Of a DNA stretch of 62,075 bases, positions 1-62,075 are shown one piece after another. The first letter of the stretch is position 1. Each line of letters opens with the position of its first letter. The stretch comes from Spirochaetales bacterium (lineage in GTDB: Bacteria > Spirochaetota > Spirochaetia > JABEVK01). The stretch covers positions 1 to 62,075 of the forward strand of contig JBAXAI010000022.1 of the NCBI GenBank assembly GCA_037142615.1, written 5' to 3'. The translations under genes and the position numbers were made by a program. The notes beneath the pieces are model-generated. The model was not told the DNA's origin. It saw only the letters and a list, made by a program, of their open reading frames with translations, and ran no database searches.

Positions 1-1139
1 GGGTAGAAGCCCAAACCCTCCTCGGTGAGACCAAACTTGGGCAAGGTGTCTTGCAGCATGGCGTAGTCGTTGATGCGGCGGCTTCCCGACGTGATTTCGA
101 GGCCCCGGAAGATCAGGTCGAAGGCCAAAGTCTTGGTGCCGTCGGCGGAAGGGTAGGAATACCAAGCGCGTTTCTTCCGCGGCCAGTCATTGATGAACAC
201 GAGATCGACGCCCTGGGTCGCCAGAGCCCAGTCGCTCAAGGCCCGCTCGCCTTCCGGGTTGATCTCGAACACCTTTTTGCCGGTGGCCTTGGTGATGATG
301 TCCTTGGCCTCGTCGTGGCCGACGATGGGGGCTTTGAGCATGGCTCCCGGTGCGGGAACGCTGGCGCCCCACAGGTCCAGCAGCGCCTGGTCGTTTTTGC
401 CCACCTGGGTGAACACATGGTCGAGCAGGCGGGCCTCGAACTCCATAAGATCTTTGTCGCTGTCGATGAAGGCCATTTCAACGTCGAAACTGACGTATTC
501 GTTGACGTGGCGGGGTGTGTCGTGTTTTTCGGCGCGGTAGGCGTGGCTGATCTCGAACACCCGCTCGAGCCCGGTGCTGATCATGGCCTGCTTGTACAGC
601 TGCGGCGACTGCGCCAAGTAGACCTTGTTCTCGAAGTACTCGACGCTGAACAGGCCGGTTCCACCCTCGGCGCCGGTGCCCACCAGCTTGGTGGTTTTCA
701 TCTCGTAAAAGTCTTCGGCGCGCATGAAGTCGCTGAGGTATTTCAGGAGCGCGGATTGCAGCTGAAAAATCGCCCGCAACTTGGGCATGCGCAGGCTGAG
801 GTGGCGCTGGTCGAGCAGCACTTCCAGCGGGTACTTGTCGGGGTCCTGGTTGATCTGCACGGGAAGATTGCTATCGGCCCGCGACTCAACAGTGACTTGC
901 ACAGGGTGAATCTCGGCGCCGCCGGGGGCCTTTTCGTTGGCTTTTACCGTTCCGCGGATGGTCAGCACCGACTCGGGTGAGTAGTCGATTTTCTCGCTGA
1001 ACACCACCTGAACCATGCCGCTTCGATCGCGCAGAAGCACGAAATTGATCTGCCCCAATTCCCGCGTGCGGTGCACCCAGCCGCTGACGGTGATCTCGCG
1101 ATCCAGATGCTTTGGTACGTCCTGAGCCAGTGTGCGCAT
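1..1139 (-). CDS. aspS: Aspartate--tRNA(Asp/Asn) ligase, archaeal/non-discriminating type (3' end beyond window)
   Basis: Read manually (not in ORF track): MRTLAQDVPKHLDREITVSGWVHRTRELGQINFVLLRDRSG OB-fold, YLAQSPQLYKQ, YRAEKHDTPRHVNEY motif 2; GAGG RBS; close to gatCAB. Confidence 0.9.
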   Translation of the reverse strand, partial: MRTLAQDVPKHLDREITVSGWVHRTRELGQINFVLLRDRSGMVQVVFSEKIDYSPESVLTIRGTVKANEKAPGGAEIHPVQVTVESRADSNLPVQINQDPDKYPLEVLLDQRHLSLRMPKLRAIFQLQSALLKYLSDFMRAEDFYEMKTTKLVGTGAEGGTGLFSVEYFENKVYLAQSPQLYKQAMISTGLERVFEISHAYRAEKHDTPRHVNEYVSFDVEMAFIDSDKDLMEFEARLLDHVFTQVGKNDQALLDLWGASVPAPGAMLKAPIVGHDEAKDIITKATGKKVFEINPEGERALSDWALATQGVDLVFINDWPRKKRAWYSYPSADGTKTLAFDLIFRGLEITSGSRRINDYAMLQDTLPKFGLTEEGLGFY

Positions 1140-1171
1140 ACGGCTACCTCGTGGGGGGTGATGTTCCTGCC

Positions 1172-1200
1172 GTTGTACTGCTTTTCGGGCCTTTGAGCAA
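1172..1200 (-). promoter_or_regulatory. Putative sigma70 promoter of aspS
   Basis: Minus strand TTGCTC-17 nt-TACAAC upstream of the aspS RBS. Confidence 0.45.
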
Positions 1201-1255
1201 GGCAAAGCCTTGCTCAATGCTAGGCAAAGCCTTGCTCAATGCTAGGCAAAGCTTG
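1193..1255. repeat. 22-bp tandem repeat (about 2.5 copies) overlapping an 11-bp perfect inverted repeat
   Basis: AGGCAAAGCCTTGCTCAATGCT at 1200-1221 and 1222-1243, partial copy from 1244; hairpin TTGAGCAAGGC-AAA-GCCTTGCTCAA at 1193-1217. Confidence 0.9.
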
Positions 1256-1286
1256 ACGAGAACGAAGACGCACGCGACGCTAAAGT

Positions 1287-2051
1287 ATGGTCAAGTCGCA
1301 ACGCCACAAGTATGGCTTTTTCATCCATCCGCAGGTCAAAGAGGCCGAAGCCGTTGCCCGCCGTTATTGCGACGAGCTCGTACTTAGCTTCGGTGACGCG
1401 ATTGCTCCGGAACTCGGGTCGGTCGAGGTTCGCTGGCAATTCTCGATCGTCCGGGTAGACGACTCGGTGGTCTTTTCGGTGGAACATCGGCCCGAGCGCC
1501 TTCAATTGATCACCGACGACCAGAACGGGCCGGTACGTCAGGGCCTTCTGGAAGTCCTGGATTGGTGGAATGGCGAGACGATTTTGATCGCCCCTGAAGG
1601 CAAAGGCCTGGAATGGGACACCCACGCGCTGCCTAACGCCTGGTCAAACCCGTGGCAAGACGGACTCCAGCTCCAAACTATCACCCAATACCCCACTCGC
1701 CTGGGAAAGCGCGTGCTCGAGGAGTGGAATCCCGGCCTGGTGTACGTTCCGTTCGAGCTGCATTACACGCTGCCGACGCGGGAGGAAGAAGCCGCTGCCA
1801 TGAACCTTTGGCTGGAAAAGCAACACGTCACCGTCACCGAGGCGGTGGCTCTGCTCACACCCGAGCCGACCGGGCCCTGGTTCTTCGCGTTGCCGCAACG
1901 TTACCGTTCAGCCTTGGCGCCACTTTCAACCGGGCTGAAAGCCGTCGGTTCGCAGGAACAGGCCGAACTCGCCGCGCAGGAGTACCGTGGGCCATGCTTC
2001 TTGGTCGAACAGCACACCGGCAAAGTGCTGTCGCGGTGGGCGGAACGCTAG
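1287..2051 (+). CDS. Hypothetical protein (254 aa)
   Basis: Long ORF with protein-like composition that fills the gap between aspS and gatB; no motif recognised. Confidence 0.65.
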   Translation: MVKSQRHKYGFFIHPQVKEAEAVARRYCDELVLSFGDAIAPELGSVEVRWQFSIVRVDDSVVFSVEHRPERLQLITDDQNGPVRQGLLEVLDWWNGETILIAPEGKGLEWDTHALPNAWSNPWQDGLQLQTITQYPTRLGKRVLEEWNPGLVYVPFELHYTLPTREEEAAAMNLWLEKQHVTVTEAVALLTPEPTGPWFFALPQRYRSALAPLSTGLKAVGSQEQAELAAQEYRGPCFLVEQHTGKVLSRWAER

Positions 2052-2052
2052 C

Positions 2053-3489
2053 CTAGCCCAGTCGTTTTGCAAGCAGCGCGTTCACCAAGTCGGGGGCGGC
2101 CCGACCGCCGGTGGCCTTCATCACCTGACCAACCAGAAAGCCCTTTTGGCGGGCGTCGCCGGCTTTGACGGCCTCGACCACGGCCGGGTGAGCGGCGAAA
2201 ACGCCCTCGACAATGGGCGCGAGTTGGTCTTCGGTGGTAAGGGCTTCCAGGCCTTTTTCCTTGAGCAGGGCCTCGGGTTCCTTGTCTTCTTCAAACACGG
2301 CGACCAGAAGTGTTTTGGCGATCTTGCTGTGGATTCGGCCGCTGTCGAGCAATTTTTGCAACTGAGCGAGGCGGTCGGCCGTCAGCGGGCTGGCCTCGAG
2401 GGTCAGGCTGAAGTGGTTGAGTTCTTTCTGCACGTCGCCCATGAGCCAGTTCGCGATGGCAACCCCGGCCGCGTGGGGCACCCCGCCGGTCAACTGGGCA
2501 GCCCGTTCAAAGAACTCGGCGGTAAAGCGGTGGTCGGTGACAAAGTCGGCCTGCTCGCGGGTAAGGCCGAACTCGCGGGCCAGCCGCAGTTTGCGGGCCA
2601 AGGGCAGTTCCACCTGGGCAACTTCGATTCGCTTCAGGAAGGCGGCGTCGGGAACGAAGGGAGGAAGGTCGGGCTCGGGGAAGTACCGGTAGTCGAGACC
2701 GCCTTCCTTGGTGCGCATGGTCTCGGTAACGTCCCGGTTCTCGTTCCACAGGCGGGTTTCCTGGCTGACCTTGTTGCCGCCCTCGAGCACGGTGGCCTGG
2801 CGGCGGGTTTCGTACTCGATTGACTTTTTCACGAAACGGCTGGAGTTGAGGTTCTTGATCTCGACCTTGGTGCCCAAGCCGGCGCCGACGGTGTTGATCG
2901 ACACGTTGGTGTCGCACTTCATCGAGCCTTCTTCCATGTTGCCATCCGAAACACCCAGATAGCGGACCACGCGCTGGAAGGCGTGCAGAAACGCCTCGGC
3001 CTCTTCGCCGCTGTTCAGGTCGGGCTCGGTGACCACTTCGAGAAGGGAATAACCGGCGCGGTTGTAGTCGAGCAGGGTCATGTCGCCGGCATGAATCATC
3101 TTGCCGGCGTCTTCTTCCAGGTGCACATCGTGGATCCGGACTTTTTTGACCGAACCGTCCGGCAACGCGAACTCGATGGTGCCGTGCTGCCCCACCGGCT
3201 CGTGGAACTGCGTGATCTGATAGTTCTTGGGCATGTCGGGGTAGAAGTAGTTCTTGCGGTCAAACAGGGTGCGTTTTGACAGCTCGCAGTTCAGCGCGCG
3301 GCTCACGATGTAGGCCAGCTCGAGCGCGTGTTCGTTGAGCACGGGCAACACGCCCGGGTAGCCCATGCACACCGGGCAGACGTTGGTGTTGGGCTCGTCG
3401 CCGAAGTGGGCCTTGCAGCCGCAGAACACCTTGCTCTCGGTGTTCAGGTGAATGTGGATCTCGAGGCCGACGTGGGTCTGATACATCAT
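2053..3489 (-). CDS. gatB: Asp-tRNA(Asn)/Glu-tRNA(Gln) amidotransferase subunit B
   Basis: VGLEIHIHL, RKNYFYPDMPKNYQITQ, HLEEDAGK, YRYFPEPDLPP; ATGA overlap with gatA stop. Confidence 0.97.
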   Translation of the reverse strand: MMYQTHVGLEIHIHLNTESKVFCGCKAHFGDEPNTNVCPVCMGYPGVLPVLNEHALELAYIVSRALNCELSKRTLFDRKNYFYPDMPKNYQITQFHEPVGQHGTIEFALPDGSVKKVRIHDVHLEEDAGKMIHAGDMTLLDYNRAGYSLLEVVTEPDLNSGEEAEAFLHAFQRVVRYLGVSDGNMEEGSMKCDTNVSINTVGAGLGTKVEIKNLNSSRFVKKSIEYETRRQATVLEGGNKVSQETRLWNENRDVTETMRTKEGGLDYRYFPEPDLPPFVPDAAFLKRIEVAQVELPLARKLRLAREFGLTREQADFVTDHRFTAEFFERAAQLTGGVPHAAGVAIANWLMGDVQKELNHFSLTLEASPLTADRLAQLQKLLDSGRIHSKIAKTLLVAVFEEDKEPEALLKEKGLEALTTEDQLAPIVEGVFAAHPAVVEAVKAGDARQKGFLVGQVMKATGGRAAPDLVNALLAKRLG

Positions 3490-4859
3490 TTGCTCCAATC
3501 CAGGCTGGTTCCCGGACAGTCCGGAACGCCGACGACGGTGGCGAATCGGGCCGCCGCTTCGAACAGCCGCGCTTCTTCGAACGCCGGAGCGGTGAACTGC
3601 ATGCCCACCGGCAAGCCGTCCTCGACTGCAGCGGGGAAGCTCAGTGCGGGCACGCCGGTGAGGTTGGCCGTGACGGTGAACTTGTCGGCGAGCTTCTGCT
3701 GGTAGGGGGTCATCGACTTGTCGCCGTGCGCAAAGGCTCGGGTCGGGAAGGTTGGCGTGAGCAGCAAATCGGCTCGGTCGAACACCGTTTGCAGCTCGTT
3801 TCGAATGGCCGTGCGGACCTTTTGGGCCTTGGTGTAGTACTGGTCCTGAAAACCGGAGCGGAGCACATAGGTGCCGAGCATGATGCGGGTTTTTACCTCG
3901 TCGCCAAACCCTGCGGTGCGGCTCTTGCGGATGAGGTCCTCGGGGTTTTCGGCGTAAACGGGGCGCAGGCCGTAGCGGATGCCGTTGAAGCGGGCCAAGT
4001 TGGCGCTGGCCTCGGCGGTGGCGATGGTGTAATAGGCCGCCACCGCGTAGTCGAGGGTGCCCAAATGCACGGGAAGCAGGGTGTAGCCCAGGTCGCGCAG
4101 AGTTTTGAGCGTCGCCTGGTAGGCCTTTTCCACGGCTGGTTCCAAGTCGGTCAGGCCGTCGAGCACGGCGATTGTCTTCACTTGGCGCGTGTTGCCTGGC
4201 TCGGGGTCGAGGCTCGTCTGGTCATGTTCGTCGCGCCCTTTCATCAGGTCGTACACCTTTCGGGTGAGCTCGAGCGACTTGCTGGCGATGCCCATCACCT
4301 CGAGCGACGACGCGTAAGCGGTCATCCCGTAGCGGCTTACCGTACCGTAGGTCGGCTTGAGCCCGTACACGCCGCAAAAAGACGCCGGTTGGCGCACCGA
4401 ACCGCCGGTATCCGTGCCCAGCGCAAACGGAACCAACCCCGCAGCCACGGCCGCCGCGCTCCCGCCGGACGAACCACCGGCCACCCGGCTGACGTCCCAA
4501 GGGTTGTGGGTGGCGCCAAAGGCCGACTGCTCGTTCGACGACCCCATGCCGAACTCGTCGAGGTTGGTCTTGCCGATGACCGTAGCCCCAGCGGCCTCAA
4601 GGCGCGCAACGCCGGTCGCCGTGTACGGGCTGTTCAGACTTTCGAGCATTTTGGAGCCGCAGGTCAGGGGAAAGTCCTTGACGGCGATGTTGTCTTTGAC
4701 GGCGAACGGAAGGCCAGCCAAAGGACCAGCTCCTGCGGTCGCCGCTTCCGGCCGGAAGCTCAAAAAGCTGTGAACCTTCTGCTCCAGCGGCTTGGCGTAG
4801 GCCAGGTAGGCGGTCTTTTTGGCCGAGAACTGCTTCCAGCGGGTTTCAAGGGTATCCAT
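3486..4859 (-). CDS. gatA: Amidotransferase subunit A
   Basis: Amidase signature GKTNLDEFGMGSS, GGSSGGSAAAV, GTDTGGSVRQPAS. Confidence 0.97.
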   Translation of the reverse strand: MDTLETRWKQFSAKKTAYLAYAKPLEQKVHSFLSFRPEAATAGAGPLAGLPFAVKDNIAVKDFPLTCGSKMLESLNSPYTATGVARLEAAGATVIGKTNLDEFGMGSSNEQSAFGATHNPWDVSRVAGGSSGGSAAAVAAGLVPFALGTDTGGSVRQPASFCGVYGLKPTYGTVSRYGMTAYASSLEVMGIASKSLELTRKVYDLMKGRDEHDQTSLDPEPGNTRQVKTIAVLDGLTDLEPAVEKAYQATLKTLRDLGYTLLPVHLGTLDYAVAAYYTIATAEASANLARFNGIRYGLRPVYAENPEDLIRKSRTAGFGDEVKTRIMLGTYVLRSGFQDQYYTKAQKVRTAIRNELQTVFDRADLLLTPTFPTRAFAHGDKSMTPYQQKLADKFTVTANLTGVPALSFPAAVEDGLPVGMQFTAPAFEEARLFEAAARFATVVGVPDCPGTSLDWSK

Positions 4860-4868
4860 GGCAGGCTC

Positions 4869-5147
4869 CTAAAGCACGTTGGGGATGACGAGGAAGCGGT
4901 CTTCCAGCTCGGGCGACCGTTCTACCAAGGCATCGGCGAGGTGGCTCGGTTCGACCGAGTCCGGGCGCACACGATTGTCTTTCACGAGGGCGTGGGTGGT
5001 GGGCTCGAGCCCGGTGGTATCGAGTTCGTTCATTTTGCGGAAGTTGTCGAGCATCTGCGACACCGCGTCGCCAAGCTTCTGCAGATCGCCTTGTCCCAGC
5101 TCGATCTGCGCCAGGGCGGCCGTGGTTTCGAGTTCCTGAATGTCCAT
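4869..5147 (-). CDS. gatC: Amidotransferase subunit C
   Basis: 92 aa, LAQIEL, ELDTTGLEPTTH, FLVIPNVL; directly upstream of gatA. Confidence 0.93.
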   Translation of the reverse strand: MDIQELETTAALAQIELGQGDLQKLGDAVSQMLDNFRKMNELDTTGLEPTTHALVKDNRVRPDSVEPSHLADALVERSPELEDRFLVIPNVL

Positions 5148-5182
5148 AATGCCAGCATTAACTCAGGAAAGCGTCGCCGGTG

Positions 5183-7042
5183 TCAAGTTTCGGCGTCGGT
5201 TTCGAGCTTGAAGCGCGACAGAAGGCTGTCCATCCGGTGGGCGTTTTCCTGGTTGGTTTCGCCACCTTCCTGCACCTTGCGGGCCGATTCGACCAGGGTT
5301 TCCATGATGGTGCCCATTTGGTGCATCTGGTCCTTGGACTGGGTCGAAAGGCGGATCAAGATGCTCATGGCGTCTTCGATGTGCAGGATGCGGTCATTCA
5401 TTTCTCCGGAAGACGACCGGACGACCTCGGTGATCTCGACGAGGGCCCCAAGCGCTTCGAGAATCTGCACACCCGACTCGGAGAGTTGCTCCGTCACCTG
5501 GCGCATCTCGATCATGCCCTCAACCACCGTTTCGATGCTCGATAACATGCGCGAGAACAACAGACCCGTGCTGGTCGTCGCCTCGTGCGACGACTGAATG
5601 TAGGCCGAAATGTCACCCAGCGACCGGGTGATTTGCCCGGCAGAGGCCGAACTGGTCTCGGCCAGCTTGCGGATCTCGTCGGCAACCACGGCAAAACCCT
5701 TACCTGCACTGCCGGCTTGCGAAGCCTCGATCGCGGCGTTCATCGCCAGCAAATTGGTTTGGCCGGCGATGTCCTGGATGGCGGTGATCATTTCCATGAT
5801 GCCACCAGCCGCCGTGGCCGCCTTGGCGATGTGGCCCACGGCGTCGTCCATGTGCGTTTCGCCCTCTCGGGCCACTTCACGCAGGTCTACGGCGACTTCT
5901 TCGCGCTGACCGACCGACCGGGCGATGTTCTGAATCGAGGCAGAGATCTCTTCGATCGAGGCGGTCGATTCGGTGACGGCAGACGCCTGGTCCTGAATCA
6001 TGTTCGAGAGGTTCTGGAAGAACGCTTTGACCTCGCCGGTTGTCTCGTTGGTGAAGTTGACTTGAACATCAAGCTTGATCAGTTCGTCACCCACTTGCCT
6101 GGTTCCGTCGCGCACCGAGCCCAGCGCAGCGTACGTTTCCCGCGTGGAGCCAATGAGCAGGCGCGACAACTGCGTGTTGGTCTGCACGACGGCCCGGAAG
6201 GCGCCGAGCACTTCGGTGATGTTGTCGAGGTACTTGTTCAGGACGGTGCCCATCCGCCCGATTTCGTCGTTGCCTTTGATCTTCATGCGGTAGGTGAGGT
6301 CCCCATCGGCGGCCTTGGCCAGCCCGCGCTGAAACGAGTCGAGCGGGTCGAGGATGGCTCGGACGCCAAACCACGTGAGCAGGCCGAGCACCAGAACTCC
6401 CAAGGCGCCAAATAGGGCAAGGTTGCGCAGCCCCGTCGCGACGGTCGCTTGTGCTTCTCCCAGTGAAGCAATGACTTCAAACGCTCCGGGAATAAAACCA
6501 ACCTTCCAGCCTTCCTTGACGCCGCCGACAAGGTCGGTGCCGCCCACCGGGTCCCCATGGCAAATCAGGCATTCTTCGGTGAGCACGATAGGGCGAAAGT
6601 ACCTCAGGACCGGGCCATCCTGCCGGACGACCTCGGTGAGGTCGCTGTTTTGGAACTGCCGGATCACCTCAAGTTCGAGTGCCGTGGGCGTGTTGACTGG
6701 GTTCCGGGGCTGAATCTTAGGAACGCGCAGCTCAAACTGGCCGGCGATCGAGTTGCGCTTGGCGTTGTGAATGGCCGCGATGATGGGCACGTTCTCGATC
6801 AACTCGTCGCGGGTCGCGCCTCGGGCCTGCAAATCGGCGAACGAAACCAACAACCCGGATTTCAGTTTCTTGGCTGTCTCGTCGCGAACCGCTTCGGCAG
6901 ACTGAAGGTAAATGCGGCTCTTGTCGACGAGGGCCTTCTGGGTTGTCTCAATGAGTCCCGTCGTGTAAAGCCAGGTCACACCACCGGCGAACGCCACGAA
7001 CATGACGGCAAAAATGGCCAGAATCTTCAGTCGGATGCTCAT
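5183..7042 (-). CDS. Methyl-accepting chemotaxis protein with periplasmic DUF3365/Tll0287-like haem-c domain
   Basis: Two TM helices, PRNPVN...CLICHG (CxxCH), HAMP (NDEIG), signalling motif [38 protein letters not shown]; AGGAG RBS before ATG 7042. Confidence 0.9.
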
Positions 7043-7050
7043 ATCCACTC

Positions 7051-7665
7051 CTAGAGAAACAGCGGGATCTTAAACACGTGGGCCACGCCGGTCAGCAAAA
7101 AGTCGACCCCGATGGCGGCGATGAAAATGTACATGATGCGGCTGACGACCATGCTGCCGAAACGACCGAGGATGCGGTTGATCCAAACGGCGCCACGAAA
7201 AATGATCCAGCAGATGACGAAAATGACCACAAGGGAAACCAGACTCACCACCGGGCCGTCACGGTCCAGAATCAGGATGGAAGTAACGATGGAGCCGGGT
7301 CCGACCAGCAACGGGATCGCCATGGGGACCACGCCCAGCTCGAGGATGTTGTCGGGTTTGGTCTCTTCGGCGTGACGATTGAGCAGCACCGTGTTCTGGA
7401 CGGCGATGATGGTCAGCAGGATTCCACCCGCGATGCGAAACTCGTCAATCGTGATTTGAAACACGTACTGCATGATCCAGCGACCGGTGAAGGTCAGCAC
7501 CAGCAGCGTTGTGAAGCCGGTAAACACCGTCAGGTTGAACAGCTTGCCCCGGGTCTTGGCGTCGAGGTCGCGGGTGATTTGCAGAAAGGCAGGCAAAACG
7601 CCGACGGGGTTGAGGATGGCGAAGAGCGCCAAAATGGCCGTTCCGATGAGGTTGAGGGAATCCAT
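7051..7665 (-). CDS. MarC family membrane protein
   Basis: [33 protein letters not shown]. Confidence 0.92.
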
Positions 7666-7687
7666 GTACTTCTGTTATAACCCTTCC
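7666..7687. promoter_or_regulatory. Palindromic -10 element shared by two divergent, probably leaderless genes
   Basis: GTTATAAC at 7674-7681 gives TATAAC on both strands, 6 and 8 nt before the two ATGs; no SD. Confidence 0.55.
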
Positions 7688-8605
7688 ATGCATCCGCAAC
7701 AACGCGAAAAGTATGAGGCCGACAAGCTGGCCAAGAAACTCCGCCACTGGACGGGTGACGCGGTTCACGATTTCAATATGATTGAAGCTGGCGACCGGAT
7801 CATGGTGTGCGTGTCGGGTGGCAAGGACAGCTTCGCGATGCTCGACCTTCTGATGAGCCTGCAGCGCAACGCACCCATCGACTTTGAACTGATCGCGGTC
7901 AATCTCGACCAGAAGCAGCCGGGGTTTCCAGCGCACATTCTGCCGGCCTATTTTGAGAAGCTCGGCGTACAGCACAAGATCGTCGAACGCGACACCTACA
8001 GCATCGTCAAGCGCCTGATTCCCGAGGGCGACACTACCTGCAGTCTTTGTTCGCGGTTGCGCCGGGGGATCTTGTACTCGACCGCCGACGAACTGGGATG
8101 CACCAAGATCGCCTTGGGCCATCACCGCGACGACCTGCTCGAAACCTTGTTCCTCAACATGTTCTACGGCGGCAAACTGAAGTCGATGCCGCCCAAGCTG
8201 GTCAGCGACGACGGCAAGCACATGGTGATCCGGCCCCTCGCCTACTGCAAGGAAAAGGACCTCGCGCGCTACGCGGCCATCAAAGAGTTCCCCATTATTC
8301 CGTGTGATCTGTGCGGCAGCCAGCCCAACCTGCAACGCAAGGTGATCAAGACCATGCTCGAGGAATGGGACCACAAGTTCCCCGGCAGCCGCGAGTCGAT
8401 GCTCAAGGCGCTGCAAAACGTGGTGCCCAGCCACCTGGCCGACCCGCGCCACTTCGACTTCGCCGGCTTGAAGACCCAGGCGACGCCTTTCGTCGGCGGC
8501 GACACCGCCTTCGATGAAGACTGCGCCGTCGCGGGCCTCAGGGAGTCGCTTGTGGCGTCAGGAGTGACCCCAGGGCAGTTCCGGCCGCTTGCGCCACGGC
8601 CTTGA
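7688..8605 (+). CDS. ttcA: tRNA 2-thiocytidine(32) synthetase
   Basis: PP-loop [33 protein letters not shown]; start set to MHPQQ. Confidence 0.95.
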
Positions 8606-10046
8606 GGCTGCCGGCGCCCCACCACAACTGAAGCCGAGGGTTACCGTCGCTTTGCACTTGCAGCGAGGCCTGCAGGGCCGACGCCCCCGAGGCGGGTTTC
8701 AAAAGGCCTTCGAGCGGGTTGGTACCGTCCTGAAAGACCTTGGCCCAGGCTCCCGGGCTCGCGCTGGCCAACAGGCTCGCGGAGGCGGGAGGGGTCCCGT
8801 TCCACGGTCGGGCCACCCGGCCCGAGACCGTCAACGCATCGACGGCAGCCGACTCTTTGCCCGACGCAAAATAAACCTTGTCCTTGCCCCACGCAAAGTT
8901 GACCTGAAAGGGTCCCAGCGCCAGACGGGAGCGCACGCCCAGCGGACCGCCGGGCTGGTCTTGGTACACGAGCGGGGTGTCGGCGTCCATCGCGAACTGC
9001 AAGAAGTTCTTCTGGATAGCCCCCGACGCGATGAAGCTCTTGAGGGCCTGGCGCACCGCCTGGGGGTCCTTGGCCTCGAGCACGCCCGAAAACACGGGCT
9101 GAGGAGCCCCCGGTTCCAGGCCTGCGCTCAGGTTGACGGCCACCCGGGGCCCGATCAGGGCGCGCAGGTTCTTCAAATGCTGAACAAGCTGCTTGTCACC
9201 GACCGTTGCCCAAACCGGGTCTTCCGCAGCGGAGACCGGCGGCAGCGCGAGCCCCAGGCTGACCAGGGCGCTGTCGTCGAGCCAAAGCGCCCAGTCTTCC
9301 AGGTGGGTCGAAGTCGAAAGCAGCGCCAAGGAACTCTTCCAGGAGGAACCAGGCTTGAGGTCGGTTTCGAGCGTGACGCGAACCCCAGAGGCCCCGAGAC
9401 CGCCCGGTGCGGCGCCGGCAACGGTGGCGTACACGCCCAGACGCACGCCGTCGAGTTCCTTTTGGAGCGCGGGCAGGTACTTGAGTTCCTCGGTGAAGCC
9501 TTCGGGGAACACCATCGAGTCCATCACACCCTTCATTGACACGTATACCGAGATGCCTCGGCCTTCGGTCAGGCGTGCGCGCTTCAGTTCAAAGTACTTT
9601 CCGTCCGGCAGGGGCAAGGGTACTGCCGCCCCGGCGGTGGCAAGTACCGCCCAGTTTCCCAGCTGGCCACCAATTTGGTACGCAGTGAGGCCACCCTGCT
9701 TGCTCGCGAACGTCTGGAACTCGGCCACGTTTTTCGGCTCTTTGATCGGAAGGTACACCACGAGCGTGGGGACTCCGGCGTCTTCCGCTCCGGCGATCGG
9801 CAGCACGGCGGCGGCCATCGGGCGGCTCAGGTCCAAGGCTGCAAAAGGAAAGTCGCCAGGGAGTTGGGTGTCGGCCTGCCCGAGCGCTTTGGCGAGCACC
9901 GAGCCATCGGCCAGAACGTCCAGCGGGTGTTCGATGTACACCACGGCCATGGCATTGGAAGGGATCAGCGTCTCAAGAGCCGCTTCGGGGGCACACGACA
10001 CCAGAACAAGCAGGACCGCGACGGCCCCGAGCAGGATTTTGGACAT
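8538..10046 (-). CDS. Putative lipoprotein of unknown function (502 aa)
   Basis: [18 protein letters not shown] lipobox-like signal, AAGGAG RBS, TAGAAT upstream. Confidence 0.75.
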
Positions 10047-10103
10047 GGGTTCTCCTTGCCCTCCATTCTAGCCAACTCGGGCGAAAAAGGCGACATTGAA
10101 GGC

Positions 10104-10526
10104 ATGAAGGATGCCCGATCTGAGCTCGACGAGCTTCAATATTACGTGACGCAGCAGTGCGGCACCGAACCCCCGTTCCAAAATGCGTTCTGGGACCACC
10201 ATGAGCCAGGCCTGTACGTCGATGTCGTCACCGGCGAACCTCTTTTCAGTTCGCTCGACAAGTTCGACTCCGGTAGCGGTTGGCCCAGCTTCACCAAGCC
10301 CGCCAAACCGAGCGTCGTCATCGAAAAGCTCGACAAGAGCCACGGCATGGTCCGCCGCGAGGTCCGTTCGTCGGCTTCGCACCTGGGCCACGTGTTCGAC
10401 GACGGTCCGGGACCCGAGGGGCAGCGCTACTGCATCAACTCGGCGGCGCTGACGTTTGTCCCGGTGGCCGAGCTCAAGGCAAAAGGCTACGCCGAGTTTG
10501 TGCCGCTGTTCGAGGCGCACCGCTGA
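10104..10526 (+). CDS. msrB: Peptide-methionine (R)-S-oxide reductase
   Basis: [36 protein letters not shown]. Confidence 0.96.
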
Positions 10527-11434
10527 CCAGGCTCGAGGGCTTCGTCTACCACGCGCCAGAACTTTACGCGCACCACCTGCTCTCGGAACTGGAGCGCTCG
10601 GGTCGGCCGGTACTGGGCGAAGTGCCGCTATACCGGGTCGCTGCTGAGCGCATTACCACGGTTTGGCACCAGAACCTGTGGCTGGAGCCTTGGGAAATCC
10701 ATTTCACGTCGATTTCGGACGCGGCGACCCAATTGCGCAGCTTGGGAGCCCTGTGGGCTCCGGTCCAGTCGCGCAACTTCCGCAAGGCGGCGCTGATCCA
10801 GGAAAAGCTACCCCGTCTGCCGACAAAGCTCCGGCCGTTTCCCTTTGATTTGCCCTCCGGGCCGATGGGCTCGTGGACGTTGCTTGACGAGACCACGCTC
10901 TGGGCCTCGCCGGTGACGACGAGCCCTTTCGCCGCCGGCGTCATTCCGCTGGCCGAAAACAAGACCGAGCCGCCGAGCAGCGCCTACCTCAAGCTGCAGG
11001 AGGCGCTGACGTTGTACGGAAGCCACCCGGAAGAGGGCGAGGTGTGCCTCGATGCCGGGAGCAGTCCGGGGGGCTGGAGTTGGGTGCTGGCCCGCACCGG
11101 CGCCACGGTGCACAGCGTGGACCGCTCGCCGCTGGACCCTCGCTTGGGCGGCATTCCCAACCTGCACTTCCGGGCGGGTAATGCTTTTTCGCTCGGGCCA
11201 AAAGACCTTCCAGACCTCGATTGGTTTTTCAGTGATGTCATTTGCTACCCAGCCAAGCTGTGGGAATGGCTGCAACCGTGGCTGGAATTGGGCCGGGTGA
11301 AACACTTTGTGGTTACCGTGAAGATGCAAGGAAAAGATTGCGACTGGGAAACCCTGGAAAAATTCTCCTCAGTGCCGGGCAGTCGTATAGTACACCTGTA
11401 CCACAACAAGCACGAACTCACCTGGCTGCTGTGA
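10523..11434 (+). CDS. SAM-dependent RNA methyltransferase, RlmM/FtsJ-like
   Basis: [40 protein letters not shown]; start uncertain (CTG overlapping msrB TGA). Confidence 0.8.
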
Positions 11435-11440
11435 GGGCGA

Positions 11441-11812
11441 CTACTTCAGCGAAAAGGGCTTTTCCTTGGTCAGCAGGGCCGCGAACGTGTTGCGGGGCAG
11501 TTTGTTCGTCTCGGTGATCAGTTGACCCTTCCAGAAGTAGCGGAGGTAGGGGATCTCGAAGTTCCCGAAGGTCTCTTCCTTGAAGGTCATGATTTCCTGG
11601 AAACGCGGGTGCTGGTTGTACACAAGCACGTAGATCTCAACTTGTCCCGCGAACTCGGGCAGGAACCGGTCCATCACGACCCAGTCGATGCACCAGTCCT
11701 GGGTAAAAATCACGGCCACCTTGTCGGCGGCGCCACGAATCGATGCGGGAACTTCGCCCTCGTCCAGCAAACTCTGGACCTCCGCCTCCGAGAAACTCTT
11801 GTAGGTGCTCAT
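11441..11812 (-). CDS. Thioredoxin-fold hypothetical protein (single-Cys WCIDW)
   Basis: VAVIFTQDWCIDW, later IPYLRYF (cis-Pro-like). Confidence 0.65.
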   Translation of the reverse strand: MSTYKSFSEAEVQSLLDEGEVPASIRGAADKVAVIFTQDWCIDWVVMDRFLPEFAGQVEIYVLVYNQHPRFQEIMTFKEETFGNFEIPYLRYFWKGQLITETNKLPRNTFAALLTKEKPFSLK

Positions 11813-11838
11813 GCTGACAAAAGATAGCCCACGGGGCC

Positions 11839-12501
11839 CTACCAGTCAATTTCGGGCTGGCCCCACGAGGCGAGCACGGCGTTGGTCCGGCTAAAGGGTC
11901 GCGAACCGAAGAAACCCCGGTAGGCCGACAACGGCGACGGGTGAGGACTGCGAATCAAATGGTGCCTCGTGCCTTCCAAGAAAGCCCCCTTGCGCTGGGC
12001 GTAGGCCCCCCAAAGGACAAACACGACCTTGCCGGGCTTTTCGGCAACGCTCTTGAGCACCTCGTCGGTGAAGGTCTCCCAGCCCTTTCCGCTGTGGCTG
12101 GTGGGTGCCCCCGACCGCACCGTGAGCGTCGAGTTCAGCAGCAGCACCCCTTGCCGGGCCCACGACTCCAACGTTCGGTCGGCGTGGGGAGTTCGGCCGA
12201 GGTCTGTCCCCAGTTCCTGAAAGATATTGACGAGCGACGGGGGCAAATCCACTTCCGGGCGCACCGAAAAGCACAAACCATTGGCTTGGCCAACCCCATG
12301 GTAGGGGTCCTGGCCGACGATCACGACACGGGTCTGTTCCACCGGACACAGGTCAAAGGCGCGGAAGATCTCTTTCGCGGGTGGAAACACCGGTCCGGCT
12401 TTGTACTCAACGCGCACATAATCGGTCAGTTCGGCAAACCACGGCTGGTCAAAAATCGGGGCGAGCAAGCCCTTCCAAGACGCTTCAATGCGGACATCCA
12501 T
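11839..12501 (-). CDS. ung: Uracil-DNA glycosylase family 1
   Basis: GQDPYH, GLCFSV, GVLLLN, HPSPLS. Confidence 0.97.
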   Translation of the reverse strand: MDVRIEASWKGLLAPIFDQPWFAELTDYVRVEYKAGPVFPPAKEIFRAFDLCPVEQTRVVIVGQDPYHGVGQANGLCFSVRPEVDLPPSLVNIFQELGTDLGRTPHADRTLESWARQGVLLLNSTLTVRSGAPTSHSGKGWETFTDEVLKSVAEKPGKVVFVLWGAYAQRKGAFLEGTRHHLIRSPHPSPLSAYRGFFGSRPFSRTNAVLASWGQPEIDW

Positions 12502-12528
12502 GCCCTCAGGCTATGCTATCCTGCCCGC

Positions 12529-13341
12529 ATGGTTCAACTCATCGCCCTCGACCTCGACGATACCCTGCTGACCACCGGGCTGGAAATCTCGACGCGCAAC
12601 CAGGCCGCTCTGGCCCAAGCCCGCCGCCGTGGTGTCCACGTCGTTCTCGCTTCGGGTCGCGCTCCGGGTGCCATGGCCCGTTTTGCCGAGGTGCTGCATC
12701 TGTTCGACGGCCCGGGGTACCTGATTTCCGACAACGGCTCGACCATTCTGGCGACTCATCCCCAGGAGGTGCTCATCAGTCACCGGCTGGACCGCGACTT
12801 GTTTCACGAATTGCTGACCTTTTTTCGTGAGGTGGGCCTGCCGGTGCAGGTCTACACCTCGACCCATATTCTGGTGACCCAGGAAAATGCCATCACCGGT
12901 CACGACGTGGGCCTGAGCGGCTTTGCCGGTTGGCGGCTGGTGCCCAACCTGGGAGCCGAGCTCGACTTTCTGCCGCCCAAGCTCGTGATCCCCGGCGAGC
13001 CCGACGTCCTGCTGGCTACTTTGCCGCGCCTTCGCGACCGTTTTGGCGACCGGATCAACACCTTTATTTCAAAGCCCTTCTTCTTGGAGGTACTCCCCCC
13101 GAAGGCCGACAAGGGGGAGGCGTTGAAGTGGGTTTGCGGCGCGTTGGGAATCGCTGCCGACGCGGTCCTGGCTTTTGGTGACGCCGCCAATGATTTGGGT
13201 ATGCTTCGGTGGGCAGGGCAGAGCTATGCGATGGCCAACGCGATTCCGGCAGCCAAAGAGGCAGCACGGTTCGTGACCCGCTTCGACCACAATGCCGACG
13301 GGGTAGCCGATATCATCGAGAGCGTTTGGAAAGGCGTTTGA
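12529..13341 (+). CDS. Cof-type HAD-IIB hydrolase
   Basis: ALDLDDTLL, ASGR, KGEAL, FGDAANDLGM; start set to MVQLIA. Confidence 0.93.
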   Translation: MVQLIALDLDDTLLTTGLEISTRNQAALAQARRRGVHVVLASGRAPGAMARFAEVLHLFDGPGYLISDNGSTILATHPQEVLISHRLDRDLFHELLTFFREVGLPVQVYTSTHILVTQENAITGHDVGLSGFAGWRLVPNLGAELDFLPPKLVIPGEPDVLLATLPRLRDRFGDRINTFISKPFFLEVLPPKADKGEALKWVCGALGIAADAVLAFGDAANDLGMLRWAGQSYAMANAIPAAKEAARFVTRFDHNADGVADIIESVWKGV

Positions 13342-14278
13342 CCAGCAGGTCCCAGTCCGCCAGCTCGGCCTCGTTGCAGGCCCGGGCCAAATCCCTGCGC
13401 GCGCGGGTGAGGTACACGCGTACCAGAGCCTCGGTCTGCTCCCAATAGCCACGTTTGGCCCATAGGTCACGCAGCGCTACCGGTTCGAGTCGGCCGTCAC
13501 GCACGTCCTGCAGTTCCTTGCGGGTGAGTTCGGCGTTTTCGGCCCAGGCCAAGGTGACAGGCCAGGTGTAAATGCCCGACGTGAGGTCCTCGAGCACCGG
13601 TTTGCCGAGGTGTGATTCCCGCGCCGTCCAGTCGAGCAAGTCGTCCTGCAGCTGAAAAGCCATCCCGAGCGCGTAGCCTGCACGCCGGTAAGCGCGAGCT
13701 GTGAGGTCCACTTTTCCCGCCTCGTGGGCCCCCGTGTACAACGCGAGTGAAAACAGCACGGCCGTCTTGCCCATGGTCTTGCGAAGGATGCGGCGTTGGC
13801 TGACGGGAAGGCGGAACCGGTCGTTCCATTGCAGAATCTCGGAGCCGGCCATGACGGCCACGAGATCCGCCAGTGCCAAAGCGCTCTCGGGGCTCACCTC
13901 GGTGCTGACCATGCGGAAGCATTGGGCGAACATCCAGTCGCCGTACAGAACCGCCTTCGACGGCCCAAACTGGCGGTGCAGCGCGGGCTCGCCGCGACGA
14001 AGCGCCGCCTGGTCTACCACGTCGTCGTGAATGAGGGTGGCTAGGTGCAGAAGCTCGACGGTAGCGGCGGCCGAGTCCAGCGCGACCTCGCGTTCCGCAG
14101 GGGCTTCGCCGGCCGCCAGATACAGCAGGCCGGCTCTCAGGAGTTTCCCTTCCCGCCCCAAAAAGGGCTGGATTTCGTCACGGAGCTCGCGGGGAAGCTG
14201 GCCAGCTTGGGCTTGTACCCGTTTGCGCAGCTTCCCCAGGCGCTCCTCGATCCGGGGAAAATCGGACCAAATCGACAC
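13313..14278 (-). CDS. Polyprenyl (heptaprenyl-type) diphosphate synthase
   Basis: ELLHLATLIHDDVVD..RRG and FQLQDDLLD aspartate-rich motifs. Confidence 0.92.
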   Translation of the reverse strand: MSIWSDFPRIEERLGKLRKRVQAQAGQLPRELRDEIQPFLGREGKLLRAGLLYLAAGEAPAEREVALDSAAATVELLHLATLIHDDVVDQAALRRGEPALHRQFGPSKAVLYGDWMFAQCFRMVSTEVSPESALALADLVAVMAGSEILQWNDRFRLPVSQRRILRKTMGKTAVLFSLALYTGAHEAGKVDLTARAYRRAGYALGMAFQLQDDLLDWTARESHLGKPVLEDLTSGIYTWPVTLAWAENAELTRKELQDVRDGRLEPVALRDLWAKRGYWEQTEALVRVYLTRARRDLARACNEAELADWDLLVKRLSKRSR

Positions 14279-14283
14279 CGAGA

Positions 14284-16203
14284 CTACTTACGCTTCCGAG
14301 CGTCGCCGAGGTACCAGTAAGTCCTCTTGGCAAAGAGAGTGCGGTTCCACCACCGCTGCAGCCAGGGCATGATCCAGGCGTCGAGGCCCAGAACCTTGCC
14401 GGCACCGCCCAACAGGGCCACCGACGCGAACAGCATCCAGGCGGAGTTCCATGTGAGCGTACCCGCGAACAGGAAGTTGACGCTTAATGCAAGCGAGGCG
14501 ATGGCACCGATCCAAGTGAACGTACCGCCCAACAACGCTAGTCCGACCAGACCCTCGAGGAAGACGACCGGCACCTGCAGCAACATGTACGGCACCAAGC
14601 TCAGCACGTTGTCCATGAACCACTGCATCCACTGAACAAGGAACAGGTCTTTGGGGAGGATTGGTTGGGCCATGAATCCCAAAAGGTCGTGAATCTCTTT
14701 CTTGGCGACCACTTCGGTGGCACCGGCCAAGCTGTCGGGGTCTACGCCGGGCTGCACAACGCCGGGGCTGAACATCCAGGCGCTCGATGTGCCCTTGTCT
14801 GCGTTGAGCCAGCCTTCAAAGACTTTGGCGACGGCTTCACCGAGCCACATCAGGCCGAGACCGACACGAATGGGCAGCATCCAGTACGAGGGCATTTTGG
14901 CGGCGAGTTGGTTGCCCACCTGGCTTCGGCCGTCCTTGACGGTGAAAAAGTGGTGCTGCAGGTATTCCCAGCAGGCATTCACTCCCGCCACTTCCCACAA
15001 GTAGTGCAAGTTGACCAGGTGCTTCATTGCCATGGCCATAAAGCCCGTCAGAAGCATGCCCATCACGTGCGCGACGGCGAACTTGCTGCCCACCGACACC
15101 AAAAAACCGTGGTAGTTAGATCGGAAAGCCTTCTTGGGCTTGCTGTGCACGTCGGAATAGATGTTGTGCGCCGCGCATTCGGCGGTTTGCAGAGCCGTCT
15201 CGACCACCTGGGGCAGGATGCGGTTCTTCTCGCTGAACCACAGCACGTCGCCGACCAGATACACGTTGTCGAACTCGACCGACTGCATGAACTCGTTGCT
15301 CCGAAGGCGGGCCTTCTTGACGATGTTAAACTTGAGGTTGGTTTCTTCCTCAGTGGCGGCGGGCTTGCCACTATCCTTGCCACCGGTGAAGTCGAGCTTG
15401 CTGGCGAACTCGGGTCCGCGCACCCCGCAGGTCCAGATCAATGTCTCGGTATCGATGGCGCTGCCACCCTTCACGGTGATGCCGTCGGTACGCACTTCGG
15501 TGATGGGGGTGTTCAGGTGCAGGATGGCACCCTTGCGGGCCAAAAAGCGCATGGTGTTCTCGCGTAGCTTCTTGGGCAAAATCGGCAGGATTTCGGTCAT
15601 CGCTTCGACCATCACGATCGACACATCATTCTCGTCGACGCCATAACGCTGGCACAGCGGCTTTTTCCATTCCAGCAACTCGCCGAGCATCTCCATGCCG
15701 GTAAAGCCCGCGCCAGCCACCGTGAAGGTGAGGATCTTGCGGCGCTTCATGGTGTTGGGCTCGCGGCTTGCCTTGAGGAACTGAGCCTCGATGTGGTGGC
15801 GGAGACGAACGGCGTCGTTGTAGCTCCACAGGGCGAATGAGTTTTCTTTGGCACCCTTGATGCCGAAGTACTCGGGCTCCGCGCCGGGCCCCAGCACGAG
15901 GTAATCGTACTTGTAGGTGGCCTCAACGCCGTTGAGCGTGTTCTTGGCGAAGGAGATGTCCTTGATGGTGTCGATGACAACGCTGACCGTGGTACCGCCA
16001 AAAATCTTTTCGAGAGACACCTGAACGCTTTCGGGCTCGCAACGGCCACCGGCCACTTCGTGCAGCTCGGTCATCAGGGTGTGGAAGGGGTTTCGGTCGT
16101 AGAGGGTGATCTCGACGTCCTTTTCCTTCTTGAACAGCTTGTGGAGCTGTTTGGCGGCCTGGACCCCGCCGTAGCCGGCGCCCAGGATGGCAATCTTCTT
16201 CAT
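14284..16203 (-). CDS. Type II NADH dehydrogenase with C-terminal DoxX-like membrane domain (Ndh2-like)
   Basis: ILGAGYGG, HTLMTELHEVAGGR, VAGAGFTGME, hydrophobic C-terminus ending GAGKVLGLD; AAGGAG RBS before ATG 16203. Confidence 0.88.
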   Translation of the reverse strand: MKKIAILGAGYGGVQAAKQLHKLFKKEKDVEITLYDRNPFHTLMTELHEVAGGRCEPESVQVSLEKIFGGTTVSVVIDTIKDISFAKNTLNGVEATYKYDYLVLGPGAEPEYFGIKGAKENSFALWSYNDAVRLRHHIEAQFLKASREPNTMKRRKILTFTVAGAGFTGMEMLGELLEWKKPLCQRYGVDENDVSIVMVEAMTEILPILPKKLRENTMRFLARKGAILHLNTPITEVRTDGITVKGGSAIDTETLIWTCGVRGPEFASKLDFTGGKDSGKPAATEEETNLKFNIVKKARLRSNEFMQSVEFDNVYLVGDVLWFSEKNRILPQVVETALQTAECAAHNIYSDVHSKPKKAFRSNYHGFLVSVGSKFAVAHVMGMLLTGFMAMAMKHLVNLHYLWEVAGVNACWEYLQHHFFTVKDGRSQVGNQLAAKMPSYWMLPIRVGLGLMWLGEAVAKVFEGWLNADKGTSSAWMFSPGVVQPGVDPDSLAGATEVVAKKEIHDLLGFMAQPILPKDLFLVQWMQWFMDNVLSLVPYMLLQVPVVFLEGLVGLALLGGTFTWIGAIASLALSVNFLFAGTLTWNSAWMLFASVALLGGAGKVLGLDAWIMPWLQRWWNRTLFAKRTYWYLGDARKRK

Positions 16204-17129
16204 GCTTTCTCCTTGATCAGTCGTTGAACACTCTGCAAATTCGTCAAGTCCATGGGGAGTATCACTTTGGTGCCGGCGGTGGCAGTCTTGCCCAGTTGGG
16301 TCAGGTACTGCTGGGTGAGCTGAAGCTCGACGGCTTCGCGGCCGCCACCTGCCGTGATGGCGGCTGCTATCTTGCCAATGCTGGCGGCGGTGGCCTTCGA
16401 GATGGCCACGATTTCCGAGGCGCGCCCTTCTGCCTCGTTGATCTGCTTCTGTTTTTCGCCCTCGGACCGGTTGATCAGCTCTTCCATGTACCCGATGGAC
16501 GAGTTGATGCGGCTGTTCATCTCGCCCTGGCTCTTGGCGATTTTGGCGCGTTTTTCGCGCTCGGCGCTCACTTGCAGCTCCATGGTCTTGAGGATGGTCG
16601 GCGGCACGTTGATGTTCTGAATCTCGTAGCGGGTGACTTTCACGCCCCACGTCTCCAAAGCCTCGTCGAGGTGCCGCACCAGCGTGGCGTTGATGGAATC
16701 GCGCTCCTCGAAGGTCTTGTCGAGCTCCAAACGACCGATCACCGAACGCATCATCGTCTGCGCCAGCTGAATCGTGGCGAACTTGTAGTCGTTGATGCCG
16801 TAGCTGGCCTTCTTGGGATCGATCACCATGAGGTAGAGCACGCCGCCCACTTCGACGCGCACGTTGTCTTCGGTAAAGCACGGTTGCGGCGGAACAGTGA
16901 GGGCGGTTTCCTTCAGCGTGTGGGTGTAGCGTACCTTGTCGAGAAACGGAACCAGCAGGTGAAAGCCAGCTTCGAGCGTGCCGGCGTACTTTCCGACCCG
17001 CTCCACGACCAGCGCGGTACGCGAGGGGACGATGCGAATGCTGCGAAGAAGCTCGAACACAAACAAGACCCCGGCTAGACCAAGCACCACGAGGACGGGG
17101 AACAGCGGATTGAAAAGGAGTTCTTCCAT
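16200..17129 (-). CDS. SPFH/band 7 (stomatin/paraslipin-like) protein
   Basis: VVERVGKY, LAQTMMRSVIG, WGVKVTRYEI, AEREKRA; TGATG coupling to upstream paralogue. Confidence 0.92.
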   Translation of the reverse strand: MEELLFNPLFPVLVVLGLAGVLFVFELLRSIRIVPSRTALVVERVGKYAGTLEAGFHLLVPFLDKVRYTHTLKETALTVPPQPCFTEDNVRVEVGGVLYLMVIDPKKASYGINDYKFATIQLAQTMMRSVIGRLELDKTFEERDSINATLVRHLDEALETWGVKVTRYEIQNINVPPTILKTMELQVSAEREKRAKIAKSQGEMNSRINSSIGYMEELINRSEGEKQKQINEAEGRASEIVAISKATAASIGKIAAAITAGGGREAVELQLTQQYLTQLGKTATAGTKVILPMDLTNLQSVQRLIKEKA

Positions 17130-18064
17130 CAGCCTTTCCTCACGGGAACTTCGGCACGGGCGGCCATCAGGGGCGGCATCACGCTCGCCCAACTGGACTG
17201 CAACTGCGCCGCCTCGAGCGGAAGCACCTGCACGTCGGCGACTTCGAGGATGCGGCCCAACTGGTCGATGTACTGCTGCGTGATCTGCATGGTGACGGCA
17301 TTTTGACCACCGGGCTGGCGAATGGCTTCGCCAATCTGCCGAATGCCCTCGGCGTTCGCCTCGGTGATGATTTCGATGGAACGGGCACGGCCGTCGGCTT
17401 CGTTGATGCGTTTTTGGCGTTCGCCGCGCGACAGGTTGATGGCTTCCTCGCGCTCGCCCTTCGACGAGTTGATTCGGGCCTCTTTGTCGCCTTCGGACTC
17501 AAGGATTTCGGCGCGCTTGAAGCGCTCGGCTTCGACCTGCTTCTCCATCGCGTCGATGACCGTGCGTGCGGGCTCGATGTCGCGGATTTCGTAGCGGGTC
17601 ACCTTGATGCCCCACGGCTCGCTGGCCACGTCGATGCTTTTGACGATCGACGAGTTAATGGCCTCTCGTTCCGAGAAGGTTTTGTCGAGTGGAATCTTTC
17701 CGATTTCGCTGCGCATGGTAGTTTGAGCCAATTGCGCGGTCGCCCAGCGGTAGTTTTCGATGCCGTAGCTGGCCTTCACCGGGTCAACAACTTTGAGGTA
17801 CAGCACGCCGTCCACCTCAACCTGAACATTGTCTTGCGTGATGCAAATCTGCGGCTTCACGTCGTTCACTTCTTCTTTGAGCGTGTTCTTGTAGGCCACT
17901 TTCTGGAGCACGGGAATCACGAAATGAAACCCGGCGCCAAGGGTCTTGGAGTACTTTCCGAACTCCTCGACGATCCAAGCCTGCTGTTCAGGGACAATTC
18001 GGACGGATTGAAAGAACAACCACAACCCGAGCGCAACCGCGAGGTAAGAAAAGAGAACTTCCAT
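17129..18064 (-). CDS. SPFH/band 7 (stomatin/paraslipin-like) protein
   Basis: CITQDNVQVEVDGVLY, LAQTTMRSEIG, WGIKVTRYEI. Confidence 0.93.
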   Translation of the reverse strand: MEVLFSYLAVALGLWLFFQSVRIVPEQQAWIVEEFGKYSKTLGAGFHFVIPVLQKVAYKNTLKEEVNDVKPQICITQDNVQVEVDGVLYLKVVDPVKASYGIENYRWATAQLAQTTMRSEIGKIPLDKTFSEREAINSSIVKSIDVASEPWGIKVTRYEIRDIEPARTVIDAMEKQVEAERFKRAEILESEGDKEARINSSKGEREEAINLSRGERQKRINEADGRARSIEIITEANAEGIRQIGEAIRQPGGQNAVTMQITQQYIDQLGRILEVADVQVLPLEAAQLQSSWASVMPPLMAARAEVPVRKG

Positions 18065-18543
18065 CACTCCTCCTTGGTAGGACTCTGGAGCGCCTGGATG
18101 TCGCGCGCCAGCCTGTCGTCATTCACCCGCTGCACAGAAAGCACGAGACCTTCCTGCCCCAAAACCTCAACCTCATCGCCAATCGCGAGCGGCTCCGTCG
18201 ACACTGCGATCCACGTCGTCCCCTGAAACCGAACCCTCCCGGGTTCGCCGTCGCCCAGGGCCTCGGTGACCACCGCCTTCTTACCTGCGACGGACTCTTG
18301 GGCCGAGCCACCACGAGGCCGCTTCAACGCCTGCAACTTCCGGCGGAACAACACCAAGCCGCCGGCCGACAAAAGCGCCCAAACGACCGCTTGAACCACG
18401 TACTGGTCGCCGAGCCCTGGGATCAAGGCAAAAAACGCCACCGCAAAGGCGGCGGCCGCTGGCACCAAAAACTCAAGTTGGTTCGAAAAAACGACCAGGC
18501 CTGCCAACACCAAGGCGAGTGCGCTCCAAAGGATAACCACCAT
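18064..18543 (-). CDS. NfeD family membrane protein
   Basis: TM helices then OB-fold GRVRFQGTTWIA..GDEVEV; typical partner of SPFH genes. Confidence 0.88.
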   Translation of the reverse strand: MVVILWSALALVLAGLVVFSNQLEFLVPAAAAFAVAFFALIPGLGDQYVVQAVVWALLSAGGLVLFRRKLQALKRPRGGSAQESVAGKKAVVTEALGDGEPGRVRFQGTTWIAVSTEPLAIGDEVEVLGQEGLVLSVQRVNDDRLARDIQALQSPTKEE

Positions 18544-18599
18544 TAATCATGTTCTCACATCTGAAGGTCGTCTGGCAAGTTAGGACACCAGACGCGAAA

Positions 18600-19268
18600 C
18601 TAGCGGTCCTCCACGTACATGACGCGCACCTGCTTGATCAGGCCCTCGCCCTCGCTTTCGGTGCGGATATCGCGCAGGTCGTTGAGCGCGGTATGGATCA
18701 AGCGCCGTTCGAACGGATTCATCGGTTCCAACAACTTCGAGGTGTGGCTTCGGCGCACAAGAGCCGCCGTGGTGTGAGCGAGGCGGACCAAGTGTTCCTC
18801 GCGGCGGTTGCGGTAGTTCTCGCTGTCGAGCACCACCTTTACCGACCGTTCTTCGTCTTCGTACAGGTTTCCACCGTACACATTGATGAGCACCTGAAGG
18901 GCGTCGAGGTTCTTGCCATGCTTGCCGATGAGCAGGTTCGCATCGGGACTTTGCAAGTCCAGGTAAAGCTTGCCGTCCTCGCGGCCGGTAACAACGACGC
19001 GACCAGTGAAACCCATTTTGCGGATCACGGTTTCAACAAACGTCGTGAGCTTCTTTTCGATCTCAGGGTTAGCGACCATGGGCTCGTTCGGCCCGTCTTC
19101 GCCATCCTCTTCAACGTGGATGCGGATCTTGACCTTGCCCTTGGTGAACAAGCCCTTTTTGGCTTCTTCCATGATCTCGACGTCAAACTCATTTTCGTCG
19201 AGGCCCAGCGCCGCCATGGCCTTGGCGATGGCTTCCTGTTCGGTGGTTCCTTCAAACTCGTGGATCAT
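18600..19268 (-). CDS. jag: Jag/EloR/KhpB RNA-binding protein (KH + R3H)
   Basis: LLIGKHGKNLDALQ, PMNPFERRLIH. Confidence 0.95.
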   Translation of the reverse strand: MIHEFEGTTEQEAIAKAMAALGLDENEFDVEIMEEAKKGLFTKGKVKIRIHVEEDGEDGPNEPMVANPEIEKKLTTFVETVIRKMGFTGRVVVTGREDGKLYLDLQSPDANLLIGKHGKNLDALQVLINVYGGNLYEDEERSVKVVLDSENYRNRREEHLVRLAHTTAALVRRSHTSKLLEPMNPFERRLIHTALNDLRDIRTESEGEGLIKQVRVMYVEDR

Positions 19269-19278
19269 CGGAGGCTCC

Positions 19279-21066
19279 TCACTTGGTCAATTTGTTGCCG
19301 GTCTTGGGGGCCAGCTTTAGGTTGGGTTTGCCGGGTTGGGTCTTGCCGGCGGGCTTCTTAGGGGGCGTCTTCTTGAAGTGCGTGTTAATGTACCACTGCT
19401 GAACAACGGTCAGGATGTTCTGCACGCACCAGTACACCATCAAGCCCGAGGGCATTTCGTACAGCATGAACAGGAAGATCACGGGCAATCCGAAGGTCAT
19501 GATCTTCATCTGCTGAGTCATGCCACCCGTAGGTTGGCTCAGTGCCGAGGTCCAAATCTGGGTGCCGACCATCAACAACGGAAGAATACGCAGATCGGTC
19601 CAGTTGACCAGCGGAAGCGCGAAACCCCAGTGCCACACCGAATCGGGCAACGAAAGGTCGGGGATCCACCCCGGGATGAACATGGCGCCACGCAGGTCAA
19701 AATGGTTGTTGAACAGGCCGTACAACGCGAAGAAAATAGGAATCTGCAGGACCATAGGCAGACAACCGCCGAGCGGGTTCACGCCTTCCTGCTGATACAG
19801 GCCCATCGTCGCCTCGTTGAGCTTCTTGGGGTCGTCCTTGTACTTTTCCTGCATTTCCTTGAGCTTGGGTTGCAGACTTTGCATGGCGGCGTTCGCCCGG
19901 TAACTCTTGGCCGTCAGCGGCCAGGTGGCCAGTTTCAGTAGGATCGTGAGCAAGATGATCGACACACCCCAGTTCGGAATAACGGTGTGGAACATCAGCA
20001 TCACCCATTTGAGCAGTTCGGCCAGATAGTCCAAAATCCACATGCTTTCCCTGGTCCGCTCGAGGTGAAGCGCGCCAAGGCCGAACTTGTTGGTGTCTTT
20101 GTCGTTGTACAGCGTGAGCGAGGCTTCCTGCTTGGGCCCTACGTAGAAGTAAAACGTGTCGGGCGAGTCCGAACTGGTGAGGGAAGGCCGCGTAAAGGCG
20201 AGGCGTGAAACCTCTTTTTCGCCGACACCAGGCTTGTTCGAAAACACCGTCTTGTAGGCCGTGCCGTCGGGTATACCGATGACCGTGAAATACTTGCCTT
20301 CGATGGCCGACCAAGTGGCCTTGGCGTCGTAGCTCTTCGTCTCTTTATTGAGGCCTTCGTCGCTGCGGTTGTTGTCCTTGAAGTTCGAGTACTTGCGGAA
20401 CTCAGACGTGTTGTCGAGTTTCTTGAACTTGGGCCCCAATTGTGGTCCATAGCTCAGGGTGTAGGCCCAAGGTCCGTCCGCCAGCACGGGCAGCGCTCCG
20501 TTGGCGCCCTTGATCTTCACATCGATTTTGATCAGGTATTCGTCGGGCTGCAGGGTGAACACCTTGGTCATCGTGAACGCGAGGCCCTTTTTGTCCAAGA
20601 AGCTGCGGGTGAAGGTCCAGCTCAACTGACCCGACTGTGTCATGGCGAAGGTCGCCCGAATCGGGTCGGCCTCGAAGCCCCCGAACGAGGTTTGGAAGGC
20701 GCTTCCGATCCCTTCGTCGTTCAAGAGCATTTGAACCGGGCTCCCGTCGAGTTCCTTGTGCTTCTTCATGGCGATGCCGGTCACAACAGCGCCCTCGTTC
20801 GAGAAGGTCACCTTCATGACGTTGTTCTCAACAACAAAGGTCTTGGCGGGAACCTCTGCGTCAGCAAGCTGCGCTTGCGGCGCACCGGGCAATGGTGCCA
20901 GTTCAGCCGTGGTAAGCGTCGTCGTGGTCGCGACCAGCTTGGTCGTGTCGGTCACGGCGGCCGTCGGCGCGACGGGCTTGGGCGGAAAAAGATAGGTCTG
21001 AAGAAAGGCGCTGCCCGCGATGACAACCACGGAGAGCACAACAGCCAGAATGGTACGTTTATCCAT
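19279..21066 (-). CDS. yidC: Membrane protein insertase YidC
   Basis: NWGVSIILLTILLK, NPLGGCLPMVLQIPIF, WIPDLS, PSGLMVYW. Confidence 0.97.
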   Translation of the reverse strand: MDKRTILAVVLSVVVIAGSAFLQTYLFPPKPVAPTAAVTDTTKLVATTTTLTTAELAPLPGAPQAQLADAEVPAKTFVVENNVMKVTFSNEGAVVTGIAMKKHKELDGSPVQMLLNDEGIGSAFQTSFGGFEADPIRATFAMTQSGQLSWTFTRSFLDKKGLAFTMTKVFTLQPDEYLIKIDVKIKGANGALPVLADGPWAYTLSYGPQLGPKFKKLDNTSEFRKYSNFKDNNRSDEGLNKETKSYDAKATWSAIEGKYFTVIGIPDGTAYKTVFSNKPGVGEKEVSRLAFTRPSLTSSDSPDTFYFYVGPKQEASLTLYNDKDTNKFGLGALHLERTRESMWILDYLAELLKWVMLMFHTVIPNWGVSIILLTILLKLATWPLTAKSYRANAAMQSLQPKLKEMQEKYKDDPKKLNEATMGLYQQEGVNPLGGCLPMVLQIPIFFALYGLFNNHFDLRGAMFIPGWIPDLSLPDSVWHWGFALPLVNWTDLRILPLLMVGTQIWTSALSQPTGGMTQQMKIMTFGLPVIFLFMLYEMPSGLMVYWCVQNILTVVQQWYINTHFKKTPPKKPAGKTQPGKPNLKLAPKTGNKLTK

Positions 21067-21093
21067 AAGGACTCCTTGAGAACAACTACAGAC

Positions 21094-21339
21094 TCAGGGG
21101 ACAGGGTCGTAGCCACCGGGATGACCCGGATGGCAGCGGGAAATACGGCGGATGGCGAGCCACCCCCCGCGAAGGGCTCCATGCTTTTGGATCGCTTCCA
21201 AGCTGTAGCGAGAACAGCTCGGTGAGTAGCGACAGGTAGGTACATTCACCGTTCCCGTGAACAAGCGGAAACTCACGTTCACCAAAGGAACAAGCTGGCA
21301 GATCAACCAGGCCAGGGGACTAAGTCGTTGCTTTGGCAG
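21094..21339 (-). CDS. yidD: Membrane protein insertion efficiency factor YidD (start uncertain)
   Basis: [29 protein letters not shown]; between rnpA and yidC. Confidence 0.88.
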
Positions 21340-21667
21340 GGGAACGACCGACGAGCTGAAGAAACTGCCGTTGACGGTCGGCGTACGAGAACTTTCCGGG
21401 AAAGACGAGGAAAACCAGATCAAAGCCCGGTTGGATGGTCTGTTTGTGCAGGCGGAATATCTCCCTGACCTGACGTTTGGCGCGGTTACGTTCAACTGAA
21501 TTACCGAATTTTTTGGATAAACCAACACCAAGTCTTGATTTATCCAAGGAATTCGACGCGAGAGCCAACTTGGCCCCCATGCAGCTGAACTGAATGGGGG
21601 ACTTGTAGACCCGTTGGAACTCTTCTTTCTTCTTCAGACGTTCCTGTTTAGTAAGGCTTCTTCTCAT
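21320..21667 (-). CDS. rnpA: Ribonuclease P protein component
   Basis: [28 protein letters not shown] (RNR motif). Confidence 0.95.
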
Positions 21668-21803
21668 CGGAAGCGCTCAGCTTCTTGCGACCCTTGGCCC
21701 GACGGCGAGCCAGCACCGCGCGGCCTCCGGCAGTTGCCATGCGGGCTCGGAAACCGAACTTCCGAGTTCTCTTGACCTTGCTTGGTTGATACGTTCGCTT
21801 CAT
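21648..21803 (-). CDS. rpmH: 50S ribosomal protein L34
   Basis: Read manually: [51 protein letters not shown]; AAGGAGG RBS. Confidence 0.97.
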
Positions 21804-21832
21804 GGATCAACCCTCCTTCACAAAAAAATAGA

Positions 21833-21904
21833 TCGGGATGACTGGATTTGAACCAGCGACCCTCACGTCCCGAACGTGATGCGCTACCCCTGCGCTACAT
21901 CCCG
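21833..21904 (-). tRNA. tRNA-Pro(CGG)
   Basis: CGGGATG acceptor stem, anticodon arm TCACG-TTCGGGA-CGTGA, GGTTCAAATCC T-arm; CCA not encoded. Confidence 0.93.
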
Positions 21905-21948
21905 AGAGTTTGACAGGGTGCCATCTTAACGGATTCGCAAGCCTTTGG

Positions 21949-22389
21949 CTAGCGGTTGGGGTGAATCATCTGGTCGAGTTGCGCAAGTATTTCGGTCATC
22001 TTGGCCTGTTCCTCGGCGCTCAAGTCGGGTTTGACGGGCGCGGGCATCACAACGTTGGGACGCTCCACAGTTTCGCCCGCCTTCACGAGCCTGAGCTGAA
22101 GGCTACGCACGCCCAAAGTTGGAAACTGCTGGCGAACGCGGTCGAGGATGTCGCTCTGATGCCACTGCAGCAGTTGCAACCAAGCTGGGTGGTCCGCCTC
22201 GATGGTCAGCAGGCCGTCTGTGAGTTGCGACAAACGGCAGTGGCTGCCTGGGTTCTGGCGTGACAACCCTGGAACCGAGGCCAGAATCTCATGCCACCGG
22301 CTGACGACGGGAACCAGTTGCTGCAGAGACGAGGCTCCTTTCGTCTGAAGGAACTTGGAAAGGTGCGCTCGGGTGCGGTCGTCATCCAT
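21949..22389 (-). CDS. dciA: DUF721/DciA family protein
   Basis: SRWHEI...GLLTIEADHPAWLQLL; directly after recF; GGAG RBS before ATG 22389. Confidence 0.8.
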   Translation of the reverse strand: MDDDRTRAHLSKFLQTKGASSLQQLVPVVSRWHEILASVPGLSRQNPGSHCRLSQLTDGLLTIEADHPAWLQLLQWHQSDILDRVRQQFPTLGVRSLQLRLVKAGETVERPNVVMPAPVKPDLSAEEQAKMTEILAQLDQMIHPNR

Positions 22390-23491
22390 GCAGGGCTCCG
22401 TAGCGAATATACTGACCGGCATCGACCCGGAGGTAAAGGGGACCAAGCGGTTCCAGGGGCTGGAGGTGTTCGTCGGGCAGAAACGTGAAGTAGGCCTGGT
22501 CGTACTCCGGAAGCCGGTTAAGAATCTGCTGGCGTTTGACCGCGTCGAGTTCGAGCAGAACGTCGTCGATCAAGAGCACCGGTTTTTGGCCGGTGCGTTC
22601 CCGCGCCAAACGGGCCTGGACCAGCCGAAGCAACAGCGACAAAAGGCGTACTTGGCCCGTCGAGGCGTGCTCGGCGAAGTTGCGGCCCGCGTGCACAAAG
22701 CGGTAATGGTCGCGGTGGGGTCCGCTGGCGGTGAACCCGAGCTTGCGGTCACTTTCTCGCCTTTCTGCCAACTGGCCGACGATGGCCTCGACCTCAGGCA
22801 CCTTCCACGAGGGCAGGTACTTCAGCTCGCAGTCGCCCGACAAGCCCGTGATTTCGCCGAACTGCGCCGTGAAGGTCGGGTTGAACAACTCCACCGCTTG
22901 CCGCCGGGCTTGCATGAGTTCCAGCCCAGCCAGAGCCATTTGCCTCTCGTAGACCTCGAGAACCCGTTGGTCGCCGCCAGAACCCAACAGGGCGTTGCGA
23001 TGGCGCAGAAGTTTGCGGTACCGGCGCAGGTTGTCGATGTAGAGCACGTCGAACAAAGACAAGCTTTGGTCAAAAAACAGGCGTTGGAACTCGGGTGCCC
23101 CCGACACGAACTGGTAGTCCTCGTGGGTGAAAGCGATGCAGGGCAGTCGGCGCAGCAGGTCGCGGCGGTCGACGACAGCGTTTCCATCCACGAGAATCGT
23201 TTTTTCACCGCCTTGCAGTTTGACCATGCGCTCGGTGGCCCCGTCGGCAAAGGTCCCGGTCGCCAGGAGCGAGAACTCAGTCGAGCCGTGGCGGCACAAG
23301 CGGCGGTCGAACTTCGTGCGGAACGACGAACCGTAAGCCAGAAGGTACACGGCTTCCAGAAAGTTGGTCTTTCCTTGCCCGTTTTCGCCGGTCAAAAAAA
23401 TTTCCCTCGCAACCCCGTCGCCGGCGTGGAGGGAAACTGTTTGGTCGGCCAAATTGCGAAACTGAACGGTGCGGAGCGAATCAAACCCCAT
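22382..23491 (-). CDS. recF: DNA replication/repair protein RecF
   Basis: GENGQGKTNFLEA, GPHRD, ASTGQ, LLIDDVLLELD. Confidence 0.96.
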   Translation of the reverse strand: MGFDSLRTVQFRNLADQTVSLHAGDGVAREIFLTGENGQGKTNFLEAVYLLAYGSSFRTKFDRRLCRHGSTEFSLLATGTFADGATERMVKLQGGEKTILVDGNAVVDRRDLLRRLPCIAFTHEDYQFVSGAPEFQRLFFDQSLSLFDVLYIDNLRRYRKLLRHRNALLGSGGDQRVLEVYERQMALAGLELMQARRQAVELFNPTFTAQFGEITGLSGDCELKYLPSWKVPEVEAIVGQLAERRESDRKLGFTASGPHRDHYRFVHAGRNFAEHASTGQVRLLSLLLRLVQARLARERTGQKPVLLIDDVLLELDAVKRQQILNRLPEYDQAYFTFLPDEHLQPLEPLGPLYLRVDAGQYIRYGALHG

Positions 23492-23498
23492 CCGGGGC

Positions 23499-24602
23499 TC
23501 AGTCCATCTGCATCGGCATCACAATGTGAAAGTAGTCCTTGCGTGGCTCTGTGCGGAGCGTCATGGCCTTCTTCGGTTCGGTGAACTCAAGCGTGATGCG
23601 GTCGCCGGCGAGCACACGCAGCGGGTCCATCAAAAAGACGTAGTTGAGCGCCATCGTGGTCTGAGGTCCCTGGTATTCGCAAGGAATCTCTTCCTTGGCC
23701 ATGCCCATTTCGCTTTCTTCGGTGTTCACCATCAGGTTGCCGTCGCTGACGGTGATGTAAATGCGCTTCGCCTTTTGCTCGGCGAGGAGCGAAACGCGCT
23801 TGAGCGCTTCCTGGAACGCGTCTTTCTTCATGCCGATGCTGTAGCTCTGACTCTCGGGAATGACACGGCTGTAGTTCGGAAACTGACCTTCGATGAGGTT
23901 CGAGCTGATTTTCTGGTTGTCGAACTGCACAAACAACTGCTTGTCGCTGATGGCCAAGCTCATGGTGCCCTGACCCGAGGCCAGTTTCTTGATGAGGTTG
24001 AGGGCCTTGGGCGGGATGATGATCCCGTCAAACTCGGGCAGCACCGAATCCACTTTTTTCTCGATGTAGCTCAGGCGGCGGCCGTCGGTGGCGACCATGA
24101 CGATGTTGTCGCCCTTGCGCTCCAGGTACACGCCGTTCATGTAGTAGCGGGTCTCGTCGTCGCTCACCGAGAAAATCGTTTGCCCAATCATCTCGAGCAC
24201 GTCAGCCTGGCTGAGTTGGAACCAAGTGAGGTTGTCACCCTCGCGGATCTCGGGGAACTTGTCGCTCGAAATGCTCTTGAGCTGAAAGTCGATGCTGGTG
24301 CCCACCGGTTTGATGGTGAGCTTGCCCTCGCGGACCTCAAACTCAATTTCGCGGTCGGGAAGCGAGCGGAGGATGCCCAGAAGTTTTTCGCAGAACACCG
24401 TGGTCACGCCATTCGTCGTCGTCGATACCGGAATACGGGTTTCAAAGGCAACCTTGAGGTCGGTGGCCTTGATCGTGAGAAACCCATCGCTGACCTCGAG
24501 GAGCACGTTGCTCAGGATAGACATGGCGTTTTTGACCGAGATGATTTCCTGGGCGATCGAGATTTCCTTGAGCAACACATTCCGTTCCGAGATGAATTTC
24601 AT
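23499..24602 (-). CDS. dnaN: DNA polymerase III beta clamp
   Basis: ILSNVLL, ATDL, DETRYYMNGV, VATDGRRLS, GQFPNY, IVMPM. Confidence 0.97.
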   Translation of the reverse strand: MKFISERNVLLKEISIAQEIISVKNAMSILSNVLLEVSDGFLTIKATDLKVAFETRIPVSTTTNGVTTVFCEKLLGILRSLPDREIEFEVREGKLTIKPVGTSIDFQLKSISSDKFPEIREGDNLTWFQLSQADVLEMIGQTIFSVSDDETRYYMNGVYLERKGDNIVMVATDGRRLSYIEKKVDSVLPEFDGIIIPPKALNLIKKLASGQGTMSLAISDKQLFVQFDNQKISSNLIEGQFPNYSRVIPESQSYSIGMKKDAFQEALKRVSLLAEQKAKRIYITVSDGNLMVNTEESEMGMAKEEIPCEYQGPQTTMALNYVFLMDPLRVLAGDRITLEFTEPKKAMTLRTEPRKDYFHIVMPMQMD

Positions 24603-24816
24603 GAGGCACTCTCCTTCTTCTTCCTAAATTCAAATTTCAGTAGCAGTAGTAGTAGGCTCGGTGGACAATGGGTACAACCCGCTAAGCCTCGCGCGCTCAT
24701 AGCTTTGGTCGTTGGTCGCGGTGTGGAAAAGAAAAAGGTTTCTTTCCACCTTTCCCCACAGCAAGCCCATTTTCACCGTTAGTCCCCAAAATATACCAGA
24801 TTATCCACGACTTGTC
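24603..24816. other. oriC region between dnaA and dnaN with DnaA boxes and DnaA-trios
   Basis: Perfect box TTTTCCACA (minus, 24722-24730), TTATCCACG 24801-24809, tandem degenerate boxes 24660-24677, TAG/CAG trios 24638-24655, AT-rich flank. Confidence 0.85.
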
Positions 24817-26175
24817 CTATGAGCCCGCCCTGTCCTTGATGATCCGGATAAGGTTCTGCACCTTGACCTCAAAACTAGGTTCCGTCTTGATCTTGTCTTC
24901 AATCTTCTGCACCGCGTGCATCACCGTGGTGTGGTCGCGGCCACCGAACTCCATGCCAATTTCGGTGGTCGAATACTCCGTCAAGTCGCGGATGATGTAC
25001 ATCGCAACCTGACGGGGCAGCGCCATGGCTTGGGTTCGGCGCTTTCCCTTGAGGTCGCTGACGCTCAGACCATTGGCTTCGGCGACCACTTTCTGCACCA
25101 GATCGATGGGCACGGTTTCTTGGGCGGGGCCGGCGAAAACCCGCTTGAGCTGCTCCTGTGCCACCTCGAGGGTGATTTCGCGCTTGAGCAGTTCACCGTA
25201 GGCACAAATCTGGTTGAGCGCGCCCTCGAGGTCGCGGATGTTGGTGTTGACTTTTTTGGCGATCAACTCGAGCACGTCGTCGGGCAATTGAAGACCGCGC
25301 TGCTCGATTTTTGACTTGAGGATGACCAGGCGTATCTCCCAACTTGGCAACTGGAGGTCGGCGATGGTGCCCCGTGACAGGCGGTTGAGCAGGCGCTCGG
25401 CGAAGTTCTTCAATTCGTGGGGGGCCCGGTCCGAGGTGAAGACGATCTGTTTCTTGGCTTCGTACAGCGCGTTGAAGGTGTTGAACAGCTCTTCCTGGGT
25501 GTCCTTCTTGTTCTGGAGGTCGTGGATATCGTCAATGAGCAGCACATCAACGTTGCGGTACTTGTTCTTGAACGCGCTTTGAGTCTTGTTCTGGATCGAG
25601 GTCATGAACTCGTTGATGAAGCTTTCGGCCTGAACGTAGATCACGATGGCCTTTTCGTTTTGCTTGTGTACCGCATTGCCGAGCGCCTGAATCAGGTGGG
25701 TCTTTCCCAGGCCCACCCCGCCGAAAAGGAAAAAGGGGTTGTAAATGTTGCCGGGATCTTTTGAGATCGCGACCGTCATGCTGTAGGCCAACTCATTGTT
25801 CTTCGCGACGACGTACTTTTCGAGCGTGTAGTCAGGATTCAACTGCTGGTGGGGCTTCCGAGCGGAACGGGCCGGCCCCTGCCGGTGAGTTTCTGCCATG
25901 CCAGACTTTACCAGCACAGGCGAGCTCTTGGACTCGCGAATCTCGAAATGGACACCGATCGGGCGCCCCGTCAACTCCAGAAGCTTGCCCCGCACCTGCG
26001 GCAGATAATTCTTCTCGAGCTGAGCCCGAAAAATAGGAGAGGGCACCGTGAGCGTAACTTCTTCCGCCGTCGAAGAAAGGAACTCGAGGCTCGAAAAATA
26101 AAAAGCGAACTCGCCCGGATCGATCTCATTTTTGAGCTGAGAAAGGGCTTCATTCCAGAATTCCTGAAGATTCAC
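24817..26175 (-). CDS. dnaA: Chromosomal replication initiator DnaA
   Basis: YNPFFLFGGVGLGKTHL, LLIDDI, QEELFNTFN, FGGRDHTTVMHA. Confidence 0.98.
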   Translation of the reverse strand: MNLQEFWNEALSQLKNEIDPGEFAFYFSSLEFLSSTAEEVTLTVPSPIFRAQLEKNYLPQVRGKLLELTGRPIGVHFEIRESKSSPVLVKSGMAETHRQGPARSARKPHQQLNPDYTLEKYVVAKNNELAYSMTVAISKDPGNIYNPFFLFGGVGLGKTHLIQALGNAVHKQNEKAIVIYVQAESFINEFMTSIQNKTQSAFKNKYRNVDVLLIDDIHDLQNKKDTQEELFNTFNALYEAKKQIVFTSDRAPHELKNFAERLLNRLSRGTIADLQLPSWEIRLVILKSKIEQRGLQLPDDVLELIAKKVNTNIRDLEGALNQICAYGELLKREITLEVAQEQLKRVFAGPAQETVPIDLVQKVVAEANGLSVSDLKGKRRTQAMALPRQVAMYIIRDLTEYSTTEIGMEFGGRDHTTVMHAVQKIEDKIKTEPSFEVKVQNLIRIIKDRAGS

Positions 26176-28409
<2,234 letters not shown>

Positions 28410-28423
28410 CAGGAGATTCCCGA

Positions 28424-30940
28424 GTGTCTGACGTTCCGCCCCCCCCCAATTCCAGCCTTCCCGTGCCTTCTGGCCGCGTGATTCCGGTCAACATTGAAGA
28501 CGAGGTCAAGACCTCTTACTTGAACTACGCCATGTCGGTCATCGTCAGTCGCGCGCTCCCCGATGTGCGCGACGGCCTCAAACCCGTGCACCGGCGTATC
28601 CTGTACGCCATGCACGAAATGGGCTTGCGGGCCAATTCGTCGTTCAAGAAGGCTGGTCGTATTGTCGGCGACGTGCTCGGCAAGTACCACCCGCACGGCG
28701 ACCAGTCGATCTACGATGCCCTGGTGCGTTTGGCGCAGGAGTTCAGCATGCGCTACCCCGTGGTCAAGGGCCAGGGGAACTTCGGCTCCATCGACGGTGA
28801 CCCCCCGGCGGCTATGCGGTACACCGAGGCCAAGATGGCCCGCGTGGCCGAAGAGATCCTGCGCGACATCGACAAGAACACCGTCAATTTCGGCCCCAAC
28901 TACGACGACAGCCTCACCGAACCCTTGGTGATGCCCACCGCCTTCCCCTTCCTGCTGGCCAACGGCTCATCGGGCATTGCGGTCGGTATGGCCACCAACA
29001 TGGCCCCGCACAACCTGACAGAAATCTGTGCCGCCTTGATTGCCGTCATCGACGACCCCGAAATCACCATCGAAGGGCTCATGCTGCACATGAAGGGCCC
29101 CGACTTCCCGACGGCTGCCATCATCTACGGCCGCTCGGGCATTTACTCGGCCTTCCGCACCGGCAAGGGCAAAATCATTGTCCGGTCGCGCTACGAAATT
29201 GAAGAAAGCCGCACCGGCAAGCAGTCCATCATCGTCAGCGAACTGCCCTATCAGGTGAACAAGGCGCTGCTCATCGAGCACATCGCCGACCTGGTGCGCG
29301 AAAAAAAGGTAGAAGGCATCAGCGACTTGCGCGACGAGTCCGACCGCACGGGCATCCGGATGGTGATCGAAGTCAAAAAGGGCTTTGACTACATGGTCAT
29401 CTTGAACACGCTCTGGACCCACACCAGCCTGCAGCAGTCTTTCAACATCAACAACCTGGCGCTGGTCAACGGTCGCCCCGAGACCCTGAACCTCAAGCAG
29501 ATGCTCGAGTACTTCATTGCCCACCGCAAGGATGTGATCACCCGGCGCACGATTTTCGACCTGGAAGTCGCCGAAAAGCGGGCTCACATTTTGCAGGGCC
29601 TCAAGATCGCCCTCGACAACATCGACGAGGTGATCCGCATCATCAAGGAATCGAGCACCACACAGAATGCCCGCGACAACCTGATGCAGCGCTTTGGCTT
29701 CAGCGAGGTGCAGACGCAGGCCATCCTCGACATGCGGCTCCAGAAACTCACCAGCCTGGAGACCCAGAAGATCATCGACGAACTGAATGAGGTGATGACG
29801 CTCATCGCTTACCTGAGAGACCTGTTGGCCCACGAAGAGAAGATCTACGGCGTGATCAAGGACGAGACCAAGGAAATCAGCGACAAGTTTGGCGACGACC
29901 GACGCACCGAGATCCTCGACCAGGAGCTCGAAGACGTCGACATGGAAGACCTCATCCAGGAAGAGGACATGGTCGTGGTCGTCTCAACCGAGGGCTACAT
30001 CAAGCGGGTTCCGCTCAACGCGTACCGCAGCCAAAGCCGGGGCGGCAAGGGTTCCAATTCGGCCAACCTGAAAGACGAGGACATCGTGCAGGACATTCAC
30101 ATCGTCAGCACCCACGATTACTTTTTGATCATCTCGTCGCTGGGCAACGCCTACTGGGTCAAGACCTACCAGTTCCCCGAAGGCTCGCGCACCAGCCGCG
30201 GCAAGCACATCCGTTCCATGCTCGAAATGGAAGAAGGCGAGGTGATCAAGGCCGTCGTCCCCATGAAAGAGTTCAAGGAAGACCGCTACGTCGTCATGGT
30301 GACGGCCAAGGGCGTGGTGATCCGCATCAGCACCCATGAGTTCCGCAACGCCAAGTCGCGCGGCATCAACGGCATCACCCTCAAGGAAGGCGACCGCTTG
30401 GTCACCGCAACCCTCACCGAAGGCAACACCGAGGTGATGTTGCTCACCAAGAATGGTTACGGCCTGCGCTACCACGAGACCGAGATCCGGGCGACGGGGC
30501 GCAATGCCCAAGGCGTTCGCGGCATCCTGCTTCGCGACGCGAGCGACGAGGTGATTTCGATCCTGGCTATTCACGAGGAAGAGCAGGTGCTCATGATCAC
30601 CGACAAGGGCTTCGGCAAGCGCCTGGACTACTCGACGCTCAACCCTCACGGTCGCGGTACCATGGGTCAGATTTGTTACAAGGACAACGAGAAGACGGGC
30701 AAGCTCATCGGCGCCATTCCCGTCAGCCCCGAGTTCGACATCGTGTGCATCACCTCGCAGGGCAAAACACTGAAGTGCAATACCCAAGAAGTCTCGGAAC
30801 AGGGGCGAACTGCCATGGGTGTGCGGGTCTTGGATATTTCGGAAGATGACGCGGTGGTGAGCATTGCGCGGGCTCTTAAAGAGCAAGAACAGCCCGAACT
30901 CGCGTTCGAGGATCCTGCCCCCGCAGCACCGACCGTTTGA
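28424..30940 (+). CDS. gyrA: DNA gyrase subunit A
   Basis: [29 protein letters not shown], GyrA-box-like QSRGGKG. Confidence 0.98.
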
Positions 30941-30945
30941 CCGAT

Positions 30946-30961
30946 TGTTTCACGTGAAACA
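30946..30961. promoter_or_regulatory. parS centromere site
   Basis: Perfect palindrome TGTTTCACGTGAAACA, about 1.2 kb from parAB. Confidence 0.93.
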
Positions 30962-30962
30962 A

Positions 30963-31007
30963 AAAGGCCGCCCCGCGATGTGACTCGCTCGGACGGCCTT
31001 CTTTGTT
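30963..31007. terminator. Probable bidirectional intrinsic terminator between gyrA and add
   Basis: AAGGCCG...CGGCCTT stem flanked by an A-run and a T-rich run. Confidence 0.6.
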
Positions 31008-31019
31008 TGCTGGCGGAGG

Positions 31020-32045
31020 CTATTTGCTTGCGGTGGCCCAAGCGGCTTCGACTTGAGCGAAGTAGGCCGTCTTCTCTTTCATGGTAAGGAAGCTGGCCTG
31101 AAAGCCGTTCAAGACGAGTTTCTTGATCTCGTCCATGGTGAAGTTCAACTTCGTGTGGAGGGTCCAGAACTCGTCGATAAGACTGACATCAAAGAACGAA
31201 GGGTCGTCGGTGTTGATGACGGTAAGCACACCCTGATCGAACAAGTGCCGTACGGGGTGATCTTCCGCTTTGGTGACGTACTTCTGGGTGATGACGTTGC
31301 TGGTCAGGCAGATCTCGATGGGAATCTGCTTGTCGGCCAGGAACTTCACCAGTTTGGGGTCCTGAGTGGCAGAAAGCCCGTGACCGATGCGTTCCACCTG
31401 CAGTTTCTGCAGCGCGTCCCAAATCGATTCGGGCCCAACCACCTCGCCGGCGTGAGCCACCACGTGAAGGCCCTTGGCTTTGGCAACGGCAAACACATCT
31501 TCGAACACCTTTGCGGGGCCAAACTCCTCGTCTCCACCCAGGCCCACGCCGATCACCATCGGACTCTTGTGGGACAAGGTGAGTTCCAGGTTGTTCTGGG
31601 CGTTTTCGACCCCGAACATGCGGCTGACATCGATGATGAGCTTGATGGTGAGTTTGTCACGTTTCTGGATGCGATTGATGGCTTTCTGGATGACCTCGAT
31701 CATGTCAGCGAACTTCAGGCCCTTCTTGATCAGGCCTGTGGGTGAAAAGAAGAGCTCGGCGTAGACGATGTTGTTCTCGCGCAGGTAGGTCGCGGCGTCT
31801 TCAAACATATTTTCGAGGTCGGGGAGTTCCTTGATCAGACTCTGAACGAAAAGGAACGAGGCCAAGAAGCCCTTCAAGGTGTTGAACTGGTACAGTGACT
31901 CGACCGTGACAGGGTTCATCTTTTGGTCGGGGCTGCGATCCAGCAGGGTCTTCACGGTGGCGCGGCTAATCGTCGCCTCGGCGTGCAAGTGGATCTCAGC
32001 CTTGGGGATTTTCCGCAGAAACTCATAGAAGTCCGTTTTTTTCAT
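31020..32045 (-). CDS. add: Adenosine/adenine deaminase
   Basis: PKAEIHLH, AHAGE, RIGHG, EICLTSN, INTDDP; start set to MKKTDF. Confidence 0.92.
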   Translation of the reverse strand: MKKTDFYEFLRKIPKAEIHLHAEATISRATVKTLLDRSPDQKMNPVTVESLYQFNTLKGFLASFLFVQSLIKELPDLENMFEDAATYLRENNIVYAELFFSPTGLIKKGLKFADMIEVIQKAINRIQKRDKLTIKLIIDVSRMFGVENAQNNLELTLSHKSPMVIGVGLGGDEEFGPAKVFEDVFAVAKAKGLHVVAHAGEVVGPESIWDALQKLQVERIGHGLSATQDPKLVKFLADKQIPIEICLTSNVITQKYVTKAEDHPVRHLFDQGVLTVINTDDPSFFDVSLIDEFWTLHTKLNFTMDEIKKLVLNGFQASFLTMKEKTAYFAQVEAAWATASK

Positions 32046-32115
32046 GAAGAACCCTTTCTTTCCCATCGGTATTTTGACACACAAACTTGAGTTTGTTCTG
32101 TATACTGCTTTGTCT

Positions 32116-32871
32116 ATGGGAATCATCATTGTTTTTGCCAACCAGAAGGGCGGAGTGGGCAAGACGACCACCGCCGCGAGCTTAGGGGCCTTTTTGGCGC
32201 AGAAGGGAAAGTCGGTCCTGATGGTCGATTTTGACCCCCAAGGCAACCTTTCCAGCACGCTGGGCGCCGACAAGTCCAAGCCGGGCATTTACGAGGTGAT
32301 CAGCGGACAGATCACCGCCGAGGCCGCGCTGCAACAGGGTGCGGACCCGAACCTGCAGATTTTGGCCAGCAACATTCATTTGTCGGGTGCCAGCGCCGAA
32401 TTGGTGGGCCAAGAAGACCGGGAGTACTTTCTCAAAAAGGTGCTCGACCCGCTCAAGCCGCGCTATGACTTCATCCTGGTCGACAGCCCGCCTTCGCTCG
32501 ACGTGATCACGCTCAACGGTTTGGCCGCCGCCGACCAGGTGTACATTCCCCTGCAGTGCGAGTACTTCGCCATGGAAGGGCTCAGTCAGTTAGTGAAGAC
32601 GATCCAGGCCGTTCAGAAGTCCGTGAACAAAAACCTCACCATCGGGGGGATTATTCTCACCATGTACGACAGTCGCACCAACCTGGCGCAGGAAGTCGCC
32701 AAAGAAGCCGTGAAGTACTTCAAAGACAAGGTGTTCCGAACCATTATTCCCCGCAACGTGCACTTGGGCGAGGCGCCGTCGCACGGCTTGACCATCAATC
32801 GATATCGGCCGGGTTCTCCTGGCGCCAAGGCCTACGAGAAGCTCGCCGACGAGGTGCTCCACCGTGTCTAG
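32116..32871 (+). CDS. parA: Chromosome partitioning ATPase ParA/Soj
   Basis: NQKGGVGKTTT, DFDPQGN, DSPPSL, IPRNVHLGEAPS. Confidence 0.96.
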   Translation: MGIIIVFANQKGGVGKTTTAASLGAFLAQKGKSVLMVDFDPQGNLSSTLGADKSKPGIYEVISGQITAEAALQQGADPNLQILASNIHLSGASAELVGQEDREYFLKKVLDPLKPRYDFILVDSPPSLDVITLNGLAAADQVYIPLQCEYFAMEGLSQLVKTIQAVQKSVNKNLTIGGIILTMYDSRTNLAQEVAKEAVKYFKDKVFRTIIPRNVHLGEAPSHGLTINRYRPGSPGAKAYEKLADEVLHRV

Positions 32872-33745
32872 GGGGCTGGGCAAGGGATTCGGGGCCCTGC
32901 TCCCCGACGACCTTTCGACGGCCTACGCGCCCGTGACCGGCGATGTGGTGAAGACTGTGCCGATCGCCGAGGTGTTCCCCAACCCCGACCAACCGCGCAA
33001 GGATTTTGACCCCGAAGCCTTGGCCGAGTTGGCCGACTCGATCCGCGAACAAGGCATCATTCAGCCCATCCTGGCCGAGAAAGTGACCCACGGCTACCGC
33101 ATCGTCGCGGGTGAACGCCGCTGGCGGGCTGCCAAGCTCGCTGGGCTCGCCGAAGTGCCGGTGCTGGTACGCAGCTTCAGCGAAGAAGCCCGCATGGAAA
33201 TCGCCCTGATCGAGAACGTGCAGCGCAGCGACCTCACCGCGATGGAAGAAGCGCGGGCCTATCAGCGCCTGATGGAGTCCTTCGGGCTGACTCAGGATGT
33301 CGTGGCCAAAAAGGTCGGCAAGCAGCGCTCGACCATCGCTAATGCTTTACGCCTGTTAAACTTAACTCCGGAGATGCAGTGGGCCATCGACACGGGCGAG
33401 CTCACTGCCGGTCACGCAAGGGCTATTCTGTCGGTCGCCACCAGCGAGAACCGGAGCGTCCTTTTCCGCGAGATCCTCAACCTTCGCCTTTCGGTCCGGC
33501 AGGCGGAAGAGCGAGCTGGTTTGTTGAATAATCCGCCTCCGGCAGCACCGAAAGCGTCCCCACCCGCACCGAAGCGGATGCTTCCCGAGTTGGCCGACCT
33601 TCAGCAGCAGTTCATCGACCGTTTGGGCACCAAGGTCGAGATCAAAGGAGACGGAAGCAAGGGACGCATCGAGATCGCCTACTATTCCGGCGACGACCTG
33701 AACCGGGTGTACGAGATCCTGCTTCAGCTTGACACGCGGGGGTGA
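32864..33745 (+). CDS. parB: Chromosome partitioning protein ParB/Spo0J
   Basis: GLGKG, NPDQPRK, IVAGERRWRAA, ALIENVQR, GHARA. Confidence 0.96.
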   Translation: MSRGLGKGFGALLPDDLSTAYAPVTGDVVKTVPIAEVFPNPDQPRKDFDPEALAELADSIREQGIIQPILAEKVTHGYRIVAGERRWRAAKLAGLAEVPVLVRSFSEEARMEIALIENVQRSDLTAMEEARAYQRLMESFGLTQDVVAKKVGKQRSTIANALRLLNLTPEMQWAIDTGELTAGHARAILSVATSENRSVLFREILNLRLSVRQAEERAGLLNNPPPAAPKASPPAPKRMLPELADLQQQFIDRLGTKVEIKGDGSKGRIEIAYYSGDDLNRVYEILLQLDTRG

Positions 33746-33757
33746 GCTCGGTATCAT
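33729..33757 (+). promoter_or_regulatory. Sigma70 promoter of the tRNA/SRP cluster
   Basis: TTGACA-17 nt-TATCAT overlapping the parB 3' end. Confidence 0.8.
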
Positions 33758-33772
33758 CCTTTCGTCTAACCT

Positions 33773-33859
33773 GGAGAGATGGTCGAGTGGTTTAAGGCTC
33801 CGGTCTTGAAAACCGGCGTACGGGTAACCGTACCGTGGGTTCGAATCCCACTCTCTCCG
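33773..33859 (+). tRNA. tRNA-Ser(TGA)
   Basis: GGAGAGA acceptor, CCGGT-CTTGAAA-ACCGG, long variable arm, GGTTCGAATCC. Confidence 0.95.
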
Positions 33860-33874
33860 TGGCTCGATTGTTTT

Positions 33875-33963
33875 GGAGAGGTGCCAGAGTGGCCGAATGG
33901 GGCTCCCTGCTAAGGAGTTGTACGGCTAAAACCGTACCGGAGGTTCGAATCCTCTCCTCTCCG
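33875..33963 (+). tRNA. tRNA-Ser(GCT)
   Basis: GGAGAGG acceptor, CTCC-CTGCTAA-GGAG, long variable arm. Confidence 0.95.
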
Positions 33964-33983
33964 GACTTGTTTCTGTTTTATAT

Positions 33984-34057
33984 GGGACCGTAGCTCAGTT
34001 GGATAGAGCATTAGATTGCGGATCTAAAGGTCGTTGGTTCGAACCCAATCGGTCTCA
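33984..34057 (+). tRNA. tRNA-Arg(GCG)
   Basis: GGGACCG acceptor, TTAGA-TTGCGGA-TCTAA, GGTTCGAACCC. Confidence 0.93.
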
Positions 34058-34071
34058 TAGTTTCTTGTTCT

Positions 34072-34159
34072 GGAGAGATGGCCGAGTGGCTTAAGGCACA
34101 CGCTTGGAAAGCGTGCGTAGGTTAACCGCCTACCGGGGGTTCGAATCCCCCTTTCTCCG
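34072..34159 (+). tRNA. tRNA-Ser(GGA)
   Basis: GGAGAGA acceptor, CACGC-TTGGAAA-GCGTG, long variable arm. Confidence 0.95.
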
Positions 34160-34165
34160 CTAAGT

Positions 34166-34283
34166 TCCCTTAGTGATGTCAGGACCTGCGCAACGCGCCT
34201 GTTCCGAACCCCGCCAGGCCCGGAAGGGAGCAACGGTAGGAACTCCGGCCGAGTGCCGCAGTGCGCTTGCCGTCATTAAGGGA
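34166..34283 (+). ncRNA. ffs: Signal recognition particle RNA (4.5S)
   Basis: Domain IV CAGGCCCGGAAGGGAGCA; ends pair (TCCCTTAGTGATG / CGTCATTAAGGGA) and are followed by a T-run; upstream of dnaX. Confidence 0.9.
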
Positions 34284-34318
34284 TTTTTTTTCGCCAGCCC
34301 TTCTGCTATCCTATTGCC

Positions 34319-34729
34319 ATGCGTGTCGAAACCAGCGAGCAGGCCTTGGCTGTGGTCAAGGAAGTTTGTCGTCAGTTTCCCTCAATCAAACTTGCGCTGA
34401 TCTACGGTTCGGCGTCGCGCAACGAGCTTCGGCCGCATTCGGACCTCGACGTGGCAGTCAGCTCGGGCAGCAAAATGCCCTGGGAGGTTCGCGGCAAGTT
34501 GCTCATGGCACTGGAAGATGCTTCGGGTCGCTCCGTTGACCTCGTGGACTTGGAAACCCTCGAAGGCCTCCTCTGGGAGTTTCTGTGGACCGACGCGAAG
34601 TTTGCCCTTTGGGACCACGATTTGGTCGTCCGGTACGCCGGCAAGGCGCAGGCCTTCGTCGAAGATGTCAAACCCGGCTATATGAAAATGGTAGGCGAGC
34701 GGTTACGGCGCGCCTTTGGAGCGTCATGA
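34319..34729 (+). CDS. MNT nucleotidyltransferase antitoxin (MntA-like)
   Basis: YGSASRNELRPHSDLDVAV (GSx10DxD), VDLVDL. Confidence 0.88.
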   Translation: MRVETSEQALAVVKEVCRQFPSIKLALIYGSASRNELRPHSDLDVAVSSGSKMPWEVRGKLLMALEDASGRSVDLVDLETLEGLLWEFLWTDAKFALWDHDLVVRYAGKAQAFVEDVKPGYMKMVGERLRRAFGAS

Positions 34730-35136
34730 ATCCTGAGTTGATCCGAAACAAGCTGGAAAGTCTCGCTCGATGCTTGGGCCGAATGAAAGCCGCCCTACCC
34801 CCTGAGGTCGGCGAGTTCCTTGGCGATTTTACCGCGCAAGATGTTGTCATGAAGAATCTGGAGCGGGCGGTGCAGGTCTGTGTCGACGTCGCCAATCATC
34901 TGGTTTCCGACCGCAAGTTGCCGCCGCCGCCGTCCATGGGTGCCGCCTTTGTGGCGCTTGTTCGTGAGGGAATTGTCACCCCGGACCTAGGCGAACGGTT
35001 GCGCAAGACGGTCGGTCTCCGAAATCTCGCTGTCCATGAATACGAGGCCATTGACTATACGCTGGTGCATGGGCTGATCCAGACGGACCTCGTCGTCTTT
35101 GAGGATTTTGCCCGAGCCATTCTGGCGCGATTGTGA
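34726..35136 (+). CDS. HEPN RNase toxin, DUF86/HepT-like
   Basis: LRNLAVHEY (Rx4HxY); ATGA coupling to the MNT gene. Confidence 0.9.
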   Translation: MNPELIRNKLESLARCLGRMKAALPPEVGEFLGDFTAQDVVMKNLERAVQVCVDVANHLVSDRKLPPPPSMGAAFVALVREGIVTPDLGERLRKTVGLRNLAVHEYEAIDYTLVHGLIQTDLVVFEDFARAILARL

Positions 35137-35151
35137 TAGGATAATCTTCCG

Positions 35152-36333
35152 ATGTCTTACGAAGTCACCGCGACGCGCAAGCGTCCCCGCAGTTTTGACG
35201 AGCTCACCGGCCAGGAATTTGTGGTCACCACGCTCAAGAAGTCGATTGAGTCGGGGCGTATTGCGCAGGCTTTCTTGTTCTCGGGGTCGCGCGGCGTGGG
35301 CAAGACGTCGATGGCCCGCATTTTGGCCAAAAGCCTGAACTGCGAAAAGGGCCCCACCGCCAACCCCTGCGGCGTTTGCAGCCACTGCACCGAAATCAGT
35401 CGAGGGGCCAGCCTCGACGTGATCGAGATCGACGGCGCGTCGAACACCTCGGTGAACGACGTGCGCAACATCAAGGATGAAGTGCTGTTCGCGCCGGCCA
35501 ACTCGCCGTACAAGGTGTACATCATCGACGAAGTGCACATGCTGTCGAACAGTGCGTTCAACGCCCTGCTCAAGACCATTGAGGAGCCACCGCCGCACGT
35601 GGTGTTCATTTTCGCCACCACCGAACTGCACAAAGTGCCGGCCACCATCAAGAGCCGCTGCCAGCAGTACAATTTCCGGCTCATCGGCACCGACGAAATC
35701 AAGGAGCGCCTCACCTCGGCCGCCACCGACCTGAGCGTGAAAGTCGACGACGAAGCGCTGTTCTGGATGGCCAAAGAGGCCACGGGCTCGATGCGCGACG
35801 CCTACACCCTGTTCGACCAGATCGCGGCCTTCAGCGACGGGCACATCACCCTCGAGAAAATCCGCGAAAAGCTCGGACTGGTCGGCCTGGAGCAGATGAA
35901 CCAGATCGCCGAGGCCTTGGCGCTGGGCAAAAGCAAAGAAGCCCTCGAGCTCACCGACGCCATTTTGACCAGCGGCGTGGCTGTTGAGCAGTTTGTGATG
36001 GACCTCAGCGACTACTTCCGTGCGCTGCTGTTCTTTTTGCAGGATATCGACCGCGAGGCCCTGCTTGGCTTCCACCCCGACCGCTTTCCGCAGGCGGTCA
36101 AGGATGGGTTTACCGTGAACCAGGTGGAGCGCGCTCTTGAAGCCTTGCTGAACCTGTACCGCAGCATCCGCTACTCGCTCAGCCAGCGTTACGAGCTCGA
36201 GCTGGCGCTCAGCCGGTTGTCGAAGCTGCGGCACTACGTTACGCCCAGCGAGCTGTTGGCGCGCATCGAGGGACTCAAGGCCGACGTCGCCGCCGGGGCC
36301 TTCGAAGGCTCCGCCCCCGAAAAAAAAAACTAG
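35152..36333 (+). CDS. dnaX: DNA polymerase III gamma/tau (zero frame ends just after an A10 run)
   Basis: RKRPRSFDELTGQ, GSRGVGKTS, CGVCSHC, IIDEVHML, KSRCQ. Confidence 0.96.
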   Translation: MSYEVTATRKRPRSFDELTGQEFVVTTLKKSIESGRIAQAFLFSGSRGVGKTSMARILAKSLNCEKGPTANPCGVCSHCTEISRGASLDVIEIDGASNTSVNDVRNIKDEVLFAPANSPYKVYIIDEVHMLSNSAFNALLKTIEEPPPHVVFIFATTELHKVPATIKSRCQQYNFRLIGTDEIKERLTSAATDLSVKVDDEALFWMAKEATGSMRDAYTLFDQIAAFSDGHITLEKIREKLGLVGLEQMNQIAEALALGKSKEALELTDAILTSGVAVEQFVMDLSDYFRALLFFLQDIDREALLGFHPDRFPQAVKDGFTVNQVERALEALLNLYRSIRYSLSQRYELELALSRLSKLRHYVTPSELLARIEGLKADVAAGAFEGSAPEKKN

Positions 36334-36620
36334 TTTTTGACGGTGCCGTGGCCACGCAGGGGCCAGGCCCCGCCGCGGCCAAGCCGTCGCCCATTCTTGC
36401 TGCCATCGACCGCATGATGGCCGCACCACCGGCCGAAAAGAAGCCCGCCCACAACGAGGCGCCACTTGGCCCGCCGCCCACCTTGCCCGATTCCGTGGCC
36501 CGCACCGGGTTGGCTCAGCTCGACACGTCGCGCGGCAGTGCCAACAAGCCGGGCCCCGACCCGTTTGACCAGACCGTGGAGCGGTTCAGAGAGATTTTCA
36601 AGGGTGAAGTGGGCCCGTAG
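36330..36620 (+). CDS. Probable C-terminal tau extension of DnaX in the -1 frame
   Basis: Frame open from the A10 run (LVFDGAVATQ...), Pro/Ala-rich linker, ends VERFREIFKGEV. Confidence 0.65.
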   Translation, partial: LVFDGAVATQGPGPAAAKPSPILAAIDRMMAAPPAEKKPAHNEAPLGPPPTLPDSVARTGLAQLDTSRGSANKPGPDPFDQTVERFREIFKGEVGP

Positions 36621-36623
36621 CAG

Positions 36624-36821
36624 CTACACCACCCAAATAGGCGTCGACTCGAGGAGCACCTCGGCAAGGTTGAACTGCTGGCTGCTGCGCGCCGCACGGA
36701 TGACCAGCTCGTTGGTACGGCTGTCGTAGCGGACCAGTGCGGCAAACTGGCCGGGTTTGACCAGCGCGACCTGCCTGGCTTGAAGGGTGGTGAGTTGTTG
36801 AAGGGCCTCGTGGGTTGTCAT
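36624..36821 (-). CDS. Small hypothetical protein (65 aa)
   Basis: Purine-rich AGGAAGGT immediately before ATG; fills the dnaX-ybaB gap. Confidence 0.55.
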   Translation of the reverse strand: MTTHEALQQLTTLQARQVALVKPGQFAALVRYDSRTNELVIRAARSSQQFNLAEVLLESTPIWVV

Positions 36822-36898
36822 ACCTTCCTAACTGGGAGAAACCGCGTTCTGCTTCTCACCAGGCGACGAAATCTTCGAAAATCGAGTAAAATGCTGGC

Positions 36899-37213
36899 AT
36901 GAATCCCCTCGACTTGATGAAGAACCTTCAGCAGATGCAACAGACCATGCAGGAAATGCAAGAGAAAATGAAGTTTGTCACGGCGTGGGGCGGGGCGGGC
37001 GGCGACTTGGTGAAGGTGCAGGTTAACGGGCAAATGGAAGTGCTGGCCGTTCAGTTGGCTCCCGAGTGCGTTGACCCGCGCGACATTCCCATGCTTGCCG
37101 ACCTGGTCCGCCTGGCCACCAACGATGCGCTGAACAAGGTCAAGGAGCGGCTCAAAACCGAAATGGGCCCGCTGACCCAGGGGCTCAACCTGCCGGGCTT
37201 TCCGGGAGCCTGA
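36899..37213 (+). CDS. ybaB: YbaB/EbfC nucleoid-associated protein
   Basis: QQMQQTM, GGAGGDLVKV, MLADLVRLATNDA; between dnaX and recR. Confidence 0.93.
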   Translation: MNPLDLMKNLQQMQQTMQEMQEKMKFVTAWGGAGGDLVKVQVNGQMEVLAVQLAPECVDPRDIPMLADLVRLATNDALNKVKERLKTEMGPLTQGLNLPGFPGA

Positions 37214-37214
37214 G

Positions 37215-37805
37215 GTGGGCCCGCTCGAGAACCTGATCGTCAGCCTAGGCAAGCTGCCGGGCCTGGGCAAAAAGAGCGCCGTGCGCATGGCCTTTCACCT
37301 GCTTAAGGCCGACCGCGCCTACCTGACCGACCTGGGGCGGCAGCTCAGCACGCTCAAAGACACGGTGCGCCGCTGCTCGGTCTGTGGCACGTGGACCGAG
37401 GCCGACCCCTGCGACATCTGCAGCGACCTAAGCCGCGACCGCAGCACACTTTGCGTCGTTGAGCAGGTGCAAGACCTGATGAACCTGCACGCCACCGGTG
37501 AGTTCCGGGGACTGTTCCACGTGCTGCACGGTGTGATCGCCCCGCTCGACGGAATCGGCCCCGCCGAACTGGGCCTCGACCGCTTGGAACGCCGCGTGGC
37601 CGAAGGCGGCATCCGCGAGATCATTTTGGCCACCAACCCCACGCTCGAGGGCGACACCACGGCGCTGTACATTCACCGTATGCTCGGCCACCTGGGCGTG
37701 CGCCTCACCCGCCTGGCCTCGGGCCTGCCCGTGGGCGGCGACTTGGAATACGCCGACCGGCTGACCATCGCCCGCAGCCTTAAAGCCCGCACCGTGGTGG
37801 AATAG
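37215..37805 (+). CDS. recR: Recombination mediator RecR
   Basis: LPGLGKKSA, C4 zinc finger, CVVE, EIILATNPTLEGDTTA, GLPVGGDLEYAD. Confidence 0.97.
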   Translation: MGPLENLIVSLGKLPGLGKKSAVRMAFHLLKADRAYLTDLGRQLSTLKDTVRRCSVCGTWTEADPCDICSDLSRDRSTLCVVEQVQDLMNLHATGEFRGLFHVLHGVIAPLDGIGPAELGLDRLERRVAEGGIREIILATNPTLEGDTTALYIHRMLGHLGVRLTRLASGLPVGGDLEYADRLTIARSLKARTVVE

Positions 37806-37911
37806 GGCGCTGTAAACAAAGTAGTCACCTCGGCTAAACCCTTCAAGAAAACTTCCATTGTCCTCTAGACAAGACAAAGGGATGCTTTCATAATCGGCAT
37901 CAACCTCGGGG

Positions 37912-38961
37912 GTGCTGATCTTGCCTGAAGAAACACGAAGCGACGACATTTCGCTGGTCGATCTCATCCGGCCGCTGCACGAGCGCCGCCGCCTGCTGCT
38001 ATCGGCGGTCCTTCTGTTGGCGCTCGTTTGCTTGGGTTTTGCGCTGTGGACCGTGCTGGCGCAAGAGGCCAAGCAAACTCAAGCCTTCGTCGTCAAGCTG
38101 GCTCAACCGCTGGCGTTCAAGGATTTTCAGGATGTGGCCGCCCAGGTTGACAAGTCCTCGAACGGCATGTTGACAGTCGACTACAAACGCACGCCGCAGG
38201 ATCAGCGGTTTCCCAAGGGCAGAGACCCGTTTGAAGGCTACTTTGACGACAAAGGGCAATGGACGCAGGTGAGCCTTGACACCCTGTACTTTCAAGGACC
38301 GGCGATCGCTGCCTCGCTCAAGGCGACCCTGATCGAGTTTCAGACCCAGCGAGTGCTCACCAGGTTGATCGACGACCAGATCAAGCGGTACTCGGTGCCC
38401 CGAGACCTGGTGGGCCTGTTGCGCGCCGAGCAAAAAACGCAGGAACGTTTGGCCTTACTGGGGCAGTTTGAGGGCACCTACCCGTCGCTCATCCGTCCCA
38501 ACCTGACACTCAACGATCGCGTGATTCCTGTCGAGAGCCAAATCATGAGCGCGCAGCTCGAGCTGCAGAACTTGAAAGGCCAGCACAACGACATCGCTCT
38601 CGACGAGCTGCGCAGCGCGTACTATCAGGCCATTCTGGGCCTGCTCCGTGATTCGAAACTTTCACCCACCACCGCGATCGCCGTGGCCTACCAGACGGTG
38701 ATCGCCGGCACTACGGCCCCGCTCGCTCAGCAGTTGGCCAGCGAGCGCACCAACCTCGAATACTTCGTGGCCGACCGCACGGCAACAATTCCCGTGCTCA
38801 CCAGCGTGGTCGAGGTACACGTAGCCAAACCCTCGGTGACCAAGGAACTGGGACTGATTGCCGTCTGGTTTGCCGGGGGTCTGCTGGCGCTGCTGGTGGT
38901 CATTTATACTCTCGCCTTTGCAGCCCGCTTCCGCGCCAACTTGACAGCAAGCGACAGTTGA
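37912..38961 (+). CDS. Wzz-like polysaccharide co-polymerase / chain-length determinant
   Basis: DDISLVDLI, N- and C-terminal TM helices, coiled-coil-like middle; upstream of the glycan locus. Confidence 0.65.
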   Translation: MLILPEETRSDDISLVDLIRPLHERRRLLLSAVLLLALVCLGFALWTVLAQEAKQTQAFVVKLAQPLAFKDFQDVAAQVDKSSNGMLTVDYKRTPQDQRFPKGRDPFEGYFDDKGQWTQVSLDTLYFQGPAIAASLKATLIEFQTQRVLTRLIDDQIKRYSVPRDLVGLLRAEQKTQERLALLGQFEGTYPSLIRPNLTLNDRVIPVESQIMSAQLELQNLKGQHNDIALDELRSAYYQAILGLLRDSKLSPTTAIAVAYQTVIAGTTAPLAQQLASERTNLEYFVADRTATIPVLTSVVEVHVAKPSVTKELGLIAVWFAGGLLALLVVIYTLAFAARFRANLTASDS

Positions 38962-38979
38962 CTGGATACTCAGGGGCTG

Positions 38980-40134
38980 ATGAACTCCACGCCAACCCCC
39001 GAAACCCCGGCCTTGCCCCCCAACGACGAAATCTCTCTGGTCGACCTTGTGATGCCGCTGTACCGCCAGCGGCGTGTTTTGACCGTGGGCGCAATCGTAC
39101 TCGCGGCCGTGTGCCTCTTGGGCGCGCTGGCTTCTAGCTGGTATCAGCGAACCACGGCCGGCACCCAGTACAAGGTGAATCTGGCCGTCGGTATGGCCTA
39201 CGACGACTTTCAGGGTTTGCTCGGGTTTCAGTGGCCCGGACTGGGCACCTTGGGCCTTTCGTATCGCTCGGGCGACAAAGACCCCCGATACCCCACCGGC
39301 CACGACAGCTTTGCCGGCTATTACGAAGGCGGCAAACTGGTGCAAACCGAAGTTGACTCACTGACCGTCAGCGCGACAGCCGGAACACCCTTGGCCTTGC
39401 AAGACTTTCTGGTCAAAGAACAGACCTTCAAGGCTGCGAACGATGCCATCCGCGGCAAGTTGGCGGAAGTGGCGAGTCCCGGCCCGGCGGCCAAGCTCAA
39501 TGTGGTCGACCTGATCCGCGGCCTGCAGAAAATCGAAGACAAGCTGGTGCTGCTCAAGGGCTTCCAGGCCACCTACCCGTCGCTCATCCGGTCGAACCTG
39601 ACGCTCAACGACAAGGTGGTGCCCGTCGAAACGCAGATCATGGACGCCGAACTCGCGCGCAAGGGGCTCAAGGAGTCACTCGACGACCTCGCCCTGCAGC
39701 GAGTCATCCAGCACTTCTACCGCGCCATTCCCGATCTAGCCGACCCAGTGCCCGAACTGCTCAAGCACCTGCGCGACAAGACCCTCGACATGCCCGACCT
39801 GCAAACCGGCCTGACGGCCCGCGTGTCGCAAGCCTACGAGCGCACCATCGCCGAATTCAACTTCACCGAGACCCAGACAGACTTGTCGCCGACCCAGCTC
39901 AAGGCCTACATCGCCAGCGAACGCGATAACCTGGAGCGCACCCTGCGCGACCAGATCAGCGCCATTTCGCTGCAAACCACCATTGTGGAATAGGGCATTG
40001 TCTCGAGTTCCAGCGAGGCGTTCAAAACCGCCGGGTTGGCGTTTGTGGGAGGGCTGTTCCTGCTGGTGGTGCTGGTGTACCTGCGGCACTTTTGGGGCAC
40101 CATCCGCGACAAGCTGGGCGCGCAGCCGACCTAG
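38980..40134 (+). pseudogene. Second Wzz-like paralogue interrupted by an in-frame TAG at 39991-39993
   Basis: DEISLVDLV; shares TYPSLIR.NLTLND.V.PVE with paralogue 1; reading through the TAG gives the missing C-terminal TM helix ending at TAG 40132-40134. Confidence 0.65.
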
Positions 40135-40207
40135 GTCATGACCAGGCAAGACGTCGACCGAAGTGGCGCTAACTCGCCAGCCCGCACCGTGGTGGAGTAG
40201 TTTCCCC

Positions 40208-40252
40208 TTTACAAACCGCCGGACTGCGGTATAGTGTTCAATGATTGAACAC
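40208..40252 (+). promoter_or_regulatory. Promoter with overlapping palindromic operator
   Basis: TTTACA-16 nt-TATAGT, then GTGTTCAAT-G-ATTGAACAC (40234-40252). Confidence 0.7.
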
Positions 40253-40361
40253 ACGACCCTTGCCACCCCACCGGGTGCAGTTCGTTACGGCGGCGCACAC
40301 GGGGCAAACGGAACGTTTTCAAAAAATCCCTTCCCCCGGGAAGGACTCGTCACACCGTGCC

Positions 40362-40874
40362 ATGAATACCCCCCCGCCCGACAAACATATTTCGCTCCTT
40401 GAGCTCCTCAAAACCCGCCCCGACGCTGCCCAGCGCGACATGGCCGAAGCCGTGGGCCTGTCGCTGGGCATGACCAACCTGCTGCTCAAGCAGCTCGCCG
40501 AAAAAGGCTGGATGCTCATCCGCAAAGGCAACGCGCGCAACGTGCAGTACGTGCTCACCCCCGAAGGGCTCACCGAGCTCAGCCGACGCAGCCTGCGCAC
40601 GCTCAAGCGCACCATCCGCAGCGTGGCCGACTGCCGCGTGCAGCTCGAGGGCTTGGTGAACCAGGTAAAGCGCGACGGCTACCCCGGGCTCGAACTGCGC
40701 GGCAGCAGCGAGCTCGACTTTGTGCTCGAGTTTCTGTGCGGTAAACACGGGCTCGGCTTTGCGCACAACGCTAACCGCGAGGGTTGGTTTGTGGTGCACG
40801 GCGAAGACGAAGCCGCCGAACCGAATGTGATGAGCTACATGGAAGCCAAGCTGGTGCCCGAGGCCGTGGGGTGA
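40362..40874 (+). CDS. Winged-helix (MarR-type, EPS-locus-associated) transcriptional regulator
   Basis: AQRDMAEAVGLSLGMTNLLLKQLAEKGW, YVLTPEG; first gene of the glycan operon. Confidence 0.85.
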   Translation: MNTPPPDKHISLLELLKTRPDAAQRDMAEAVGLSLGMTNLLLKQLAEKGWMLIRKGNARNVQYVLTPEGLTELSRRSLRTLKRTIRSVADCRVQLEGLVNQVKRDGYPGLELRGSSELDFVLEFLCGKHGLGFAHNANREGWFVVHGEDEAAEPNVMSYMEAKLVPEAVG

Positions 40875-41134
40875 ACGCCCAGCAGCAAACTTGGGTCAGC
40901 GAACTCAGCCCAACGCTTTTTTGGGACGCTGACCGAGCTACCCTGGACGCCCAGCAGCACCTCAAAACGATCCTCGAGCGCGTGCTCGAGCGCGGAACCT
41001 GGCAGGACTGGTCGCTGGTGGCTGCCAACGTCTCGAAGGCCGAGATGCTCGGCATGCTGCCGCGGCTCCGTGTTCCCCCCCGGGAGCTGAACTTTGTGAA
41101 GATGTTTCTGGACAAGGATGATCTCGCACCATAG
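40871..41134 (+). CDS. DUF6922-like putative antitoxin
   Basis: LSPTLFWDAD..LD....ILERVLERGTWQDW; directly upstream of AbiEii. Confidence 0.75.
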   Translation: MNAQQQTWVSELSPTLFWDADRATLDAQQHLKTILERVLERGTWQDWSLVAANVSKAEMLGMLPRLRVPPRELNFVKMFLDKDDLAP

Positions 41135-41741
41135 CGTCAAGCCGGCACTTTTGGCCCTCTTGAGAACGTTCATGAGCCACAACGAGCTGGCCGAGTTCGT
41201 CCTCGTTGACGACACATCCCTCGGGCTCCGCTACGGGTACCGCGAGTCTGACGACATCGACCTGTTCTGCCACCCGGGTTTCGACCCGCAACGGCTGCGC
41301 GACATACTCGAAGCCTCTTTTCCGGGAATCAGCATCACCAGCGTCAGCGGTCCCGGAGTTTTCGCCAATCTTGACGGCGTCAAAGTCGACTTCGTCAAAC
41401 ATCCGCAGGCCTGGTTGGAACCGCACGAAACCCTCGACGGAATCCGGATGGCGTCCCTGCAAGACGTGTCGGCGATGAAAATCAATGCCGTCATCGGCCG
41501 AGGCTCCAAGAAGGACTTCTCGGATCTGCTTTTTCTGCACGAAAACGGCCTCGTGCTGAGCCAGTCGCTCCGCAACTTCGAGCTTAAGTACGGCAACAGT
41601 CTGCTGTTCGCGGCCATTCGGAGTTTGGGGTACTTTGACGACACCCGGGGAACCGCAGACCCGCTGTACCTCAACGGCTGGACCTGGGAAGAAGTGCAAC
41701 GCAAAATGACCGTTCTCGCGAAACAAGCGGCAAGCAAGTAA
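41118..41741 (+). CDS. AbiEii/AbiGii-family nucleotidyltransferase toxin (motif degenerate)
   Basis: LVDDTSLGLRYGYRESDDIDLF, VKVDF, AMKINAVIGRGSKKDFSDL. Confidence 0.8.
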   Translation: MISHHSVKPALLALLRTFMSHNELAEFVLVDDTSLGLRYGYRESDDIDLFCHPGFDPQRLRDILEASFPGISITSVSGPGVFANLDGVKVDFVKHPQAWLEPHETLDGIRMASLQDVSAMKINAVIGRGSKKDFSDLLFLHENGLVLSQSLRNFELKYGNSLLFAAIRSLGYFDDTRGTADPLYLNGWTWEEVQRKMTVLAKQAASK

Positions 41742-41756
41742 TAGGGATACCAATTG

Positions 41757-42158
41757 ATGGAGTCCGACGTCCGCTGGCTTCAGCGCCTGGAAAACTTCGA
41801 AAAAGCCGTTGGCACCCTCGGTAAGGTTCTCGACAAACCAGAGCTCGACGTGTACCAAAGGGCCGGGCTGATTCAGTTCTTCGAAATGTCCTTTGAGCTG
41901 GGTTGGAACGTGCTCAAGGACTACTTGGAGCACCAGGGGATCGCCGACGTTGGCACACCGCGGGCGGCCGTCAAAAAAGCCTTCGAAGTCGGTTTGATTG
42001 CCGACGGCCGCCAATGGCTCAAGGGACTGGAAGACCGGAACCTGACCTCGCACACGTACAACGAAGCTGTCGCCGACCGGGTGGTCGACTTGGTTCGCGA
42101 CTCGTACTTTCCTCTTTTTCAGGAACTCCTCAACACCATGGCAGCAAAAAAGGCATGA
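41757..42158 (+). CDS. HEPN protein, HI0074 / nucleotidyltransferase substrate-binding family
   Basis: RWLQRLENF, GLIQFFEMSFELGWNVLKDYL, DRNLTSHTY. Confidence 0.9.
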   Translation: MESDVRWLQRLENFEKAVGTLGKVLDKPELDVYQRAGLIQFFEMSFELGWNVLKDYLEHQGIADVGTPRAAVKKAFEVGLIADGRQWLKGLEDRNLTSHTYNEAVADRVVDLVRDSYFPLFQELLNTMAAKKA

Positions 42159-42475
42159 ACATTCCCGGCCTCAGCGAGCTCGACCTTTCCGACGTCAACC
42201 AGGCCTTTCTGCAGGTACCGCAAGTCGAAAAAGCCGTGTTGTTCGGCAGCCGGGCCAAAGGAACCGCCAAACGGGGCAGCGACGTCGATCTGGCCTTGTG
42301 GGGCAAGGCACTCGACCGGAGCGCGCTGGTCGACCTGAGTGTTCTGCTCAACCAAGAAGGGTGCTTACCGTATCAGTTTGATCTCGTCGACTTTGAAACC
42401 GTCGACAACCCGGCCCTCAGGGAACACATCGAACGCGTCGGCATCGTGGTTTATGAGAAAGGTATGACCAAATGA
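42155..42475 (+). CDS. MNT nucleotidyltransferase (HI0073-like)
   Basis: LFGSRAKGTAKRGSDVDLAL, LPYQFDLVD, LREHIERVG. Confidence 0.9.
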   Translation: MNIPGLSELDLSDVNQAFLQVPQVEKAVLFGSRAKGTAKRGSDVDLALWGKALDRSALVDLSVLLNQEGCLPYQFDLVDFETVDNPALREHIERVGIVVYEKGMTK

Positions 42476-43488
42476 CCAACCTTATCCTGTGCGGTGGCTC
42501 TGGCACCCGCCTGTGGCCGCTGAGCCGGCCTGAGATGCCCAAGCAGTTTTACCCCTTGTTTGCGGGGCGCAGCCTTTTTGAGATGACGGTGGACCGCAAT
42601 AAGGCGCTGGCCGACCACTTTTACGTGGCCAGCAACCAGCTGCAGATGGGGCTGGCGACAGCCCAGCTGGCCAAGTGCGGCGTCACCAAGTTTGGCAGTC
42701 TGGTCGAGCCCGTGGGCCGCAACACCGCTCCGGCCATCGCGCTGGCATGTATGGCTTTGGTGGCGACGGGCAAGGCCGACGAGCTGGTGTTGGTCACCCC
42801 CAGCGACCACCTGATGACCAAGCCTGCCGACTATGAGCGCGCCGTGAAACGCGCGGGCGAGTTGGCCGCCCAAGGTTATCTGGTGACCTTTGGCATCGCA
42901 CCCACGTACGCCGAAACTGGATTTGGGTACATCGAGGCCCGGGGCGAAGACGTGGTCAGCTTCCGCGAAAAGCCCGACCAGGCCACCGCCGAGGGGTACC
43001 TGCGCAGCGGCAAGCACTTTTGGAACAGCGGCATGTTTGTGTTCCGCGCCGGGGTGTTCTTGGCCGAACTGCAAAAGCATTCGCCCGAAGTGTACCGCAC
43101 CTGTGCCGCCGTAACCAGCGTGACGCGCGAGGCCATGATGGCAATCCCCGCCATCTCGATCGACTACGCCGTGATGGAAAAGACCGCCTTGGCCAAAGTG
43201 GTGGCCAGCGACCCTGGGTGGAGCGACCTGGGGAGCTTCGACGCGCTGTACGACGAAGTGGTGCCGCGCACCGATGGCAACCGGGTGCTGGGTGCTGGCG
43301 AGCCGGTCTTTGTCGAATCGTCGGGCAACCTGGTGGTGACCAGTGGCCGCCAGGTGGCGCTGGTGGGCGTGACCGACCTGCTGGTGGTCGACTCGCCCCA
43401 TGGCTTGCTGGTAGCTCGCCGGGGTGCCAGTCAGAGTGTCAAAGAAGTGTCTTCAAGATTGCAGTCCAGCGGGAGTTCGAATGCCTAG
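42472..43488 (+). CDS. manC: Mannose-1-phosphate guanylyltransferase
   Basis: ILCGGSGTRLWPLSR..PKQF, EPVGRNTAPAI, FREKP, WNSGMF, WSDLGSF. Confidence 0.95.
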   Translation: MTNLILCGGSGTRLWPLSRPEMPKQFYPLFAGRSLFEMTVDRNKALADHFYVASNQLQMGLATAQLAKCGVTKFGSLVEPVGRNTAPAIALACMALVATGKADELVLVTPSDHLMTKPADYERAVKRAGELAAQGYLVTFGIAPTYAETGFGYIEARGEDVVSFREKPDQATAEGYLRSGKHFWNSGMFVFRAGVFLAELQKHSPEVYRTCAAVTSVTREAMMAIPAISIDYAVMEKTALAKVVASDPGWSDLGSFDALYDEVVPRTDGNRVLGAGEPVFVESSGNLVVTSGRQVALVGVTDLLVVDSPHGLLVARRGASQSVKEVSSRLQSSGSSNA

Positions 43489-44731
43489 ACTTCGTGTCGT
43501 GAACTTCGGCCCCATTCGGGGGGGACTGCTAGAAAACGACGGATGGATCGATTTCTCCCGTGTCATGCTTTTCGTCGGCAACCAAGGCTCAGGAAAAAGC
43601 ACCGTCGCCAAGTTGTTCTCGACTTTTTCGTGGATCGAAAAAGCCCTTGTAAGGGGAGACTACGACCAACGTTGGTTCGGGCGAAAGAATCGACTCAGAA
43701 CGCAGTTTTTGAAATACCATCGACTTGAGAACTTTCTTGAGCTGGACGGCACCGACAAAGCCACCATCGAGTACGAGGGTGATGCCTATGCCATTCACTA
43801 CGCTCAAGGCCAAATGACAATCAGTGAGCGGACATCGGGCTCCTACCACCTGCCTCAGGTGCTGTACGTGCCAGCAGAACGCAACTTCCTTGCCTATGTC
43901 AGAAATCCTCAGGGGCTTAAGCTCGTATCCGATGCCCTCAAGGAATTCGTCACTGAGTTTGAAAACGCGAAGCTTAGCATCAGGAACGCGGTTAACCTGC
44001 CGATCAACGGCGCGGAACTCGAGTACGACAAACTCAACGACCTTCTGAATGTCCGGGCCCCCGGCTACAAATTGCGATTGACCGACGCTTCGAGTGGTTT
44101 CCAGTCGTTTGTCCCGCTCTACTTGGTATCAAAGCACCTCGCCGATACCGTGCAACAACACGCTGAAGCGGTCAACGATACCATGAGCGCCGACGAACTG
44201 GAGCGGTTCAAGGCCGGGGTTGCGAGCATCTTTTCGAACGAATCGTTGACCGAAGAGCAGAAACGCGCCGCGATCTCGGTGTTGTCCTCCCGGTTTAACA
44301 AAACAGCGTTTGTCAACATTGTCGAAGAGCCCGAACAGAACCTTTTCCCTTCGTCTCAGTGGGCGGTTCTGCAGTGTCTGCTAGAGTTCAACAACCAGAC
44401 AAAACACAACCGGCTGGTGATGACTTCTCACAGTCCTTACATCGTCAATTTCCTCAGTATCGCAGTGCAGGGGCAAGAGCTCTCCAGGAAGATCGAATCT
44501 GTACGCCCTGGCGACAAAACCCTGCTCAACCGGCTTGACGGCGTTGTGTCGCGTGGGGCTTTGGTTGATGGAAGCCAGGTTTCGATTTACCAGCTGGATG
44601 AGGATGCCGGAACAATCCGACGCCTCGAATCGAGCGATGGCTTTCCGAGCGAAAGGAATTACCTGAACGACTCCTTGCGGGAGGGTAATCGGCGGTTTGA
44701 TGAGCTCCTGGAAATCGAAGGTGAGCTTTAG
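43481..44731 (+). CDS. ABC-type ATPase, AAA_15/AAA_21-like (defence/TA-associated type)
   Basis: GNQGSGKST, YVPAERN, ASSGFQS, IVEEPEQNLFP, MTSHSPY; no permease partner. Confidence 0.85.
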   Translation: MPRLRVVNFGPIRGGLLENDGWIDFSRVMLFVGNQGSGKSTVAKLFSTFSWIEKALVRGDYDQRWFGRKNRLRTQFLKYHRLENFLELDGTDKATIEYEGDAYAIHYAQGQMTISERTSGSYHLPQVLYVPAERNFLAYVRNPQGLKLVSDALKEFVTEFENAKLSIRNAVNLPINGAELEYDKLNDLLNVRAPGYKLRLTDASSGFQSFVPLYLVSKHLADTVQQHAEAVNDTMSADELERFKAGVASIFSNESLTEEQKRAAISVLSSRFNKTAFVNIVEEPEQNLFPSSQWAVLQCLLEFNNQTKHNRLVMTSHSPYIVNFLSIAVQGQELSRKIESVRPGDKTLLNRLDGVVSRGALVDGSQVSIYQLDEDAGTIRRLESSDGFPSERNYLNDSLREGNRRFDELLEIEGEL

Positions 44732-44732
44732 C

Positions 44733-45218
44733 ATGGACTTTTTCCAGGCGGCTTGCCAAACGGGACCGCATTTGGCGCCGGTTTTTGGGCTTTGCGATGA
44801 CAGGCATGGTGGTGTCGCGTACGTTGATTCTTCGGTTCCTGAACGATGGATCGCCACCGTCAAAAACCCCTCAGGGAATGCCGTTGAATTCACCGCCATC
44901 GATAAGTGCGTCATCCGCGACGGTGAGTACCAAGAGCGGGGACGTTGCGATGGCATGCTAACCGTGCCCGGGCTGCTCTACCTTGTCGAACTGAAGGACA
45001 AGGATCCGCCGTGGCAGAGCCTCGCGATCGAGCAGCTCGTTTCGACCATTGAGTTCCTTAAGCAGCACCATGATCTGAGGCCCTACAAGCGCAAAAAGGC
45101 TTTTGCGTGCAACAAGCGAAAGCCCGCTTTCGTTGAAATTGATCACGAGACCAACCGGAACTTCTATCGGCAACATGGCTTTCGCCTCGATATGCAAGCG
45201 ACGATTGTGGTCATCTAG
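44733..45218 (+). CDS. Hypothetical protein with PD-(D/E)xK-like motif
   Basis: FTAIDKC...RCDGML....LYLVELKD...AIEQL; 1 nt after the ATPase stop. Confidence 0.7.
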
Positions 45219-45232
45219 GAGAAGGAACCCCA

Positions 45233-46105
45233 ATGAAAGGCATCATTCTTGCCGGCGGAGCCGGCACCCGGTTGTTCCCTGCGACCCGTGTGGTTTGCAA
45301 ACAGCTCTTGCCGGTGTACGACAAACCCATGATCTATTACCCTCTGAGCACGCTCATGCTGGCGGGAATCCAAGAGATTCTGGTGATCAGCACGCCCGCC
45401 GACACGCCCCGCTTCCGCGACCTGCTAGGCGATGGCTCCGACTTGGGCCTCAAGTTGCAGTATAAGGTGCAAGACGTGCCCAACGGCCTGGCGCAGGCTT
45501 TTGTGTTGGGCAAGGAATTCATTGGCAACGATTCGGTGTGCTTGGTGCCCGGCGACAACATTTTCTTTGGTCACGACTTTTCGAAGTTGCTGGCCAACGC
45601 CAAGGCTCAGAAGAGCGGCTCCACCGTGTTTGGCTATCAAGTGGCCGACCCGCAACGTTACGGCGTGGCCGAGTTCGACAAGACGGGCAAGGTGCTGTCG
45701 ATCGAAGAGAAGCCCACCCAGCCCAAGAGCAACTTTGCGGTGGTCGGGCTGTACTTCTACGACAACCAGGTGGTCGACATCGCCACCAACCTGAAGCCCT
45801 CGGCCCGGGGCGAGTACGAGATCACCGACGTGAACCGCGAGTACCTGCGGCGAGGTGCGCTGCAGGTGGAACTGATGGGCCGGGGTTTTGCTTGGCTCGA
45901 CACCGGTACCCACGAAAGCCTGGTCGACGCCACCAACTTTGTGAAGGCCATCGAGGACCGCCAAGGGCTGAAGATTGCGTGCATTGAAGAGATCGCCTAC
46001 CGCCAGGGCTTTATCGACCGTGCGCAGTTCCTCAAGTTGGCCGAAGCGCTCAAAAAATCCACCTACGGTGAGTACCTGTTCCGGGTTGCTCACGACACCC
46101 AATAG
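45233..46105 (+). CDS. rfbA: Glucose-1-phosphate thymidylyltransferase, copy 1
   Basis: [46 protein letters not shown]. Confidence 0.96.
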
Positions 46106-46106
46106 A

Positions 46107-46667
46107 ATGCCCGCTTCGTTTACGCCCGGACCGCTTGCGGGCTTGGTGATCATCCAGCCGCGCGTTTTCCCCGACGGACGGGGCAGTTTTTTCGAGACGT
46201 ACAAGCAAACCGAGTACGCGTCCAACGGGGTCGCCGACGCCTTCGTGCAAGACAACCACAGCGTCAGCACCCAGGGTGTGCTCCGGGGTTTGCATTTTCA
46301 GAACCCGCCGTTTGTGCAGGGCAAGCTGGTCCGCGTGATCCAGGGGTGCGTGTGGGATGTAGCGGTCGATCTTCGCCCGGAAAGCCCCACGTTTGGCCGA
46401 TGGTTTGGGCTGGAGCTCAGTGCTGAGAACCGGACTCAGTTCTATATTCCCGCGGGTTTTGGCCACGGGTTTGTCACTCTCAGCGAGACGGCGGAGTTTG
46501 TGTACAAGTGCACTGCCGAATACAACAAGGCCAGCGAAGGCGGGGTAAGGTGGGACGACCCGACCCTCGGCATTGCCTGGCCCTTGGCGGGGCTCGAGGT
46601 TTCCGTTTCGGACAAGGAGGCCGCGCTGCCGTTCCTTGAACGCCCCGAGTTGAAGGGCGCGCATTGA
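46107..46667 (+). CDS. rfbC: dTDP-4-dehydrorhamnose 3,5-epimerase, copy 1
   Basis: DGRGSFFE, FVQDNHS, GVLRGLHFQ, QGKLVRV, DVAVDLR. Confidence 0.95.
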   Translation: MPASFTPGPLAGLVIIQPRVFPDGRGSFFETYKQTEYASNGVADAFVQDNHSVSTQGVLRGLHFQNPPFVQGKLVRVIQGCVWDVAVDLRPESPTFGRWFGLELSAENRTQFYIPAGFGHGFVTLSETAEFVYKCTAEYNKASEGGVRWDDPTLGIAWPLAGLEVSVSDKEAALPFLERPELKGAH

Positions 46668-47851
46668 TCCGACGAATGGCCATCGACAACTTCAAATCTC
46701 TGGTCGGTTTTGAGCTGCCAAAGTACCCCGGCTCGCTGCCATCCTTTGTGTGCCTCACGGGACTCAATGGCGCAGGCAAGACGGCCCTATTGCAGGCCTT
46801 TGACTTTCTGGCTCAGCTGACCCGCGGACAGATGAAGGCTTGGCTGGTGACTAGAGACTGGAAAGCCTCGGAGCTAAAAAGCAAGTTCAGCAAGCTCCAA
46901 ACCATTGCCTTCTCGCTCGAGATCGATTTGGGTGAACAAGGTGGTGTCGTTGTCTGGTCGGGTTCTTATAATGTGGCCCAGAGCCGCTGCACCTCAGAAT
47001 CGCTCAAAAGGGACGGCCTCGCGCTGTTCGAGCTCTCCGAAGGGCTGTTGACCTTCCTTGATCGAAAAGCCAACAAGGCGACCCAGTTGTCGGTTTCCGC
47101 TTTGGTTTACGAAGGTTCTGTGCTCACGTTGGTTAGCCTGTCCCAAGTGGCACCAGCCATCGAAGGATTTGTCCGGTTCATGCGGGGCCTCAAATCGCTC
47201 GAGCTTCTTTCGCCCCATTTGATCCGGCGGAGGTCCAAGGAATCGGCTGACGTTGGCTATGGCGGTGAAAAGCTCTCTGGTTTTTTGCACGCCCTGAGCC
47301 CGGAGCAGAAAGGTCGGCTCCAACAGAAGCTCCACCAGTTCTATCCAAGGCTTTCGGCCGTAGAAACCACGGGACTTCGCGCGGGCTGGAAGAATCTTTC
47401 AGCAGTTGAAAAGTTTGATGGGGGTACGCAAGGGCTCGTTGCCGTTGAAACCGACGCCAGGCACCTCAACGATGGAATGCTAAGAATCCTCGCCATCTTG
47501 GCTCAAGCCTACTCAGACCACCCGGTCGTTCTTCTCGATGAAATAGAAAACGGAATCAACGCCGAGCTCACGGGCGAGCTTGTTGCGGCGCTTCTCGAGC
47601 TCGCAGCTTCAGGAAAACAGATCATCGTCACCACCCACAGCCCCATGATTCTCAACTGGCTGACCGAGGCTCAAGCAGGCGAGTCGGTGTTTTACCTTTA
47701 CCGAACTTCTGCGGGACACACTAAAGTGCAGCGGTTCTTTGATTTTCCCGGTGCAAGGCAGGACCTTTCCCTCTTGGGCCCTGGCGAGGTCTTTGCGAAC
47801 ACTTCGCTTACCGAGGCGGCACAGTTTTTCGCCAGCCAAGGATCCCTGTGA
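46664..47851 (+). CDS. ABC-type ATPase, AAA_21-like (defence-associated type)
   Basis: IDNFKSL, GLNGAGKT, LNDGMLR, LLDEIENGIN, IVTTHSP. Confidence 0.85.
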   Translation: MIRRMAIDNFKSLVGFELPKYPGSLPSFVCLTGLNGAGKTALLQAFDFLAQLTRGQMKAWLVTRDWKASELKSKFSKLQTIAFSLEIDLGEQGGVVVWSGSYNVAQSRCTSESLKRDGLALFELSEGLLTFLDRKANKATQLSVSALVYEGSVLTLVSLSQVAPAIEGFVRFMRGLKSLELLSPHLIRRRSKESADVGYGGEKLSGFLHALSPEQKGRLQQKLHQFYPRLSAVETTGLRAGWKNLSAVEKFDGGTQGLVAVETDARHLNDGMLRILAILAQAYSDHPVVLLDEIENGINAELTGELVAALLELAASGKQIIVTTHSPMILNWLTEAQAGESVFYLYRTSAGHTKVQRFFDFPGARQDLSLLGPGEVFANTSLTEAAQFFASQGSL

Positions 47852-48585
47852 TACTGGTGCTTTCCGGTGAAGGGAAGACGGACTTGGGACAGAACGACCC
47901 GACGCCCACGGGGCTCCGCTACCGCCCCGGCGCAATGGCATTAATTGTCGACCAGCTTGTCGTCGAGTTGACAGGCGATTCGCCACGGTTTGACCAAGAA
48001 TACGCCGATGAAGCACGAGCGTGTTTCATCGGTGAAGGCCAGCTGTCCAGGTTCAAACCACCGAAAGGGCAGGCTAAGTTCTTCCGAGGCCGCAAGTCGC
48101 ACCTTCACGCGCCTATGGCGCGACTCCTTGGTTACGCGGCCCAAAAAGTGGAGCACGAGACCGGCGAAACGACCGTCGCCGTCTTTTTTCGTGATTGCGA
48201 CGGAACGCAGTCGTCGTCACGTACCGAGTGGCAGGATAAGTTCGACTCCATCAAGGCGGGATTTCGCCTCGCCGGCTATTCTTCCGGAGTTCCTATGCTG
48301 CCCAAGCCAAAGTCGGAAGCGTGGTTGCTGTGCGCCCTCAAAGACCCGGCGTACCAGCACTGTGGTGCGCTCGAGGATGCTTCCGGCAACGATGCAAGCC
48401 CGAACTCCCTCAAAAAGCGACTTCAGTCCGTTCTCGAGAGTCGGACACAGGAAGACGTTGAAAACCTCGTCCGCGAGGGGAAAATCCGCGGGCTTTCGAT
48501 CGACATGCCGAGCTTTCGGGCTTTTCAGACGGAACTGGAGACCAAGGTGGTTTCGGCTGTGGCAAAGGAAAAGGGTAACTCATGA
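47848..48585 (+). CDS. Hypothetical protein, TOPRIM/DUF4276-like
   Basis: N-terminal LSGEGKTD, FFRDCD (DxD), SEAWLL; GTGA coupling to the ATPase. Confidence 0.7.
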   Translation: MILVLSGEGKTDLGQNDPTPTGLRYRPGAMALIVDQLVVELTGDSPRFDQEYADEARACFIGEGQLSRFKPPKGQAKFFRGRKSHLHAPMARLLGYAAQKVEHETGETTVAVFFRDCDGTQSSSRTEWQDKFDSIKAGFRLAGYSSGVPMLPKPKSEAWLLCALKDPAYQHCGALEDASGNDASPNSLKKRLQSVLESRTQEDVENLVREGKIRGLSIDMPSFRAFQTELETKVVSAVAKEKGNS

Positions 48586-49799
48586 TTTGGCTCGTAGGAG
48601 CCCGCGGCATGCTGGGCACAGACTTGGGTCGAGCGTTCAGCGCTGCGGGGCTGGATTGGGTGGGCACCGACCGCGAGGTCGACTTCACCGACCCCCAGGC
48701 TGTCGAAAACTTCGGTGTCGGCAAAGCCATCGACTGGGTGATCAACTGCGCCGCCTACACCGCCGTCGACAAGGCCGAGGACGAGCCCGAGCTGTGCCGC
48801 AAGCTCAACGTCGACGGGCCGGCGTGCCTGGCGCGCTGGGCGAGCGCTCACCGCGCGGCGCTGGTGCATATCTCGACCGACTACGTGTTCTCGGGGCAGG
48901 GCACCGTGCCCTACCGCGAAGACGATGCCGTGGCACCGCAAGGAATCTACGGCGTCACCAAGGCCGATGGCGAAAGGGCCATCCGCGACAGCTGCCCCCG
49001 CCACTACATTCTGCGCACCGCCTGGCTGTACGGCGTTGCCGGCCCGAATTTTATCACCACCATGCTCCGGCTGATGAACAGCAAAGACTCGCTGGGCGTG
49101 GTGGCCGACCAATGGGGAGCCCCGACGTGGACTCTTGACCTTGCCGCCGTCATCGTCGCGTTGATCCAAAAGGGTGGGGGCCAGTGGGGAACCTACCACG
49201 CCAGCGGCGAGGGCCAGTGCACGTGGCACGAGTTTGCCCTGGCCATTCTGCGCGAGGCCCAGGCGCGCGAGCTGGTACCACCCACCAAGGCTGTGACGGT
49301 GAATGCCCTGACCACCGACCAGTACCCCACCAAGGCCCAGCGCCCCGCGTGGTCGGTGCTGTCGAAAGACAAGCTAGATCGCGAGTTCGGGCTGAAAATG
49401 CCCGCGTGGCAAACCGGTTTGGTTGGGTTCTTGGATTCGTTGACGAACTATAGTGATGACCGCAGCACACTCCGGGAGCTGGCAGCGGCCGACCACGAGG
49501 TGATGCGCTTCTTGTTCGACTCCGGTCGGTATCTGTATGCCGTGCATTATTGCCAGCAGTCGTTGGAAAAGGCGCTGAAGGTGTTGGCAGCACTCTACCG
49601 GCCGCACCGCCGTTCCCACGACTTGGTGCAACTTGCCGAGGATGCTGCCGTGGCGCTCTCCCCCGAAGAGTTCAAGCTCGCGGAAGAGCTATCGGGCCAC
49701 TACCTGACCGGCCGCTACACGGAATCGTTGGCCGGAGTTGTCGATTCGAGTGAGGAACTATGGTTGCGCATCACCAAGCATCCAGCGTACTTCCTGTAG
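48582..49799 (+). CDS. rfbD: dTDP-4-dehydrorhamnose reductase fused in-frame to a C-terminal HEPN domain
   Basis: GARGMLG, INCAAYTAVDKAE, HISTDYVF, YGVTK, RPAWSVL; then YCQQSLEKALK..SHDLVQLA..GRY from about 49440. Confidence 0.88.
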   Translation: MIWLVGARGMLGTDLGRAFSAAGLDWVGTDREVDFTDPQAVENFGVGKAIDWVINCAAYTAVDKAEDEPELCRKLNVDGPACLARWASAHRAALVHISTDYVFSGQGTVPYREDDAVAPQGIYGVTKADGERAIRDSCPRHYILRTAWLYGVAGPNFITTMLRLMNSKDSLGVVADQWGAPTWTLDLAAVIVALIQKGGGQWGTYHASGEGQCTWHEFALAILREAQARELVPPTKAVTVNALTTDQYPTKAQRPAWSVLSKDKLDREFGLKMPAWQTGLVGFLDSLTNYSDDRSTLRELAAADHEVMRFLFDSGRYLYAVHYCQQSLEKALKVLAALYRPHRRSHDLVQLAEDAAVALSPEEFKLAEELSGHYLTGRYTESLAGVVDSSEELWLRITKHPAYFL

Positions 49800-50074
49800 T
49801 TCACGCCTTCTCGGCCCAGGTGAAGGGTTTGCCAGCGGTGCACCAGGTGTGGCTGTTCGGCTCCTGGGCGTACGGCAGTCCCGATGCTGAAAGCGATATC
49901 GACGTGGCCGTTGTCCTTTCCGATAGCGAGCCCGCGGCTGAGTTTGCCTTGCAGTCGTCGGCCCGCCTAGTTGATCGCCGCCTCGAAATCCATGGGTTTG
50001 CCCAGGCCGATTTCGACCGGGGACGCAGGGCGATCCTCCACGACATCAAGACCAAAGGGATTCGTATTCTGTGA
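49760..50074 (+). CDS. MNT nucleotidyltransferase
   Basis: WLFGSWAYGSPDAESDIDVAV, DIKTKGI; GAGGA RBS. Confidence 0.85.
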   Translation: MVAHHQASSVLPVVHAFSAQVKGLPAVHQVWLFGSWAYGSPDAESDIDVAVVLSDSEPAAEFALQSSARLVDRRLEIHGFAQADFDRGRRAILHDIKTKGIRIL

Positions 50075-50076
50075 AA

Positions 50077-50188
50077 AAGGCCGGGGGGCGCCAAGCCAGC
50101 CAGACCGCTCGTCTGGACTGACGCGCCCCCCGCCTTCGCCTCCTCGCGGCCAGGCCGCTGTGGGGGCTGCGGCTGCCCCGGGGGGCAA
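50077..50188. other. GC-rich multi-hairpin intergenic element
   Basis: CGGGGGGCGC (50082-91) pairs with GCGCCCCCCG (50123-32), inner CCAGAC/GTCTGG, plus GCGGC-CAG-GCCGC and further G/C stems. Confidence 0.6.
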
Positions 50189-50209
50189 TCAAGCACCAAG
50201 GAGTCTTCC

Positions 50210-50368
50210 ATGACTTACACGGCGCTCATCAAACAAGTTGACCAAGTTTGGATTGGTTGGATCGAAGAAATTCCCGGTGTCAATTGTCAAGAAGACACCC
50301 AAGAAGACCTGATTGAGACACTGGGTATCACGCTCAAAGAAGCCGTCCTATTCGTCGGCAATGACTGA
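50210..50368 (+). CDS. Orphan, short HicB-family antitoxin (52 aa)
   Basis: Read manually: MTYTALIKQVDQVWIGWIEEIPGVNCQEDTQEDLIETLGITLKEAV; AAGGAG RBS; no HicA adjacent. Confidence 0.75.
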   Translation: MTYTALIKQVDQVWIGWIEEIPGVNCQEDTQEDLIETLGITLKEAVLFVGND

Positions 50369-50398
50369 ACACGCAGCGTCGTTGTTAAAGGAAACCAA

Positions 50399-51271
50399 AT
50401 GAAAGGCATCATTCTTGCCGGCGGAGCCGGTACCCGACTCTACCCGGCCACCAGGGTGGTCTGCAAACAGCTGCTTCCGGTTTACGACAAACCCATGATC
50501 TACTACCCGCTGAGCACGCTCATGTTGGCGGGGATCCAAGAGATTCTGGTGATCAGCACACCGGCCGATACGCCACGTTTCCGCGAGTTGCTGGGCGATG
50601 GTTCGGACTTGGGACTGAAGTTGCAGTACAAAGTGCAGGACGTGCCCAACGGGCTGGCGCAGGCTTTCGTGCTGGGCAAAGAGTTCATCGGTAACGACTC
50701 CGTTTGCCTGGTCCTCGGCGACAACATTTTCTTTGGTCATGACTTTTCGAAGCTCTTGGCGAATGCCAAGACCCAGAAAACCGGCGCAACGGTTTTTGGC
50801 TATCAGGTAGCCGACCCGGAACGCTATGGTGTGGCTGAGTTTGACAAGACGGGCAAGGTGCTCTCGATTGAAGAGAAACCTGCCCAACCGAAGAGTAATT
50901 TCGCCGTAGTTGGGCTGTACTTCTACGACAATCAGGTGGTCGACATTGCCGTCAACCTCAAACCTTCGGCCCGAGGCGAGTACGAGATCACCGACGTGAA
51001 CAGGGAGTACCTGCGGCGTGGTCAACTGCAAGTGGAACTGATGGGCCGAGGCTTTGCCTGGCTCGACACCGGTACCCACGAAAGCTTGGTCGACGCCACC
51101 AACTTCGTCAAAGCCATCGAAGACCGGCAGGGGCTGAAGATTGCCTGCATCGAAGAGATCGCGTACCGTCAGGGCTTTGTTAACCGGGCTGAGTTTCTCA
51201 AGTTGGCCGAGGTTCTAAAAAAATCCACCTACGGTGAGTACCTGTTCAGGATCGCTCACGACACCGAATAA
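50399..51271 (+). CDS. rfbA: Glucose-1-phosphate thymidylyltransferase, copy 2
   Basis: Protein nearly identical to copy 1, with intact LVLGDNIF. Confidence 0.96.
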
Positions 51272-51272
51272 C

Positions 51273-51821
51273 GTGCTTGGGTCATTTGCTCGTGGACCGA
51301 TACTTGGCCTAGTTGTCATCCAGCCCCGAGTATTCCGTGACGGTCGGGGAAGCTTTTTCGAGACGTACAAACAGTCCGAGTACGCAGCCAACGGAGTCGC
51401 CAGCACGTTCGTTCAGGATAACCACAGCACCAGTACCCGGGGAGTACTTCGTGGGCTGCATTTTCAGAACCCGCCCTTTGCTCAGGGCAAGTTGGTGCGA
51501 GTGATCCAAGGAGCCGTGTGGGATGTTGCTGTCGATCTCCGCCCGGGTTCCAGCTTCGGCGAATGGTTTGGCCTGGAGTTGAGCGCTGAAAATCGAACTC
51601 AACTCTATATACCAGAAGGTTTTGCCCACGGATTTGTCACCATCAGTGAATCGGCAGAGTTTGTTTACAAGTGTACCGCCGAATACAACAAGGCCAGCGA
51701 AGGCGGGATAAGGTGGGACGACCCTTCAATCGGTATCGACTGGCCCTTGGCGGGTTTTGAAGTCTGCGTTTCGGAAAAGGACGCTGTTCTTCCTTTTCTT
51801 GCGGAAGTGGGTAAGCGATGA
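51273..51821 (+). CDS. rfbC: dTDP-4-dehydrorhamnose 3,5-epimerase, copy 2
   Basis: Same motifs as copy 1; GTG start at the equivalent position. Confidence 0.93.
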   Translation: MLGSFARGPILGLVVIQPRVFRDGRGSFFETYKQSEYAANGVASTFVQDNHSTSTRGVLRGLHFQNPPFAQGKLVRVIQGAVWDVAVDLRPGSSFGEWFGLELSAENRTQLYIPEGFAHGFVTISESAEFVYKCTAEYNKASEGGIRWDDPSIGIDWPLAGFEVCVSEKDAVLPFLAEVGKR

Positions 51822-51998
51822 TCCGGATTGCGGAGCCAGAAATTTGTTGAGAACCCACGTCGGGTGGACGTTCAGCGTTGTGAATCTGGCGTGGATTGGA
51901 TGCGACATAAAGTCAACTTTGCGGAAGCCAGAAGAGACTGAAGAGACTAGAAACAAAGGGATTCGCGTACCGTGGCCGAAACAAATCAAGGAGTTTGC

Positions 51999-53114
51999 AT
52001 GCCGAAAGTTGCCCTCATCACAGGTATAACCGGACAGGATGGAGCATATCTCGCGGAACTATTGCTGGGAAAAGGTTACATCGTTCATGGAATCAAGCGG
52101 CGTTCGAGCCTGTTTAACACCGACCGTATCGATCATCTTTTCCATGACCCGCATGAGGACGGCGTGAAGTTCTTCCTTCATTTTGGAGACATGACAGATG
52201 GGAGCAATCTTGTCCGTATCATTCAAGAAACGCAGCCAGATGAAATCTATAACTTAGCGGCAATGAGCCACGTCGCGGTGAGTTTTGAGACTCCCGAATA
52301 CACAGCCAACGCCGACGGTGTAGGCACCTTGCGCCTTCTCGAAGCTGTTCGGATCCTTGGATTGGAACAAAGAACGCGGATTTATCAGGCCAGCACTAGC
52401 GAGCTTTATGGGAAGGTCCAAGAAATCCCTCAGAAGGAAACGACTCCATTCTACCCACGTAGTCCTTACGCTGTCGCTAAACTCTACGCCTACTGGATTA
52501 CGGTCAACTACCGCGAGGCGTACGGCATCTTCGCATGTAACGGGATCCTTTTCAATCACGAGAGTCCGATCCGCGGCGAGACTTTTGTCACTCGCAAAAT
52601 TACCCGAGCTGCTGCGCGCATCGCATTGGGAATGCAGGAGAAGCTGTACCTGGGCAACCTCAGCAGCAAGCGTGACTGGGGGCATGCCAAGGATTACGTG
52701 CGAATGATGTGGATGATCCTCCAGGCCGAGAAAGCCGAAGACTGGGTCATTGCCACAGGCGTGACCACCGAGGTCCGATCATTTGTCCGAATGGCCTTCC
52801 AAGAAGTTGGAATCGAGATTGAGTTCCGTGGCGAAGGGATCCATGAGAAAGCGTTTGTACTTCTCTGCAGCAACCCAAAGTTCCAAGTCCCTGTTGGCCA
52901 AGAGGTCGTGTCCGTCGATGCCGCTTATTTCCGACCGACTGAAGTGGATCTGTTGGTTGGTGACTCAACCAAGGCTCGAACTAAGTTGGGTTGGAATCCA
53001 GAATACACCTTGGAATCTCTCGTCAAGGAAATGATGGAGAGTGACGTGGCTCTGATGAGCAAGGAACTCCACATCTCCGATGGCGGCTACCGGATCAACC
53101 GGTACCACGAGTAG
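51999..53114 (+). CDS. gmd: GDP-mannose 4,6-dehydratase
   Basis: [50 protein letters not shown]. Confidence 0.97.
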
Positions 53115-53118
53115 AACC

Positions 53119-53520
53119 ATGAGTGGCACTGAACACATTGAGTATGAGGGGCTCTCGTACGCCCTGATTGTCCGCAACGAAATTGAGAACACGGGCCTCA
53201 AGTTCGTCACCGGCAACGAAGACCTTCTTCAGTTGGCGCATATGCGGTACCCGGCAGGAAAGCTAATTCAGCCTCATTTGCACAATTCTGTTGTGAGGAC
53301 TCTGAACCACACCTTCGAAGTGCTCCTAATCAAGAAGGGAAAACTGAAAGTGACGTACTACAATGCGAAGAGACTACCAATGGGCGAAAGCACGCTTTAC
53401 TCCGGCGACGTCATCTTGCTGATGTTTGGTGGCCATGGATTCGAGGTGCTCGACGAACTTGAAATGATCGAAGTGAAGCAGGGACCCTACGTAGGGGACG
53501 CCGACAAAATCAAGTTCTAG
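53119..53520 (+). CDS. Cupin-like conserved hypothetical protein of sugar-nucleotide loci
   Basis: IQPHLH, EVL, GGHGFEV, EVKQGPY. Confidence 0.7.
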   Translation: MSGTEHIEYEGLSYALIVRNEIENTGLKFVTGNEDLLQLAHMRYPAGKLIQPHLHNSVVRTLNHTFEVLLIKKGKLKVTYYNAKRLPMGESTLYSGDVILLMFGGHGFEVLDELEMIEVKQGPYVGDADKIKF

Positions 53521-53547
53521 ACAATGACAGAAATCAAGGAGATACGC

Positions 53548-54681
53548 ATGGAAGCCCATATTCCGGTTTGCGAGCCTATGCTCGCCGGGAATGAATCCAA
53601 ATACGTCAACGAAGCGCTCCAAACAGGCTGGATTTCGTCTACAGGCAAGTACGTCCAGGGATTCGAAGAAGCCTTTGCGCAGTACTGTGGCGTCAAGCAC
53701 GCTGTTGCGGTGAGCAATGGTACCGTTGCCCTCCATTTGGCACTGGCGGCTTTGGGAATTGGCCGAGGTGACGAGGTAATCATACCCAACTTCACCATGA
53801 TCGCAAGCGCTTTTGCGGTCTGCTACACAGGTGCGATTCCCGTATTTGTCGACTGCGACTCCAAAACTTGGAACATCGACGTTGCGCAGATTGAGGCCAA
53901 AATCACCAAGAAGACCAGAGCCATTATGCCCGTCCACATTTACGGGTTGATGTGTGACATGGATGCCATCACGGCCCTAGCGGAAAAGTATAGGCTGTTC
54001 GTCGTCGAAGACGCTGCCGAGTCGCATGGCGCAACTTACAAGGGCAAAAAAGCTGGGGCGATGTCCACCATGAGCGCTTTCAGCTTTTTTGCCAACAAGA
54101 ACTTAACTACTGGCGAAGGGGGTATGGTCCTTACCGATGACAGTCGGCTTTTTGACCGAGCGCGGTACTTCAAGAACCTCTGTTTTCCTCTCGATGGATC
54201 GCGAACCTATTCCCATTTAGACATCGGTTTCAACTACAGGATGTCGAACTTGCATGCCGCGATTGGCCTCGCCCAGGTTGAAAAAGCAGATGAATACAAA
54301 GCGATGCGCATTCGAAACGGCCACTTGTACCGAGAGTACCTAAAGGCTGTCCCTGGTATTGGCTGGCAGGTCACGGCAGGTCCGGAATACGAGAACGTGT
54401 ACTGGATGAACTCTATCATTCTCGACCCCAAGACGTTCGGAAAGACGCGCGCCGAAACAGTCGCTTTCCTCAAGGACAACAAGATCGAAACACGGATGGT
54501 GTTTGTTGGTATGAATAGACAGGCCAGCTTGCGGGATTTTGGTGCCAACATGGACGGCAACTACCCGAACACCGATCGACTGGCGGAAAATGGCTTCTAC
54601 CTTCCTTCGTCATCGAGTTTGCGCGAAGACCAAATCCAGCGAATCTGTACCCTAATCAGTGATTTCCAGGCGAGGGGGTGA
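53548..54681 (+). CDS. DegT/DnrJ/EryC1/StrS aminotransferase, probable GDP-perosamine synthase
   Basis: GWISS.G, NGTVALHLAL, VEDAAESHG, FSFFANKNLTTGEGG, GFNYRMSN; follows gmd. Confidence 0.88.
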   Translation: MEAHIPVCEPMLAGNESKYVNEALQTGWISSTGKYVQGFEEAFAQYCGVKHAVAVSNGTVALHLALAALGIGRGDEVIIPNFTMIASAFAVCYTGAIPVFVDCDSKTWNIDVAQIEAKITKKTRAIMPVHIYGLMCDMDAITALAEKYRLFVVEDAAESHGATYKGKKAGAMSTMSAFSFFANKNLTTGEGGMVLTDDSRLFDRARYFKNLCFPLDGSRTYSHLDIGFNYRMSNLHAAIGLAQVEKADEYKAMRIRNGHLYREYLKAVPGIGWQVTAGPEYENVYWMNSIILDPKTFGKTRAETVAFLKDNKIETRMVFVGMNRQASLRDFGANMDGNYPNTDRLAENGFYLPSSSSLREDQIQRICTLISDFQARG

Positions 54682-55775
54682 CGATGTCCAATGCACTCAA
54701 GGTGAACTTGGTATGCTATGAGGATGTGAACCAATGGATCCTAGGCAAGTTCGCCCGCCGAATGAACGAGATACTCGTTGCGGATGGACATGATGTGACG
54801 ATCAGCACAAAGCCAGACCACATGGCGGATATCAACCACCACATCATCTACTACGACTACAAGACTGAGTTAGCCTGTGCCTGCGACACTCTCATGATCA
54901 CGCACATCGACACTGTCACGAAGCTTTCCCTGCTCAAGGACCAATTGCGCGTTGCCTCGGCAGGCATCTGCATGTCTCAAGAGACTAGGATCAACCTTAT
55001 CGAAGCCGGTATTGACCAGTCCAAGCTCCATGTCGTGAACCCAGCGCACGATGGTATCATTCCGATCAAGAAGAAGTACTTCGGAATCACCTGCCGCGTT
55101 CAGAATGATGGTCGCAAGCGAGAGCATCTGCTGGTTAGGCTTTCACAGGAACTAGATCCGGCCTACTTTGGCTTCATAATCATGGGCGACGGTTGGGAGC
55201 CCTGCATTAAGGAGTTGGAAGAAACAGGTTTCAACGTAGAGTTCCACAGGGATTTCCAGCCGGAAATTTACGCCGGGCTCTTTCAGCGAATGGACTACTA
55301 CCTGTACATGGGGCTCGATGAAGGCCAAATGGGATTCGTCGATGCCTGTGCCGCCGGGATCGAAACCTTAGTCACAGACCAAGGCTATCATCAAGACGCA
55401 AAAGGGGGGATGACCTTCCCTTTCCTGACGGAAGAAGAACTTTTGGCGATTGCTAGGGAACTTCAGTCCGACCGCCGGCAGTTGGTCGAGTCAGTCGCAG
55501 GTTGGAACTGGCAGAGCTATACCGACCAGCACGTGCAGATTTGGCGTCAACTTCTCAGTGGGGTCGATAACACCAATCTAGGTTTCGCGGGGAAACCCAA
55601 ACTGAGGGGAGTCCTCAAGCAGTTCATACATGTTTTCCGTTCCCCTGTTTCGACGTTCCACAGGACACCCAAGATGGTGGTTCGCGATCTTTTCTTGATG
55701 ACCAAGGAAGTTTTTCCGGGGCTCCAAGGGGTATGGAAGTGGTATAAGTCCTGGCGAACGCGACGCAACGCCTAG
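54678..55775 (+). CDS. Putative glycosyltransferase-like protein (GT-B-like)
   Basis: Within the sugar operon; DGRKR and DEGQMGFVDACAAG resemble a GT-B C-terminal motif. Confidence 0.55.
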   Translation: MTMSNALKVNLVCYEDVNQWILGKFARRMNEILVADGHDVTISTKPDHMADINHHIIYYDYKTELACACDTLMITHIDTVTKLSLLKDQLRVASAGICMSQETRINLIEAGIDQSKLHVVNPAHDGIIPIKKKYFGITCRVQNDGRKREHLLVRLSQELDPAYFGFIIMGDGWEPCIKELEETGFNVEFHRDFQPEIYAGLFQRMDYYLYMGLDEGQMGFVDACAAGIETLVTDQGYHQDAKGGMTFPFLTEEELLAIARELQSDRRQLVESVAGWNWQSYTDQHVQIWRQLLSGVDNTNLGFAGKPKLRGVLKQFIHVFRSPVSTFHRTPKMVVRDLFLMTKEVFPGLQGVWKWYKSWRTRRNA

Positions 55776-56268
55776 ACCCCGGCTCGCTCGAGTTTGATGA
55801 TTGCTAGGTTCTTCAATCTTAGATTTGGGAAAATTCAATAACCCCTAATCGCCTTTGCTCACATTTCTTGGAATATCCACACAAATAGAAAACGGACATG
55901 AACGATCTTGTCCTGGTTGCGTAAGCTTGTCATTTGTTCCATACACTTTGCGGTACCAGGACTGACAAAACGGCTAGTAACGCAATGTCTGATTCACTGT
56001 TGGTCAGTCGTGTCTTCTGCTATTTGAACTATTCGGTGCTTCCTTCTGGTGCGTTGCAATTCGGAGTATCACCAAGCCTCAGACGGTTCTCACTTGAACG
56101 GCAATAGTACTAAGTTACCTAGCGTGAAGAATGGCGGTGACGGAATGACATGGGCATACTAATTTTCCTGAAGTCCGATAGGGGGCGAGCGGCCCTACTG
56201 GGCGGAGAATAGGTTCAAAGATCAAGAAGCAGAAAACCATTACCAAGAGTCCAGCGACAAACGCCCTG

Positions 56269-57771
56269 TTGCTCACGGCATTGACTATTGTATCAATTTT
56301 CTTCAGCTTCCTTAACCAGTTGGTTGTAGCAGCTACCTTCGGCATTAGTCTCGAAAGGGACTTGTTCTTTGTTGCCATGGTAATCCCCAACTATCTGCTT
56401 GGAGTTCTTCAAGGTTCGCTTGGAATGTTGTTCATGCCAAAGTACGTTGAAGAAGTGCAGGCGAACGGTGAACTGGGGGGAACACGGTTAAGCATGCGGC
56501 TTTCTTTTTTTACTGCGGCACTAACATTAGTCATACTTGTCCTCTACACAATTGCCGGGCCTCGGCTCAACTCCGCATTGTTTGGGCAGATCTCGTCAGA
56601 AGGGTTGTCACTCGTCTTCCAGCTTTCCGTACTCTTATTCCCGCTGGTCTTTCTGCAACTCTTGGGTGGCTTCCTTACCACAATGTTGCAGACGAAAGGC
56701 GATTTCTTCACGCCCATGTCCGCGACGATCATTGGTGTTATCGGTTCGACTGCATTCATTGGTCTTTTTGGTCACTCGATCGGAATTGCAAGTCTGATTG
56801 GTGGCCAGGCTCTTAACGTATTCATCGTGCTTGTGGTTGTATCGATACGATTGGCAATGGGGAACAGAACAACGAAGGGTACGTTCAAGAACGGTAAGAC
56901 TAGGCTTTCACCACTGCTGGGTGCCTCAATTCCGTTAGCAATTGGTTCGGTGATTGGAAAGACCCAACCGATCATAGAACGAAGAATGAGTTCGGGATTA
57001 CCCGCCGGTGCCGTCTCGACAGTTGCAACCGCAGGTCAGATTGTTGCGATTCTTTCCACACTAGTATCCAGCGGCGTCGGCACAGTCGTGTTTCCTAGGC
57101 TTGCTCGAGAGTCAGCGAGTGGCAACTTGGAGGCAATGAACGCCACTGCTTCCAGAGCTTTGACATACGTCTTTTTCTTGCTATCACCGCTTGTTGCGAT
57201 CTTGGCAACGTCAACAAACGAGTTTGTGAAGCTGGTGTTTGAGCGCGGAGCCTTTGACTCACGGGCTACTGAACAAGTCAGTGAGACTGTAATGTGTATG
57301 GTGGGGGTACTCGTCTTTGGAAGCCTTGGCACAATTATTGCGAAACTCGTATATGTAGCTAAGCCAGTCTTAACGGGTTCAGTTGCACTTCTTGAGACCG
57401 TAGTTTTTGCCCTTTGCTGCGTGGTTTTGGTACCTGAACTTGGGGCCAATGGAATTGCTCTGTCATACTCTTTGGGTGCGGCCACATCAATAATGTTTTC
57501 AATTGTCGGGCTTTTCCTTAGCGAAAAAATAAGCCGTTCCTTCCTGAAATCGACACTGCGGTCCGCCGTAATGTTTGTGTTCATGACGGCGATACTTTCA
57601 GCGGTTGCGGAAACGACTAAAGACCTTCTGGGCGGACAGGGATTCCTGCAGGCAGTAGGGATAATGATTTCTGTAGGGGTTGGTTTTCTCCTGCTTCTCT
57701 ACCCACTGAGTGAAGAAGCAAGGTCGTTCACGAAATCAGCAATTGGAAAAATCATGACCTCGTTGAAGTGA
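56269..57771 (+). CDS. MurJ/MviN-like (MOP family) polysaccharide flippase
   Basis: Many hydrophobic segments; AATFG...D.F..A..IP, FMPKY, VVFPRLA, LVFERGAFD. Confidence 0.85.
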   Translation: MLTALTIVSIFFSFLNQLVVAATFGISLERDLFFVAMVIPNYLLGVLQGSLGMLFMPKYVEEVQANGELGGTRLSMRLSFFTAALTLVILVLYTIAGPRLNSALFGQISSEGLSLVFQLSVLLFPLVFLQLLGGFLTTMLQTKGDFFTPMSATIIGVIGSTAFIGLFGHSIGIASLIGGQALNVFIVLVVVSIRLAMGNRTTKGTFKNGKTRLSPLLGASIPLAIGSVIGKTQPIIERRMSSGLPAGAVSTVATAGQIVAILSTLVSSGVGTVVFPRLARESASGNLEAMNATASRALTYVFFLLSPLVAILATSTNEFVKLVFERGAFDSRATEQVSETVMCMVGVLVFGSLGTIIAKLVYVAKPVLTGSVALLETVVFALCCVVLVPELGANGIALSYSLGAATSIMFSIVGLFLSEKISRSFLKSTLRSAVMFVFMTAILSAVAETTKDLLGGQGFLQAVGIMISVGVGFLLLLYPLSEEARSFTKSAIGKIMTSLK

Positions 57772-57831
57772 GAAAGCTGCAGTTCAACCCGGTTTTTGGC
57801 CGGTCGCAGCAAAGATCGTTAGGAGTTGTGC

Positions 57832-59079
57832 ATGAAATCCGTCGGAATCATTGGTCTTGGGTATGTTGGATTGCCACTTGCTGTAGCCTTTTCCAAGACA
57901 AACATGGTCTTGGGGTACGATTCCAAGAAGTCAAGAGTTCAAGAACTCCAGGCTGGTCACGACCATACCATGGAGATTTCAACAGAGGAACTGCGCGCTT
58001 CGCGAAACCTCAAACTGACATCTGAAGCGGAGGACTTGCGTGGTTGCGATTTCTTCATTGTCACGGTACCAACACCGGTTGACAAGTACAACACTCCGGA
58101 CTTACGTCCGTTGATTTCGGCAAGCAGAACCGTCGGGCGGCTATTAAAGTCAGGTGGCATAGTGGTTTATGAATCAACCGTATACCCAGGGTGTACGGAG
58201 GAGGACTGTGTACCAATTCTGGTGGCCGAGAGCGGTCTCACGTTCAATAAGGACTTCTTCTGCGGATACTCACCCGAGCGAATCAACCCAGGCGACAAAG
58301 AACACACTATCACAAAGATCAAGAAAATAACTTCCGGTTCAACTCCGGAGGCAGCGGAGGCTGTTGACGCACTCTATCGCAGTGTAATCGTCGCTGGTAC
58401 CCATCGGGCCTCGAGCATTCGCGTTGCAGAAGCGGCGAAGGTCATCGAGAACAGCCAGAGAGACATCAATATCGCGTTTGTCAACGAGCTTTCACTGATC
58501 TTTGAACGGCTCGGAATAGATACTTACGATGTTCTAGAGGCGGCCGGGACAAAGTGGAACTTCCTTCCGTTCAAGCCTGGACTGGTTGGCGGTCATTGTA
58601 TTGGTGTCGATCCATTCTACCTGACGCATCGCGCTCAAGCGGAGGGGTACTACCCTGAGATCATTCTCGCAGGTCGTCGACTCAACGATAGAATGGGTGC
58701 GGAAGTGGTCTCTCGAGTCGTGAAGCTGATGATTAAGAAGGCCATTCCGATCGAGGGAGCCAGAGTATTAGTGTTGGGAATTACCTTCAAGGAGAATTGC
58801 CCAGACATTCGAAATTCGAAGGTGATCACGATCATCAACGAGCTAAATGAGTTCGGATGCAAGGTGGAAGTTCACGACCCTTGGGCCGCCGCCGCTGAGG
58901 TTAAGCAGGAGTACGACTTGGAACTGGCACCCATAGAAGGAACGTACGATGCGATCATCCTCGCGGTATCCCACCGTGAGCTACTGGAACTCGACTTCGG
59001 AACCCTTCGAAAGGCCAAGTCTGTCGTCTTTGATGTCAAAGGGGTCCTAGATCGTAACAAAATCGATGCGCGGCTATAG
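57832..59079 (+). CDS. Nucleotide-sugar (UDP-GlcNAc/GalNAc-type) 6-dehydrogenase, TviB/WbpO-like
   Basis: IIGLGYVGLPLA, YESTVYPG, YSPERINPGD, GLVGGHCIGVDP, GITFKENCPDIRN. Confidence 0.92.
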   Translation: MKSVGIIGLGYVGLPLAVAFSKTNMVLGYDSKKSRVQELQAGHDHTMEISTEELRASRNLKLTSEAEDLRGCDFFIVTVPTPVDKYNTPDLRPLISASRTVGRLLKSGGIVVYESTVYPGCTEEDCVPILVAESGLTFNKDFFCGYSPERINPGDKEHTITKIKKITSGSTPEAAEAVDALYRSVIVAGTHRASSIRVAEAAKVIENSQRDINIAFVNELSLIFERLGIDTYDVLEAAGTKWNFLPFKPGLVGGHCIGVDPFYLTHRAQAEGYYPEIILAGRRLNDRMGAEVVSRVVKLMIKKAIPIEGARVLVLGITFKENCPDIRNSKVITIINELNEFGCKVEVHDPWAAAAEVKQEYDLELAPIEGTYDAIILAVSHRELLELDFGTLRKAKSVVFDVKGVLDRNKIDARL

Positions 59080-59103
59080 CGGGCGGAATCAAAGGAAACT
59101 GTC

Positions 59104-60156
59104 ATGAAGATCTTGGTTACTGGAAGTGCTGGATTTATCGGGTTTCATCTCTCCAAGAGGCTCATAGCAGAAGGACATTCAGTCCTTGGATTGGATTGTC
59201 TCAACGAGTACTACGATGTTGGTCTGAAGTATTCACGGCTATCTGTATTGGGTATTGATCGGACTGAAATTTCAGACGGAACTGTGGTGGCTTCGAGTGC
59301 GGAAGCCAGGTTTCAATTCGTCCAAGCAGACCTTGGGGCAGTTGGATTGCTTGAACGGCTGTTTGCGGAGCAATGCTTTGATGCGGTTGTAAATCTGGCT
59401 GCCCAAGCCGGTGTTCGGTATAGCCTGATAAATCCAAGAGAATACATCCAGTCAAATGTAAGCGGGTTCCTGAATGTACTCGAGTGTTGCCGTCACTTTG
59501 GCACGAAACACTTGGTCTACGCTTCGTCTTCAAGCGTCTATGGCCTCAACGAAAGCCTTCCCTTCTCGACCAGTGACTCGGTTGACCATCCGGTAAGTCT
59601 TTACGCCGCCAGCAAAAAGAGCAATGAGTTAATGGCGCATTCGTACAGTCACCTTTTCGGGTTGCCAACAACAGGGCTTCGTTTCTTCACCGTCTATGGA
59701 CCTTGGGGCCGTCCCGACATGGCGTTGTTTCTATTCACAAAGGCTATCCTCGAGGGAAGGTCAATAGACGTATTCAACAATGGAGAGATGTATAGGGATT
59801 TTACGTACATCGAAGACATCGTAGATGGTATCGTTCGAGTAATTCGAAATCCGGCAGAACCCGACAAAAAATGGAATGCAAAGAAGCCGAATCCAGCCTC
59901 ATCACCGGCGCCCTACAAAATTTTTAATATCGGTAATTCAACTTCGGTACGCTTGATGGACTTCATTAGGGCCATCGAGCATGAACTGGGCCAAAATGCC
60001 AAGCTGAACTTGCTACCTTTGCAGCCTGGTGATGTAGCAGCGACTTGGTCCGACATATCTGATCTTTCAGATTCACTCGGGTACAAGCCAAGAACCTCAA
60101 TTGAAGAAGGGGTCCGTCATTTCATTCGTTGGTATCGTGAATACTATCGTGTCTGA
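59104..60156 (+). CDS. NAD-dependent epimerase, UDP-glucuronate 4-epimerase-like
   Basis: TGSAGFIG, LAAQAGVRYS, YAASKKSNE, RFFTVYGPWGRPDMA. Confidence 0.92.
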   Translation: MKILVTGSAGFIGFHLSKRLIAEGHSVLGLDCLNEYYDVGLKYSRLSVLGIDRTEISDGTVVASSAEARFQFVQADLGAVGLLERLFAEQCFDAVVNLAAQAGVRYSLINPREYIQSNVSGFLNVLECCRHFGTKHLVYASSSSVYGLNESLPFSTSDSVDHPVSLYAASKKSNELMAHSYSHLFGLPTTGLRFFTVYGPWGRPDMALFLFTKAILEGRSIDVFNNGEMYRDFTYIEDIVDGIVRVIRNPAEPDKKWNAKKPNPASSPAPYKIFNIGNSTSVRLMDFIRAIEHELGQNAKLNLLPLQPGDVAATWSDISDLSDSLGYKPRTSIEEGVRHFIRWYREYYRV

Positions 60157-61417
60157 CTTGAACCGCTCAAGAGCACCGCGAATTCTAATGATCTGCAATT
60201 TCTACTATCCGCATCTTGGAGGAAATGAGGGGCAGTGCCGACTTCTCAGCGAAGCGCTTGCTCAACGCGGTTTTGCGGTTACTGTATTAACTTTGAAGCA
60301 TTCGCGGCGGCTTGCAACCCGTGAATCCATCAACGGCGTCAATGTACACAGGATTGGCTTACCTGGTTGGTTGAACTACGAAACCATTCCCAGCCTCATG
60401 CGATTCTCAAAAAAACCGACAATTAACACGGCAGCAAACTCTGGTGGCGCGTTCAAAATGGGTTTAGGACAGCGACTCAAGCGACTGATCTATTTGACAT
60501 ACTTTGAAGTCTTTTCATTCACATGCCATGTGGCCTTCCTGCTGAAAGCTGTGTCACTCTTGGAACGCCCCAACGTTGTTCATGTTCATCAGTCCCACTG
60601 GCTTTCCATTTCCGGTTTTGTGGTTTCTACTCTTGTCCGTGCACCACTAGTTGTTAAGGAAGCCGGCCTTGGAGCTATAGCAGGGATGAATCAGACGATT
60701 CTTGGGAAAATCTTGGCAAAGAGTGTGAAAAAGACGGCCCACTTCGTCGCAATCAGTTCTGAAATTCAGACGAACCTTGTCGGGATTGGAATTGAGGGAA
60801 GTAACGTAAGGAGAATTCCCAATGGAGCGCGACCACAACCGCGTGCTTGGCAGGACCAAGGCCAGATGTCGACACTGTTCGTTGGAAATTTCTGGCAGGG
60901 CGCTCTGAAAGGACTCGACATACTTCTCTCTGCATGGAAAGAAGTCTTGATCGACGTGCCAGAGGCAAAATTGCGAATCGTTGGCGAAGGAGACTATCCT
61001 TCATACCGCAGTATTCTCACACCAGAACAACTCCTGACTGTAACGTACGTCGGCCCTTCGAACGAAGTCGAGACCGAAATGCTGAATGCTTTCTGCTTTG
61101 TCCTTCCGTCCCGAAGTGAAGGGTTGTCCAATGCGCTGATTGAAGCTGCCATGTTGGGCATGCCCGTAGTTGCCTCTGCGGTATCCGGTGTTCGAGATAC
61201 AATTCCAAACCTGAGGCTTGGTGCGGTTGTGGGGGTCGAACGATCGGGACAGCTCGCCGCTGCTATCAGACACTTCTACATGAATCGTATAGACGCCCAA
61301 AGTTCGGGTTCCAACTTGCGAGCACGAGCTCAAGATCAATTTGTTCTAGAATCGGTCGCCGAAAAATACGGCGACTTGTATGCCGAGTTGTCGGGCCGAA
61401 AGCACGCAACCACTTGA
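60149..61417 (+). CDS. Glycosyltransferase family 4
   Basis: YPHLGG.E, KGLDILL, FVLPSRSEGLSNALIEAA. Confidence 0.9.
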   Translation: MSDLNRSRAPRILMICNFYYPHLGGNEGQCRLLSEALAQRGFAVTVLTLKHSRRLATRESINGVNVHRIGLPGWLNYETIPSLMRFSKKPTINTAANSGGAFKMGLGQRLKRLIYLTYFEVFSFTCHVAFLLKAVSLLERPNVVHVHQSHWLSISGFVVSTLVRAPLVVKEAGLGAIAGMNQTILGKILAKSVKKTAHFVAISSEIQTNLVGIGIEGSNVRRIPNGARPQPRAWQDQGQMSTLFVGNFWQGALKGLDILLSAWKEVLIDVPEAKLRIVGEGDYPSYRSILTPEQLLTVTYVGPSNEVETEMLNAFCFVLPSRSEGLSNALIEAAMLGMPVVASAVSGVRDTIPNLRLGAVVGVERSGQLAAAIRHFYMNRIDAQSSGSNLRARAQDQFVLESVAEKYGDLYAELSGRKHATT

Positions 61418-61493
61418 GTGCTCGACTGGTTGCCCTTCGCCCATTTGGGATCGAACCGGGTGTCACGATGTCTAGATAAACGGAGATCATATA

Positions 61494-62075
61494 GTGGCAC
61501 CCAAAAGAAAGACTTTTTCCGAAAAGAAAAACGTTTTCCTGCGAATCCTTTCGTTCACGTTTCATGTCGAGCTACAGAGATGTGTTAGCATAATTGTTGC
61601 TTTGGTGTTTCTTGTGTATGGAGGCAATGCCGGTGTCTACGCAAATGCGGCTCTTGCTGCTTTTGAATCGATTGAAGCACTTAGGACTTCAGCTCGCCAA
61701 TTTGTGGTGGGTGATCAGATCGATTTGCTGGGGTACTGGGAAATAAATGATGGTGGTGGACATCGAAGAGTAATTGGTAATGAGGATCGAGGTGGGGCAA
61801 TTGCACTGGGCAATCTTTTTGCCAACGTCATACCGGAGCTCGGGGGCAAGGTCTATCTCGAGTGGTTCGGAGCCACGGCCGAGACAACCGACTCGATCAA
61901 CATCGCTTGGTGTGCGGCTAGTAAATATTCTTGGGTAGTTGCTAACGGGAAGTACAGATCTACAGAGAGCCTTTTTCTTCTGGCCGAAAAGAAATATGAA
62001 CTCAATGGTACCATAGAGTTTGTGTATCCGTCAATTCTTCCCTTGGTTGATGTTCCAGGGGAGCAGGCTGTCCCA
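61494..62075 (+). CDS. Exported protein with tailspike/pectate-lyase-like N-terminal motifs (partial)
   Basis: Read manually: GGAG RBS, GTG start, hydrophobic segment, then FESIEAL..GDQIDLLGYWEINDGGG...VYLEWFGA; open to the window end. Confidence 0.6.
   Translation, partial: MAPKRKTFSEKKNVFLRILSFTFHVELQRCVSIIVALVFLVYGGNAGVYANAALAAFESIEALRTSARQFVVGDQIDLLGYWEINDGGGHRRVIGNEDRGGAIALGNLFANVIPELGGKVYLEWFGATAETTDSINIAWCAASKYSWVVANGKYRSTESLFLLAEKKYELNGTIEFVYPSILPLVDVPGEQAVP

Follow-up and report, generated by a model that had tools for sequence, protein, structure and literature searches.

Does an operon for nucleotide-sugar synthesis that is interleaved with TA- and defence-like genes form a single system, or does it house separate elements? 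The question is raised by a stretch of the genome of a freshwater spirochaete (contig JBAXAI010000022.1; the window, the whole stretch of DNA analysed, comprises 62,075 nucleotides), in which a MarR/EPS-type regulator stands first and manC, rfbA, rfbC and rfbD make up the nucleotide-sugar part of a large surface-polysaccharide locus. The first-pass annotation had proposed one undescribed system linking receptor synthesis and immunity. Comparison with other genomes did not support that proposal: what the stretch shows is a sugar operon with embedded cassettes, together with an undescribed HEPN fusion, and no single new system. Its interleaved genes form five units of known kinds, namely DUF6922 with an AbiEii-like nucleotidyltransferase (NTase), an HI0074-type HEPN with MNT, PDC-M29, PDC-M25, and RmlD-HEPN with MNT. 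Probably, these are independent two-gene selfish or defence cassettes inserted at the stop/start junctions of the sugar operon in the orientation of the operon, the fifth being the RmlD-HEPN fusion with its MNT gene.

Gene order and junctions

Profile searches with Pfam, PADLOC and NCBIfam confirmed the gene order, domains and co-orientation described in the first pass, with all named genes on the + strand, and the PADLOC run suggested there matched PDC-M29A/B, PDC-M25A/B and AbiEii. The features are as follows.

40245..40874, +, MarR/wHTH-type regulator, operon head (Pfam HTH_24 8.9e-6, MarR 8.6e-5)
40871..41134, +, DUF6922 protein (Pfam PF21956 1.8e-14)
41118..41741, +, AbiEii-like nucleotidyltransferase, toxin-like (Pfam PF08843 5.2e-9, above cut-off; PADLOC AbiEii 3.6e-7)
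41754..42158, +, HEPN1, HI0074/NTase_sub_bind type, HepT-like (Pfam PF08780 1.6e-37)
42155..42475, +, MNT1 nucleotidyltransferase, MntA-like, with G-S...D-x-D (Pfam Polbeta 2.3e-15)
42472..43488, +, manC, mannose-1-phosphate guanylyltransferase, native gene (Pfam NTP_transferase 1.8e-46 and ManC beta-helix)
43478..44731, +, PDC-M29A, ABC/AAA_15-type ATPase (PADLOC PDLC04562 3.4e-178, whole profile)
44733..45218, +, PDC-M29B, small PD-(D/E)xK-like protein (PADLOC PDLC04564 7e-69)
45233..46105, +, rfbA/rmlA copy 1 (NCBIfam TIGR01207, 492 bits, above cut-off)
46107..46667, +, rfbC/rmlC copy 1 (NCBIfam TIGR01221, 223.7 bits, above cut-off)
46664..47851, +, PDC-M25A, ABC/AAA_21-type ATPase (PADLOC PDLC04541 4.3e-128; Pfam AAA_21 1.4e-23)
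47848..48585, +, PDC-M25B, TOPRIM-like E...DxD signature (PADLOC PDLC04546 2.6e-70)
48582..49799, +, RmlD (dTDP-4-dehydrorhamnose reductase) with C-terminal HEPN, in-frame fusion (Pfam, NCBIfam)
49760..50074, +, MNT2 nucleotidyltransferase (Pfam Polbeta 5.5e-8), overlapping the end of the fusion gene by 40 nt
50210..50368, +, 52-aa ORF (Pfam UPF0150, E 0.028, 14.8 bits, under the 27.3-bit cut-off)
50388..51821, +, second rfbA-rfbC copy, context outside the interleaved stretch

The regulator matched NCBIfam MarR_EPS (TIGR04176) at 8.1e-16 and 58 bits, under the 88-bit cut-off, and alignment to its orthologue in a same-genus genome (G002) places its likely true start at ATG 40362. Six 4-nt stop/start overlaps were exact: between the regulator and the GTG start of the DUF6922 gene (GTGA, 40871), HEPN1 and MNT1 (ATGA, 42155), MNT1 and manC (ATGA, 42472), rfbC1 and PDC-M25A (TTGA, 46664), PDC-M25A and PDC-M25B (GTGA, 47848), and PDC-M25B and rfbD (ATGA, 48582). 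Measured from profile-supported starts, the remaining junctions up to the last MNT gene comprised overlaps of 11, 17 and 40 nt and gaps of 1, 1, 12 and 14 nt, no gap exceeding the 15 nt given earlier, and downstream of that gene the gaps were 135 and 30 nt. No excess of terminator-like structures was seen (20 found, 17.8 expected). The 52-aa ORF labelled HicB in the first pass is present, but the label finds only the sub-threshold UPF0150/HicB-like match listed; there was no PADLOC or NCBIfam match and no HicA partner was seen, and the ORF is possibly a HicB/UPF0150-like remnant. The genome holds 14 MNT-type genes, two of them within roughly 13 junctions of the sugar operon (P ~0.001 under uniform placement, a rough model), a clustering that exceeds chance.

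The candidate cassettes and their occurrence elsewhere

The DUF6922 protein is presumed to be the antitoxin-like partner of the AbiEii-like NTase, and a second such pair, 47-51% identical, lies on another contig (C3) of the same genome. As in the AbiE (AbiEi/AbiEii) type IV TA/abortive-infection system, as far as it is outlined in PMC3985639, an AbiEii-family (DUF1814-type) NTase is encoded in a bicistronic overlapping pair; here, however, a DUF6922 protein of 87 aa takes the upstream place of the two-domain AbiEi. The literature searched yielded no mention of DUF6922 by name. HEPN1 scored 102.5 bits, above cut-off, against NCBIfam TIGR01987 (HI0074 type) and carries R-N-L-T-S-H, an Rx4H stretch that we take to fit the Rx4-6H motif, and MNT1 reached 48 bits against MntA_antitoxin, under the 60-bit cut-off. 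Both HEPN-containing units of the window resemble the type VII HepT/MntA systems, as portrayed in the accounts used here (PMC7641770, PMC11586414), in pairing HEPN with an adjoining MNT in which G-S...D-x-D is kept. They differ from those accounts in running in the order HEPN to MNT, in lying within a sugar operon to which stop/start overlaps join them, and in that the second HEPN forms the C-terminal part of an RmlD fusion and belongs to a family in which the Rx4-6H arginine is not conserved.

PDC-M29 and PDC-M25 are defence candidates of Payne et al. (bioRxiv 10.1101/2024.01.29.577857), whose PDCs, by that preprint's outline, were picked from genes lying inside BREX, DISARM or type I RM systems. 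The genes of the window match the PDC profiles end to end and likewise sit in a co-oriented operon, but this operon makes sugar precursors and is no defence system. Both ATPases gave secondary PADLOC matches to AriA, GajA, HEC-01A, AbiLi and PtuA. Among ABC-ATPase + TOPRIM/nuclease defence pairs, a set that we take to comprise OLD, Gabija, PARIS/AriAB, AbiL and HEC-01/02, the counterparts of the second proteins share their signatures: D...ExK in PDC-M29B, whose D73, E86 and K88 are kept by all of 50 homologues, and E...DxD in PDC-M25B, whose E8 and D116-x-D118 are kept by all of 30. In contrast to that set, neither partner protein has a Pfam match, and their folds are weakly matched. The PDC-M29B model (pLDDT 96) matched mostly PD-(D/E)xK nucleases (McrC, Z 5.5; FokI, Z 5.3), and the PDC-M25B model (pLDDT 88) is a generic alpha/beta fold (best Z 7.3) with a Foldseek probability of only about 0.6 to OLD C-terminal regions. 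The earlier labels "PD-(D/E)xK-like" and "TOPRIM-like" fit the invariant motifs; by fold the matches are weak (Z <=5.5 and <=7.3, respectively).

Elsewhere, M25A adjoins M25B in 79/80 M25B loci and M29A is kept in 72/79 M29B loci, while rfbA, rfbC, rfbD, manC or gmd occurred in the flanks examined of none of them (0/80 and 0/79). PDC-M25 and PDC-M29 are therefore autonomous pairs without a general tie to sugar genes, and the suggestion that they belong to a sugar-linked system is not supported. At 28 M25 loci the genes on both sides are co-oriented; a BREX gene (PglX, PglZ or BrxC) is a neighbour in 12 of these and some PADLOC match (threshold E<=1e-20) in 19. In 3/20 M29 loci a type I restriction (R) gene comes immediately after the pair, with a specificity gene upstream in two of them (L102, L119) and a PDC-M07B gene in the other (L131). 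Elsewhere the pairs are usually housed in BREX and type I RM operons, which agrees with the PDC selection of Payne et al. In the window, the PDC-M25 and PDC-M29 genes have a GC3 of 0.64-0.67, which ranks them at the 6th-10th percentile among 2050 long ORFs (M25A 0.64, 6th percentile; M29A 0.65, 8th), against 0.80-0.81 for manC, rfbA1 and rfbD; their DNA had no match in 30 related genomes, and the best homologues are just 48-54% identical and scattered across many phyla. The DUF6922/AbiEii and HEPN1/MNT1 genes have a near-native GC3 (0.72-0.77), which leaves one empty site as the main ground for taking them to be inserted.

That site came from the comparison of the recR-MarR locus across relatives proposed in the first pass, which revealed cassette turnover at MarR|manC. 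In G002, the TGA of the regulator gene overlaps the GTG of manC directly as GTGA; at the same point the window holds the 1.6-kb DUF6922-AbiEii-HEPN-MNT segment, with GTGA on its left and ATGA on its right (nucleotide identity 82% for MarR and 79% for manC). A second same-genus genome, G004, has recR, MarR, three sugar genes and manC, without a TA module. The empty MarR|manC site is known from one genome, and for the PDC-M25 slot only the ordinary close-set rfbC|rfbD junctions seen in relatives serve for comparison; the PDC-M29 slot, manC|rfbA, had no empty counterpart among the genomes compared. Across the class, we surveyed 79 loci with co-oriented rfb pairs (200 junctions, median gap 26 nt). 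TA-type domains (HEPN, MNT, PIN, ParE, HicA or antitoxin) were found in 13/200 junctions and 9/79 loci of 8 families, whereas the gammaproteobacterial control had them in 1/184 junctions and 1/69 loci (Fisher P = 0.002 by junction and 0.02 by locus, related genomes not being independent). The survey used one control class and ORFs chosen by a simple rule, and the domain scan covered all but 11/89 gap ORFs of the class and 5/34 of the control. The empty site, the other content in G004 and the nine class loci uphold the view that junctions between sugar genes act as slots for exchangeable cassettes.

These comparisons bear on the reading in which the MarR-type regulator controls the making of receptor glycans and immunity jointly, so that a change of surface sugar and intracellular defence are brought into play at the same time, and the whole is selected as a unit. 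Co-oriented, overlapping genes behind one regulator would suit it, as would the finding that rfb genes have TA pairs between them more often in this class than in the control, and a MarR homologue near rfb clusters in 9/92 class loci. We nevertheless regard it as unlikely: elsewhere the PDC pairs live apart from sugar genes, in same-genus relatives the regulator and the sugar genes are present but the modules are not, and the TA pairs differ among class loci, a module set that varies from genome to genome being expected of opportunistic insertion and not of a selected ensemble.

The RmlD-HEPN fusion and its MNT gene

The fusion protein matched RmlD_sub_bind at residues 2-287 (2.9e-97) and HEPN PF05168 at residues 298-382 (3.9e-10), and reached 310.8 bits, above cut-off, against NCBIfam rmlD. 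With the MNT gene that follows it, it belongs to a small recurrent family, new here; our literature search found no paper on an RmlD-HEPN fusion with MNT. Fused MNT-HEPN modules (FhepTA), as presented in PMC13000451, likewise have the HEPN of a TA pair joined to another domain, but there the partner is the antitoxin, whereas here it is a metabolic enzyme and MNT is a separate gene. Three 267-aa MNT-HEPN fusions also appeared among distant relatives in the database search. MNT2, presumably the cognate partner of the fused HEPN, is 30-49% identical to the post-rfbD MNTs of five genomes (L182, L189, L194, L220, L222), and its G-S...D-x-D is invariant in 6 homologues, every one downstream of rfbD.

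An alternative for this unit is that it is no TA pair but a domesticated regulator that tunes dTDP-rhamnose synthesis, either through nucleotidylylation of the HEPN tail by MNT or through binding of a nucleotide by that tail. Its recurrence fits this reading, as the fusion is found in 16 database clusters (396-431 aa) and in four further genomes of three families (L182, L189, L194, L220). So do the invariance of the RmlD catalytic residues (Y114, K118, STDYVF) and many HEPN positions across 16 fusions, the lack of a conserved canonical Rx4-6H arginine in the fused-HEPN family (R or K stands one residue before H337), and an MNT gene that always comes next, overlapping by 31-40 nt in 5/5 loci. 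Yet the same HEPN family occurs as ordinary stand-alone, unfused ORFs of ~130-150 aa in 102/401 genomes of the phylum; degenerate versions (an HEPN remnant in L215, MNT alone in L222) look like a selfish module in decay; in a quick tree of RmlD proteins the fused forms occupy scattered positions; and the HEPN of the window is the most divergent member (27-33% identity), with a shortened C-terminus. On balance domestication seems improbable.

Origin and expression of the block

The 40.9-50.4 kb block might also have arrived by horizontal transfer as a single island, carrying rfbA, rfbC and rfbD of its own along with the modules, which would account for the duplicate rfbA-rfbC. The second copy shares 82.9% nucleotide identity with 45222-46618 across 1400 nt (between the two rfbA copies, 16/291 aligned positions differ, and 97/126 nucleotide differences fall at third codon positions), and polysaccharide loci are known exchange hot spots. 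It is, however, the second copy (GC3 0.72 and 0.56), with which the rest of the polysaccharide locus, lower in GC3, begins, and the genes downstream of it that deviate (0.56-0.72), whereas manC (0.81), rfbA1 (0.80), rfbC1 and rfbD are native-like (0.77-0.81, ~75th percentile). In addition, MarR-manC is syntenic with G002 at 79-82% nucleotide identity, RmlD groups with that of same-family genomes (63% identity to L013; quick tree), no transposase or integrase domain was found among 15 + strand ORFs scanned with Pfam, PADLOC and NCBIfam, as the first pass had noted, and a search for flanking repeats around the block found none. An island is accordingly very unlikely.

That the interleaving is a chimera of metagenome binning or assembly is hardly conceivable: the genome is a 76-contig draft, and a metagenome contig (L100) near-identical to 39120-52300 may share source data, but DNA contigs from two other studies' runs bridge the sugar/module joins HEPN1-MNT1-manC, manC-M29A, M29A-M29B-rfbA and M25A-M25B at 99-100% identity (X2, 41872-42823 and 44326-45778; X6, 43265-43992 and 47574-48026).

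RNA-library contigs matched 8 of the operon's genes, one spanning MarR/DUF6922, but they are short (13 and 7 of 30 bins covered) and might stem from carried-over DNA; co-transcription of modules and sugar genes is only weakly indicated. A TA pair is usually driven by an autoregulated promoter of its own, which here might be located inside the gene upstream. The stretch leaves no intergenic room for such promoters, and for this reason the independent cassettes that we favour would be read through from the promoter of the sugar operon. Each module would act alone, the NTase neutralising or partnering the toxin by analogy with HepT/MntA and AbiE, and the candidate ATPase-nuclease pairs providing abortive or nucleolytic defence. 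Insertion at junctions would keep translational coupling, and the 4-nt overlaps may persist because coupling-preserving insertions spare the essential downstream sugar genes.

TA modules stabilise exchange-prone DNA such as superintegron cassettes and genomic islands. An ICE is, as reported in PMC11062541, stabilised by SezAT and AbiE. The small TA pairs of the window are similarly scattered across a variable, horizontally exchanged region and possibly hold it, but, in contrast to TA modules of integrons and ICEs, they lie within a chromosomal biosynthetic operon, without integron or ICE machinery. TA addiction may help both the TA pairs and the exchange-prone polysaccharide locus of this spirochaete to persist.

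The interleaved stretch and its setting

At 40.2–50.4 kb of the window, all real genes recognised by Pfam, PADLOC and NCBIfam lie on the plus strand, in the order below.

Genes of the interleaved stretch, in order
plus strand, MarR/wHTH regulator
plus strand, DUF6922 protein
plus strand, AbiEii-like nucleotidyltransferase (NTase)
41754–42158, plus strand, HEPN1, a HEPN protein of the HI0074/NTase_sub_bind type
to 42475, plus strand, MNT1, the MNT partner of HEPN1
plus strand, manC
plus strand, PDC-M29A, then PDC-M29B (PADLOC candidate defence pair)
plus strand, rfbA, then rfbC (first copies, rfbA1 and rfbC1)
plus strand, PDC-M25A, then PDC-M25B (PADLOC candidate defence pair)
48582–50074, plus strand, RmlD–PF05168 HEPN fusion (the rfbD gene) and the second MNT (MNT2)
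50210–50368, plus strand, 52-aa ORF (orf52)

The first-pass annotation had described this as a sugar operon interleaved with toxin–antitoxin (TA) and defence modules, and the arrangement was confirmed by domains, overlaps and independent contigs. The six 4-nt overlaps that it quoted were exact when the junctions were re-read, and the remaining junctions up to the second MNT, with starts set by profile alignments, are overlaps of 11–40 nt or gaps of 1–14 nt. As had also been stated, no transposase or integrase domain was present among the 15 ORFs scanned. The only match of orf52 was UPF0150/HicB-like (E 0.028, below cut-off), and no HicA-sized ORF was seen as its partner in the 135-nt spacer.

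RmlA, RmlC and RmlD equivalogs of the rhamnose pathway are encoded in the operon (TIGR01207, TIGR01221 and TIGR01214, all above cut-off), and no RmlB (rfbB) was found within the interleaved stretch. The rfbB of this genome is on contig C61 and its product is 71% identical to the RmlB of G002, a genome of the same genus; at C61:4836–7792 it adjoins an rfbC-like gene, possibly a broken one, whose match falls into three separate pieces. The genome also has a second rfbD, split across the ends of contigs C53 and C26. The regulator resembles the EPS family TIGR04176 (MarR_EPS, its closest NCBIfam model, 58 bits against an 88-bit cut-off, i.e. below it) and is linked to sugar genes in both G002 and G004, another genome of the genus.

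Upstream of the stretch are gyrA, add, parB, an MNT gene, dnaX, ybaB, recR and two Wzz-like membrane proteins. The latter (37912–39993, between recR and the MarR gene) are paralogs of about 340 aa that are Wzz-like by position; they had no Pfam match at E ≤ 0.01, and the recR–MarR interval of G002 is without them. Downstream lie a second rfbA–rfbC, gmd, a DegT aminotransferase, a MurJ-like flippase, a UDP-sugar dehydrogenase, an epimerase and a GT4 glycosyltransferase. Together these genes form a large polysaccharide locus, headed by the interleaved stretch. The second rfbA–rfbC (50388–51821) shares 82.9% nucleotide identity with 45222–46618, the changes being mostly synonymous, and the polysaccharide genes from there to 62075 have clearly lower GC3 (0.49–0.72). 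Since this second copy opens the run of lower GC3, the data suggest that the horizontally acquired piece is the downstream cluster (50388 onward), not the interleaved part. The runs that contained the stretch were freshwater and lake metagenomes. The assignment to spirochaetes rests on FlaA (PF04620), which is not known outside spirochaetes and gave three matches in the genome of the window and none in 14 control genomes; it fits the guess made in the first-pass annotation.

The joins between sugar genes and modules were covered at 99–100% identity by contigs from the sequencing runs of two other studies, X2 and X6.

Joins covered by contigs of other studies
41872–42823, HEPN1–MNT1–manC join, X2 contig
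43265–43992, manC–M29A join, X6 contig
44326–45778, M29A–M29B–rfbA join, X2 contig
M25A–M25B join, contigs from both X2 and X6

Because independent contigs bridge these joins, an assembly chimera is excluded for practical purposes. In run X2, two contig joints skip parts of the stretch, from 40867 to 44189 (with 40 other letters) and from 46008 to 51483. They were not read as deletion variants, given sides of 21 letters or a depth of about 2; other organisms, or the rfbA/rfbC paralogy, may account for them.

In two metatranscriptome runs, short contigs of 99–100% identity matched DUF6922/AbiEii, HEPN1, manC, PDC-M29A, rfbC1, PDC-M25B and rfbD, and one 348-nt RNA-library contig crossed the MarR/DUF6922 junction with 77 and 270 nt on its two sides; such contigs show neither transcript extent nor strand, and DNA carry-over is uncontrolled. 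Bins without RNA-library contigs numbered 17 of 30 and 23 of 30, an absence that is no evidence of silence. There is no intergenic room for promoters between the genes of the stretch. Terminator-like sites in the stretch were not in excess (20 against 17.8 expected from shuffles), and the promoter scan returned three sites against 2.7 expected; because the scan was no better than shuffles, the promoter-like TTTACA-16-TATAGT at 40208–40235 is a lead only. Taken together, these observations give a weak hint that the modules are co-transcribed with the sugar genes.

Filled and empty sites, and the embedded candidate pairs

The 10-kb DNA of the stretch was searched against 30 related genomes. Matches were limited to MarR, manC, rfbA/C, rfbD and small parts of the AbiEii, HEPN1/MNT1 and orf52 regions, and no DNA matching PDC-M29 or PDC-M25 was found in any of the 30. 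In G002, the gene order is dnaX–ybaB–recR–MarR–manC–glycosyltransferases, and the start of manC overlaps the stop of the MarR gene as GTGA. At the same MarR|manC point, the window carries 1.6 kb with DUF6922, AbiEii, HEPN1 and MNT1. This insert has GTGA at its left boundary and ATGA at its right, and it ends with eight bases, ATGACCAA, identical to those that open manC. The window and G002 form a filled-site/empty-site pair in which the overlap was kept at both new junctions, a concrete case for studying cassette insertion. In G004, the same place holds three sugar genes and no TA module. The repeat search found neither direct nor inverted repeats beside the cassettes, and gave nothing beyond the rfbA/rfbC paralogy and a few short, chance-like matches. 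GC3 of the PDC genes was 0.64–0.67 (6th–10th percentile of the 2050 long ORFs of the genome), and that of manC, rfbA1 and rfbD was 0.80–0.81. The data for this lineage support the earlier proposal that gaps between the sugar genes act as slots for exchangeable cassettes, and in the rfb operons of spirochaetes the proposal is supported as a tendency.

Both candidate pairs, each an ATPase A with a partner B, matched PADLOC profiles strongly. For PDC-M25, E-values were 4.3e-128 (A) and 2.6e-70 (B) over full profile lengths, and the two genes overlap by 4 nt; for PDC-M29, they were 3.4e-178 and 7e-69, with a gap of 1 nt. PDC-M25B had 562 homologues at E ≤ 0.001 in many phyla, the best being 48% identical. 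M25A adjoined M25B in 79 of 80 genome loci, the exception having only about 150 nt upstream, and rfbA, rfbC, rfbD, manC and gmd were found in none of the 80, up to 10 kb on each side. PDC-M29B had 452 representative homologues. M29A was present at 72 of 79 M29B metagenome loci (DNA of the window itself excluded), and sugar genes were in none of these 79, many of the contigs being short (with L100 counted, 38 of the 80 loci retained had at least 5.5 kb).

Neighbours of PDC-M25 were analysed at the 48 loci that had 2.5 kb or more on each side, in 28 of which both neighbours were co-oriented. A BREX gene was a neighbour in 12 of the 28, and some PADLOC match at E ≤ 1e-20 in 19. In four (L050, L060, L069 and L071, from four unrelated genomes), the pair lies between upstream PglX and downstream PglZ of BREX. 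At L027, L038 and L041, PDC-M25 is directly upstream of BrxC, preceded by a PDC-M28C gene in L038 and L041. In 3 of 20 loci, PDC-M29 immediately preceded the restriction (R) gene of a type I system; two of these had a specificity gene upstream and the other had a PDC-M07B gene. This agrees with Payne et al. (bioRxiv 10.1101/2024.01.29.577857), who define PDCs by their location inside BREX, DISARM or type I RM systems and list 145 of them as untested candidates. Because PDC-M25 and PDC-M29 occur elsewhere in BREX and type I RM loci, without sugar genes, they are habitual “embedders”, found here in a sugar operon. The suggestion that the whole stretch is one undescribed system is therefore not upheld, since its parts are known kinds of autonomous modules and these two pairs have no general tie to sugar genes.

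A fold search of PDC-M25B and PDC-M29B gave nothing at Foldseek E ≤ 0.001 and nothing at VIA Z ≥ 8. TOPRIM nucleases, such as the partners of OLD/Gabija type, have a conserved E and DxD in a TOPRIM fold. In PDC-M25B, a candidate for this class, E8 and D116-x-D118 are invariant; its best matches were generic alpha/beta folds (lumazine synthase, Z 7.3, rmsd 4.4, 144 aligned), and matches to OLD C-terminal regions were weak (Foldseek E 0.06–0.1). PD-(D/E)xK nucleases place a D...(D/E)xK motif on the restriction-endonuclease-like fold. In PDC-M29B, a candidate for that class, D73, E86 and K88 are invariant, and the top matches, all Z < 8, were McrC (Z 5.5, rmsd 3.8, 107 aligned), FokI (Z 5.3), NucS, Can2 and HamA.

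TA-family genes in rfb junctions

To survey the spirochaete class, rfbC was located in 85 of 251 genomes, 92 loci were taken, and rfbA/B/C/D were mapped by tblastn. At 79 loci at least one pair was co-oriented. The gaps at their 200 junctions had a median of 26 nt, and 39 of these gaps, in 26 loci, exceeded 300 nt. Of 89 gap ORFs, 78 were scanned with Pfam, omitting nine in two 4.6–4.9 kb gaps of L201 and two of <55 aa. TA-family domains occurred in 13 junctions at 9 loci from 8 families (G005, G047, G075, G049, G203, G249, G184, G226 and G068): HEPN and/or MNT in seven of these loci, and PIN, ParE, HicA or Unstab_antitox in the rest. DUF4143/AAA_14 ATPases were found in three class loci, one of which had nothing else. 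These genes, a second recurrent intruder, lie between rfb genes on the opposite strand (L013:5764–7008, L195:8931–10214 and L222:5776–6975). Other gaps held sugar, transferase or transport genes, or ORFs without a match.

As a control, a gammaproteobacterial class (the class containing a Pseudomonas genome) was used, in which 89 of 151 genomes gave an rfbC match and the best 80 of 102 places were taken, two unpublished genomes being omitted. These yielded 69 loci and 184 junctions, whose gaps had a median of 41 nt and exceeded 300 nt in 17 cases. When 29 of the 34 gap ORFs were scanned (five of ≤75 aa omitted), a TA set was seen in one locus only, with TacA, GNAT and HicB between rfbC and rfbD. 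Fisher's test of the class against this single control class, a comparison of related genomes that are not independent, gave P = 0.002 for junctions and 0.02 for loci. In the control class, a 23S-rRNA-IVS protein (PF05635, 1.1e-32) lies between rfbB and rfbA at L344:4521–4865. Some control rfbC matches were in frames of 300–539 aa, far beyond RmlC length, which are possible fusions or read-through frames (e.g. G326:C26:51079–51585, G337:C34:199944–200456 and G355:C2:645391–645897).

The genome of the window has 14 MNT-type genes, of which two are in the approximately 13 operon junctions (P ~0.001 under uniform placement). A third MNT-type nucleotidyltransferase gene of the window (34319–34729) is between parB and dnaX, and elsewhere in the genome (C5:124055–125768) an HI0074-type HEPN and an MNT directly follow a ribonucleotide-reductase small-subunit gene, a further TA pair placed behind a housekeeping gene. 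Literature searches returned no account of TA modules inside rfb operons, and the words polysaccharide, rhamnose, lipopolysaccharide, glycosyl and epimerase are all absent from a HEPN survey (PMC3710099).

HEPN–MNT pairs and the RmlD–HEPN fusion

Type VII HepT toxins carry an Rx4-6H motif in HEPN, and the catalytic signature of MNT is G-S...D-x-D; in that type, the toxin inhibits growth and the MNT neutralises it by AMPylation. HEPN1 fits the HepT/MntA type in having R-N-L-T-S-H (PF08780, 1.6e-37; TIGR01987 above cut-off), and the adjacent MNT1 likewise reads LFGSRAKG...SDVDLAL (Polbeta 2.3e-15; NCBIfam MntA_antitoxin 48 bits, below the 60-bit cut-off). The preceding NTase matches the AbiEii/DUF1814 toxin family of the type IV AbiE system (PF08843, 36.8 bits, above the 22.5-bit cut-off; PADLOC AbiEii 3.6e-7). 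The AbiEi antitoxin has a winged-helix domain and a C-terminal domain. In this case, however, the upstream gene encodes an 87-aa DUF6922 protein, which had no AbiEi match in Pfam, PADLOC or NCBIfam.

In-frame RmlD–HEPN fusions, in which the rfbD frame reads onward, were also found at L182 (G047), L189 (G075), L194 (G049) and L220 (G249), where an MNT gene begins inside the end of the fusion gene and is followed by rfbB. L215 has a broken HEPN start and an MNT, L222 has an MNT alone, and at L013 a stop ends RmlD and the next gene in that frame encodes a HEPN of the other (HI0074) family. At L016:1074–3350 (G001:C34, same genus), a 758-aa frame has RmlD (111–401) and RmlB/GDP_Man_Dehyd (411–727), a possible RmlD–RmlB fusion. 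A search with the HEPN region of the window returned only its own protein, owing to a word-index limit, and a profile of five HEPN tails was run against longer proteins; 16 of its 21 matches were RmlD+HEPN proteins of 396–431 aa, that of the window included. One source labels one of the 16 as plain “dTDP-4-dehydrorhamnose reductase”. The fusion is rare, being seen in 5 of 251 genomes of the class sample, counted only where rfbC anchored the locus. Its HEPN type was present in 102 genomes of a 401-genome phylum sample, where, among the 150 matches listed, only that of the window was in an open frame >390 aa.

Across the 16 fusions, RmlD YxxxK and STDYVF are invariant, as are many HEPN positions, including H337, D338, L339 and three tyrosines, which are Y310, Y365 and Y370 in alignment numbering. 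An arginine 4–6 residues before the HEPN histidine is conserved in no position among them; R or K occupies the second position before H, and the window reads R-P-H-R-R-S-H. The solved HEPNs closest to the fusion tail (1wol, 1ufb and 1o3u) have no assigned function. The tail of the window is the most divergent of the fused tails (27–33% identity, end shortened), and is nearer to them (E down to 2e-16) than to a stand-alone HEPN on C27 of the same genome (E 1e-5). In a quick RmlD tree, used only for this point, the fused forms did not make one tidy clade; the window grouped with unfused RmlDs of the same family, L222 and one fused database protein. Possible origins are one gain with losses, or several gains.

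No account of RmlD–HEPN fusions was found in literature searches. As judged from sequence, the RmlD–HEPN/MNT recurrent unit is new, with addiction module, regulator or sensor as candidate roles. It might couple surface-sugar synthesis to a HEPN effector, with rfb junctions of spirochaetes being a preferred, selected home for HEPN–MNT modules because the modules guard or sense the phage-receptor pathway, a reading we regard as improbable. If so, a HEPN RNase, restrained by MNT through nucleotidylylation, would be gated by the state of the rhamnose pathway, be it enzyme oligomerisation, the nucleotide-sugar or ATP level, or a phage interfering with glycan synthesis.

The novelty of this stretch also lies in its host, a biosynthetic operon into which the cassettes fit without a seam at stop/start overlaps. 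Until now, small TA and candidate defence cassettes had been noted as embedded in defence operons; they can also embed in a housekeeping-like biosynthetic operon, where such overlaps would be a route to expression without an own promoter that leaves downstream genes unharmed. The RmlD–HEPN family, labelled in sources only as dTDP-4-dehydrorhamnose reductase, is a test case for whether a type VII-like toxin may be tied to a metabolic enzyme, and the survey indicates that, in one bacterial class, HEPN–MNT pairs reside recurrently in rfb operons.
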